Source of the DNA: Chiloscyllium plagiosum
Lineage: Eukaryota
Reading direction: 5' to 3'
Length of the DNA: 64,000 nt
Assembly: GCF_004010195.1 (NCBI RefSeq)
Contig: NC_057758.1
Coordinates: 8,840,014 to 8,904,013, forward strand
Below, one piece after another: positions 1 through 64,000 of this stretch. How positions within the stretch are numbered: position 1 is the stretch's first letter; each line of letters starts with the position of its first letter. The notes beneath the pieces were generated by a model. The model did no database searches, had not been told where the DNA came from, and worked only from the letters and a program-made list of their open reading frames with translations. Position numbers and translations under genes: made by a program.

Positions 1-2810
1 CAAAGAACACCAAGAGACTGGGCCTGCTGAATCGCTCTCGGAAAGGTATCTTTTCATATGACATCTGTGGAGCGGAAGACCGAAGAAAAGAATATACAAA
101 GATATAAGATAATCTGCACAGCTGACTGTTTTTGAAACGTGAATGTTTTGTAAAATTTAATCTGGGCTGTTTTATTCTATCACTAAATTGTTGTGGAGTG
201 GGAGTTGAATAAATTCATCAAAGAAGGTTAGATGTTGTTTAATGGTTTTCTTAAATTTGGAGTTAAATAATAATTTTGTTTAAATAACAACATTTTAAAA
301 GATTTTTGTAACTCATACTTTAACGGATTATGAGACGAGGTGAGTGCTTCTGTGTGTCTGCTTTACATTTGCAGAATGGTTTACCCCGTGACGTAATGTT
401 TCAGTGCACACATCTGACATTTGAACGTTTTAGACAGATCCAGTCTGAGATTTGTACAAATTTGAATAGATGTGGGGATCGAAAATTAAGTAGATTTGAA
501 CATTTACTGAACAGTGACCGAGATCATTAGGTAAAATATAGGTGAGATTTATTTTTAAAATTTCGATTTCTTCCAATTGGTTCAATTAAAAATGAGCTAA
601 ATGGCTATTAAATCTGCTAAGGAGGTTCTGTGGCTTAAAAATTACACCCACATATCCGAAGAAAGCTTAGAAGGAAATGAAAAATATCTTACTTTTAGAA
701 TTAGCAAAGTGATTATAATTCTTTTTAATGTAGGACAAAAATAAAGCTGGAATTCTAAGGAAAATATTCAAACACTTAGATGTGTCAGGGAAACTGACAA
801 GTGCAGTCGAATTAGAAAACCTGAAATTGCCATTGAGGAAAAGTTAGAAGATTAAACAAAGAGAGAAAGAGGAAACATTGAGGGAGAGAGAAAGAGAGAA
901 AAAAGAGGGAGAAAGATAAAGAAAAAAAGAGAAGACAGACAGAGATAGGAAATAGAGAGAATTTTCTTAACTAAGCAAAGACTTAGAGAAAGGTAAAAGA
1001 ATGAGAGAAGGGTCTTCGCTGAGCAAATGAACAGAGAAAGAGAGAGAGAGAGAGAAATGAAGGGGAGAGAGAAAGAGACAGAATTAGAAATTGAGAAATT
1101 ATGACATTGTTGGCAAAGTCACGTTAACAGGATGGAGATTAAAAGAACAGCCAGTGATGGAAATAAACATGTCAAAGCGCTGTTACATTTTGATAAGAAA
1201 GATGTTCAAGCTTTCTTTGTTTAATTTGACACATTAGTTAGGCAGCTGGAATTATCTGAGGAATTACAGATAATTCCAGTTCAGACGAAACTGGCGGACA
1301 GAGCTCTTGAGGTATTTGCATCGTGTCAGATGAGGCGTCAAACAGACTACTTAAGTGCTGACGAATTGGTACCGGAAGCCTGCAGACAGTGGGTTCAGAA
1401 ACAAAAGAAAGGGACCAGATCAGAGATATTTTGAGGTTGAAAGAATTAAGCACGCTTTGATAGATGAGTGCAGGCCTTCAACATGGATAAGACCAATGAG
1501 GCTCTAACGAAGATTATTCTGCTGGCTGAGTTGAAAAATCTATCCAGAGAATGTTGGAATTCACGTGGATGAATATAGAGTTCAGGAATTGGGAAGAACA
1601 GCAGAGTACGCAGGTGAATACACGATGGGGCATATCACATGTTTCTGGAAAGAATTTCATGATGTGAGGAAAATGGGTTGGGAGACGGGGAGATATTACA
1701 TTATGAAGCAAATATTGGAGAACATTTGTAAGTATTTAAGAAAAGGTTAAAAGAAAAAAATCCCAAAGGGTGGAAAGGAGGTGAAAGGCCTCAAGTCTTT
1801 TCTCTGTGGTAAATTGGGACATGTAAAGACACAGTAATTATAGTCAAAGAAAGGCAGTGTGGGAATACGCGTGGTAACATAATCTCAGCCAGTAGCATTA
1901 GTGAAAGTAGTGAAGGAAACCCCAACAAATGTCGAGGAGTTGCAGAGAATGCACAGCCAAGAGAGGGGCTGGGTAAGGAGTTAGTTCCTGATATCTACAA
2001 AGACTCCGCATCTGTGCGTAAAGCTTACTCAGAAAGAAAAGGATGGGGCAAGGCAAGAATTTATGATTTTAAGAGACACAGGATGTTCGCAGTCTCAAAA
2101 ATATGAGATGAACGAATTTGCGTTGTTTCTGATCTGTTGACCGGGAGAGTGGTAATGTGTCACACAGAAGGGCAGAAAATGTGAGATAAGATTGGATAAG
2201 TCTGGGAAAGTAACAGTGGCAGTGGTTGATAGATAGTCCATTCCACGAATGCAGTTTGTTCTTTAGAACGACTTCGAAGTATCCAAGTTGAGAATAATAG
2301 ACCTTGTTGGGAAGAAGCACAAGGAAGACTTGGAAATTAATGAGTTAAAAGAAAAATATCATGTATTTTCCAAGATCCTGTAGTAACAAGATCCCACTAA
2401 CTTAAGTCACAGGACGAAGCAAAAATTAAACAAAATGAAGATGGATTATAGGTTCAGTAACGAACACGCTGTTTGATGTAATGGAGCAGGAGAAGCCTGA
2501 TCAAGCAGAGGGAGAAAGGAGTGTTTAGTCCAGAAAGGCTAATGGACTTCCAACAAAAAAAAACGAGACCATATGTTGAAGCGTATCAGAAAATGAGGCA
2601 GAGAATATTCGTTTCAGGTTATTATCTGAAAGAACTAGATATACAGTTATTAGTTACTGCCCAACAGAGTGAGGAATCAAATCAAGATGTGGAATTTGAT
2701 GTGCTTCAAAATGTGTTAAACAATGAGGAAGAGGGATAGGTTAGAAAACCATCTGTCTCAGAAGCAAAGAACGCATTTGAAAGATATGTGAAAGCAGCAG
2801 GAGGGATTGT
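1..2810 (+). mobile_element. Decayed Gypsy LTR retrotransposon: 5' LTR end (~397), gag, protease; integrase internally deleted
   Basis: LTR-like end ccccgtgacgtaa ~384-396; gag start ATGGCTATTAAATCTGCTAAG at 601; E/R/K-rich segment 860-1090; FDKKDVQAFF ~1188; zinc-knuckle relic CGKLGHVK ~1805; protease ILRDTGCSQS ~2066. Many stops and frameshifts. Confidence 0.8.
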
Positions 2811-3260
2811 TTCCTCCACCATCTTCGATTCTGTGCCTACTTTTAGGACCAAGACAACCGCCCTCCCACCGTGGGCACGTTCTTCCACCCACAACATGCC
2901 CATCCTCCTGGACAGCCCGGGCTGACCCGCTTCTCGCCATTTACCTCTTCATTTCCAATTGCCGCCGTGACATTAACCATCTCAACGTGTCCAACCGCCT
3001 CACCAATTCTTCTCTCTCGCCCTCACAACGCTCATCCCTCCACTCCCTCCACTCCATTCCCAAGCTCACCATCAAACAGCAGACAAAGAGAGTGCAGTAG
3101 CTTTGTGGTAAACTGACCTCTACACCGCTTAAGGCAGGTGCCTCCTACCGCCCATTCGACCATGACCTCATCCCGATCACCAAACATCATCGCCCAGGCC
3201 ATACTCAACCTCAAGACCTCAGGGGATCTCACACACATAGTGGATCTCTGCACCGCCAAT

Positions 3261-3352
3261 CCCAGTGACGTCAGCAAACTACATTTGGACCCAGTGACGT
3301 CAGCAAACTACATTTGGACCCAGTGACGTCAGCAAACTACATTTGGACCCAG
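3261..3352. repeat. Perfect tandem repeat, 29 bp x3 (cccagtgacgtcagcaaactacatttgga)
   Basis: Units at 3261-3289, 3290-3318 and 3319-3347, plus a partial cccag. Confidence 0.97.
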
Positions 3353-3488
3353 CGAAACAGGCCCTTCTTTGGCCTGTGCCCGAAACGTCGAATCTCCTGT
3401 TTCCTGGATGCTGCCTGACCTGCTGTGCTGTTCCAGCAATAAAGTTTCAACTTTGATCTCCAGCATCTGCAGACCTAACTTTCTCCTC
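3261..3488 (+). mobile_element. Young short PLE-derived insertion with 3x29-bp repeat head, 10-bp TSD
   Basis: TSD caccgccaat at 3251-3260 and 3489-3498. Absent at the paralogous site ~33421-33431. The 3' part is near-identical to the end of the PLE at 44752-44865. Confidence 0.9.
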
Positions 3489-4477
3489 CACCGCCAATTA
3501 TACCTACTACCAAGCTCCTCAAACCTGGTTATCCCCGCCGACCTATCACTTCAGCTTGCTCCTGCCCCATCGAACTCATCTTCACCTACCCCCGATACTA
3601 TCCTATCTCCCAGTCCAGGAACTCCCCACATAGCCTCTGTTTCATTTTCGGAATATGTATCATACGTTTGGGACTCCACCCATGCCCTCCACCTCCTCCA
3701 AGATTTCCGCCAACGCCTCATCCTCACCATGGACATCCAGTCCCTCTACACCTCCATCTGCCATGACCAGAGCCTCCAGGCTCTCTGTGTCTTCCTCTTC
3801 CGACTTCCCCACCTGGACCCTTCCACTGACACACTTATTCGTTTCCTTGAAATGGTCTTCACCCTCAACAATTTGTATTTTCAATCCTCCCATTTGCTCC
3901 AGAGAGAAGGGGTACCATGGCCACCCGCATGGGCCCAAGCACTTCCCATTTCTTTGTCAGCTACGCGGAAACGTCTATCTTCCGAAATGATGTATGTACC
4001 TATTGATTCAAGAACCCTGCCTGGACATACCTTACGAAGTCTGCTCCATCGAAACTATTTGCAGTAAGCAGCTTGTATAAGATCTCCCCTTAGTCTCCTA
4101 CGCTTTAAAGAAGAATATTCCTAGTCAGACCAAACTCTCCTTATACTTCAGACGCCAGAGTCCTGTCAACATCCTTGTATAACTCCAGTGGAATCTTTGT
4201 CGATTTTAATAACATCATTCCTACAGCAAGGTCATCAAATGTCAACAGGTGCGGCGTCACCAATGCTCTACACAACTACAACATAACTTTCCAACCGAGG
4301 AAAAGAAGAGGAATGGAGGATTTGTGACATTAGCAAATGAAGTGAAACAGCGAAAAAAAATCATTGAAAATTCATTAGGAATTCATATCAAGAAAAGGGA
4401 AATGACAACGAAGTGGGAAGAAAGGAAAAAAAAAGATCGACAGTAGAGTTAAAGGAGAAGGAATCTTAGTTCCCATT

Positions 4478-4745
4478 CCCTCAGCACTTATGCTCTGAAT
4501 GTTTACACTACCTCAGCATTGACGCTCTGATAGTGTGGAACACTTTCAGCACCGACCATCCGGTAGTGCGATCTTCCCTCAGCATTGACACTCTTGTAGT
4601 GGGACAATCCATTTGCACTGATTCCACAATAGTGGGGCGCTCCTTCGGGACCTCACATACTAACAGTGCGGTTGTCACTTAGCACTGATCCTCGGACAGT
4701 GTGGTGATCCCTCAGCGCTGACCCCTCGGCTGTACTGATCCCACG
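4478..4745. repeat. Degenerate ~30-bp minisatellite (ccctcagcactgaccctc..acagtg..)
   Basis: Repeated cctcagcattgac/ctcagcgctgaccc units. A shorter mirror copy lies at ~32225-32450. Confidence 0.7.
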
Positions 4746-5629
4746 CAGTTCTACATCTCTAATGGTTGAGGTAAAAATTCTGGAGGTGTTCACAGAGATT
4801 GGGAATTGTGTAAAGTCTGAAGGATGTTTACGACCTTGTGAAGGGAGTGGTGGCTGGAGGTAGTTACCGAGATAGGCAGTGGTGTAGGGGCTCAAGAAGA
4901 TTAAAGAGTTAAGCAGGGATGTCGTGGACTTGAGTATGTTACAGAGACAGCGAGAACTGGAGGGACTGAAGGAGATTGCACAGATGATAAAGGATAATTG
5001 GACGGGAGGAGGGTGAAGAGATGGGGAGGGGTACAACGCGATTCATGATCTGAGGTAGAGAGAGAAGTATGCGGACAGGAGGAGGTAACACAGATCAGGA
5101 GGGTTATCAGGAGAAGCTGCAGACACAAGGAAGTGTTTAGGGACTGCAAGGCGTTACAGAGATGGGGACGCTTTTAGAGGCCAGACGAGGTCACGCAGGT
5201 ATGGATTATTTTAGGTCTGGAGCAGGTTACATTGATAGGTGGGATGGTGTTTTGGCTCCTGTTCCATGAAGCTTAATGCAGTCTGAACCGTCTCCTTTTC
5301 CCGTTCCACCCGACATTTTCTGATTCCCTTTTCCTGCAAGGATCTTACGCCGTGTTCTCATCTTGTTGCTGGGTAACCCACAATTGGCGGACATTCTTGT
5401 ACCCACTGTAATAGGGTGGACCCATGACCTCTTTCTCCTGCTGCAGGAAAAGCGTCTTTTCTTTTGAGCACCTACGTCCTCAGTACTCTTTGAACTAGCG
5501 TCAGTGGACTGGGGAGAGAGGGGGACAGGAGTGACGGAATCAGGTGTCGGGGTGCTCGCCAAGAGTTCTTGGAAAACACTTTCTCTTCGAGAACGTGGAA
5601 TATCTGGCCATTCGGCGCACTCTGCTTCT

Positions 5630-7620
5630 TCTGACCGCTCGGCACACAAGAAATTAATCCCACCTGTCTGCACGTGTTCCATTTCCCTCTCTTCCCAGTC
5701 TAATCATGACTCTGTCTAAATGTTTTCTCTAACTTTTCGAACGTATCTACTTCACCTCCTCCCCTGGAAACGCCTCCCAGGCACATACCACCCACTGTGA
5801 AAAACATTTTCCTCACTCATTTCATTTAATCTGTTGCCTCTCACTTTCAACTGATGAGACAGTGAACATGATGGATTGAAGGACTTTTGCGCCGCTTGGC
5901 TTCACTGTACAATCCTTTGAACATGGCACTTGGAAAGTTATGTTGAATTTGAACAACAGATTGTTGCGGGCTCTTCCGGAGTACTGCTTCCAGTTCTGAT
6001 TACACGGTAAGAGGAATGTCTTATCAGCCTGGAGAGGGTGCAGAAGATATTGACCAGTTTGATACTGTGGATGGAAGTTTTAAGTTAGAATGAAAGGCTG
6101 GATAGGTTCGGACCTTTTTCCATTGCCGTGTAGGAGGTTAATAAGCAATGCTATAGAAATGTTCAAAATAATGCGGGGTACAAATAAAGTTATTTGTGGG
6201 CGGCACGGTGGCACAGTGGTTAGCACTGCTGCCTCACAGCGCCTGAGACCCGGGTTCAATTCCCGCCTCAGGCGACTGACTGTGTGGAGTTTGCACGTTC
6301 TCCCCGTGTCTGCGTGGGTTTCCTCCGGGTGCTCCGGTTTCCTCCCACAGTCCAAAAGATGTGCAGGGTCAGGTGAATTGGCCATGCTAAATTGCCCGTA
6401 GTGCTAGGTAAGGGGTAAATGTAGGGGTATGGGTGGGTTTCGCTTCGGCGGGTCGGTGTGGACTTGTTGGGCCGAAGGGCCTGTTTCCACACTCTAATCT
6501 AATCTAATCTAATCTAATCTAATCTAATCTTATTGGTGATTGCCTTGTCCCGACGATAGGAATGACACTTTCGGTCAGGTGACAAGAAAGACATTTAAAA
6601 ACCTCAAGTGGATCCAGACCTTTTACACAGAAAGTAGCTCATATTTATAATGAGAGGAAGTGATGAATGCAGGTAGAATTACAAACTTTGTGGTTGCATT
6701 AATAAGGACATGAATATGAAAGGTTTAGAGGAATGTGGGAAAGGAAGAAGAAGGTACGACTAGTTTAAGTTGGGATGAGTTTCAGCATGGACTGTTTGGA
6801 CAGCTGCATTCATTTCCGTTACGTCTAACTATTTGACATTGTGACAACGATCTTAGTTTTTAACATGACCACGTTGGGACAGATACTAAAACTTCACAAA
6901 CCGATCCACACCTCTCATAATTTGATATGATTTTATCATGTCCTCCCTTACACTCTAACACTTTCCTGAAAACAGTCCAAGTTTGTCCAATATTTCCTTA
7001 TCGCTGGCCCAATGCAATCCTGGCAACATCTAGGCACCTCTTTTGCTTCCTGTACAAAGCCTCCACATCCTTCCAATAATGTCGCGACCAACAGTGCACA
7101 CAACAATCCAAATGCAGCTTCTCTAGTCTTATAAAACTGTAATATGATTTTCCAACTTTTGTAGTACATGCCCTGATAGATGACATCAAGCATGCCGTGT
7201 CCTTCTTAACCGTCTAATCAATTGGTGGTGCAACTTTCAGGGGACCATGACCTTGTACTCCAAGCCAGCTGTGTAGATTAGTGTTCGTAAGGGTCCTGCC
7301 ATTTAATTTACATACTCTTGCTAATGGAGATAAGCATCCCTTATGTCTTCTTCACCATTTTGTCTACCTGTACTGATACCTTTCATGATCTATAAACTTG
7401 AACAACAAAATTATTTTGTTTTGTCCTGAATTACCATGCATAGTGCATATCCTTCCTATGTTGGCCCTCTTAAAAAGCATCAACATACAATTATCGTTAT
7501 TAATTATCTTCTGCTATTGCTCTTCTCAATTTGTCAGCTGATCATCAGCAGTCTGCAGGCTGAATCCATTCTCCCCACCACGAAAGATTTCGCCAAACTG
7601 CAAGTCATCTGAAAACGCAA
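5630..7620. mobile_element. Cluster of old CR1 LINE 3' fragments in both orientations
   Basis: CR1 C-terminal relics (YKSWKIILQFYKT, LDCCVHCWS, MFKIMRG, VCAWKALPGEEVE in the mirror copy). Mirror at ~29650-31350. Confidence 0.7.
6198..6530 (+). mobile_element. tRNA-derived SINE (HE1/V-SINE type) with (TAATC)n tail; left arm only
   Basis: A box tggcacagtgg, B box ggttcaattcc, V-domain tgtgtggagtttgcacgttctccccgtgtctgcgtgggtttcctccgg, CR1-like 3' end gggccgaagggcctgtttccacact. Empty site at ~30770. Confidence 0.93.
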
Positions 7621-7867
7621 TGATTGTATCTCATGCGTTCAGAACCAAATTGTGACCGTTCAGTCCAGGATCCAGAAACATGAAGTCGTTGCTTAGTAAA
7701 AAGGATTTAATACAGAGATGCAGAAACATTGTTTTCTCTCAGAGGGAGTGCTGCTTTGTAAAAATATTTCTGAAGAAGCACGAATTCAAACACTTAATAA
7801 ATATTTTTATGGCAGATTTACACAAATCTTAATAAATATTTTTATGGCAGATTTACACAAATTTTCG

Positions 7868-8052
7868 ATGCTGAAAATGTGTTGCTGGAAAAGCGCAGCA
7901 GGTCAGGCAGCATCCCAAGGAGCAGGAGAATCGACGGTTAGGGCACGAGCCCTTCGTCGATTCTCCTGCTCCTTGGATGCTGGCTGACCTGCTGCGCTTT
8001 TCCAGCAACACATTTTCAGCTCTGATCTCCAGCATCTGCAGTCCTCACTTGC
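7868..8052. mobile_element. Short fold-back PLE-derived element
   Basis: Inverted arms gctgaaaatgtgttgctggaaaagcgcagcaggtcag / ctgacctgctgcgcttttccagcaacacattttcagc. Flanked by a degenerate TSD. Confidence 0.85.
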
Positions 8053-10384
8053 CCCACGAATTCTTGATGACCGAGGTGATGACAGATGATTAGCGGATAT
8101 GTAGAAATTAGTTACTGTGGGCAAATTTGGAACAACCGTGACCTTATTGTTTATGTTATGGGGTGACATTTAATCGTCCACTTGGAGGGCTGATTGGCCT
8201 ACTCTTCTTACTTGTTCATGTATTCTCGTGACGTAAAATGCTTTGTGGACTATCCTACCGATATATGTTTTGTTTGTCGCAAAGATATTCGTTATTTGTA
8301 TTCTGCCAACTGAAATACTACTCGAAATCTACACCAGCCCCACATTCAGAAATCTGACCCGTTGCTTTGAATATTAGAACACATCAAGTGGCTCATCCAA
8401 GGTGTTTTTAAAGTTTGCAAGGGTGCCCGCGTCATTTACACTTCCAGAGAGTACATTCCACTCTCTTACCATCCTTGAGTTGACAACGTTTCTCCTCAAC
8501 TCAGTTTCAGTTACAAAATGTGCTCTTTGTAATTGGCCTTTTGATTGAGGGGAGCACTTGCTTTCTGTTCATTCTGCACGTGCGTCACAGAGCATTGTAC
8601 AACTCAACCAGGGGCTTCTGCTCCAAAGAAAACAAGCCGGCCACATGCAGCTTCTCTTAATGAATAATTTGCCCGTAGAAAACAAAGCAGGACAGCAGAG
8701 GAACTGGGGCTGTGTCCACCAGTTTCCGTCTGTGCTGACGATGATGCCATGCAAACTAATCGCATCGGCCCAGACATAGACTGTATCCCTTTATTCTATG
8801 CCCATTCAAACATCTGTCTGGACACATTTTCATCTTTGTCCCGATCATATCAATTTCTTACAGCTCCCTTGGCAGTGTTTTCCAGGCAACTATCAAACGC
8901 TATGCAAAAACCTTTCCTCGTACATTTCCTTCACAATATTCTCCTCTCACTTTCTGCCCTCTAGTTTCTAATGTTTCCGCCTGTTACAAGCAAAACTTTC
9001 CACAATCTACTTCATTTGAAATTCTTGTATCAAGTCACGTCCCCACAACCACTGCCCTCCTACAGAACCCACCGCCAGCCTCAGAAACACTTCACGTTTG
9101 TGCAAACTATACTTATAAATGCTATACTACAATACGGTCGAAATCCAGATAAAGCTCTTCTGAACACTCTGCAATGTCTTCAGAGCAATACAGCGGCCTA
9201 ATCAAAGGTCTGTACAGCAAATGAACTGCTGCGAAGAGAATGGACTGCTAATGTACACTGTCATTTCCTGACTTGCCTCAATTTTTTCATTATATTAAGA
9301 CACTGATCTGAAACAGAATTCGAACACAGATAGTGAATACTTGTCAGTGGTTCGGGATTTGGTGGATTGACACTATCAAATGGAACCTGCTAAGATCCTT
9401 TCTCCAGTCGGGAACGCAGACACTTTCCAGCGTTACATGTTGCCTTTCATTTATTGAGTTCAGAATGTTACACAACACACTTGGAACAACGGGCATGCAC
9501 ACTTGACCAACATTGAATCGTATTTATCACATGGAAATTTACTACAGTAACTTCATTCTAAAATATTTGATCAGAGTGGAGCTCGGTGAGATAATAAAAA
9601 GAGAAAAAAAGTTCATTGATTTTAACAGTTGGACACAGTCGAACATGCACTTTGAGTCTCACTGAAATAAACATAGGCAGAACATACAGATTTCGGCCTC
9701 CACAATCTAACTGGAATTTATTGGTGTCACAACAGTGCAGGTTTCCTGAAATGTGTTTAACATTGTTTATGAGAAACAGGCTGTGTGCATTGCTCCAGGT
9801 CGAGCACAATATGGAAATAGGTCATTGAGAACAATGCAGCATGTTCCCAATGCAGAGATATTTGGAAAGAAGGGCTGTCAACTTCCCGAGCAGTTTTCAG
9901 ACTGTGAGTGACAAGACATCGGAGGCTTGCTGTGTGTAAACATGGGACAGGAACGAGGGCGTAAAGCAGAAACTTCTCAGATCATTGAGTTATTAAGATT
10001 CAGAACACGCTGTCTTGGAATTTAGCGGAGGTGGATACCACAGGAAGTTCCAACAGGGAGCTAGTTGTGGATTTGAAAGGGTTGAAGAGGAAGAAGGCTG
10101 GAGTGAGGAGAAGGGAATGGCCATAGCTGTTTCCCTCTTTCAGGAACCGGGACAGATTGGCTAGATTACACTGTACTGCAAAATGTTATGATTTTTATAT
10201 CATGAGCAGATAACCAAATATTGCTCAAAGAGGAATGGGTTCATGACTGGCCTTAAAGGAGGTGATAGACATTGTTCATGTTCGATCAGTGGACTCATAA
10301 TTAAAAATCTGATTTCTCTCCCCTGTTTCTGAAAGCACTCTGAATTTGTCAAGCTGTTTCCGTTTACATGACAGATTACCACAA

Positions 10385-10512
10385 TCCTGATGAATGGCTT
10401 AGGCTCAAAACGTCGAATCTCTTGCTCCTTGGACGCTGCCTGACCTTCTGTGCTGTTTTAGTGCCACATTTCTTGACTCTGATCTTTACCATCTGCAGTT
10501 CTCGCTTCCTCC
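10385..10512 (+). mobile_element. Short PLE-derived element with degenerate hammerhead motif
   Basis: ctgatgaatggcttaggctcaaaacgtcgaatc (GAAA mutated to AAAA) followed by the family body. Mirror at ~26752-26876. Confidence 0.75.
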
Positions 10513-10929
10513 TGATTACTCCTTCCAGCCGAACCAACAGAAACAAAATACCGAATTAACTTCGCATGCTGCATATCTAAAACAAAACAGAAGTGCAGGA
10601 GAAATTCAGAAAGTCAGGCAGCATCTCAGGAGAGAAATCAGATTTGACAAGTCTGGTCTAGTTAGAGTGTGTTTATTCAGAATAACTTCACCTGCATTTG
10701 AAGCAATAACCTTTACAACTCTTGTAGGTCTCTGCAATAATTACCGGGGACCTGAGCCCAGATTGTTTTGTTGGTTTAATGCTGTTATTGTGTTTATTTC
10801 TATAAAATATTTTGAATCCTACTGAAACTTCTGTTTGAGTTTATTTCTCAGTAATGTCGCATTTTAAAATTCTCTGGTGGAATATTAATGTCAATGATAA
10901 TTACCAGAACAAATGTCCCGTTCCTCGTT

Positions 10930-11420
10930 GTCCCAATGAGAGTATGTTTTTGAGTTATCATCTTGAATCTCTGCTGTTCAGATACTGTAGATAGACCCAA
11001 AATGCCTTTGGGATGGAAGACTCCAAATTAGACACAGCTGCACTGAAGAAACATTTCCAAATGAGGATGCTAAGTGATTTGGAAAGGATGTGGTGTTCGA
11101 ATATATTGGTTGCCCTTGAGTGGTCGTGATGGAAGCGGTCGTGTACTTGGAAGATAATGCTTCAAGATATTTAGTGAAATTCGGCTGTGTATCTTGTAGT
11201 CAGTGGACACTGCTGCTGTTGTGGATCGCTGGTGGAAAAAATATGGATGTTTTGTGAACGTGATGCCAATCAAGCGGATTGCTTTGTCGTGGATGCTTTG
11301 GAGTTTCTTGAGCATGGTTGGTGTTGCAGCCATCGAGGCAATTGGTCAGTATTTCATCATACTCCTGACTTTGCTATTTCGGTCGTAGATCATGTTTACG
11401 GGAAAAAGGAGGTGAGTGAT
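10930..11420 (-). mobile_element. Old non-LTR (CR1/L2-group) 3' fragment
   Basis: ORF 11070-11333 MAATPTMLKKLQSIHDKAIRLIG resembles the post-RT region of LINEs. A related copy lies at ~60900-61420. Confidence 0.55.
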
Positions 11421-11524
11421 TCGTTGCTGGATTCACAGCTTCGTGCAGACAGTATATTTATAAGTCTAGTCCATATCAGTGTGAATGATGACTGAGGTGA
11501 AAATTGTCAACCAGTCAGAAGTAG

Positions 11525-13135
11525 ATAGAGTCATAGAGTCACAGAGATGTACAGCATGGAAACAGACTCTTCGGTCCAACCCATCCATGCCGACCAGATA
11601 TCCCAACTCAATCTAGTCCCACCTGCCAGCACCTGGCCAACATCCCTCCAAACCCTTCCTAATCATATACTCATCCAAATGCCTCTCAAATGTTGAAATT
11701 GTACCAGCCTCTACCATATTCTCTGGCAGTTCATTCCATACACGCACAACCGTCTGCCTGAAAAAGTTGCTCCTCAGGTCTCTTTTATATCTTTCCCCTC
11801 TCACCCTAAACCTATGCCCTCCAGTTGTGGACTCCCCGACTACAGGGAAAATACTGTGCCTATTTATCATATCAATGCCCCTCATAATTTTGTAAAGCTC
11901 TATAAGTTCACACCTCAGACTCCGATGCTCCAGGGAAAATAGCCCCAGCCTATTCGACTTCTCCCTATATCTGAAATCCTCCAACCCTGGCAACATCTTT
12001 GTAAATCTTTTCTGAACCATTTCAAGTTTCACATCTTTCCGATAGGAAGGAGACCGGAATTGCACGCAATATTCCAACAGTGGCCTAACCCATGTCCTGT
12101 ACAGCCACAACATGATCTCCCAACTCCTATACTCAATACTCTGACCAATAAAGGAAGGCATACCAAACGGCATCTTCACTATCCGATCTACCTGCGACTC
12201 CATTTTCAAGGAGTTATGAACCTGCACTCCAAAGTCTATTTGTTCAGCAACACTCCTAAAGTCCTTACCAATAAGTGTAAAGTCTTTCCCAAAATGCAAC
12301 ACCTCGCATTTATCTGTATTAAAATCCAACTGCCACTTCTCAGCCCATTGACCCATATGGTCCAGTCCCTGTTGTAATCTGAGGTAACCCTCTTCGCTGT
12401 CCACTACACCTCCAAGTTTGCTGTCATCTGCAAACTTACTAACTGTACCTCTTTAGGATCGCATCCAAATCATTTATGTAAATGACAAAAAGTAGAGAAC
12501 CAGCACCGATCTTTGTGGCACTCCACCGGTCACAGGCATCCAGTCTGAAAACCAACCCTCCACCACCACACTCTGCCTTATATCTTTGAGCCAGTTCTGT
12601 ATCCAAAGGGTGAGTTCTCCCTGTATTCCATGAGATGTAAACTTGCTAATCAGTCTCCCATGGGGAACCTTGTCGAATGCTTTACTGAAGTCCATATAGA
12701 TCACATCTACTGCTCTGCCTTCGTCAGTCCTCTTGTTCCTTGTTAAAAAATCTCAATCAAGTTTGTGAGACATGATTTCCAACCCAGAATGCCATGTTGA
12801 CTATCCATAATCAGTCATTGCCTTTCCAAATACATCGACATCCTGTCCCTCAGGATTCCCTCCATCAACCTGCCCACCACCGAGGTCAGGCTCATTGGTC
12901 TATAGTTCCCTGGCTTGTCTTTACCGCCCTTCTTAAACAGTGGCACCACGTTTACCAACCTCCATTTTTCCGGCACCTCACCTGTGATTATCCATGATGC
13001 AAATATCTCACCAAGAGGCCCAGCAATCAGATCTCTGGCTTCCCATCGAGTTCTCGGGTACACCTGATCAGGTCCTGGGGATTAATCCACCTTTACCCGT
13101 TTCAAGGCATCCAGCACTTCCTCCTCTGTAATCTG
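11525..13135 (-). mobile_element. 5'-truncated CR1 LINE (RT domain and 3' end)
   Basis: VVPLFKKGGKDKPGNYRPMSLTSVV, IYMDFSKAFDKVPH, GVPQ, VRPLLEYCVQF. (actctatg)n-type tail at ~11525-11545. Confidence 0.95.
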
Positions 13136-15986
13136 TATCCAAAATTGAATGCAGTCAGTTTCTCCGATGGTTAATCTGAATTTCCTCAAATATCTGTCCT
13201 TCTTGAAAACCTTATTTTCATGTTCTCTGATCTGACACTCATTGACAAAGCCGAATTCAGATTGAATGCTCGGCTTGTATGAAATGGAATATCAAAGAGG
13301 GAGAAGTGGAAGATGAAAACCCCACAATGGACTTGACAGAGTGAACGTGGAAATGATATACCTTCAGTCATGTCATCCGACTTAAAGGAGTAGATTAACC
13401 CTTGTTGAAAGGAAACGTTCAACAAAGCTTGCAAGAACAAGCGTATCGAGAAAAAAATGGTGACGACTTGTTCAAGAAGCTGCAATCAAATACTTATAAT
13501 GCAAACAACATGGTGACCTTGAGATCTGAGTGTCCCCAAACTAACCTGTGAGATTTCAGATTTTTCATTCCAACCATATCTTGCATAAATCGCCCAATGA
13601 AATTATATCAGGAACTAAAGAATTGGTCTTGATCAACATCACCATCTTATGCAGCCGTACACGTATTCCATGAAACAATCTGAACTATTTATACACTTTT
13701 TCAGCCAAACATGACTCGTGCTTTTACTTCTTGGACACAATTCAAGATTCTAATTTATTTTGGGAAGGAATAGACGGACTGCAGGAACCAGCTGTATCAA
13801 TAAAGGTGCTCTTTCAGAACAACAGAAAGACTGCTGTCTATATCCCTGTGTTATCTTATTCCATGAACCTCCTTTCGATCATCAGCTAAGTGTTGCCATG
13901 TCCATTTGAAGTACTTGTTCACTGAGGTCCAGTGCATGTTTCTCTTGTGCCATTGAGATATCCAGCGTCAAAAAAAGACTTGGATAACCTCACGAATCTC
14001 TGGTATTGTCTGTCGATGGAGAGCGAGAAACAAAGTAAACGTTTCATTAGTCAAAGGCCATTTTCTTCTCCCCAACCCAAACCTCCCGTTCCGCAATCTA
14101 CCAGTCATTAGAAACATCTTTCTACTTTTATCCTGAGAGAGGAAGAGAATTAATGTTTTGTCCCGATAATGACTTTAGTATAACATAAGGAGTCTTGTCC
14201 CCCACAGCGCTCTATGGCAAGAAATTCCGTGGATTCAAGCGTCTAATAGAAGCAATGTATCCTCATCTTCTTCTTAAAAGTCTGACCCTTAATTCTGAAA
14301 CGATGTTCTGAGATGTAAACTTGCTAATCAGTCTCCCATGGGGAACCTTGTCGAATGCTTTACTGAAGTCCATATAGATCACATCTACTGCTCTGGCTTC
14401 GTCAGTCCTCTTGTTCCTTGTTAAAAAATCTCAATCAAGTTTGTGAGACATGATTTCCAACCCAGAATGCCATGTTGACTATCCATAATCAGTCATTGCC
14501 TTTCCAAATACATGTACATCCTGTCCCTCAGGATTCCCTCCATCAACCTGCCCACCACCGAGGTCAGGCTCATTGGTCTATAGTTCCCTGGCTTGTCTTT
14601 ACCGCCCTTCTTAAACAGTGGCACCACGTATACCAACCTCCATTTTTCCGGCACCTCACCTGTGATTATCCATGATGCAAATATCTCACCAAGAGGCCCA
14701 GCAATCAGTTCTCTGGCTTCCCATAGAGTTCTCGGGTACACCTGATCAGGTCCTGGGGATTAATCCACCTTTACCCGTTTCAAGGCATCCAGCACTTCCT
14801 CCTCTGTAATCTGTATCCAAAATTGAATGCAGTCAGTTTCTCCGATGGTTAATCTGAATTTCCTCAAATATCTGTCCTTCCTGAAAACATTATTTTCATG
14901 TTCTCTGATCTGACACTCATTGACAAAGCAGAAATCAGATTGAATGCTCGGCTTGTATGAAATGGAATATCAAAGAGGGAGAAGTGGAAGATGAAAACCC
15001 CGCAATGGACTTGACAGAGTGAACGTGGAAATGATATACCTTCAGTCATGTCATCCGACTTAAAGGAGTAGATTAACCCGTGTTGAAAGGAAACGTTCAA
15101 CAAAGCGTGCAAGAACCATCATATCGAGAAAAAAATGGTGACGACTTGTTCAAGAAGCTGCAATCAAATTCTTATACTGCAAACAACATGGTGACCTTGA
15201 GATCTGAGTGTCCCCAAACTAACCTGTGAGATTTCAGATTTTCCATTCCAACCATATCTTGCATAAATCGCCCAATGAAATTATATCAGGAACTAAAGAA
15301 TTGGTCTTGATCAACATCACCATCTTATGCAGCCGTACACGTATTCCATGAAACAATCTGAACTATTTATACACTTTTTCAGCCAAACATGACTCGTGCT
15401 TTTACTTCTTGGACACAATTCAAGATTCTACTTTATTTTGGGAAGGAATAGACGGACTGCAGGAACTAGCTGTATCAATAAAGGTGCTCTTTCAGAACAA
15501 CAGAAAGACTGCTGTCTATATCCCTGTGTTATCTTACTCCATGAACCTCCTTTCGATCATCAGCTAAGTGTTGCCATGTCCATTTGAAGTACTTGTTCAC
15601 TGAGGTACAGTGCATGTTTCTCTTGTGCCATTGAGATATCCAGCGTCAAAAAAAGACTTGGATAACCTCACGAACCTCTGGTATTGTCTGTAGATGGAGA
15701 GCGAGAAACAAAGTACATGTTTCATCAGTCAAACGCCATGTTCTTCTCCCCAACCCAAACCTCCCGTTCCGCAATCTACCAGTCATTAGAAACATCTTTC
15801 TACTTTTATCCTGAGAGAGGAAGAGAATTAATGTTTTGTCCCGATAATGACTAAAGTATAACACAAGGAGTCTTGTCCTCCACAGCGCTCTATGGCAAGA
15901 AATTCCTTGGACTCAAGAGTCTAATAGAAGCAATGTATCCTCATCTTCTTCTTAAAAGTCTGACCCTTAATTCTGAAACGATGTTC
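12631..15986. repeat. Direct tandem duplication, 2 x 1678 bp (left arm only)
   Basis: 12631-14308 repeated at 14309-15986. Junction gaaacgatgttc|tgagatgtaaac. The right arm has one copy. Confidence 0.95.
14309..14812 (-). mobile_element. CR1 RT fragment duplicated by the tandem duplication
   Basis: ORF 14493-14741 is near-identical to 12815-13063. Confidence 0.9.
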
Positions 15987-16059
15987 TTCTGTCTGTTGTC
16001 ATTAGAACGTGTTGTCTTCGACTGATGAACAATTTCCAGGATTTATTGCTCTTTCTCCA

Positions 16060-16700
16060 TTAAAGGTGTAGGCGATTGGAATTCTGTCTCGGTCTAAAAG
16101 TGGTCTATGCAAATGTGCAACCTGGCATGTGACGGACATGGCAGATGCGGATCTTCTGATAAAAATCCTTGACCTAACTCTGAGTAACATTCCAATTGTT
16201 TCCATGTCAGGATTTCTGTTTGAGTTGTCCCTTCCTGCGTGTAATATCCATGCTATCATTGCCCATGCAGCCACGAACTGGTCTGTCTGGTTCACTGTTG
16301 CTTTCAGTTTTAATCGATTTGTAGCCAACTATTGACATAAAACGAAACATGAATATTGTAATAAGGAAATTGCATCTGTAGAATTTGGAAATAATGACGA
16401 CACTGAGCTGCTTAAAGAATACATTTTAGTATTTTATGTTAACAATTCAGTATCAGCTAAAGAAAGCTCCTTAATTTTGTGAGGTACGATGGGTTGTTAA
16501 GTTACCCCAGCTTTGGGAAATAGTCAAAATCAGTCGAAATCACCTTCTAACCCTGTGCTTGACAATTCTTTTGAGTGTGCTCTTCAATGCAGTATATTTC
16601 AGACATAACTTAACGGCGAACAGAGCCTGCAGAAGAATGTGGAATAGCAGCAGGGTGAAGTATGTCACAATCTCAAATATGCAGACAGTTGTGAATATTA
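16060..16700 (+). pseudogene. GPR139-like rhodopsin-family GPCR pseudogene exon (TM1 end to ICL3), lineage A
   Basis: AIGILSRSKSGLCKCATWHVTDMADADLLIKILDL..PACNIHAIIAHAATNWSVWFTVAFSFNRFVA..YC..LSCLKN..LFNA..RH..RACRR. Has stops and frameshifts, and a pyrimidine tract upstream. Confidence 0.85.
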
Positions 16701-16703
16701 ATT

Positions 16704-16910
16704 CAGCGAAAGTGAGTACCGCAGATGCTGGAGATTAGAGTCAAGATAAGAGCGGTGCTGGAAACACATTGCAGGTCAGGCAGCATCCGAGGATCAGGTA
16801 AGTTGACGTTTCTGTCAAAAGCACAGCGTTTTGCCCAAAACACCGAGTTTCCTGCTTCTCGCATGCTGCCTGACCTGCTGTGCATTTCCAGCACCACTTT
16901 AATCTTGAGT
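16704..16910. mobile_element. Short fold-back PLE-derived element interrupting GPCR pseudogene
   Basis: Inverted arms. TSD gtgaatatt(a/c)att at 16691-16703 and 16911-16923. Mirror at ~21735-21940. Confidence 0.85.
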
Positions 16911-17119
16911 GTGAATATTCATTGCCTGATCATTTGATTGGGTGTGTTCACTGCTGTTTTGTTTCACCTCCCAGGTTCGTACCCGCTCTCTCAATATTTC
17001 CTGTTTTAAAAATACCTTTTTTTGATCTTTTCCCTCGAAGTTCCAAAAAAAGTGCAACAACTTTTAAACAGTAATTATTTTTCAAGAGTGCAAGTGAACC
17101 ACTAAGAAAAGTGAAAAAC

Positions 17120-20065
17120 TAAACCTCACCAAATGGATCAGTTATTATTTTGCCCCTTCCTTCATCGTAGATTACCCAGAATGGTATCAGAACGCACAGA
17201 CAGATGAAGAACTTCCACGTATCCCAAAATGTAACTTTCTCAAATTTGAAGTCAGAATAAAGAAATGGTGGCCATCATACTTTCATGAGCAAGACAAATG
17301 GGCAAAATTTCAGCAAGACTCATTAACAGTGGGTAATAGAAAAGAGTTGTTATGGGTCGCACATGAATCACAAGCTGTGGGTTATTTGAGAGTGCAGAAA
17401 TTCAAGGCAAAATAAGATTTTGTTTTGTTCGCCAGGACTGGATAAGGATGTTATACATTTTTTCCCAGGCATATTCAGAAATTAGAAAACCTCAGGCATT
17501 TATAAAAGGAATATCTTCAATTACCATTAGTACATTTGAGGAACCTTTTACAAAGGTCTCATTTGAGTTCATAGGAGCCCTACCTGAACCAGAAAAGAGG
17601 AAATGAGCGTTAGTTGACCATAATAGATGTGTCCACCAGATCTGCAAAGGCCATTTCATAACGTAGCATCACAGCTTAAAAAAAGAACAGTTACTGAATT
17701 CTTTCACAAGATATGAAATACCACAACAATACAAGCAGATGAAATGTCAAATTTCACAGCATAATTATTCAGGAAAGTTGTAGGTAGTCGAGGAATATAA
17801 CAAGTGAACTACAGTGCGTAACGTGCAGAATCGCAGGGAAGATTAGGAAAGTAATCTCAAACATTAAATATGAAATTGAGGTTCTTCTACTTAAAATATC
17901 TGCATTTTTGAGATGCTGAAATGCCATTTGTATGTTTTCCAATTCGGGATATCTATCGAAGTGAATCTATCAAATTTAGAACATTTGTATTAATTTTTGG
18001 GCATAAGGTGAGAAGATCACTGAAATTAACGAAGGAAAACTTGACATGTCAGAGTGCAGAGACCACACACTTGGAATATGTCAAATTTTCAATAAAACAT
18101 AAATGTAGCGGGTGGGGTTAGACTGCATTTCGAAGCAACACAGCAGATGACGAAATCGGAAGCAGACAAGTAAAAGAAAACGTCGCCATTTTGCTGTTGG
18201 AGATAAAGTTCTGGTGTTACTTCCAGTGGTAGGTTGATCTTTAAAAGCAAGCTTTAGGGGACCTTATAAAATTGAAATGAAATTGAGTGAGGTGAATTAC
18301 TTCATAAGAGTGCTGGATAGCATGAATTGCCATAGCGTATGCTATGTGAATATGCCTAAAAGTATTTTGATAGAAAGGAAAGCAAAAGGGGAATGTGTTA
18401 CTTGTTGGAATACAGTAAAGGCGATCAGGTTCAGCTGATTCGGAATTGAAAATCCTCAACTTAAGTTGAGCATTGAAGAAGATTTCAAAAATTGTGATAA
18501 AGTACCAAGTTAACTTCCAGAGACAAATCGAAATTACCTGAAGGAGTTAATACAATTATAAGGGGAGATATGCGGGAATAAGCTTGGAAGTACTAATCTC
18601 ATGACACATAATGCTGAGAGAATAAGTGTTGCTTCAGATAAACAACATCCTTCCCGAGTTAACACTGGAAAATGGGCACATTCTAAAAGAGTTTGAACGC
18701 ATCCTCAACGACAACATAGTCAAAGAGATTTGCAGTTACTGCAGCTCACCCGGTGTAATTGTCCAAAACCAAATAGTCTCCAATGATTACGTGTGTACTA
18801 TCGCAAAGTCAATGCAGCTACAATACAGCTGATGAATATAGTTTTCTGCCTTTTGAAGACTGCATTGATAAGGAATGATAAGCAACTTATATTTCTTAGT
18901 TGAATTTACTCAGATGATACTGGCAGGTATGATTATTTAGTAGTGAACTAAGACAGTTCAAGCATGCCTGACACTAAATGTCTCGAACAACATAAGGTCG
19001 TGCGGTTTATCATTAAAAAATGCACAATCACATTTCCAAAATTATCAATAAGTAATTTCTTTATTATCCAATTGTGTGATATACATGCAGGTCCTGGTGA
19101 TTTTCAGCCACTTCAGGTGAAACGATTGCAGCAGCAATAGGAATTTTTTTGTCGACATTTGGAGGTAAGCCTGGTTATAAACCTGGCTAAGAGTGTGTTT
19201 GCATAAGTCCAAGCCATATTTCTGGACCAAAATCTGTAACATGCACTAATGGTCCCACGGGATGTGAAAAGGAAGACAATTCAGGAGTTTTCCAACCAAG
19301 CAACGTCAAGGCTGTGCTCAGGTTTCTGAGATGGAGTGTTGTTAAAGTAATTTCGCATCGAATATGGTAGCGTGTTTTCTTCATTGATTGACTTATTGAA
19401 GAGCTGCAGAAAATTTCACTGGACGGCCAAGTGTCTCGAGACATTTGACAGATTGAAAACCATGATACAACTCCAGTGTTGGTCACACCTCATTACACAA
19501 AGACGATCAAGGAGACTATCTGGGTGAGTGACGTGGGTGTCGGTGCTAATGTCTAAAAAAAGGATGCCGAGGATAAGAAATATCTATTGGGTATTTTGCC
19601 AAAAAAACTTAATAATCATCAACAAAAACAAATAATTGAGATTGGAGCCTTGAGTTGGGTGTTAGTCTGACAAAATTTCAACATTTACTTTGTCAGGAAA
19701 GGAAGTTATTACTTCAACGATTCAATTTGAAAATTATACATGTTGCAAGAGGACAGAATGAAAGTGAAAATTATACAGGTATTTGACAACATGAAATAAA
19801 TAGCCGATTGATTGACACTTTGATGTAGGAAGACAACGATGGAAATACATGGACTGAAATAAACTGCAGTCATGAATGCTTGCATGCTAAAAGTCAACGT
19901 AATGTGTAATAATTGCAATATAATAAAAGAATAAGACCGAAGGGTTTTAAAAACGAAGTCGTCTTTGTGCATTGATGGTTCATTTTTTTCAAAGGCTAAA
20001 GTGTGATGAGGCTGAATCCTTAAGAGGTTGCAACAATTAAGAAAAACTATAGATACTATTCTTCT
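17120..20065 (+). mobile_element. Decayed Gypsy (Gmr1-type) pol: integrase, then RT, then RNase H; probable 3' LTR start ~20002
   Basis: Integrase relics AHE..G.L, PGLDKDV, FEEPF, LTIIDVSTR, LIFGHKVR, GDKVLVLLP (17350-18270). RT relics SSP.VIV, YRKVNA, YWQV, CVIY..LVIFS (18640-19300). RNase H relics SDVGVGA, IGYFAKKLNNHQQK (19500-19760). Confidence 0.85.
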
Positions 20066-20565
20066 NNNNNNNNNNNNNNNNNNNNNNNNNNNNNNNNNNN
20101 NNNNNNNNNNNNNNNNNNNNNNNNNNNNNNNNNNNNNNNNNNNNNNNNNNNNNNNNNNNNNNNNNNNNNNNNNNNNNNNNNNNNNNNNNNNNNNNNNNNN
20201 NNNNNNNNNNNNNNNNNNNNNNNNNNNNNNNNNNNNNNNNNNNNNNNNNNNNNNNNNNNNNNNNNNNNNNNNNNNNNNNNNNNNNNNNNNNNNNNNNNNN
20301 NNNNNNNNNNNNNNNNNNNNNNNNNNNNNNNNNNNNNNNNNNNNNNNNNNNNNNNNNNNNNNNNNNNNNNNNNNNNNNNNNNNNNNNNNNNNNNNNNNNN
20401 NNNNNNNNNNNNNNNNNNNNNNNNNNNNNNNNNNNNNNNNNNNNNNNNNNNNNNNNNNNNNNNNNNNNNNNNNNNNNNNNNNNNNNNNNNNNNNNNNNNN
20501 NNNNNNNNNNNNNNNNNNNNNNNNNNNNNNNNNNNNNNNNNNNNNNNNNNNNNNNNNNNNNNNNN
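20066..20565. other. Assembly gap (500 N)
   Basis: Run of N. Confidence 1.
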
Positions 20566-21510
20566 TATTCCAAGTATGTAGTCTCTGCACTCTGACATGC
20601 CAAGTTTTCCTTCGTTAATTTCAGTGATCTTCTCACCTTATGCCCAAAAATGAATACAAATGTTCTAAATTTGATAGATTCACTTCGATAGATATCCCGA
20701 ATTTCAAAACATACAAATGGCATTTCAGCATCTCAAAATGCAGATATTTTAAGTAGAAGAACCTCAATTTCGTATTTAATGTTTGAGACTATTTTCCTAA
20801 TGTTCCCTGCGATTCTGCATGTTACACACTGTAGTTCACTTGTTATATTCCTCGGCTACCTCCAACTTTCCTGAATAATTATGCTGTGAAATTTGACATT
20901 TCATCTGCTTGTATTGTTGTGGTATTTCATATCTTGTGAAAGAATTCAGTAACTGTTCTTTTTTTAAGCTGTGATACTACGTTATGAAATGGCCTTTGCA
21001 GATCTGGTGGACACATCCATTATGGTCAACTAACGCTCATTTCCTCTTTTCTGGTTCAGGTCGGGCTCCTATGTACTCAAATGACACCTTTGTAAAAAGG
21101 TTCCTCAAATGCACTAATGGGAATTGAAGATATCCCTTTTATAAATGCCTGAGGTTTTCTAATTTCTGAATATGCCTGGAAAAAAAATGTATAACATCCT
21201 TATCCAGTCCTGGCGAACAAAACAAAATCTTATTTTGCCTTGAATTTCTGCACTCTCAAATAACCCACAGCTTGTGATTCATGTGCTACCCATAACAACT
21301 CTTTTCTATTACCCACTGTTAATGAGTCTTGCTGAAAGTTTGCCCATTTGTCTTGCTAATGAAAGTATGATGGCCACCATTTCTTTATTCTGACATCAAA
21401 TTTGAGAAAGTTACATTTTGGAATACGTGGAAGTTCTTCATCTGTCTGTGCGTTCTGATACAATTCTGGGTAATCTACGATGAAGGAAGGGCAAAATAAT
21501 AACTGATCCA
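20566..21510 (-). mobile_element. Mirror copy of Gypsy integrase region
   Basis: Reverse complement of 17120-18078; MPFVCFEIRDIYRSESIKFRTFVFIFGHKVRR. Confidence 0.85.
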
Positions 21511-21944
21511 TTTGGTGAGATTTTGTTTTTCACTTTTCTTAGTGGTTCACTTACAGCCTTGAAAAATAATTACTGTTTAAAAGTTGTTGCACTGTTTTTG
21601 GAACTTCGAGGGAAAAGATCAAAAAAAGGTATTTTTAAAACAGGAAATATTGAGAGAGCGGGTACGATCCTGGGAGGTGAAACAAAACAGCAGTGGACAC
21701 TCCCAATCGAATGATCAGGCAATGAATATTCACACTCAAGATTAAAGTGGTGCTGGAAATGCACAGCAGGTCAGGCAGCATGCGAGAAGCAGGAAACTCG
21801 GTGTTTTGGGCAAAACGCTATGCTTTTGACAGAAACGTCAATTTACCTGATCCTCGGATGCTGCCTGACCTGCAATGTGTTTCCAGCACCGCTCTAATCT
21901 TGACTCTAATCTCCAGCATCTGCGGTACTCACTTTCGCCGAATG

Positions 21945-22583
21945 AATATTCGCAACTGTCTGCATATTTGAGATTGAGACATACTTCACCCACTTCTATT
22001 CCAGAGTCTTCTGCAGGCTCTGTTCGCCGTTAAGTTATGTCTGAAATAGACTGCATTGAAGAGCACACTCAAAAGAATTGTCAAACACATGGTTAGAAGG
22101 TGATTTCGACTGATTTTGACTATTTCCCAAAGTTGGGGTAACTTAACAACCCATCGTACCTCACAAAATTAAGGACCTTTCTTTAGCTGATACTGAATTG
22201 TTAACATAAAATACTAAAATGTATTCTTTAAGCAGCTCAGTGTCGTCATTATTTCCAAATTCTACAGATGCAATTTTCTTATTACAATATTCATGTTTCG
22301 TTTTATGTCAACAGTTGGCTACAAATCGATTAAAACTGAAAGCAACAGTGAACCAGACAGAGCAGTTCGTGGCTGAATGGGCAATGATAGCATGGATATT
22401 ACACGCAGGGAGGGACATCTCAAACTTATATCCTGACAAGGAAACAATTGGAATGTTACTCAGTGTTAGGTCAAGGATAATTATCAGTAGATCCGAAACT
22501 GCCATGTCCGTAACATGCCAGGTTGCACATTTGGATAGACCACTTTTAGACCGAGACAGAATTCCAATCGCCTATACCTTTAA
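21945..22583 (-). pseudogene. GPR139-like GPCR pseudogene exon, lineage A mirror copy
   Basis: ORF 22308-22505 MAVSDLLIIILDLTLSNIPIV..PACNIHAIIAHSATNCSVWFTVAFSFNRFVANC*. Confidence 0.85.
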
Positions 22584-23829
22584 TGGAGAAAGGGCAATAA
22601 ATCCTGGAACTTGTGCATCAGTCGAAGCCACCACGTTCTAATGACAACAGACAGAGGAACATCGTTTCAGAATGAAGGGTCAGACTTTTAAGAAGAAGAT
22701 GAGGATACATTGCTTCTATTAGACTCTTGAGTCCACGGAATTTCTTGCCATAGAGCGCTGTGGGGGACAAGACTCCATGTGTTATACTTAAGTCATTATC
22801 GGGACAAAACATTAATTCTCTTCCTCTCTCAGGATAAACGCAGAAAGATGTTTCTAATGACTGGTCGATTACAGAACGGGAGATTTGGGTTGGGGAGAAG
22901 AACATGGCGTATGACTGATGAAACGTGTACTTTGTTTCTCGCTCTCCATCGATAGACAATACCAGAGGTTCGTGAGGTTATCCAAGTGTTTTTTTGAGGC
23001 TGGATATCTCAATGGCACAAGAGAAACATGCACTGGACCTCAGTGAACAAGTACTTCATATGGACATGGCAACATTTAGCTGATGATCGAAAGGAGGTTC
23101 ATGGAATAAGATAACACAGGAACATAGACACCAGTCTTTCAGTTGTTCTGAAAGAGCACCGTTATTGATACAGCTAGTTCCTGCAGTCCGTCTATTCCTT
23201 CCCAAAATAAGGTAGAATCTTGAACTGTGTCCAAGAACGAAAAACACGATACATGTCTGGCTGAAAAAGCGTATAAATGGTTCAGATTGTTTCATGGAAT
23301 ACGTGTACGGCTGCATAAGATGGTGATATTGATCAACACCAATTCTTTAGTTCCTGATATAATTTCATTGCTCGATTTATGCAAGATATGGTTGGAATGG
23401 AAAATCTGAAATCTCACAGGTTGGTTTGGGAACACTCAGATCTCAAGGTCACCATATTGTTTGCATTTTAAGTTCTGGATTGCGGCTTCTTGACCAAGTC
23501 TTCACCATTATTTTCTGGATATGATTGTTCTTGCAAGCTTTGTTGAATGTTTCCTTTCAACAAGGGTTAATCTACTCCTTTGAGTCGGATGACATGACTG
23601 AAGATATATCATTTCCACGTTCATTCTGTCAAGTCCATTGTGGGGTTTTCATCTTCCACTTCACCCTCTTTGATATTCAATTTCATACAAGCCGAGCATT
23701 CATTCTGAATTCTGTTTTGTCAATGAGTGTCAGATCAGAGAACATGAACATCAGGATTTCAGGAAGGACAGATATTTGAGGTAATTCAGATTAATCATCG
23801 GAGAAACTGACTGCATTCAATGTTGGATA

Positions 23830-25453
23830 TAGATTACAGAGGAGGAAGTGCTGGATGCCTTGAAACGGGTAAAGGTGGATTAATCCCCAGAACCTGCTCA
23901 GGTGTACCCGTGGACTCTGTGGGAAGCCGGAGAACTGATTGCTGGGCGTCTTGGTGAGATATTTGCATCATCGATAATCACAGGTGAGGTGCCGGAAAAA
24001 TGGAAGTTGGCAAACGTGGTGCCACTGTTTAAGAAGGGCGGTAAAGACAAGCCAGGGAACTGTAGCCCAATGAGCCTGACCTCGGTGGTGGGCAGGTTGA
24101 TGGAGGGAATCCTGAGGGACAGGATGTACATGTATTTGGAAAGGCAAGGACTGATTATGGATTGTCAGCATGCATTCTGGGTTGGAAATCATATCACACA
24201 AACTTGATTGAGTTTTTTTTAACAAGGAACAAGAGGATTGATGAAGGCAGAGCAGTAGACGTGATCTATATGGTCTTCAGTAAGGCGTTCGACAAGGTTC
24301 CCCATGGGAGACTGATTAGCAAGTTTAGATCTCATGGAAAACAGAGAGAACTGGCCATTTGGATACAGAACTGGCTCAAAGGTATAAGGCAGAGGGTGGT
24401 GGTGGAGGGTTGTTTTTCAGACTGGAGACCTGTGAACGGTGGAGTGCCACAAAGATCGGTGCTGGTTCTCTACTTTTTGTCATTTACATAAATGATTTGG
24501 ATGCGATCCGAAGAGGTACAGTTAGTAAGTTTGCAGATGACACCAAACTTGGAGGTGTAGTGGACAGCGAAGAGGGTTACCTCAGATTACAACAGGGTCT
24601 GGACCATATGGGCCAATGGGCTGAGAAATGGCAGTTGGATTTTAATTCAGATAAATGCGAGGTGTTGCATTTTGGGAAAGCAAATCTTAGCGGGACTTTT
24701 TCACTTATTGGTAAGATCTTTGGGAGTGTTGCTGAACAAAGAGTCCTTGGAGTGCAGGTTCATAACTCCTTGAAAGTGGAGTCGCAGTTAGATAGGATAG
24801 TGAAGAAGGCGTTTAGTATGCTTTCCTTTATTGGTCAGAGTATTGAGTATAGGAGTTGGGAGGTCATGTTGTGGCTGTACAGGACATGGGTTAGGCCACT
24901 GTTGGAATATTGCGTGCAATTCCGGTCTCCTTCCTATTGGGAAGATGTGAAACTTGAAATGGTTCAGAAACGATTTACAAAGATGTTGCCAGGGTTGGAG
25001 GATTTGAGCTATAGGGAGAAGTTGAATAGGCTGGGGCTATTTTCCCTGGAGCATCGGAGTCTGAGGTGTGAATTTATAGAGGTTTACGAAATTATGAGGG
25101 ACATTGATAGGATAAAAAGGCGCAGTGTTTTCCCTGTAATCGGGGAGTCCAGAACTGGAGGGCATAGGTTTAGGGTGAGAGGGGAAAGATATAAAAGAGA
25201 CCTGAGGTGCAACTTTTTCAGGCAGAGGTTTGTGCGTGTATGGAATGAACTGCCAGAGGATATGGTGGAGGCTGGTACAATTTCAACATTTAAGAGGCAT
25301 TTGGATGAGTATATGAATAGGAAGGGTTTGGAGGGATGTGGGCCAGGTGTGGCAGGTGGGACTAGATTGAGTTAGGATATCTGGTCGGCATGGATGGGTT
25401 GGACCGAAGGGTCTGTTTCCATGCTGTATATCTCTGTGACTCTATGACTCTAT
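23830..25453 (+). mobile_element. 5'-truncated CR1 LINE (mirror of 11525-13135)
   Basis: ORF 24359-25375 with LFVIYINDLD..SKFADDTKLGG and the CR1 C-terminus. Frameshifted upstream; tail tctgtgactctatgactctat. Confidence 0.95.
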
Positions 25454-25805
25454 CAACTTCTGACCGGTTGACAATTTTCGCCTCAGTCATCATTCACACT
25501 GATCTGGACTCGTCTGATAAATATACTGGCTGCACGAAGCTGTGAATCCAGCAATGAATCATTCACCTCCTTATTCCTGTAAACATGATCTACGACCGAA
25601 ATAGCAAAGTCAGGAGTATGATGAAATACTGACCAATTGCCTCGATGGCTGCAACACCAACCATGCTCAAGAAACTCCAAAACATCCACGACAAATCAAT
25701 CCGCTTGATTGGCATCACGTTCACAAAACATCCATATTTTTCCACCAGCGATCCACAATAGCAGCAGTGTCCACTGACTACAAGATACACAGCCGAATTT
25801 CACTA

Positions 25806-26106
25806 ATTAGATTAGATTAGATTAGATTACTTACAGTGTGGAAACAGGCCCTTCGGCCAAACAAGTCCACACCGCCCGGCGAAGCACAACCCACCCATAC
25901 CCCTACATTTACCCCTTACCTAACACTATGGGCAGTTTAGCATGGCCAATTCACCTGACCTGCACATCTTTGGACTGTGGGAGGAAACCGGAGCACCCGG
26001 AGGAAACCCACGCAGACACGGGGAGAATGTGCAAATTCCACACAGTCAGTCGCCTTAGGCGGGAATTGAACCCAAGTCTCTGGCGCTGTGAGGCAGCAGT
26101 GCTAAC
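25806..26106 (-). mobile_element. 5'-truncated HE1/V-SINE; right arm only
   Basis: Same body as 6198-6530 with an (attag)n tail. Empty site at ~11150-11175. Confidence 0.93.
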
Positions 26107-29100
26107 CTCTTCCAAGCACATGACCGCTTCCATCACGACCACTCAAGGGCAGCCAGTATATTCGAACACCACATCCTTTCCAAATCACTCAGCATCCTCA
26201 TTTGGAATTGTATGACCTGTTTCTTCAGTGCAGCTGTGTCTAATTTGGAGTCTTCCATCCCAAAGGCATTGTGGGTCTATCTACAGTATCTGAACAGCAG
26301 AGATTCAAGACGATAACTCAAAAACATATTCTCATTGGGACAACGAGGAACGGGACATTTGTTCTGGTAATTAGCATTGACATTAATATTCCACCAGAGA
26401 ATTTTAAAATGCGAGATTACTGAGAAATAAACTCAATCAGAAGTTTCAGTAGGATTCAAAACATTTTATAGAAATAAACACAATTACAGCATTAAACCAA
26501 CAACACATTCTGGGCTAAGGTCCCCGGTAATTATTGCAGAGACCTACAAGGCTATTGCTTCAAATGCAGGTGAAGTGGTTCTGAATAAACACACTCTAAC
26601 TAGACCAGACTCGACAACTCTGATTTCTCTCCCGAGATGCTGCCTGACTTGCTGAATTTCTCCTGCACTTCTGTTTTGTTTTAGATATGCGGCATGCGAA
26701 ATTAATTCGGTATTTTGTTTCTATTGTTTCGGCTGGAAGGAGGTAATCAGGAGGAAGCGAGGACTGCAGATGGTAAAGATCAGAGTCAAGAAACGTGGCA
26801 CTAAAACAGCAAAGAAGGTCAGGCAGCGTTCAAGGAGCAGGAGATTCGACGTTTTGAGCCTAAGCCATTCATCAGGACTGTGGTAATCGGTCATGTAAAC
26901 AGAAACAGCTTGACAAATTCAGAGTGCTTTCAGAACCAGGGGAGAGAAATCAGATTTATAATTATGAGTCCACTGATCGAACATGAACAATGTCTATTAC
27001 CTCCTTTAAGGCCAGTCATGAACCCATTCCTCTTTGAGCAATAATTGGTTATCTGCTCATGATATAAAAGTCATAACATTTTGCAGTACAGTACAGTCGA
27101 GCCAATCTGTCCCGGTTCCTGAAAAAGCGAAGCAGCTATGGCCATTCCCTTCTCCTAACTCCAGACCTCTTCCTCTTTAACCCTTTCAAATACATAACTA
27201 GCTCCCTTTGGAACTTCCTGTGATATCCACCTCCGCTAAATTCCAAGACAGCGTGTTCTGAATCTTAACAACTCAATGATCTGAGAAGTTTCTGCTTTAC
27301 GCCCTCGTTCCTGCTCCATGTTTACAGCCAGCAAGCCTCCGATGTCTTGTCACTTGCAGTCTGAAAACTGCTCGGGAAGGTAATAGCCCTTCTTTCCAAA
27401 TATCCCCGCATTGGGAACATACTGCATTGTTCTCAATGACCAATTTCCATATTATGCTAGACCTTCGGCAATGCACACAGTCTGTTTCTCATAAACAGTT
27501 TTCAACACATTTCAAGAAACCTGCACTGTTGTGACACCAATAAATTCCAGTTAGATTGTGGAGGCCGAAATCTGTATGTTCTGCCTATGTTTATTTCAGT
27601 GAGACTCAATGTGCATGTTCGACTGTGTCCGACTGTTAAAATCAATGAACTTTTTTTCTCTTTTTATTATCTCACCGAGCTCCACTCTGATCAAATATTT
27701 TAGAATGAAGTTACTGTAGTAAATTTACATGTGATAAATGCGATTCAATGTGGGTCAAGCGTGCATGCCCGCTGTTCCAAGTGTGTTGCGTACCATTCTG
27801 AGCTCAATAAATGAAAGTCAACATGTAACGCTGGAAAGTGTCTGCGTTCCCGACTGGAGAAGGCATCTCAGCAGGTTCCATTTGTTAGTGTCAATCCACC
27901 AAATCCCGAACCACTGACAAATATTCACTGTCTATGTTCGAATTCTGTTTCAGATCAGTGTCTTAATATAATGAAAAAAAGGATGGGGCAAGTCAGGAAA
28001 TGACCAGTGTACATTACCAGTCCATTCTCTTCGCAGCGGTTCATTTGCTGTACAGAACTTTGATTAGGCCGCTGCTGGAGGACCATGCGCAGGTCTGATC
28101 ACGCCTCTATTGTATTGCTCTGAAGACATTGCAGAGTGTTCAGAAGAGCTTTATCTGGATTTTGACCGTATTGTAGTATAGCAGTTATAGGTATAGTTTG
28201 CACAAACGTGAAGTGTTTCTGAAGGAGTGCCAGAGGCTGGCGGTGGGTGAGTGGGTGGTGGGTTCTATGGGAGGGCAGTGGTTGTGGGGACGTGACTTGA
28301 TACAAGAAATTCAAATGAAGTAGATTGTGGATAGTTTTGCTTGTAACAGGCGGAAACATTAGAAACTAGAGGGCAAAAAGTGAGAGGAGAATATTGTGAA
28401 GGAAATGTGCGAGGAAAGGTTTTTGCATAGCGTTTGATAGTTGCCTGGAAAACACTGCAAAGGGAGCTGTTAGAAATTGATATGATAGACAAAGATGGAG
28501 AGGTGTCCAGACAGATGCTTGAATGGGCATAGAATAAAGAGATGCAGTCTATGTCTGGGCAGATGCGATTAGTTTGCAAGGCATCATCGTCAGCACAGAC
28601 GGAAACTGGTGGACACAGCCCCTGTTCCTCTGCTGTCCTGCTTTGTTTTCTACGGGCAAATTATTCATTAAGAGAAGCTGCATGTGGCCGGCTTGTTTTC
28701 TTTGGAGCAGAAGCCCCTGGTTGAGTTGTACAATGCTCTGTGAGGCACGTGCAGAATGAACAGAAAGCAAGTGCTCCCCTCAATCAAAAGCCCAATTACA
28801 AAGAGCACATTTTGTAACTGAAACTGAGTTGAGGAGAAACGTTGTCAACTAAAGGATGGTAAGAGAGTGGAATGTACTCTCTGGAAGTGTAAATGACGCG
28901 GGTACCCTCACAAACTTTAAAAACACCTTGGATGAGCCACTTGATGTGTTATAATATTCAAAGCAACGTTCAGATTTCTGAATGTGGGGCTGGTGTAGAT
29001 TTCGAGTAGTATTTCAGTTGGCAGAATACACATAGCGAATATCTTTGCGACAAACAAAACATATATCGGTAGGATAGTCCACAAAGCATTCTGCACGAAG

Positions 29101-29277
29101 TCACGAGAATACATGAATAAGTAAGAAGAGTAAGCCAATCAGCCCTCCAAGTGTACGACTAAATGTCACCCCATAACATAAACAATAAAATCATGGTTGT
29201 TCTAAATTTATCCACAATAACTAATTTCTACATATCCGCTTATCATCTGTCATCATCTCGGTCATCGAGAATTCGTG

Positions 29278-29460
29278 GGGAAAGTGAGGACTGCAGATGC
29301 TGGTGATCAGAGCTGAAAATGTGTTGCTGGAAAAGCGCAGCAGGTCAGGCAGCATCCAAAGAGCAGGAGAATCGATGAAGGGCTCATGCCCGAAACGTCG
29401 ATTCTCCTGCTCCTTGGATGCTGCCTGACCTGCTCCGCTTTTCCAGCAACACATTTTCAG
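29278..29460. mobile_element. Short fold-back PLE-derived element (mirror of 7868-8052) with partial hammerhead
   Basis: gatgaagggctcatgcccgaaacgtcgattc in the loop region. TSD catcgagaatt(c/t)gtg on both sides. Confidence 0.85.
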
Positions 29461-32400
29461 CATCGAGAATTTGTGTAAATCCGCCATAAAAATATTCATC
29501 AAGTGTTTGAATTCGTGCCTCTTCAGAAATATTTTTACAAAGCAGCACTCCCTCTGAGAGAAAACAATGTTTCCTCATCTCTGTATTAAATGCTTTTTTC
29601 TAAGCAACGACTTCATGTTTCTGGATCCTGGACTGTACGGTCACAATTTGGTTCTGAACGCATGAGATACAATCATTGCGTTTTCAGATGACTTGAAGTT
29701 TGACGAAATCTTTCCTGGTGGGGAGAATGGATTCAGCCTGCAGACTGCTGATGATCAGCTGACAAATTGAGAAGAGCAATAGCAGGAGATAATTGATAAC
29801 GATAATTGTATGTTGATGCTTTATAAGAGGTCCAACATGGGGATGACATGCACTATGCATGGTAGTTCAGGACAGAACAAAATAATCTTGTTGTACAAGT
29901 CTATAGATCATGAAAGGTATCAGTACAGGTAGACAAAATGGTGAAGAAGGCATAAGGGATGCTTATCTCCATTAGCCAACGTATGTAACATAAATGGCAG
30001 AACCCTTACGAACACTAATCTACACAGCTAGCTTGGAGTGCAAGGTCATGGTCCCCTGAAAGTTGCACCACCAATTGATTAGATGGATAAGAAGGGACAC
30101 GGCACGCTTGATGTAATCTATCAGGGCATGTACTACAAAAGTTGGGAAATCATATTACAGTTTTATAAGACTAGGGAAGCCTCTTTTGGATTGTTGTGTG
30201 CACTGTTGGTCGCGACATTATTGGAAGGATGTGGAGGCTTTGTAGAGGACGCAAAAGAGGTGCCTAGATGTTGCCAGGATTGCATTGGGCCAGCGATAAG
30301 GAAATATTGGACAAACTTAGACTGTTTTCAGGAAAGTGTCAGAGTGTAAGGGAGGACGTGATAAAAGCATATAAAATTATGAGAGGTGTGGATCGGTTTG
30401 TGAAGTTTTAGTATCTTTCCCAACGTGGTCATGTTGAAAACGAAGATCATTGTCGCAAAGTCAAATAGTTAGACGTCACGGAAATAAATGCATCTGTCCA
30501 AACAGTCCATGCTGAACCTCATCCCAACTTAATCTAGTTGTACCTTCTTATTCCTTTCCCACATTCCTCGAAACCTTTCATATTCATGTCCTTATAAATG
30601 TACCCACAAAGTTTGTAATTCTACCTGCATTCATCACTTCCTCTCGACGTTCATTATAAATATGAGCTACCTTCTGTGTAAAAAGTCTGGATCCACTTGA
30701 GTTCTTTAAATGTCTTTCTTGTCACCTGAACGAAAGTGTCATTCCTATCGTAGGGACAAGGCAACCACCATTAACTTTATTTGTACCCCGCATTATTTTG
30801 AACATTTCTATAGCATTGCTTATTAACCTCCTACACGGCAATGGAAAAAGGTCCGAACCTAGGCCGCCTTTCATTCTAACTTAAAACATCCATCCACAGT
30901 ATCAACCTTGTCAATTTCTTCTGCACCCTCTCCAGGCTGATAAGACATTCCTGTAACCGTGCAATCAGAACTGGAAGCAGTACTCCAGAAGAGCCCGCAA
31001 CAATGTGTTGTTCAAACTCAACATAACTTTCCAAGTGCAATGCTCAAAGGATTGAACAGTGAAGCCAAGCGGCGCAAAAGTCCTTTAATCCATCCTGTCC
31101 ACTGTGTCATCAGTTGAAAGTGAGAGGCGACAGGTTAAATGAAATTAGTGAGGAAAATGTTTTTCACAGTGGGTGGTATGTGCCTGGAAAGCGTTGCCAG
31201 GGGAGGAGGTTGAAGTAGATACGTTAGAAAAGTTAGAGAAAACATTTAGACAGAGTCATGATTACACTGGGAAGAGAGGGACATGGAACATGTGCAGACA
31301 GGTGAGATTACTTTCTTGTGTGCCTAACGGTCAGAACAAGCATAGTGCGCCGAATGGCCAGATATTCCACGTTCTCGAAGAGAAAGTATTTTCCAAGAAC
31401 TCTTGGCGAGCACCCCGACCTCTGCCCACACCTGAACCCGTCACTCCTGTCCCCCACTCTCCCCAGTCCACTGACGCTAGTTCAAAGAGTACTGAGTACG
31501 TAGGTGCTCAAAAGAAAAGACGCTTTCCCCTGTAGCAGGAGGAAGAGGTCATGGGTCCACCCTATTACAGTGGGTACAAGAATGTCCGCCAATTGTGGGT
31601 TACCCAGCAACAAGATGAGAACAAGGCGTAAGATCCTTGTAGGAAAAGGGAATCTGAAAATGTCGGGTGGAACGGGAAAATGAGACGGTTCAGACTGCAT
31701 TAAGCTTCATGGAACAGGAGCCAAAACACCATCCCACCTATCAATGTAACCTGCTCCAGACCTAAAATAATCCATACCTGCGTGACCTCTTCTGGCCTCT
31801 AAAAGCGTCCCTATCTCTGTAACGCCTTGCAGTCCCTAAACACCTCCTTGTGTCTGCAGCTTCCTGAAGTTTCGATAACCCTCCTCCTGTCCGCATACTT
31901 CTCTCTCTATCTCCTCAGCTCATTGATCGCGTTATACCCCTCACCGTCTCTACACCCTCCTCCCGTCCAATGATCCTTTATCATCTGTGTAATCTCCTGC
32001 AGTCCCTCCAGTTCTCGCTGTCTCTGTAACATACTCAAGTCCACGACATGCCTGATTAACTCTTTAACATTCTTGAGCCCCTACACCACTGCCTATCTCG
32101 GTAAATACCTCCAGCCACCACTCCCTTCACCAGGTCGTAAACATCCTTCAGCCTTTACACAACTCCCAATCTCTGTGAACACCTCCAGAATTTTTATCTC
32201 AACCATTAGAGATATAGAACTGCGTGGGATCAGTACAGTCAGCTGGGATCAATACAGTCGAGGGGTCAGCGCTGAGGGATTACCACACTGTCCGAGGATC
32301 AGTGGTAAGTGACAGCCGCACTGTTAGTATGTGAGTCCCGAAGGAGCGCCCCACTATTGTGGAATCAGTGCAGATGGATCGTCCCACTACCTCAGCGTCA

Positions 32401-32939
32401 ATGCTGAGGTAGTGTAAACATTCAGAGCATAAGTGCTGAGGGAATGTGCACTAACATTCTTTCTCCTTTAACTCTACTGTCGATCTTTTTTCCTTTCTTC
32501 CCGCTTCGTTGTCATTTCACTTTTCTTGATATGAATTTCTACTGAATTTTCAATGATTTTTTTTCGCTGTTTCACTTCATTTACTAATGTCACAAATCCT
32601 CCTTTCCTCTTCTTTTCCTAGGTTGGAACGTTATGTTGCAGTTGTGTAGAGCATTGGTGACTCCGCACATGTTGACAGTTGATGACCTTGCTGTAGGAAT
32701 GATGTTATTAAAATGGAAAAAGATTCCACTGGAGATATACAAGGATGTTGACAGGACTCAGGCGTCTGGAGTACAAGGGGAGTTTGGTCTGACTAGGAAT
32801 ATTCTTCTTTAAAGCGTAGGGGGCTAAGGGGAGATCTTATACAAGCTGCTTACTGCAAATAGTTTCGATGGAGCAGACTTTGTAAGGTGTGTCCAGGCAT
32901 GATTCTTGAATCAATAAGTACATACATCATTCTGGAAGA

Positions 32940-33870
32940 TAGACTTTTCCGGGTAGCTGACAAAGAAACGGGAAGTGCTTGGGCCCATGCGGGTGCCCAT
33001 GGCTTCCCCTTCTCTCTGGAGCAAGTGGGAGGATTGAAAAGACAAATTGTTGAGGGTGAGGACCATTTCATGGAAACGAATAAGAGTGTCAGTGGAAGGG
33101 TCCAGGTGGGGAAGTCGGGAGAGGAAGAAACAGAGACCCTGGAGACCCTGGTCATGGCAGATGGAGGTGTAGATGGACTGGTAAGGATGAGGCGTTGGCG
33201 GCCGGGGACATTCAAATCTTGGAAGAGGTGGAGGGCATGGGTGGTGTCCCAAACGTATGATGCATATTCCGAAAATGAGACAGAGCCTATGTGGGGAGTT
33301 CCTGGACCGGGAGATAGGATAGTATCGAGGAAGGTGAAGATGAGTTCCCTTGGGGTAAGAGCAGGCTGAGGTGATAGGTCGGCGGGGATAACCAGGTTTG
33401 AGGATCTTGGTAGTAGGTAGAATTGGCGGTGCGGGGATCCACTATGTGTGTGAGATACCCTGAGGTCTTGAGGTTGAGTATGGCCTGGGCGATGATGTTT
33501 GGTGATGGGGATGAGGTCATGGTCGAATGGGCGGTAGGAGGCACCCGCCTTCAGCGGTGGAGAGGTCAGTTTACCACAAAACTACTACACCCGCTTTGTC
33601 TGCTGTTTGATGGTGAGGTTGGGAATGGAGCGGAGGGAGTGGAGGGATGAGCGTTGTGAGGGCGAGAGAGTAGAATTGGTGAGGCGGTTGGACACGTTGA
33701 GATGGTTGATGTCATGGCGGCAATTGGAAATGAAGAGGTAAAGGGCGAGTAGCAGGTCAGCACGGGCTGTCCAGGAGGATGGGCAAGTTGAGGTGGGAGA
33801 AGGTGCCCACGGTGGGAGGGCGGGTGTCTTGGTCCTAAAAGTAGGCACAGAGTCGAAGATGGTGGAGGAA
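32940..33870 (-). mobile_element. Decayed Neptune-type PLE RT fragment (mirror of 2812-3985)
   Basis: QSIYTSICHDQGLQ..VLTLNNLSFQSSH..AMGTRMGPS. Confidence 0.85.
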
Positions 33871-36850
33871 ACAATCCCTCATGCTGCTTTAACAAATCTT
33901 TCAAATGCGTTCTTTGCTTCTGAGACAGATGTTTTTCCAACCTATCCCTCTTCCTCATTGTTTAACACATTTTGAAGCACATCAAATTCCACATCTTGAT
34001 TTGATACCTCACTCTGTTGGGCAGTAACTAATAACTGTTTACCCAGTTATTTCAGATAATAACCTGAAAGGAATATTCTCTGCCTCATTTTCTGATACGC
34101 TTCAACATATGGTCTCGTTTTTTTGTTGGAAGTCCATTACCCTTTTTGGACTAAACACTCCTTTCTCCCTCTGCTTGATCAGGCTTCTCCTGCACCATTA
34201 CATCAAACAGCGTGTTCGTTACTGAACCTATAATCCTTCATCATTTTGTTTAGCTTTTTCTTCGTGCTGTGACTTTAGTTAGTGGGAACTTGTTACGACA
34301 GAATCTTGGAAAATACATGATATTTTTTTTTAACTCCTTAATTTCCAAGTCTTCCTTGAGCTTCTCCCCAACAAGGTTTATTATTCTCAACTTGGACACT
34401 TCGACGTCGTTCTGAAGAACAAACTGCATTCGTGGAATTGACTATCTATCAACCACTGCCACTGTTACTTTCCCAGACTTATCCAATCTTATCTCACATT
34501 TTCTCCCCTTCTGTGTGACAAATTACCACTCTCCCGGTCAACAGATCAGAAACAACGCAAATTCGTTCCTCTCATAGTTTTGAGACTGCGAACATCCTCT
34601 GTCTCATAAAATCATAAATTCTTGCCTTGCCCCATCCTTTTCTTTCTGAGTAAGCTTTATGCACAGATGCGGAGTCTTTGTAGATATCAGGAACTAACTC
34701 CTTACCCAGCCCCTCTCTCGGCTGTGCATTCTCTGCAACTCCTCGACTTTTGTTGGGGTTTCCTTCACTACTTTCACTAATGCTACTGGCTTAGATTATG
34801 TTACCACGCGTTATCCCACACTGCCTTTCTTTGACTATAATTACTGTGTCTTAACATGCCCCAATTTACCACAGAGAAAATACATGAGGCCTTTCACCTC
34901 CTTTCCACCCTTTGGGCTTCTTTTCTTTTAACCTTTTCTTAAATACTTACAAATGTTCTCCAATATTTGCTTCATAATGTAATATCTCCCCGTCTCCCAA
35001 CCCATTTTCCTCACATCATGAAATTCTTTCCAGAAACATGTGATATGCCCCATCGTGTATTGACCTACGTACTCTGCTGCTCTTCCCAATTCCTGAACTC
35101 TCTATTCATCCACGTGAATTCCAACATTCTCTGGATGGATTTTTCAACTCAGCCAGCAGAATAATCTTCGTTAGAGCCTCATTGGTCTTATCCATGTTGA
35201 AGGCCTGCACTCGTCTATCAAAACGTGCTTAATTCTTTCAAACTCAAAATATCTCTGATCTAGTCCTTTCCTTTTGTTTCTGAACCCACTGTCTGTAGAC
35301 TTCCGGTACCAATTCGTTAGCACTTAAGTAGTCTGTTTGACGCCTCATCTAACACGATGCAAATACCTCAAGAGCTCTGTCCGCCAGTTTCGTCTGAACT
35401 GGAATTCTCTGTAATTCCTCGGATAATTCCACCTGCCTAACTAATGCGTCAAATTAAACAAAGAAAGCTTGAACATCTTTCTTATCAAAATGTAACAGCG
35501 CTTTGACATATTTATTTCCATCACTGGCTGTTCTTTTAATCTCCATCCTGTTAACGTGACTTTGCCAACAATGTCACAATTTCTCAATTTCAAATTCTGT
35601 CTCTTTCTCTCTCCGCTTTAATTATCTCTCTCTCTCTCTTCCTCTGTCCATTTGCTTAGCGAAGACCCTGCTCTCATTCTTTTACCTTTCTCTAAATCGT
35701 TGTTTAGTTAAGAACATTCTCTCTATTTCCTCTCTCTGTCTGTCTTCTTTTTTTCTATTTATCTTTCTCCCTCTTTTCTCTCCCTTTCTCTCTCTCCCTC
35801 AACGTTTCCTCTTTCTCTCTTTGTTTAATCTTTTAACTTTTCCTCAATGGCAATTGAAGGTTTTCTAACTCGACTGTTAGACGTTTCCCTGATACACCTA
35901 AGTGTTTGAATACTTCCCTTAGAATTCCAGCTTTACTTCTGTCCTACATTAAAAAGAATTATAATCACCTTCCTAATTCTAAAAGTAAGATATTTTCATT
36001 TCCTTCTAAGCTTTCTTCGGACATGTGGGTGCAAGTTTTAAGCCACAGAACCTCCTTAGCAGATTTAATAGCCATTTAGCTCATGTCTAATTGAACAAAT
36101 TGCAAGAAATCGAAATTTTAAAAATAAATCTCACCTATATTTTATCTAATGATCTAGGTGACTGTTCAGTAAATGTCCAAATCTACTTGATTTTCGTTCC
36201 CCACATCTATTCAAATTTGTACAAATCTCAGACTGGATCTGTCTAAAAGGTTCAAATGTCAGATGTGAGCACTGAAACGTTACGTCACGGGGTAAACCAT
36301 TCTGCAAATGTAAAGCAGACACACAGAAGCTCTCACCTCGTCTCGTAATCCGTTAAAGTATGAGTTACAAAACAACTCTTAAAATGTTGTTATTTAAACA
36401 AAATTATTATTTAACTCCAATTTGTAAAAAAAAACATTAAACAACATCTAACCTTCTTTGATGAATTTATTCAACTCCCACTCCACAACAATTTAGTGAT
36501 AGGATAAAACAGCCCAGATTAAATTTTACAAAACATTCACGTTTCAAAATCAATCAGCTGTGCAGATTATCTTATATCTTTGTATATTCTTTTCTTCGGT
36601 CTTCCGCTTCACAGATGTCATATGAAAAGATACCTTTCCGAGAGCGATTCAGCAGGCCCAGTCTCTTGGTGTTCTTTGCTGCTTTGGCCAACTGTTCAAA
36701 ATACCGATTTTATACCAGAAAACAATGGACCGTCTCATTAGTTGACGTCATCAAAATATTAGAATTAAAATTCTTTTGCGTTTTAGTATCTTGGGGCACA
36801 ACTTAAACTGATTGGCCGATTTCGAATTTGTTGCGTCCCACTGCAACTCA
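33870..36850 (-). mobile_element. Decayed Gypsy LTR-gag-protease (mirror of 1-2810); LTR approx 36280-36850
   Basis: Reverse complement of the left-arm element. TATAAAA on the minus strand ~36708-36714. Outer LTR boundary uncertain. Confidence 0.75.
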
Positions 36851-37099
36851 GCTCCAGCTATTTGTTTCGCAGCCAAATATTGCATTTTCAAATTCTTCAT
36901 CACACTCTGTGCTTGCCGTCAGTCCTTGCCAGCTTTCACTCTTTCTTAAATGTAGAGTGCACATCTACAACTTTATAACATGCTCTAAACATTTTTCTCT
37001 CTATGTGTCTGTCCAATTGCCTTTTTGCATATTGTCACTGTATCTGCATCTACGCATTCCTCTGCTTCTTCCATTCAAGCTGCTCCATCTCTTTGAAAA

Positions 37100-40000
37100 A
37101 CTGTGCTCCATTGGTCCATTTGAATTTTTTCCCCTCTCATTTTAACGCATGCATTCTATCTTTGGACTCCCCTGCGTCAGGTGGAAGAACTTGGGTGTTT
37201 ATTTTATTTAGGAGACTCCTGATGCTTTGAAAGTGGAAGATGTCAACTCTCACCCTTCTATGCTTGAGGTGAAAAATGATCCCAAACTATCCAAAATCTC
37301 CTTAAAAATCAGTGTACATCTTGTCAATCCTTTTGAACATTTTCCATTTTAATAACATGCTTTGCATTGTGGGGCGAACAGAAGTGTACATGGTACTTCA
37401 AATGCAACCTTTCCATTGTCTTGTACAGCCGTATTATGAAGTCACAACGTTTGGACTGAAATCACTGACCGATGAAGGCAAGAGTGTCGAATGTTTTGTT
37501 TTCACCAGTATGTGTACCTGTGGTAACAGTCGCAAGGAATAATATGCCAGGACGCGTCGGCCTACATGCCCGACAATGATGCCCAAGCTCCTCAAGTCAA
37601 CGATGTTCGTCCTGCCCGAATTTGTCTAAACAAAATGCAACACCTCGCCTTTCAACAAATTGCACTCCAACTGCCACTCCTAGCCTCATTGGTCAATTTA
37701 ATTAAACGACATTGTACTCTAAGATCTTTTTTTTTCACTATCCACTCTGCCAAACGTAGTGCTGTCAACCACAAACAATTCACATTATGTACATGAATGA
37801 CGAACAACAGTGGACCCTGTACAGATCCTTCTGGAACATTGCTGGTCAATGTCTAATCTGAATAGCAGCCCTCCACGAACATCTGCAGTCTCCTACCATG
37901 AAGACAATTTTGTATCCAATTGGCCAGCTCTGGTTTATCCAATGTGATCTTACCTTCCAACCAAAGTTACTATGTGGAACCTAGTCGAAAGCATTTGTGT
38001 AGTCCAAATGGAAAACGGTTGAAATTTTCTCTTAACGTATCTTGTTCGTCAGCTCTTCCAACAACGTAATCAAATCTGAGACACAACGTTTCGTAAAAAA
38101 ACAAAAATGACTAAGGAGAGAATCGGCTTTCTTAAAGATCAGCAAGGCCATCAATGTGTGAAGCCACAGTAGGTAGGTGAGATCCTAAATGAATATTTCT
38201 CATCAGCATTTCCCGTGTAGAAGCACATGAATACGATGGTAATTGGAGAGATAAATAGTGATGTCTTGAAAATACTCCACATTACAGTAAAGTAATCGCT
38301 TGAGGATTTGAAATGGATGAACACAAAAAGAAAGGGTGACTACGCTGAATCAGCCCTTACCTTCTAAAATGCATGTTTGTTCACACCTTCAGAATCTACA
38401 TTAACAATGTACCAAACACTAACGTCAGGCTCACCGTTCCATAGCTCGCTGGATTTTCCTTGTAGCTTTTTTAAAAAAATGACGACTCGTCAGTGACCAG
38501 CCTCTCATGCATGGATGTTCTTGATGGAAGTATCTCTCTGTCATGGGTTCCCTAATTCTTTCCAGAGCTTTCCCATAATGTCAGCTGTCAGTGATTTCCT
38601 TACATTTGTCCATTTCAAATCCTCCAGCGAGTCCATTTCTGTGAACGTGGACGATATTCAAGACTTCACGGTTTATTTCTCCAATTGCCATAGATTCCAT
38701 GTGCTTCTCCACTAACGCGAAATATTCATATATGATCTCACCTATCTGCTGTGGAACTACACATTGATGGCCTTATTGATCTTGAATGGGTCTATTCGCT
38801 CCCTAATCATTCGCTTGCTGTTAATGAACTTGTAGATTCTCTTCGGAATCTCTTGAACCAAAGCTATCTCCAAACATATTGCAGGTGTCGGGATTTTCCT
38901 CTTATATATGCTCCTACAATTTCGATGTTGTTAAAGGGATATACGTGATCCTCGTCGCATGTACAGTCAAACGACGCCTTTTCTTAGATTAGGTTCTCTG
39001 CAGGGTGGAAACAGGCCCTTAGGCCCAACCAGTCCACAATGACTCTCCGAAGAGGAACCCATCCCGGCCATTTCCCTCTGAATAATGCACCTAATATTAT
39101 GGGCAATTTAGCATGGTCAATTCACCTGACCTGCACATCTTTGGACTGTGGGAGAAAACCCATGCAGACACGGAGAGAATGTGCAAACTCCACACCGACA
39201 GTCACCCTCGGCTGAAACCGAATCTGGAACCCTGGCGCTGTGAGGCAGCAGTGCTAACCACTGAGCCACAATGCCGCCTGCGTTCTTTTTTTTTCACCAG
39301 TGTTTCAATTTATTTAAATATCCAAAGTCTCCTACTCCTTCCAGCCATGGCTTTCACACTAATCGGAACATGTGGACCATAAACTCGCGTTATCTTGCTC
39401 TCAGAAGCCACCCACTTGCTAGGTATCCATTTACCTGAAAACAGCTTTCCAAACAAATTATAAAATTTCGTATCTAACAACATGGAAATTGGACTTACCC
39501 CAGGCTAAAAAATTAGCTTGTGGACCAGTCCAACTCTTTTACATAATTGCGTAATGTTTAATAGAGTTAATGTCACTGGTCATAAACTGCTACCGCACTA
39601 ACACCTCAGTCGTTTGCCTTGCCTGATTACTTAAGAGATATTCGCATTTGCCGTTCCTCTAGTATTGTCGATTGATCAATTTTCTTGAACACACTTGAAG
39701 AATTCATTCCCAAAGATGATCTTAACACTTGAAATTACAATCCATGTTTGGAAAGATAAAATCTCCAACTATTTCACCTGCATTATACTTATCGTTGTCT
39801 GTGATTTTCCTTCCTCGATATTCCACTGACTATTAAGGGACCCGATGTGCAATCCCATCAAAGTGATCACACACTTCTTATTTCTCAATTTCACCTAGAT
39901 GGGCTCATTTGACGATCCCAAAGGAATACCCTCTCTAAATACTGCAATGAAGGTTACCAAAATGAAGAACGCCACTCCTCCTGCTCATTTCCCTCCCCTT

Positions 40001-40200
40001 GTATTCTTCTTGCAACATTTCCATCCTGGAGCATTGAACTTACAGTGTTATCTCTTCCTCAAAGATGTTTCTGTAATAACTATGATGTGCCTATATTATC
40101 ATGCATATACTTGTTCATCTTCAATACTTATAAGGCCTCTCGCGGTAACTAACGAAATGCAATGAAATAAATGAAGTTTTATTGATAACTCTCACTCCGT
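37100..40200 (-). mobile_element. Old fragmented CR1 LINE (endonuclease and RT relics)
   Basis: VPEGSVQGPLLFVI (37652-37849); KFINSKR..RE.I relic ~38800; VGDF..FP relic ~39750. Interrupted by a SINE. Confidence 0.7.
38985..39278 (-). mobile_element. HE1/V-SINE (older subfamily)
   Basis: Reverse-strand tRNA head and V-domain. Paralog at 53825-54139. Confidence 0.9.
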
Positions 40201-40659
40201 GACACGCCAAACTCTTGCCTGTCTTTACTGCTTACTGCTATACCAGTACCCACGTTATTTGTGTTCATCGACCTCGATGTTACTAGACATCTGGTCATAA
40301 TTAAACAACAAAAAAACAAAGAGATTTACAGCACAGAAGCAGGTCCTTCGCCACCACCACTCCCCAAGACAGAGTCGAACGCGATCTACTCTCGAAAAAC
40401 TTCGCCTAATTTTAAGTATGTGTATTCCTCTGCTCAATGCCCATTCAAGTTTTTGTCGATATGCATAAAACTGACGTTATCGTGCATCCCACTACCACCT
40501 CTGCTGGGAACGCATACCAGGCACTTTCACCCTCTGTGTAAAGAACGATCTGCACATATCTCCCTCAAACTTTTTTCCTCTCAACTTGAACTTTTGACCG
40601 CGAGTAATTGAGTCGATCACTCTGTGGGAAAAAAAGCATTATGCTGTCCACCCTGTCTT

Positions 40660-40871
40660 GGTTAAAGATTGCATGACATCAGGTTATCATCCAACAGGTT
40701 TATTTGAAAGCACTAACGTTCATCACGCTGCTTCTTCATCAGGTTGCTGACCTGCTGATGAAGGAGCAGCGCTCCGAAAGCTACTGCTTCCAAATAAACT
40801 CGTTGCACTGTAACCTTTTGTTGTGTGATTTTTAAATATGTAAATCCCAGTCCAAGATGACAGCTGCAAAT
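40660..40871. mobile_element. Fold-back short PLE-type element (AGCT family) with 9-bp TSD
   Basis: TSD caccctgtc on both sides. Inverted arms caacaggtttatttgaaagcac / gcttccaaataaactcgttg. Paralog at ~55499-55711. Confidence 0.8.
40755..40783 (+). ncRNA. Minimal hammerhead ribozyme core motif
   Basis: CTGATGA-a-GGAGC-agc-GCTCC-GAAA-GCTA. Stem I poorly preserved. Confidence 0.6.
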
Positions 40872-43028
40872 CACCCTGTCGACACCTCTTGTGATTTTGC
40901 AGACCTCAGTCAGGAAAGCCGTCAACCTCTGTCTTTTTAAAGAAAACATCCCCAAACTGCTCAACCTCTGTTCATTTCTAACGCCCTCCAGAGCATGCTG
41001 AACCTCCTCTGCACCCTCTAAAAAGCATCCACATTATTTTGGTAATGTCACGACCAGAAACGTGGTCGAACCAAAGACTTATACAACTGCAATATGACCT
41101 GCAAACACTTTCACTAAATACCCCATCTGATGAATGTAAGCATGTCATATGCCTTCTTGATGATTGTGTCGACCTCCGTTTCTCCCTTAATGGCACATGG
41201 ACGTGAACACACAGATCTCCCTGTACATCAGTATTTCCTTGGACTTCAGCATTTACTGTAGAGTTCGCTCTTGAATTGGATGTTACAAAATGCATCAGCT
41301 CGCATTAATGCGAATTGAACTCCATGTACACCATTTCCAGTCAACATTCTAAAGTATATTCTGCTGCATTCCCTGTCCGTCTCCTTCACTATCTGCTATT
41401 CCACCAATCTTAGTGTTATTTGCAAATTTGCTAATCAGACCACCTATATCTTCCTCCAACTCACTTATATATTTCACAATCAATAGTGGATCCCAGTGTG
41501 GATCCCAGTGGAACACGACTGTTCATAGTTTTCAATTTTATGGAACTCCATTCCCTTACTACCCTCTGTCTCCTGCTAACCAAACCATTCTTAATGCATC
41601 CAGCAAGTATATACTTGACCACATGCATCTTCGTTTTCTGCAACAACCTACCAATGGGAACCTTATAAAACGCCTGATTTGAGTCCATGTATATGACTTT
41701 GCCACTTCATCAAATGATTTTATGAATTTGGTAAGTCATGACCTTTCCTGAACAAACATATGATGCCTATCCCTGATAAGACTACTTTCTTCCAAAAGCA
41801 AACAGACCCTATTCCTCAATACCTTCTCCAGCAACTTCACTAAGTCTGACGCCAGGCTAATCGGTCTATAATTACTTGAATTACCCCTGCTACTCTTCCT
41901 AAACAACTCGGCAGCATTAGCAATTCTGCAGTCCTCTGGCAGCCCACAAGTGTTCAAGGAAATTGTAAAGACATGTGTTAAGCCTCCAACTATTTCCTCT
42001 CTCACTGCCTTCAAGAACCTGGGACAGATCCCATCCGGACTTGGGAACTTGTCCATCTTAATTCCTTTCAGAATTCTGAACATTTCCTCCCTATGTAAGC
42101 TGCCTTCACCGAAAGTAATCATTCGTCTATCCTTAAACTCAATATCTGTTATTTCCCTCTCCTCATTAAATACTGGTGCAAAGTGCTCATTAAGAATTTC
42201 TCCCATTTTCAATAACTCCATGCATACCTTTCCTCCTTTGTTCATCTGTGGGCCGAACTTTTCTTTAGTTGACCTCTTGCTCCTCATAGATGAATAAAAG
42301 ACTTTGGGATTTTCCCTAACATCGGTTGATAATGATATTTCATAAGCACCTTGTAGCCCTCGTAATTCCTCGTTTCAGATTGTTCGTCCTTGCTCAATAT
42401 GTTTCGAAAGCCTTGTTTGTTTTCAGTCGCCGAATCCTTAGGTATGATTTATTTTTCCTCTTGGCTAGACTCACAATTTCACCTGTCATCCATAATTTCG
42501 TAACCCTGTCGTTACTCTCTCTGATTTTCTCAGACAAGTGTCTGCCGTGCACCTTCATAAGTCTAGCTAGAAAAGCTTGCAACATATCAAAAGTGGATTT
42601 ACCTTCAAACTGATGTTCTCAAACCACATTCCCCAGCTCCAGCCTAATTTTCCTACAGTTGGCATTCCCCAATTTTGCACTCTTCTTTGTGGACCACGCT
42701 TGTGTTTGTCGATGACATTTTAAATTTACAGAATGCTGATCACTGTTTTCCAAAGTAACTCCCTACTGAAATATGAGCCACCTTGCCGGGCTCATTCACC
42801 AACACTATGTCGAGTATGGTCCTTTTCGAGTTGACATATTTGCATACCGCTGTAGAAAACTTTTCTGGATGCTTCTTTCAAATTCTGTTTGATCTTGACC
42901 TCTAACATTTAGGGAATCCCGTTCAACAATAGGAAAATTAAAATCTCCAGTCACCATTAACGTCATTCTCCCACATCTTTCTATAATCTGTTTACATATT
43001 TGTACTTCTCTCTCACACTCACTGTTGG

Positions 43029-43072
43029 NNNNNNNNNNNNNNNNNNNNNNNNNNNNNNNNNNNNNNNNNNNN
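43029..43072. other. Assembly gap (44 N)
   Basis: Run of N. Confidence 1.
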
Positions 43073-44049
43073 TCCATCACTGGCAATTTCACATCATGTG
43101 TGTCGGATGATTTCTGTCCCACCATCTTGATAGACGAATTCAAACGCTTCAAAATACTTCTGGGCAAACTTTCCGTCAGGGTATTGATAGTTGTCTCGTT
43201 CCAGTGCAAACTTTCCTCTTGTAATGGTTTGTTGTGTTTCAGAGGAGAATCCAATGATCGAAAAATATGTATCCCCGCCCTCTGCACCGGTTCCTCAGCG
43301 ACAATTCAACTGCCCCACTCTCCTCTTTAAGTCTCATGAGCACTGTCACCAGAGATTACTATGCTAATAGTCCATCTTTTAAAACTCTGCCAGACCTGAT
43401 ACGTTTCTTATTAATTTTGTTGACACCAATATGTCCAACAGATTTTAGAGTGCAAGGTAAACTTCGAAAATTTGCTCAACCACTTTGAGACGGCCTCGAT
43501 CCTGGCGCCATGAGGCACTCATCGTCCTGGAGTCTCGATCACACCGCAGAAGGGCGTGTCTCAGCCCCAGCTAGTGTGTACCATGTCGCAATTGCCCCTT
43601 GGACTTCACCATACACTGCTTTACAGCAGAGCTAGTCATGATGTCAAAGATCTGGATGCTGTTGATATTGCACCCAAATGGATATTTTGCCCCAACAATA
43701 CAAATTATGTACTTGTTTTAGATTTGGAACATGAGTATTCGGTTCTACCTGACAATCGGTCCTCATCGTCACCCATCTACCTGAGTGCACCTGTAGTGTG
43801 ACCAGCTCCAAATTGTGCCTTCTGTTCGTTCCCCAGTGCATCCAAGTGTTCCTCCAAATTATCCATGCAGTCTTTAAGGAAAGGCATTTCATTGATTAAC
43901 CGAATAATCGATTATACAAACGAAACAGTGCTCGCCCATCTCATTCAGATATTTGTGATTCCCCTATACTGAGGTCTACACTAAATACAATTCATGAGAT
44001 TCAGACGTTGTCTTATTCAAACATAAATAAGACAGACAAGACGTTACCG

Positions 44050-44174
44050 GTGAAAGTGAAGACTGCAGATGCTGGAAATTCGAGTCGAGAGTAAAGTGCT
44101 GGAAAAGCACAGCGGATCAGGTAGCATTCGAGGAACAGGAGAGTCGACATTTCGGGCAAATGTCCTTCATTAGG
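44050..44174 (-). mobile_element. Short PLE-derived element truncating GPCR pseudogene
   Basis: Family body. Hammerhead relic ctaatgaaggacatttgcccgaaatgtc; the paralog at 59038-59161 reads ctgatgaaggacatttgtctgaaatgtt. Confidence 0.8.
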
Positions 44175-44742
44175 TTTCTGCGGGATTTCGTGCTTACTAA
44201 AATATGCCTGAAAGTGAAAACGTTCAGCAGTATAATCAGCAGAAATGGAAGACATGGGGTTAGTAAGTTGTGGAGGAACTCCACTATTACACAGACCAGA
44301 GAGAACTGAACATTGTCCAGTACAACACAAAATCATGGAACTTTCATGCGCTGATACTGACTCGTTAATGCAAAGTACCAGAAAATGTTCTTCATGCTGC
44401 TCACCATAGTCACTGTTCCAGGACCACGGCAGCCGTTTTCTCACTATAATATTTACTTCTCAGTTTCTGATAATGTATGGCCACAAATCGATCAAATTTG
44501 AATGTGACCGTGAACTAGACAGATCAGTCAGTTCATGCATAAAGCAGGACAACGTGGATGTTGCATATGGTCAGTTCCAACAGGGAACGAAACGTTACTT
44601 GATAAAAGATCAACAGATGCCTCAAATAAGATCGTGAAAAATGACCAGTAGATTTGAAACTGACGTAACCATAGATAACGTGTGATGCAATTCGAAAGAC
44701 CACATATTCTGCGAGGTGGGATCCTAATTGTGGGAAGGTTAG
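44172..44742 (-). pseudogene. GPR139-like GPCR pseudogene exon, lineage B
   Basis: ANLPTI..RICGLSNCITRYL/..LLVIFHDLI/..ICNIHVVLLYA*TD*SV*FTVTFKFDRFVAIHYQKLRSKYYSEKTAAVVL/..MKNIFWYF..EFLHNLLTPCLPFLLIILLNVFTFRHILVSTKSRRN. Acceptor-like ag|CTAAC. Confidence 0.9.
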
Positions 44743-44751
44743 CTCTGAGGA

Positions 44752-46201
44752 GAAAGTGAGGTCTGCAGATGCTGGAGATCAAAGTTGAAACTTTATTGCT
44801 GGAACAGCACAGCAGGTCAGGCAGCATCCAGGGAACAGGAGATTCGACGTTTCGGGCACAGGCCCTTCTTCAGGAATGAGCAGAGAGTGTTCAGCAGGAG
44901 AAGATAAAAGGTAGGGAGGAGGGACTTGGAGGAGGGGAGTTGGAAATGTGATAGGTGGAAAGAGGTCAAGGTGAGGGTGATAGGTCGGAGTAGGGTGGAG
45001 GCGGAGAGGTCAAGAAGAAGACAGCAGGTCAGGAAGGCGGTGCCGGGCGGGAAGGATCCGGCTGAGACAAGGTGGGGGGAGGGGGGATGAAAAAACTCAT
45101 CACCCCAGGGGACCTCCCATCCACCGCCTCCAACCTCATAGTCCCACAACCCCGAACCGCCCGTTTCTACCTCCTGCCCAAAATCCACAAACCTGACTGC
45201 CCCGGACGACCCATCGTCTCAGCCTGCTCCTGCCCAACCGAACTCATCTCGGCATACCTCGACACGGTCCTGTCCCCATTAGTCCAAGAACCCCCCACCT
45301 ACGTCCGTGACACCACCCACGCCCTCCACCTCCTCCAGGATTCCCGCTTGCAAGTGTTGCACCTCCTGCGGTTGCAAGGGAAGGTGTCGGGAGTGGTGGT
45401 TGGGTCGGTGGGGGGTGTGGATCTGACAAGGGAGTCGCGGAGGGAGTGGTCTCTACGGAAAGCTGATAGGGGTGGGGAGGGAAATATATCCTTGGTGCTG
45501 GGGTCTGTTTGGAGGTGGCGGAAGTGACGGCGGATGATGCGCTGTACATGGAGATTGGTGGGGTGGTAGGTGAGGACCAGTGGGGTTCTGTCCTGGTGGC
45601 GGTTGGAGGGGCGGGGCTCAAGGGCGGAGGAGCGGGAGGTGGAGGAGATGCGGTGGAGGGCACCGTCGACCACGTCGGGGGGTAAATTGCGGTCCTTGAA
45701 GAAGGAGGCCGTCTGTGTTGTGCGTATTTTGAACTGGTCCTCCTGGGAGCAGATGCGGCGGAGACGAAGGAATTGGGAGAATGGGATGGCGTTTTTACAG
45801 GGGGCAGGATGGGAGGAGGTGTAGTCCAGGTAGCTGTGGGAGTCGGTTGGTTTGTAGTAGATGTCCGTGTTGATTCGGTCGCCTGAGGTAGAAACGGAAA
45901 GGTCTAGGAAGGGGAGGGAGGAGTCCGAGGCTGTCCAGGTGAATTTGAGGTCGGGGTGGAAGGTGTTGGTGTAGTGGATGAACTGTTCAACCTCCTCGTG
46001 GGAGCACGAGGTAGCGCCGATACAGTCATCAATGTAGCGAAGGAAAATATGGGGGGTGGGGCCAGTGTAGTTGCGGAAGCTGGATTGTTCCACATACCCT
46101 ACGAAGAGGCAGGCATAGCTGGGGCCCATGCGGGTGCCCATGGCTACTCCTTTTGTTTGGAGAAAGTGGGAGGATTGGAAAGAAAAGTTGTTCAGGGTGA
46201 G
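44752..46201 (-). mobile_element. Young rearranged Penelope-like (Neptune-type) element, 15-bp TSD; copy 1 only
   Basis: ORF 45299-46141 MGTRMGPSYACLF..FLRYIDD..LPFLD..YKPTDSHSYLDYTSSHP..LRRICS. TSD ggttagctctgagga at 44737-44751 and 46202-46216. Empty site at ~59725-59739. Confidence 0.95.
44842..44877 (-). ncRNA. Minimal type-I hammerhead ribozyme motif in PLE terminus
   Basis: Minus strand ATTC-CTGAAGA-a-GGGC-ctgt-GCCC-GAAA-CGTC-GAAT: stem I ATTC/GAAT, stem II GGGC/GCCC, palindromic ACGT, GTC cleavage triplet. Confidence 0.8.
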
Positions 46202-46877
46202 GGTTAGCTCTGAGGAAAGGATATCAGCATGTTAAGAATGCAGACAACTTGATGGTATGATACCATTCCAAATTAAGATTGACTGAATTGTGCTTAGTAT
46301 ACATACAGTGCAAACATATTGATATGGAATAATTGCATTCTAAGAGGTTAGTTGTCTTTCGTGGTATTGTCCAGGGTTCATGACATGGAAAGCGGAAAGA
46401 ACAGAACAAGAACCTTCTGTTCAGAGGATAGCTACACAATCGAAAGTTATACGTGATTTGATGGCCAGAGTTTGAGGTGAAGATCCATGACTCAAGTTGA
46501 TAGTCTGTAGTCATATTTAGCGCAACCAACTCAGCATTTAGATAAGACATAGCGCAATCATTCTACCTCCCTCAAGTGCAGAAGCTTTAATTTCCCTGCA
46601 ACATATTTTGTCGACCAGTATTTTTTGCTAACTCCAAGATCATAGCTTTTTGTCATCCTCATTTATTGCTTCCCTATAGCAATCGTGGCTGACCTGATCA
46701 TTCTCAACATCGGTTTCCCTCCTTTTCCCCATGACACTTCCTTCAAGGACACCAGCCCACGATACAATTAATGACACTGACTTGCCTGTCCTGTGTAGTG
46801 GAAAATTCCACAAAAGTCATGAATTTTGAAGAATTCCACAGTAACCACGGTCTAGGTATGTTGCAAAGAATACGTCC

Positions 46878-47160
46878 CCAACACAGTGCCATTCACTTCC
46901 CCTCTTCCTCTTCATTTACTCCTGACTAATGCAAGTTACCTACACGTCTCTGCACACTATAGGCAAATTATCATTTCCAATTAAACTGAACTGAACAGCT
47001 TTGCATATTGGGAGGAAATCGAAGCAGCCGGCGGAAATCCATGCAGACACGAGAGAAAATGGCACACTCCACAAAGCCAATCACCCGAGACTAGGATCGA
47101 ACCTGGGTCTCTGCTAATGTGAGGCAGCTGTGCTGAGGATTGACCCACTGTGCAGACCCA
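46878..47160 (-). mobile_element. Old HE1/V-SINE, 3' end deleted
   Basis: Degenerate SINE body. The complete paralog is at 62950-63306. Confidence 0.75.
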
Positions 47161-49539
47161 TAATTAGCCTGTTCACTGCTTCCTGCGTTGTTATGAATAA
47201 AACTCATTGCATTCATAAACACTTCTGAACTGCGTTCGTTTCTCATTGGAGAGTGTAATAGAAACACACAGAAATATCAGATGCTCTAAAATCTACCGTA
47301 TTCGGATTAATAGAGGATGTCCATCTGGTCCTGCATTCTCAAAAACAGGAAAAATTACCTCTGCATATTTACACTGTCAAGTCCTCTAAGAATGTTCTAT
47401 GCACCATTAAGGCCTCATTGCGTTCTTCGGAGCTTCAATGAGTACCGGATCAACCATTTTTAAAACTCTCCTTATAAGACAGTAATTCTACACCCGGGAT
47501 CAAATCCGACCCTTCATAATGTCAACAGCAAGTTTTATCTTCAAAGATTGAATAACGTTCAATGCCATTTGCGACTCTTCAGTTGCTGAGGCAGGCCATT
47601 TTCAAATGAAAAATTTCTGGCCAATATCCAAACTTGTATTGTCAAGTGGCAATTAACATGCACACAACGCAAAAGATTGGCTAGGCGATCGCCAACAGTA
47701 GAATATGTAACCACAGCCTCTTGCAATTAAAACGTGTAACAATCACAGAGTCACTCACCGTTAAAATACTTGGGATTACCAATGACCAGCAAATGAGGTG
47801 GACTTGCCATATAAGGACAGTGTCAAATGGAGGCGAAAAATAGTGTAACAAGCAACTAACCTCCTAACTCATAAATCTCTACAGCGCGGAGTCAGGCTCT
47901 TTGGCTCAATGTGGCCCATACTGGCCAAAATGTTCAGTTACACTGACTCCCTTTCCCTGCACCTGATGCATATCCTTCCAATTGTTACCTATTTGGACAC
48001 TTGTCCAAATATCTTCTAAATGGTGTTAATGCGCACATCGCAGATATTTCCACTGGCAGCCTTCCTATAAACGAGTTGGACCTCAGGTTCCCTTCATTCT
48101 TTCCCCTGTACCATTACACTGATGCCCACTAGTCCTCGATTCCTCGAACCTGGGGAAAAAACAACTGACGGTGTTCACCCTATCCATGCATCTCACGTTT
48201 CGCACTCTTCACTGAGATCCCACCTCAGTCTCCTGTTCTCTAAAGAAAATAATCCCGACTTGCCTAGCACTCCACTACCTTTTCAAGTTTGCACCCACGG
48301 ATGAGCGATAAATGCTTGCCATCGTGCAATGCCCAAAACCCATGAATGACGTGAAGCTGTAATCTACCCTTCTTGACAATGTATTTCATTTTCCCCCTTA
48401 CAAATCACCCCTCCCTCGGGGGAATACTTGTTTCCCTCGGATTCCCTCTCATCCTCCGTCTATCAAGTTGAAATTTATACTGCCTTGTTATTGAACATTC
48501 GACTAAGGAGAGTACATGCTTGCAATCCACACTGCCCATGTTCATCATAATCTTGTTGCAGTCAAATTTCAAGATGATTCACTCAGCATCCAAAGTTTCA
48601 TTTTCAGCTTCGACAATTGCATTTAAACTGGTTAGAGAAACCTTGTGAAAATCAACACAACACTTCACCAAACAAAGGAAAACATGTATTTTATGTGACT
48701 CTGTCAGACAGTCTTCAGCATTTACACACCGACCAAATTGAAAATTAATTCCATTCATTTCTAAATTAAGCTCAGCTGATGACTGTACAACAAGGCATGG
48801 ACAGGCTTATGAGCAACTCCCAGTCATTGATGGCTTCATCATGTTTGACAGACCCTTTCATTTTCCTTCTTGAGGGTTTTTATAAAGCAGTCTGGATTCA
48901 AGGGTAATTCTTCTTGTTCCTAGGATGCTGCCTGAGCTATTGTGCTTTTGCAGCGCCACTCTATTCTGGAGTCTGGTTCCCAGCATCTGCACTTCTCACT
49001 TTTAACAGTTTATTCATAGATATTTGCCAGCTGCAATCTATTCAACGTTTATCAGTTAGACATTTATCTGTCACTTACGCACCTTATAAAATTCATTACC
49101 CATGTCAAAATACAACGTAAATTGAGTTTACCTTATTGTTGCAATATCAGTACCAAGAAAGTTATGAGGTTAGCCACAATATTAGAATTCTTCAGTTGAC
49201 GAAATCTGAGCAGGTTTTTTTTTCCTTTATCATATTCAGTGGACACCCTTATCGTTATCCCGAGGTGTCTTAAGATCTGTTCATTTTTCGTGCACTCCTA
49301 TGCCTGCCAGTCTCTGTACCGATGTCTCAGTTCTATCTGCCATGATAGTAGCGCAGTTTATTTTAATGGCTGAGACTGGTGTGTTCTGAATTTTATTTTT
49401 GGGATCTCTTCTCTAATGCTTTTAGCGATATTTTTCGGACATAACTGTATGTGTAACTACTTCAGATTCACTATCTACCACTGTCATAAGTGTAGGTATG
49501 TTCGCAAAACGGAAAGTTGATTTGCACACGTCTTTTTCC

Positions 49540-50630
49540 CCAGTACTTAGGAGCCTTCCACAAAGTGCTACTTTACTGTGTCTTCAGAAATGTATTTGGT
49601 TCCGTTTCTTTGCTTCCGGTTGCTGGTTGAAGTACTTCATTGTCATTGCCGGTTTATTGGGTTTGGGACTATGTGTTTGCTGATGTAGTCCGTGGAAGAA
49701 TACCATTCTTCTATGAATTCCCTGGCTGTCCCCTGTGTAGCTTGTCATATTATAATTATGTTGTCCCACTCGTAATTTTGTTCCTGTCATCTGTGTGCGT
49801 GGCTACTCGGAATTGCTGGACGTGGCATATATTAGCGAGTTTTTGTTCATGACGGTGGACTGTTAGCCGTCAGCCAGTTGTCCTCTACATTGTTGCGTGC
49901 AGCTTTTCCATGGAATCTTGTAAATTGTATTTCTCTTGCACATGATGGGTATACATCATTTTGTTCGCATGAGTCTTTGTCTGAATGCGCTTCTCGGTTT
50001 GTGGGCGTCATGAATCCCAGTGCTCAGAGAAGTTTGTGAAAGGCTAAATATGTAAAACATCTCAGACGTGTTCGTGGAATCGTGGCATGTCCTCTTCATG
50101 TTGCTTGCTTGTTGGGTATCTGCAGATGAAATTGCCGGGATATCTGTTCTTGGCAAAAAGTCTGTAGAGGTGTTCTTGATCTTCCCTTTGTACGTCGGGA
50201 GTTCTGCTATGTGTCGTAGGTCTTTTGACCAGGGTCCTATTGAAGTGCCTCTTGTGTGTGTTCCGTTCGTTGTTTTGGTCATTCATTGATGATTGTGGCT
50301 TTCCTGTACACGTTTGCATTGCTATCAACGTTTCGTAATGCTTCTGCGATCATATCTAATAGGACGTTATTGTTTCTTCCCCCTTTCTCGTAAATCTAAA
50401 CCCTATGAGCATGGTGTCAAGAATTCAGCGTGTGCTCTCGATTTCTGTTCTCATTATGATAGAAGCGTCGTCCACGTATCTGATCGTGTATGAGTTTCTG
50501 CTCCTGTCATTGCAATACTGTTTCTGTTATTAACCCAGAGATAATTGAACCTATAGATGCTCCAGAGATCTGTTCATGTGTTTGGTTTTTGAATGTGTCG
50601 TCAAGCATAGGTCTAGTACTTTGAGTATGC
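49540..50630 (-). mobile_element. Decayed Poseidon-type PLE fragment (RT core to GIY-YIG)
   Basis: EQISGASIGSIISGLITETVLQ, RYVDD (agatacgtggacgac), HKRHFNRTLVKR, LYRLFAKNRYPGNFI. Confidence 0.75.
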
Positions 50631-53061
50631 AGCCCTCGTTTTCCTGCCAGGGCAACACTCAGACAAAACGGTCTCAAGATTAACCATGTTATGATAACGG
50701 ACGTCCAAAACAAACCATGCAGGTACAGACAATTCACTGCATGCCAATAATTCCCATTTTGAAAAACAATCAATCGGAAGTGGACCATGACAGTCAAATA
50801 GGTCATCACCAGAGGACAAAATCGAGCTTCACACAGAAAGAGAACGGCACTACCAGAAAAAATGTCGAAGCAAACCAACAGCAGCTAAGACAACACGACA
50901 AACACTTGGCGAAGGAACCACTCGAACAGACAGGTTACATACACAGGAAAAATCCATACTAGCCAAGGGGCTCAACTACAGGAAGATAAATAGAACATAC
51001 TTTCTAGGTGCACAAGTATATACATTCAGAACTAACAGACTGACCGAAAAGAAACAGCAAACAGTTGGATAAACTATTATACCCTGACGAAAAAGGAAAA
51101 GACGAATGAACAACGGCAACACCACATGGAGAGAAGCCCTAAAAATACTCAAAATTAACAAGGATAGAAGCAGAGCACCAGCAGACAAGGGCAGAATGAC
51201 GGTTATTTTGGAAAAGGCCGAACATATTCAAAAAGCAGAGGAACTACTTGCTGCTAGGACCATCTACCTACAGAACCAGTGTGACCCCACGCTTCTGCTA
51301 ATCAATAAAATTAACAACATTCAACAGGACCTCCAATAAATGGACAAATAATAAGTACTGACTTCTAAGGATGAAACCAAGAATCAACAACACCACAATA
51401 TTTTACGGAGTACCAAAAGTACACGAACCAGACATAACATTTCGATACATTTTGGCACTGACTGGAACTCGATTGTGTAAACTGGCGAAATAACTTGAAC
51501 AAAACCTAAAACATGTCATCTGCGGATCAAAGCAATCCATAGAATCATGACAGGGATTCCGATATAACATCAAGAACGTAATGATAGACAAGGACGAAGC
51601 AATAGTCTTATTTGACATAATGGCACTGTTCACTTTAATTGACAAAGCTCAAACCAGATAGGCAATGGCCAATCTCCAGGATTAGCAGAACGGACAAAAT
51701 TATGGGGACTCTATCAACAAGGATGGAATACTTAAATTACTAGCCCTGTGCTTGACGACATACTTCACATTCAACAACCACATGCAGGAACAAGGCGAAA
51801 GGGAGGACTGCAGATGCTGGAGATTATAGTCGAGTGTGTAGGGCTGGAAAAGCACAGCAGCTCCAGCAGTACCCAAAATGAAGGAAAATTGACGTTTCGT
51901 ACAAACACCCTTAATCTTTCCCAATGATGGCCTTTTGCCTGAATCATCGATTTCCTGCTCGTCAGATGCTGTCTATCCTGCTGTGCCTTTCCAGCATCAC
52001 ACTCTCGACCCATATGTAATAATAGATCAATGGAATATCCTACAGGCACACCCACCTCTTGGCTATTAGCAGAAGCAGTGATTCAAAGACTGGAACAAAC
52101 AACCTTTCCACAAAAGCAACCCAAGCTCTGCATCAGATATGTGAACAACACTTCTGTTCTCATTAAAACAAAGGAAATTGCGAACGCACGCCAACTTATC
52201 AACACCATGGTCACAGAATCAGGTTTCCGATTGCGGAGGAGACCAACAATCAACTCCCATTTCGAGATGTTGTTGTTGAAAGAATACAAAACGGTGAATT
52301 CACCACACAAGGGTATAGCAAAGCCGCGCACAGCGACCAGGCCCTGGACTCCAACAGCAACAACATCAACACAGAGAATAAAAGTTGCATGTGGACACTG
52401 TTCAAAAGGGCTGCATCACACTGCAGCACTCCCAACCGACGAAGTGAAGATGAAGAACACCTCCACAGAGTATTCACCAAAAGCGGATATCCCACAACTA
52501 CATTCGCAGATGTCCAACAGACAACACGACAAAGACATGCCACAACCTAAATCAGTAGCTACTCTACCTCAAATAAAAAACTTCAGAACTGATAATTAGA
52601 TTTTGCCGATTACTGGGATTCATGACATCCCAGACACTGACATCCACGCTCAACCAACAACTCACCAGGAGAAAAGAATCTATACCCATCTTGTGCAAAA
52701 CAGACGTAATTTACAATATGGTATACGAAGACTGCAATCATACGATGAAGGACAATCAGGCAGACAATTAGCAATCTGCATCCACGCACACCAAGTGGTC
52801 AGGAAAAGCCAGATGTCCCAGATAGCCAAGCACACAGGGGACAAGGATCACAAATTCAATTGAGACAACTCAACAGTTATAGGAGATGAAAAACAGAGGG
52901 ATGTGGCATAGTTTCTAAAAGCATGTCACTCATCCACGGACTCCATCACCAAACATAGACCTGAACCCAATCCATGGGTCACTACAAGGAACTACTGGAA
53001 CTGGCAATTGGAAGCATTAGGAACGGAACCAAACAATTTTGAGAAAACACAGTACAGCAAA
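50630..53061 (+). mobile_element. Decayed Poseidon-type PLE (RT and GIY-YIG endonuclease relics)
   Basis: PADKGRMTVIL, FYGVPKVH, ILKLLALCLTTYFTFNN, LLAEAVIQRLE..IRYVNN, VIY..DC..GQSGRQLAICIH.H. Confidence 0.8.
51795..52008. mobile_element. Short fold-back PLE-derived element nested in Poseidon RT
   Basis: Inverted arms gtcgagtgtgtagggctggaaaagcacagcag / ctgctgtgcctttccagcatcacactctcgac. It splits the RT between FTFNN and the following motif. Confidence 0.8.
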
Positions 53062-53561
53062 NNNNNNNNNNNNNNNNNNNNNNNNNNNNNNNNNNNNNNN
53101 NNNNNNNNNNNNNNNNNNNNNNNNNNNNNNNNNNNNNNNNNNNNNNNNNNNNNNNNNNNNNNNNNNNNNNNNNNNNNNNNNNNNNNNNNNNNNNNNNNNN
53201 NNNNNNNNNNNNNNNNNNNNNNNNNNNNNNNNNNNNNNNNNNNNNNNNNNNNNNNNNNNNNNNNNNNNNNNNNNNNNNNNNNNNNNNNNNNNNNNNNNNN
53301 NNNNNNNNNNNNNNNNNNNNNNNNNNNNNNNNNNNNNNNNNNNNNNNNNNNNNNNNNNNNNNNNNNNNNNNNNNNNNNNNNNNNNNNNNNNNNNNNNNNN
53401 NNNNNNNNNNNNNNNNNNNNNNNNNNNNNNNNNNNNNNNNNNNNNNNNNNNNNNNNNNNNNNNNNNNNNNNNNNNNNNNNNNNNNNNNNNNNNNNNNNNN
53501 NNNNNNNNNNNNNNNNNNNNNNNNNNNNNNNNNNNNNNNNNNNNNNNNNNNNNNNNNNNNN
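53062..53561. other. Assembly gap (500 N)
   Basis: Run of N. Confidence 1.
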
Positions 53562-53824
53562 AATATTCATTTATGATCTCACCTATCTGCTGTGGAGCCA
53601 CACATTGATGGCCTTATTGATCTTGAATTGGTCTATTCGCTCCCTAATCACTCGCTTGCTGTTAATGAACTTGTAGATTCTCTTCGGAATCTCTTGAACG
53701 AAAGCTATCTCCAAACCTATTGCCGGTGTCCGAATTTTCCTCTTATATATGCTCCTACAATTTCGATGTTGTGAAAGGGATATTCGTGATCCTAGTCGCA
53801 TATACAGTCAAAAGACGCCTTTTC

Positions 53825-54139
53825 TTAGATTAGGTTCTCTGCAGTGTGGAAACAGGCCCTTTAGCCCAACCAGTCCACAACGACTCTCCGAAGAGTAACC
53901 CATCCCGACCCATTTCCCTCTGACTAATGCACCTAATATTATGGGAAATTTAGCATGATCAATTCACCTGACCTGCACATCTTTGGAATATGGGAGAACA
54001 CCAGAGCACCTGGAGGAAACCCATGCAGACACGGGGAGACTGTGTAAACTCCACACAGACAGTCACCCTCGGCTGGAACCGAATCTGGAACCCTGGCGCT
54101 GTGAGGCAGCAGTGCTAACCACTGAGTCACTATGCCGCC
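53825..54139 (-). mobile_element. HE1/V-SINE (paralog of 38985-39278)
   Basis: tRNA head and V-domain on the minus strand. Confidence 0.9.
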
Positions 54140-55144
54140 TGCGTTCTTTCTTTTCACCAGAGTTTCAATTTATTTAAATATCCAAAGTCTCCTACTCCTT
54201 CCAGCCATGGCTTTCACACTAATCGGAACATGCGGACCATAAACTCGCGTTATCTTGCTCTCCGAAGCCACCCACTTGCTAGTTATCCATTTACCTGAAA
54301 ACAGCTTTACAAACAAATTATAAAATTTCGTATCTAACACCATGGAAATTGGACTTGCCCCAGGCTAAAAAAATAGCCTGTGGACCAGTCCAACTCTTTT
54401 ACATAATTATGTAATGATTAATAGAGTTAATGTCACTGGTCATAAACTGCTACCGCACTAACACCTCAGTCATTTGCCTTGCCTGATTACTCAAGAGATA
54501 TTCGCATTTGCTCTTCCTCTAGTATTGTCGATTGATCAATTTTCTTGAACACACTTGAAGAATTCATTCCCAAACAAGATCTTAACACTGGAAATTCCAA
54601 TCTATGTTTGGAAAGATAAAATCTCCAACTATTTCAACTGTATTATACTTATAGTTGTCTGTGATCTTCCTTCCTCGATATTCCACTGATTATTGAGGGA
54701 TCCGATGTGATCACACGCTTCTTATTTCTCAATTTCACCTAGACGATCCCAAAGGAATACCCTCTCCACATACTGCAGTGAAGTTTACCAAAATGAAGAA
54801 CACCACTCCTCCTGCTCATTTCCTTCCCCTTGTATTCTTCTTGCAACATTTCCATCCTGGGGCATTGAACTTACAGTCTTATCTCTTGCTCAAAGATGTT
54901 TCTGTAATAACTATGATATGCAGTCCGATATTATCATGGATATACTTGTTCATCTTCAATACTTGTTAGGCCTCTCGCGGTAACTAACGAAATGCAATGA
55001 AATAAATTAAGTTTTATTGATAACTCTCCCTCCGTTACACGCCAAACTCTTGCCTGTCTTGTCGATTTAGCTTACTGCTGTACCAGTACCCACGTTATCT
55101 TTGTCCATCGACCTCGATGTTACTCGACATCAGGTCATAATTAA

Positions 55145-58100
55145 ACAACAACGACAAAGAAATTTACAGCACAGAAGCAGGTCCTTCGCCAACACCACTC
55201 CCCAAGACAGAGACGAACGAGATCTACTCTCGAAAAACTTCGCATAATTTTAAGTATGTGTATTCCTCTGCTCAATGCCCATTCAAGTTTTTGTCGATAT
55301 ACATTAAAAAAATGACGTTATCGTACATCCCCCTACCACCTCTGCTGGGAACGCATACCAGGCACTATTGTCCCTCTGTGTAAAGAACGATCTGCACATA
55401 TCTCCCTCAAACTTTTTTCCTCTCAACTTGAACTTGTGACCGCGAGTAATTGAGTCGATCACTCTGTGGGAAAAAAGCATTATGCTGTCCACCCTGTCTT
55501 GGTTAAAGATTGCATGACATCATGTTATCATCCAACAGGTTTATTTGAAAGCACTAACGTTCAACACGCTGCTTCTTCATCAGGTTGCTGACCTGCTGAT
55601 AAAGGAGCAGCGCTCCGAAAGCTACTGCTTCCAAATAAACTCGTTGCACTGTAACCTGATGTTGTGTGATTTTTAAATATGTAAACCCCAGTCCAAGATG
55701 ACAGCTGCAAATCACCCTGTCGACAACCTCTGTCTTCTTAAAGAAAACATCCCCAAACTGCTCAACCTCTGTGCATGGCTAACGCCCTCCATAGCATGCT
55801 GAACCTCCTCTGCACCCTCTAAAAAGCATCCACATTATTTTGGTAATGCCACGACCAGAAACGTGGTCGAACCAAAGACTTATACAACTGCAACATGATC
55901 TGCAAGCACTTTCACTAAATACCCCATCTGATGCAATTCAGCATGTCATATGCCTTCTTGATGATTGTGTCGACCTCCGTTTCTTCCTTAATGGCACGTG
56001 GACGTGAACACGCAGATCTCCCTGTACATCAGTGTTGCCTTGGACTTCAGCATTTACTGTAGAGTTCGCTGTTGAATTGGATGTTCCAAAATGCATCACC
56101 TCGCATTTGTGCGAATTGAACTCCATGTACACCATTTCCAGTCAACTTTCTAAATTATATTCTGCTGCATTCCCTGTCCGTCTCCTTCACTATCTGCTAT
56201 TCCACCAATCTTAGTGTTATTTGCAAATTTGCTAATCAGACCACCTATATCTTCCTCCAACTCACTTATACATTTCACAATCAATAGTGGATCCCAGTGT
56301 GGATCCCAGTGGAACACTGTTCATAGTTTTCAATTTTATGAAACTCCATTCCCTTACTACCCTCTGTCTCCTGCGAACCAAACCATTCTTAATGCATCCA
56401 GCATTTGACCACATGCATCTTCGTTTTCTGCATCAACCTACCAATGGGATCCTTATAAAACGCCTGATTGGAGTCCATGTATATGACTTTGCCACTTCAT
56501 CAAATGATTCTATGAATTTGGTAAGTCATGACCTTTCCTGAACAAACATATGATGCCTATCCCTGATAAGACTATTTTCTTCCAAAAGCAAACAGACCCT
56601 GTTCCTCAATACCTTCTCCAGCAACTTCACTAAGTTTGACGCCAGGCTAACCGGTCTCTAATTACTTGAATTACCCCTGCTACTCTTCCTTAACAACTCG
56701 ACAGCATTAGCAATTCTGCAGTCCTCTGGCAGCCCACAAGTGTTCAAGGAAATTGTAAAGGCATGTGTTAAGCCTCCAACTATTTCCTCTCTCACTGCCT
56801 TCAGGAACCTGGGACAGATCCCATCGGGACTTGGGAACTTGTCCATCTTAATTCCTTTCAGAATTATGAACATTTCCTCCCTATGTAAGCTGCCTTCACC
56901 GAAAGTAATCATTCGTCTATCCTTAAATTCAATATCTGTTATTTCCCTCTCCTCATTAAATACTGGTGCAAAGTGCTCATTAAGAATTTCTCCCATTTTC
57001 AAGAACTCCATGCATAATTTTCCTCCTTTTTTCATCTGTGGGCTGAACTTTTCTTTAGTTGACATCTTGCTCCTCATAGACGAATAAAAGACTTTGGGAT
57101 TTTCCCAAACATCGGTTGATAATGATATTTCATAAGCACCTTGTAGCCCTCTTAATTCCTCGTTTCAGATTGTTCGTCCTTGCTCAATATGTTTCGAAAT
57201 GCTTGTTTGTTTTCAGTCGCCGAATCCTTAGATATGATTTATTTTTCCTCTTGGCTAGACTCACAATTTCATCTGTCATCCATAATTTCGTAACCCTGTC
57301 GTTACTCTCTCTGATTTTCTCTGACAACTGTCTGCAGTGCACTTTAATAAGTCTAGCTGGAAAAGCTTGCCACATATCAAAAGTGGATTTACCTTCAAAC
57401 TGATGTTCTCAAACCACATTCCCCAGCTCCAGCCTAATTTTCCTACAGTTGGCATTCCGCAATTTTGCACTCTTCATTGTGGACCACGCTTGTGTTTGTC
57501 GATGATATTTTAAATTTACAGAATGCTGATCACTGTTTTCCAAAGTAACTCCCTACTGAAATATGAGCCATCTTGCCGGGCTCATTCACCAACACTATGT
57601 CGAGTTTGGTCCCTTTCGAGTTGACATATTTGCATACCGCTGAAGGAAACTTTTCTGGATACTTCTTTCAAATTCTGATTGATCTGGACCTCTAACATTT
57701 AGGGAATCCCGTTCAACAATAGGAAAATTAAAATCTCCAGTCACCATTAACGTCATTCTCCCACATCTTTGTATAATCTGTTTACATATTTGTACTTCTC
57801 TCTCACATTCACTGTTGGGAGGCCTGTAGTACACCGAAACATTGTTCCTGAAGATTTCCTGTTTCTGACCTCTGCCCATATTGCCACACTGCTCGAGTCC
57901 TTCGTACGACCCGGTGTCCAATAGGTTTATTTGAATGTAAAAGCTTTCTAAGTCCTTCTCCTCCGTGAGGTGACTTCAGAAGCTTGTTGATTCCAATAAA
58001 CCATTTGGACTATCACCTGCTGTCATGTTAACGTCTGCCATTGTCTCACCTCGTCCATCACTGGCAATTTCACATCATGTGTGTCGAATGATTTCTGTCC

Positions 58101-58845
58101 CACCATCTTGATAGACGAATTCAAACGCTTCAAAATACTCCTGGGCAAACCTTCCGTCAGGGTATTGATAGTTGTCTCGTTCCAGTGCAAACTTTCCTCT
58201 TGTAATGGTTTGTTGTGTTTCAGAGGAGAATCCAATGATCGAAAAATATGCATCCCCGCCCTCTGCACCGGTTCCTCAGCAACAATTCAACTGCCCCACT
58301 CTCCTCTTTAAGTCTCATGAGCACTGTCACCAGAGATTACTATGCTAATAGTCCATCTTTTAAAACTCTGCCAGACCTGATACACTTCTTATTAATTTTT
58401 TGACATCAATGTGGACAACAGATTTTAGAGTGCAAGGTAAACTTCAAAAATTTGCTCAACCACTTTGAGACGACCTCGATCCTGGCGCCATGAGGCTCTC
58501 ATCGTCCTGGAGTCTCGATCACACCGCAGAAGGGCGTGTCTCGGGCCTGGTTAGTGCGTACCATGCCGCAATTGCCCCTTGGACTTCACCATACACTGCT
58601 TTACAGCAGAGCTAGTCATGATGTCAAAGATCTGGATGCTGTTGATATTGCACCCGAATGGATATATTTCCCCAACAATACAAATTATGTACTTGTTTGA
58701 GATTTGGAACATGAGTTCTACCTGACAATCGGTTCTCATGGTCACCTATCCACCTGAGTGCACCTGTAGTGTGACCAGCTCCAAATTGTGCCTTCTCTTC
58801 GTTCCCCAGTGCATCCAAGTGTTCCTCCAAATTATCCATGCAGTC
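55145..58845 (-). mobile_element. Near full-length decayed CR1 LINE (paralog of 40310-43880)
   Basis: VYYRPPNS..VTGDFNFP (57595-57921); DKFPSPDGICPRFLK (56658-57077). Confidence 0.85.
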
Positions 58846-59159
58846 TGAAAGGAGCAGTCTTTAAGGAAAGGCATTTCATTGATTAACCGAATAATCGATT
58901 ATACAAACGTAACAGTGCTCGCCCATCTCATTCAGATATTTGAGATTCCCCTATACTGAGGTCTACACTAACTACAATTCATGAGATTCATACGTTGTCT
59001 TATTCAAACATAAATAAAACAGACAAGACGTTACCGGTGAAAGTGAAGACTGCAGATGCTGGAGATTCGAGTCGAGAGTAAAGTGCTGGAAAAGCACAGC
59101 GGATCAGGCAGCATTCGAGGAACAGGAGAGTCAACATTTCAGACAAATGTCCTTCATCA

Positions 59160-59731
59160 GGTTTCTGCGGGATTTCGTGCTTGCTAAAATATGCCTGAAA
59201 ATGAAAAGGTTCAGCAGTATAATCAGCAGAAATGGAAGACATGGGGTTAGTAAGTTATGGAGGAACTCGACTATTACACAGACCAGAGAGAACTGGACAT
59301 TGTCCAGTACAACACAAAATCATGGAACTTTCATGCGCTGATACTGACTCGTTCATGCAAAGTACCAGAAAATGTTCTTCATGCTGCTCACCATAGTCAC
59401 TGTTCCAGGACCACGGCTGCCGTTTTCTCACTGTAATATTTAATTCTCAGTTTTTGATAACGTATGGCCACAAATTGATCAAAGTTGAATGTGACCGTGA
59501 ACCAGATAGATCACTCAGTTCATGCATAAAGCAGGACAACGTGGATGTTGCATATGATCAGTTCCAACAGGGAACGAAACGTTACTTGATAAAAGATTAA
59601 CAGATGCCTCAAAATAAGATCGTGAAAAATGACCAGTAGATTTGAAACTGACGTAACCATAGATAATGTGTGATGCAATTCGAAAGACCACATATTCTGC
59701 GAGGTAGGATCCTAATTGCGAGAAGGTTCGC
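59160..59731 (-). pseudogene. GPR139-like GPCR pseudogene exon, lineage B copy 2
   Basis: Near-identical to 44172-44742; CGLSNCITHYL..FTVTFNFDQFVAI..LLTPCLPFLLIILLNLFIFRHILASTKSRR. Confidence 0.9.
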
Positions 59732-60126
59732 TCTGAGGAAAAGATATCAGCATGTTAAGAATGCAGACAACTTGATGGTATGATACCATTCCAAATTAAG
59801 ATTGACTGAATTGTGCTAAGTATACACACAGTGCAAACATATTGATATGGAATAATTGCATTCTAAGAGGCTCGTTGTCTTTCGTGGTATTGTCCAGGGT
59901 TCATGACATGGAAAGCGGAAACAACAGAACAATGACCTTCTGTTCAGAGGATAGCTCCATAATCGAAAGTTATACGTGATTTGATGGGCAGAGATTGAGG
60001 TGAAGATCCATGACTCAAGTTGGTAGTCTGTCGTCGCATTCAGCGCAACCAATTCAGCATTTAGATAAGACATAGCGCAATCATTCTACCTCCCTCAAGT
60101 GCAGAAGCTTTAATTTCCCTGCAACA

Positions 60127-60574
60127 TTGTTGTGGTTCTGTTCGCCGAGCTGGAAGTTTTTGTTGCAAACGTTTCGTCCCCTGGCTGGGAGCCTCCTGCG
60201 AAGCGCTTCTTTGATGTTTCCTCCGGTGTTTATAGTGGTCTGTCCGTGCCGTTTCCGGTTGTCAGTTTCAGCTGTCCGCTGTAGTGGTTGGTATATTGGG
60301 TCCAGGTGATTCATCCACAAACTCCATAAACAAACACATCGACCTGGACCCAATTTTCCAACCACTACAGCGGACAGCTGAAACTGACAACCGGAAGTGG
60401 CAGAGACAGACCACTATAAACACCGGAGGAAACATCAAAGAAGTGCTTCTCAGGAGGCTCCCAAGCACTGATGATGTCGCCTAGCCAGGGGACGAAACGT
60501 TTGCAACAAAAACTTCCAGCTCGGCGAACAGAACCACAACAACGAGCACCCGAGCTACAAATCTTCGCACAAAC
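60127..60574 (+). mobile_element. Young fold-back Poseidon-type PLE terminus, 14-bp TSD; copy 2 only
   Basis: TSD atttccctgcaaca at 60113-60126 and 60575-60588. 60127-60307 is the inverse of 60342-60542. Encodes a C-terminal relic SSTNSINKHIDLDPIFQPL. Empty site at ~46590-46603. Confidence 0.93.
60465..60504 (+). ncRNA. Minimal hammerhead ribozyme motif
   Basis: GCA-CTGATGA-t-GTCgCCT-agcc-AGGgGAC-GAAA-CGTT-TGC: stem I GCA/TGC, stem II with one mismatch, palindromic AAACGTTT. Confidence 0.75.
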
Positions 60575-62949
60575 ATTTCCCTGCAACACATTTTGTCGAC
60601 CACTACTTTTTGCTAACTCCAAGAGCATATCTTTTTGTAATCCTCATTTATTGCTTTCCTATAGCAATCGTGGCTGACCTGATCATTGTCAGCATCGGTT
60701 TCCCTCCTTTTCCCCATGACACTACCTTCAAGGATACCAGCCCACGATACAATTAATGACACTCACTTGCCTGTCCTGTGTAGTGGAAAATTCCACAGCA
60801 GTCATGAATTTTGAAGAATTCCACTGTAACCACGGTCTAGGTATGTTGCTAAGAATACTTCCTCATCTTACCCCTTCCCAAATCATGAACATCATTTACA
60901 AAATACAATCAAGATGTTGATGGAACACTCTTCACTTGACTTAATAGGTGCAGCACCAGTAACACTCGAGAACCTCGACAGCATGCACTACAAAGCATCC
61001 CCTTGATTTGCACCACATCCACAAACATCCATTTCCTCAACGCCCAGGCACGAAGCCAGCAGCGAATAATGTATGCACAATGCATTACAGAAATTTACCA
61101 AAGGCCGTAATACCAGTAGATGAAATAATCCCAGGACTTCTAACATCGAAAATGACAAGGGCAGGAGAGAGATGGAAACAACAAACGTTCCAAGTGCCTG
61201 CCCAAGCTAATCAACATCCTAGCTTGGAATTATAGCATCATAACTTAACTGTCGATGTGTCAAAATGCTGGAATACCCTTCCTGAGGGCATTGTGGATAT
61301 AACGAAGCCAGATAGACTGTAACGGTTCCAGAATGCAGCTGATGCCACCTTCTCAAGGGACGTGCAATAACTGCTGTTCTAGCAAGTGACACCCAGATCT
61401 CACGTGTGAAGTAAAGAAAAATAACCAAATTAAAAAGTTGTTTTGCGATCTATTGATCGGTTATGTGCATTGCGAGATGTTATCAAAGTGTACTCCCCTT
61501 TCCATCACTTTCCTGACGACTTAGGCTGGACTGACAGGTCCACGTTTTCTTCATTCAGGTGCATCAGTGTAAACGATGAGTTATTTTGTCATAAGTGACA
61601 ACGATTACGGTGTTATAATGCGACTAGTCGTTACTCCTCGATCTTTATTGAAGTTAAATACCACCATCTCACAACGATCAGGGATCTGAAGTCCTGACCA
61701 TGATGCGACCACTGTGAGCCACTGTCATTTTCAGCAATATAAATCGTTTCCGATTTTTCCCCATATTTCCTGTGTCCAACAAATCAAATTCCTTGCGCAA
61801 AGCGCTGCTCATTTGTTTCTAAAACCTGATGACGTGCCTCATTGGCGACTTGGACTTATGATTTTGTAGTTAATAGGTGAGACATTTCAGTGCGTTCTAT
61901 TTTTCACGTTCTGTCCATAAGATGACAACAGATAAATTCAGAAGTAGGCTACGCAAGCCATCGAGTCTGCCCTGCCACTCAATGTGTTCATGGCTGGCCT
62001 GATCATGTTCACCTCCACTTTCCTGCCTTCTCGCCCTCACCATTACTCGCTTTAATAATTTAAAAAAATGTTAGTGAACCAGCTTCCACAGCTTCCACAG
62101 CCATCTCTGGCAAAGAAAGTTACAGAATCACTACACTCTAAAAATAAATGTTTCTGCATCGTTCTCTGCAATAGGTGAGACCTTTTCCTCAGATTTGGCC
62201 CTCTTCTGTCGCCTCAGCCACACGGAGAAACAATGTATCCACCCCTATTCTGTCAAGTGCTCCAAGAATCGCATTTGTAACAATAAGGAGCCGTCTCAGT
62301 CTTCTACACACCGACTGGTCCAGTCCAACGCTATTCAAGCGATCCTGAATACAGAGTCCACACAGTCTTGGGACCAGCTCTGCACTTCATTCAATTCCAG
62401 TGTCCGTGTAATGGGTATTTGATGGCTACGTTGCAGGATGCTGCTCTCTCCATAACAAGAAGAGAGGACAGCGGGAGTTGAAGTTACTGCCCTACAATCC
62501 TGCCACTATGTGTAACTCAGCATAGTCAGACTGTAAGGCTCCGTGGTGAAGTATTGTGCATCAGTGAAGGTGGCATTCAAGACGAATATTGTACGGTTAT
62601 TGGGATAGAAGGCATGAGAGATGGAGGCAGGAGATTGGAGCAAGGCAATTGAATCGTAACACAGTCGCCACTGGCTGATCGGCTTCGTTCTGTGCCACAA
62701 CATGCTATCTTTCGGGCATCTCTTCTTCACCTTTGAACAGGTATTCACTTTGGCTGTGGCAAGGACAACGGCAGCTACAGACTGAGCGTGTGCACCGAGA
62801 ATGCGGTTCAAACGAATGGCAAGTGTTTCTTGCTCTTGGAGTATGACAAGCCCTTGGCAGCTACTATTTGAACGGAGTGAAAAGCCTGAAGCTCTGCTTG
62901 ACACTAAATGCGGTCTCTCCGCGATTGTGTCGCTGTCAAAGAACAATGC

Positions 62950-63306
62950 ATAGAATCACAGAATCCCGACAGTCTGGAAAAAGGCCTTTGGCCAACAAGT
63001 CTGTGCCAACCAGCGGAAGAGTAACCAACACAGAGCCATTCACTTCCCCTCTTCCTCTTCATTTACTCCTGACTAATGCAAGTAACCTACACACTCTGCA
63101 CACTATAGCCAAATTATCATTTTCAATTAAACTGAACTGAAGAGCTTTGCATATTGGGAGGAAATCGAAGCAGCCGGCGGAAATCCACACAGACATGAGA
63201 GAAAATGGCACGCTCCACAAAGCTAATCACCCGAGACTAGGATCGAACCCGAGTCTCTGCTAATGTGAGGCAGATGTGCTTAGGATTGACCCACTGTGCA
63301 GACCCA
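62950..63306 (-). mobile_element. Old HE1/V-SINE, complete
   Basis: Tail catagaatcacagaatc, CR1-like 3' end, degenerate V-domain and tRNA head. Confidence 0.75.
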
Positions 63307-64000
63307 TAAGCAGCCTGTTCACTGCTTCCTGCATTGTTGTGAATAAAACTCATTGCATTCATAAACACTTCTGAACTGCGTTCGTTTCTCATTGGAGAGT
63401 GTAATAGAAACACACAGAAATATCAGATGCTCTAAAATCTACGGTATTCGGATTAATAGAGGATGTCCTTCTGGTCCTGCATTCTCAGCAACAGGAAAAA
63501 TTACCTCTCCATATTTACACTGTCAAGTCCTCTAAGAATGTTCTATGCACCATTAATGCCTCATTGCGTTCTTCGGAGCTTCAATGAGTACCGGATCAAC
63601 ACTTTTTAAAACTCTCCTTATAAGACAGTAATTCTATACCCGGGATCAAACCCGTCCCCTTCATACTGTCAACAGCAAGCTTTATCTTCAAAGATTGCAT
63701 AACGTTCAATGCCATTTGCAACTCTTCAGTTGCTGAGGCAGGCCATTTTCAAATGAAAAATTTCTGAACAATATCCAAACTTGTATTGTCAAGTGGCAAT
63801 TAACATGCACACAACGCAAAAGGTTGGCTAATGCGATCGCCAACAGTAGATATCTAACCACAGCCTCTAGAAATTAAAATGTAAAACAATCACAGAGTCA
63901 CTCACCGTTAAAGTCCTTGGGATTACCAATGACCTGCAAATGAGGTGGACTTGCCACATAAGGACAGTGTCAAATGGAGGCGAGGAACAGTGTAACAAGC

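What the first reader, a model, noticed from the sequence alone, without database searches (positions are those of the whole stretch)
44842..44877. Intact minimal hammerhead ribozyme in a recently inserted Penelope-like element
Seen: the minus strand reads AUUC CUGAAGA A GGGC CUGU GCCC GAAA CGUC GAAU. The catalytic core, stem I and stem II are all present, but stem III is reduced to the palindrome ACGU. Known: PLE termini carry minimal hammerheads thought to cleave as dimers through a palindromic stem III. Inference: this is a potentially active, dimer-dependent ribozyme in a young shark PLE family, whose insertion postdates the segmental duplication.
Basis: partly seen in the sequence, partly recalled or inferred. 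Interest (0 to 1): 0.7.

Follow-up and report, generated by a model that had tools for sequence, protein, structure and literature searches.

The report
Lone hammerhead in shark jumping gene
The motif is a real, intact copy of the tiny pair-dependent self-cutting RNA that Penelope-like jumping genes are already known to carry, but it sits alone in a broken insertion and is most likely an ordinary, inactive leftover.

Summary
Observation confirmed. Minus strand 44877-44842 is a complete minimal type-I hammerhead: core, extra base before helix II, G10.1-C11.1, 4-bp helices I and II, loop-less ACGU helix III. A strict descriptor hit 1 of 300 shuffles.

It lies in the 3' pseudo-LTR of a 1.45-kb insertion of a Neptune-type Penelope-like element (RT 81% identical to a Chiloscyllium protein; CX4CX2C linker). 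A 15-bp target duplication and an empty site in a 5.3%-diverged paralog show it postdates the duplication.

The copy is dead: 5'-truncated, internally inverted, no endonuclease, one ribozyme, no intact partner in cis. It has at least 1% private substitutions, so 'recent' is relative and an intact 36-mer needs no selection. No reads covered its flanks or piled at the cut site (one weak library). Covariation among window copies was no better than shuffles. Cleavage is untested.

This kind was described in 2014 (PMC4209133), and this scan has noted it several times on other shark DNA. One loose end: 8 of 9 family insertions here end in or beside the ribozyme, often at its 5' edge rather than at the cut. 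Interest is low.

The parts
44842..44877 (-). Minimal type-I hammerhead: helix I 5' strand 44877-44874, core C3-A9 44873-44867, extra A 44866, helix II 44865-44854 (4 bp, 4-nt loop), G12-A14 44853-44851, palindromic helix III ACGU 44850-44847, C17 44846, helix I 3' strand 44845-44842
   Evidence: sequence; descriptor and shuffles; folding
44748..44845 (-). 3' part of the pseudo-LTR downstream of the cut (94-98 nt). The family 3' end lies at about 44748, so its last 4-5 nt match the target and overlap the duplicated target.
   Evidence: loose ends of family reads and contigs at 44747-44750 (table 7); window copies
44878..45092 (-). Pyrimidine-rich 3' UTR/pseudo-LTR segment upstream of the ribozyme
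   Evidence: sequence; continuous family depth; a Stegostoma protein runs from GIY-YIG through a similar Pro/Ser-rich stretch into residues that fit the hammerhead's reading (inference)
45093..45349 (+). Inverted piece of the RT N-terminal region (85 codons, open), opposite in sense to the rest of the element
   Evidence: translation matches P0002; family contigs join about 45340 to about 46203 on opposite strands (table 5)
45350..46201 (-). RT core motifs, thumb and linker (about 284 codons, no stop), cut off at the CX4CX2C linker zinc finger (45376-45350); GIY-YIG endonuclease missing
   Evidence: homologue search, alignment, Pfam RVT_1 E 0.016 below cut-off; family continues past 46202 (table 7)
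44737..44751 (.). Target-site duplication, left copy (15 bp; 11 bp if the 4-nt overlap with the element end is given to the element)
46202..46216 (.). Target-site duplication, right copy (15 of 15 identical)
59715..59731 (.). Empty paralogous site with one copy of the target (approximate coordinates)
44052..44177 (-). Older short copy of the same family 700 nt downstream on the same strand; core broken (G5>A, C15.2>U), helix II mismatched; also present in the paralog (59039-59164). It is the only same-strand partner within about 15 kb.
3261..3488 (+). Sister insertion of the same young subfamily (2 differences in 113 nt): ribozyme cut off in helix II, 10-bp target duplication, empty site in the inverted duplicate

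Best explanation
The motif is the minimal type-I hammerhead of the 3' pseudo-LTR of a Neptune-type Penelope-like retrotransposon of a carpet shark. SHOWN: the anatomy, the host element, insertion by a target-duplicating event after the local duplication, and that this copy is 5'-truncated, internally inverted and lacks the endonuclease and any second ribozyme. INFERRED from the literature: in the parent's tandem or pLTR-ORF-pLTR transcript, two copies pair their ACGU palindromes into a 4-bp intermolecular helix III and swap helix I strands. Each core then cuts the other copy after GUC, slowly and probably with help from the element's protein. INFERRED for this locus: the ribozyme is a passenger. 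It is intact because the copy is only about 1% diverged, and without a partner in cis it is not cut to any meaningful extent.
For: All minimal-hammerhead hallmarks listed in PMC4209133 are present. Host RT: 81% to a Chiloscyllium punctatum protein and 71% to a Stegostoma tigrinum protein; many homologues carry GIY-YIG. Target duplication and empty site. It is the only intact family ribozyme among 9 independent family insertions in the window. Among the 36 displayed variant rows outside the terminal unit, 14 show at least 97% of DNA-contig depth with another letter, so at least 1.06% private change; at that rate a 36-mer stays untouched with probability about 0.68 (arithmetic). The active homodimer evaluates at -13.1 kcal/mol, against -14.2 for two monomers and -18.3 for a misfolded dimer, so free trans pairing is not favoured. 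Literature: single motifs did not cut and dimers cut weakly (PMC4209133); the anole PLE ribozyme cut only with protein and was not needed for insertion in vitro (PMC11167929).
Against: Cleavage was not measured. The family is very abundant in RNA (3,476 of 12.96 million records laid, both orientations), so trans partners exist in cells. An older neighbour 700 nt downstream could close helix III (4 of 4 pairs, one G-U) and 3 of 4 helix I pairs. The absence of flank-spanning RNA reads rests on one single-cell polyA library of which about 2% was read. Clade placement rests on a motif and similarity, not on a tree.
Confidence: 0.8

Rival explanations
1. This copy does cut RNA in vivo. A read-through minus-strand transcript pairs its core with the older copy 700 nt downstream (cutting that copy), or with abundant family RNAs in trans.
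For: Intact core; the heterodimer can form helix III (4 of 4) and part of helix I (3 of 4); family RNA is plentiful.
Against: Helix I of the heterodimer has an internal mismatch (2+1 bp); the neighbour's own core is broken; no reads on the flanks and no start or end pile-up (tables 2 and 6; weak test); no host exon found among 70 scanned ORFs of 36.7-54 kb, where the only real hit was an RT remnant; published activity is low even for matched dimers.
Confidence: 0.1
2. For the family as a whole, the motif matters less as a catalyst than as a structured landmark where reverse transcription of uncut RNA stops or folds back. This would make about 130-nt ribozyme-plus-tail units and inverted pairs. 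It is compatible with the best explanation for this locus.
For: 8 of 9 family insertions in the window lose homology between -33 and +12 of the cut. The 5 whose ends are fixed by target duplications or inverted junctions end at about -33, -32, -24/-21, -21, -20, -20, -18 and -3/-1, none clearly at +1. Depth drops 3.5- to 24-fold just upstream of 44874 in three runs; 161 RNA reads have loose ends at 44877; joints involve 44877/44878. Uncut RNA was the main template for the anole PLE (PMC11167929).
Against: PLEs are 5'-truncated in general (PMC8557442); the depth step may partly reflect subfamilies whose upstream UTR is under 85% alike; 3 of the 8 short copies have no proven 5' end; the sample is small and only the top rows of the read tables were shown.
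Confidence: 0.35
3. The ribozyme has been exapted at this locus, for example to process a host transcript.
For: Intact motif.
Against: Intactness is expected by chance (about 0.68); absent from the paralog; no host gene found nearby; cannot fold helix III alone.
Confidence: 0.02
4. A chance look-alike.
For: No Rfam match; folding energy not unusual; covariation among window copies not above shuffles.
Against: 1 of 300 shuffles; sits exactly where PLE hammerheads are known to sit; a second, unrelated PLE family in the window has the same core with different helices.
Confidence: 0.01

Closest known systems
Minimal hammerheads (min-HHR) in the pLTRs of metazoan Penelope-like elements (Cervera and De la Pena 2014, PMC4209133; read parts 1-2 of 4: results, discussion, start of methods)
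   Same: Type-I core, no loop 3, palindromic 15.2-16.2, extra base between 9 and 10.1, G10.1-C11.1, 4-bp helix I, location in a pLTR, mostly scattered as single motifs of truncated PLEs; reported there for Xena, Poseidon and Neptune PLEs of fishes, coelacanth and Xenopus.
   Different: Host is a shark (not named in the parts read); helix II is 4 bp rather than the 7-8 bp of the Schistosoma families; N7 is A where most window copies have U.
Hammerhead of the anole Poseidon element PAc (Frangieh et al. 2024, PMC11167929; read parts 1-2 of 4: main text, start of methods)
   Same: PLE pLTR ribozyme; optional 30-40 nt 'tail' (window copies end either at about +94-98 or at about +62-69); no RNA reads starting at the cut.
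   Different: PAc is Poseidon clade (no linker zinc finger) and its ORF starts in helix II; here the host has the CX2-5CxxC linker and the copy is non-autonomous. Activity was measured for PAc, not here.
Neptune-clade EN+ PLEs (Craig et al. 2021, PMC8557442, and Arkhipova et al. 2013, PMC3846280; passages only)
   Same: RT, then linker CX2-5CxxC, then GIY-YIG in homologues; 5' truncation, inverted partial copies, target duplications, tail.
   Different: This copy has an internal inversion of an RT piece between thumb/linker and 3' UTR instead of a simple 5' inverted pLTR; no tree was built.
Non-LTR retrozymes (Cervera and De la Pena 2020, PMC7229834, passages; Li et al. 2026, 10.64898/2026.07.22.740005, part 1 of 5 plus passages)
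   Same: Type-I hammerhead in short PLE-derived units; reported in one chondrichthyan genome. A few head-to-tail joins of a 132-137 nt family unit appear in DNA contigs.
   Different: This locus is not a tandem array and has one ribozyme.
Small dimer-cleaving PLE hammerheads (Lunse, Weinberg and Breaker, RNA Biol 14:1499; not readable here, seen only as a title and as cited in PMC6765202)
   Same: By title and the review's summary: palindromic very short helix III, dimer cleavage.
   Different: Cannot be compared in detail; text not seen.

Membership tests
PLE minimal type-I hammerhead (min-HHR) | Conserved core C3-U4-G5-A6-N7-G8-A9, G12-A13-A14, A15.1-U16.1, H17 | tested here: met
PLE minimal type-I hammerhead (min-HHR) | Helix III reduced to a palindrome (15.2-16.2 complementary, no loop 3) | tested here: met
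   ACGU at 44850-44847
PLE minimal type-I hammerhead (min-HHR) | Extra nucleotide between 9 and 10.1; G10.1-C11.1 pair; helices I and II | tested here: met
   A at 44866; 4-bp helices; helix II probability 0.65-1.0
PLE minimal type-I hammerhead (min-HHR) | Located in the pLTR of a PLE | tested here: met
PLE minimal type-I hammerhead (min-HHR) | Covariation of helices across family copies | tested here: inconclusive
   13 window rows (paralog pairs and truncated arms included): 62.9% of cells paired, 320 of 500 shuffles as high; one A-U for G-C swap in helix II. Genome-wide table showed only 40 of 417 variant rows.
PLE minimal type-I hammerhead (min-HHR) | Self-cleavage as a dimer, not as a monomer | not testable with these tools
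   The dimer fold is topologically possible (-13.1 kcal/mol) but is not the minimum; no end pile-up in one unsuitable RNA library.
Neptune-clade Penelope-like element | PLE-type RT followed by a C-terminal GIY-YIG endonuclease | tested here: met
   Met for the family through homologues: P0044 (51% identical) has RVT_1 and GIY-YIG above cut-off; shark P0003 (71%) has GIY-YIG at E 0.0019, below cut-off. The endonuclease is missing from this copy.
Neptune-clade Penelope-like element | CX2-5CxxC zinc finger in the RT-EN linker (shared with Nematis) | tested here: met
   CX4CX2C at 45376-45350, aligned with the same motif in P0044 and P0085 (definition)
Neptune-clade Penelope-like element | Phylogenetic placement with reference Neptune RTs rather than Nematis | not tested
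   No labelled reference set at hand; vertebrate PLEs were Neptune or Poseidon.
Neptune-clade Penelope-like element | Insertion signature: target duplication, 5' truncation, inverted parts | tested here: met
Non-LTR retrozyme | Tandem repeat with at least two consecutive complete hammerheads | tested here: not met
   one intact motif, no tandem (definition)
Rfam hammerhead families | Score at or above gathering threshold | tested here: not met
   0 matches at gathering in 64 kb; 0 at E up to 10 in 44700-45100

The most novel reading that the evidence does not exclude
In this shark family the ribozyme defines a mobile unit. A roughly 130-nt element running from the first base of helix I to the pLTR end is copied preferentially from uncut RNA, because reverse transcription stops or folds back at the hammerhead. 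It has spread as a SINE-like or retrozyme-like non-autonomous element, and occasional head-to-tail dimers of the unit are the only places where the ribozyme can close and cut. Insertion ends would then record hammerhead folding in the germ line.
Probability: 0.25. Interest if true: 0.45.

Novelty: new member of a known kind. Interest (0 to 1): 0.12.

Why it matters
As a single motif it matters little: it is one more copy of a class described in 2014, in a family with very many copies. What the PLE hammerhead does in vivo is still open (PMC8557442 calls it unclear; PMC11167929 found it dispensable in vitro). This copy does not settle that, but the family could: a genome holding so many insertions bounded by target duplications allows a direct count of whether 5' ends fall at the cut site (cleaved template) or at the ribozyme's 5' edge (uncut template).

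Tried and rejected
No whole genome is held for this window, so no genome-wide census could be made.

Collection scans for family copies gave only chance matches: 4 metagenome loci matching 25 nt and nothing more, 1 bacterial MAG locus, not examined further, 0 viral contigs.

Rfam: nothing. Covariation on 13 window rows: not above shuffles.

Idea that short copies begin at the cleavage site (+1), which would be in vivo proof of cutting: rejected for this window. One arm starts at -1 in one paralog's reading and -3 in the other's; the other fixed ends lie at -18 to -33.

RNA: no RNA holder listed. Of the four runs laid, X22 gave 0 reads (no test), and X21 is single-cell polyA, unsuited to 5'-OH ends; it showed no start or end pile-up.

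Host gene: no convincing Pfam hit among 70 ORFs of at least 62 aa in 36.7-54 kb (70 of the 83 listed; the other 13 lie in or across the element or were covered) or among 15 long ORFs, apart from RT remnants. Short exons would be missed.

Literature: 'shark + Penelope + hammerhead ribozyme' gave 1 general review (listing only); 'shark genome/Penelope/Neptune/transposable elements/Chiloscyllium' gave 1 genome paper (listing only); two further searches gave 0. The library lacks most subscription papers, and the Lunse paper could not be read. Supplements of PMC4209133 were not opened, and those of the 2026 preprint are closed; either may list shark motifs.

Earlier scan notes by sequence: none.

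Full report
OBSERVATION. In hammerhead numbering it has a 4-bp helix I, the core C3-A9 with N7 = A, one extra A, a 4-bp helix II closed by G10.1-C11.1, G12-A14, the palindrome ACGU in place of helix III, and C17 at 44846. A loose pattern found 2 sites in the window against 0.08 expected. A strict descriptor found the same 2, while 1 of 300 dinucleotide shuffles had any hit; that descriptor was written with the motif in view. Helix II is stable in all five contexts folded (0.65-1.0); intramolecular helix I is not (0.5 falling to 0). Overall folding energy is ordinary, and Rfam has no match.

THE HOST ELEMENT. The motif lies in an insertion at 44752-46201 flanked by a perfect 15-bp duplication. 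The window holds a second copy of the region (about 38.7-47.3 kb against 53.5-63.4 kb; 371 mismatches in 7042 columns, 5.3%), in which the site is empty and the target occurs once. Read in the element's sense (minus strand) the insertion has three pieces: 46201-45350, an open stretch of about 284 codons covering RT core, thumb and linker and ending in a CX4CX2C motif; 45349-45093, a piece of the RT N-terminal region lying inverted; and 45092-44752, the 3' UTR/pseudo-LTR with the ribozyme 94 nt from the end. The best named homologues are from Chiloscyllium punctatum (81%, 76%) and Stegostoma tigrinum (71%) (120 of 222 hits listed, only proteins of 495-2000 aa searched). Full-length relatives continue into a GIY-YIG domain. 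The linker zinc finger marks Neptune and Nematis, and vertebrate PLEs fell into Neptune or Poseidon in a recent survey, so I file it as Neptune-type by motif; no tree was built. In family contigs the RT N-terminal piece joins the core piece on the opposite strand (2 of the 15 displayed joints) and the family runs on past 46202, so the inversion and truncation belong to this copy. The family's 3' end lies at about 44748, overlapping the target by 4-5 nt (table 7). The copy has no start, no endonuclease and one ribozyme: it cannot be autonomous.

HOW YOUNG. It is younger than the duplication, as claimed. A sister insertion at 3261-3488 differs at 2 of 113 nt, has its own 10-bp duplication and is absent from its duplicate (5.0% diverged). 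The sister shares N7 = A (in a small fold-back), the helix II loop and the 3' helix I strand, so these are subfamily traits. Of 417 variant rows in the read lay only 40 were shown; 14 of the 36 outside the terminal unit have at least 97% of DNA-contig depth with another letter. That is at least 1.06% private change in 1,324 nt. At the epaulette-shark rate of 7e-10 per site per generation (PMC10587355, passages; interval 1.4-14.1e-10; the species here is not established) this is of the order of 10^7 generations; copying errors or a rare source element would lower it. At 1.06%, a 36-nt motif escapes all change with probability about 0.68, so being intact is no sign of selection.

ABUNDANCE AND EXPRESSION. 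One DNA run laid 85,933 contigs at 85% identity or more, 10,433 of them at 99% or more. Summed depth is 5-6 million on the last 130 nt, 1-2 million on much of the RT and about 90 on the unique flanks. The tool warns that this is no copy number, but the family is clearly very large. In one single-cell polyA run (about 2% read), 3,476 of 12.96 million records were laid, in both orientations, 207 at 99% or more. None lay on the unique flanks, and there was no pile-up of starts or ends. The second raw run gave nothing and is no test. So family sequence is present in RNA; this locus is not shown to be transcribed; the cut site was not properly tested.

CAN IT CUT? Helix III cannot close within one copy. 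Two copies can pair ACGU with ACGU and swap helix I strands without a pseudoknot; this fold scores -13.1 kcal/mol, less favourable than two monomers (-14.2) or a misfolded dimer (-18.3) (nearest-neighbour energies ignore core contacts and Mg2+). Of 9 independent family insertions in the window (paralog pairs merged) only this one has an intact motif. The nearest same-strand copy, 700 nt downstream and older than the duplication, has a broken core but could serve as substrate with 4 of 4 helix III pairs and 3 of 4 helix I pairs; I give this about 10% together with trans pairing. In the literature, a Schistosoma minimal motif did not cut alone and cut weakly as dimer or trimer (PMC4209133). The anole element's ribozyme cut only with the element's protein, was not needed for insertion, and no RNA-seq reads began at its cut site (PMC11167929). 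A review citing Lunse et al. says such ribozymes likely work as dimers (PMC6765202, passages); I could not read that paper. Covariation among the 13 window rows was no better than shuffles; these rows include decayed paralog pairs and arms truncated inside the motif, so the test is weak and neither supports nor refutes.

A LOOSE END. Eight of the nine insertions are short and lose homology between -33 and +12 of the cut. Five have ends fixed by a target duplication or an inverted junction: a unit from -33 to +98 with a 6-7 bp duplication; three inverted pairs with arms starting at about -24/-21 and -3/-1, -20 and -20, -32 and -21; and the sister at -18 with a fold-back of -25..-13. None starts clearly at +1. 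In the read lay, depth falls 3.5-, 6- and 24-fold just upstream of the motif in the three informative runs; 161 RNA reads have loose ends at 44877, the first base of helix I; two RNA-type contigs join the tail to 44877/44878 on the opposite strand; and DNA contigs show head-to-tail joins of a 132-137 nt unit (2 contigs, plus one row with 5 letters between). This fits copying of uncut RNA with stops or fold-backs at the ribozyme, in line with PMC11167929 and with the self-priming inferred in PMC3846280 (passages). It could also be ordinary 5' truncation plus subfamily divergence upstream. The second arms of the inverted pairs end about 30 nt short (+62 to +69), the known PLE 'tail' signature.

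COMPARISON AND NOVELTY. It works like, and by every sequence feature I could test is a member of, the PLE minimal hammerheads of Cervera and De la Pena, who already reported them in Neptune, Poseidon and Xena elements of fishes and scattered by the thousand as single motifs. It is not a retrozyme array. I found no paper naming this shark family, but a 2026 preprint screened one chondrichthyan with canonical and minimal models and found retrozymes, and unseen supplements may list more. This scan's earlier notes record the same kind at least four times in other pieces of this genome and in other sharks; they are unchecked and agree with a reading I had stated before seeing them.

VERDICT. Real motif, right class, insertion timing right; activity at this locus is unlikely and untested. 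New member of a known kind; interest 0.12.

Noticed in passing
window 60128-60580: A second post-duplication PLE insertion of another family, with a 14-bp target duplication, absent from the paralog near 46600. It is an inverted pair. The right arm carries its own minimal hammerhead at 60465-60504 (+), with a longer, once-mismatched helix II and U at position 17; the left arm has lost the core's 5' half; the right arm has an extra AC-rich tail of about 35 nt. Poseidon-like by its C-terminal residues (recalled, not tested).
   Followed up: partly
window 3261-3352: Inside the target duplication of the sister insertion, three identical tandem copies of a 29-nt unit with no match elsewhere in the window precede the fold-back and the pLTR piece; they are absent from the empty site. 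Possibly reiterative copying of a captured template by the telomerase-related RT, or later slippage.
   Followed up: partly
window 7865-8050, 16708-16910, 21736-21936, 29277-29466, 51797-52009: Head-to-head inverted pairs of the family's terminal unit whose junctions lie in or next to the ribozyme; one arm of each pair is about 30 nt shorter at the 3' end.
   Followed up: partly
window 1-19700 against 20566-36678, and 38700-47300 against 53540-63450: A large inverted duplication (about 5-8% diverged) and a direct duplication (5.3%), each with a run of N in or beside it (20066-20565, 53062-53561); a 193-nt family links both blocks. No host exon was found in the part scanned.
   Followed up: partly
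window 44843: About 70-80% of family reads and contigs have U at helix I position 1.3 where this subfamily has A; this copy pairs it with U at 2.3, which may be a compensatory swap. The partner position was not among the displayed rows.
   Followed up: partly
window 12631-14308 against 14309 onward: A near-perfect tandem copy (99% over the 300-nt reference, spacing 1678 nt) in one arm of the inverted duplication; recent duplication or assembly artefact.
   Followed up: no
protein P0003 (Stegostoma tigrinum), C-terminus: The annotated protein runs past the GIY-YIG domain through the 3' UTR and ends in residues that fit a reading of the family's hammerhead, which suggests the motif is shared across carpet sharks (inference, DNA not seen).
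   Followed up: no
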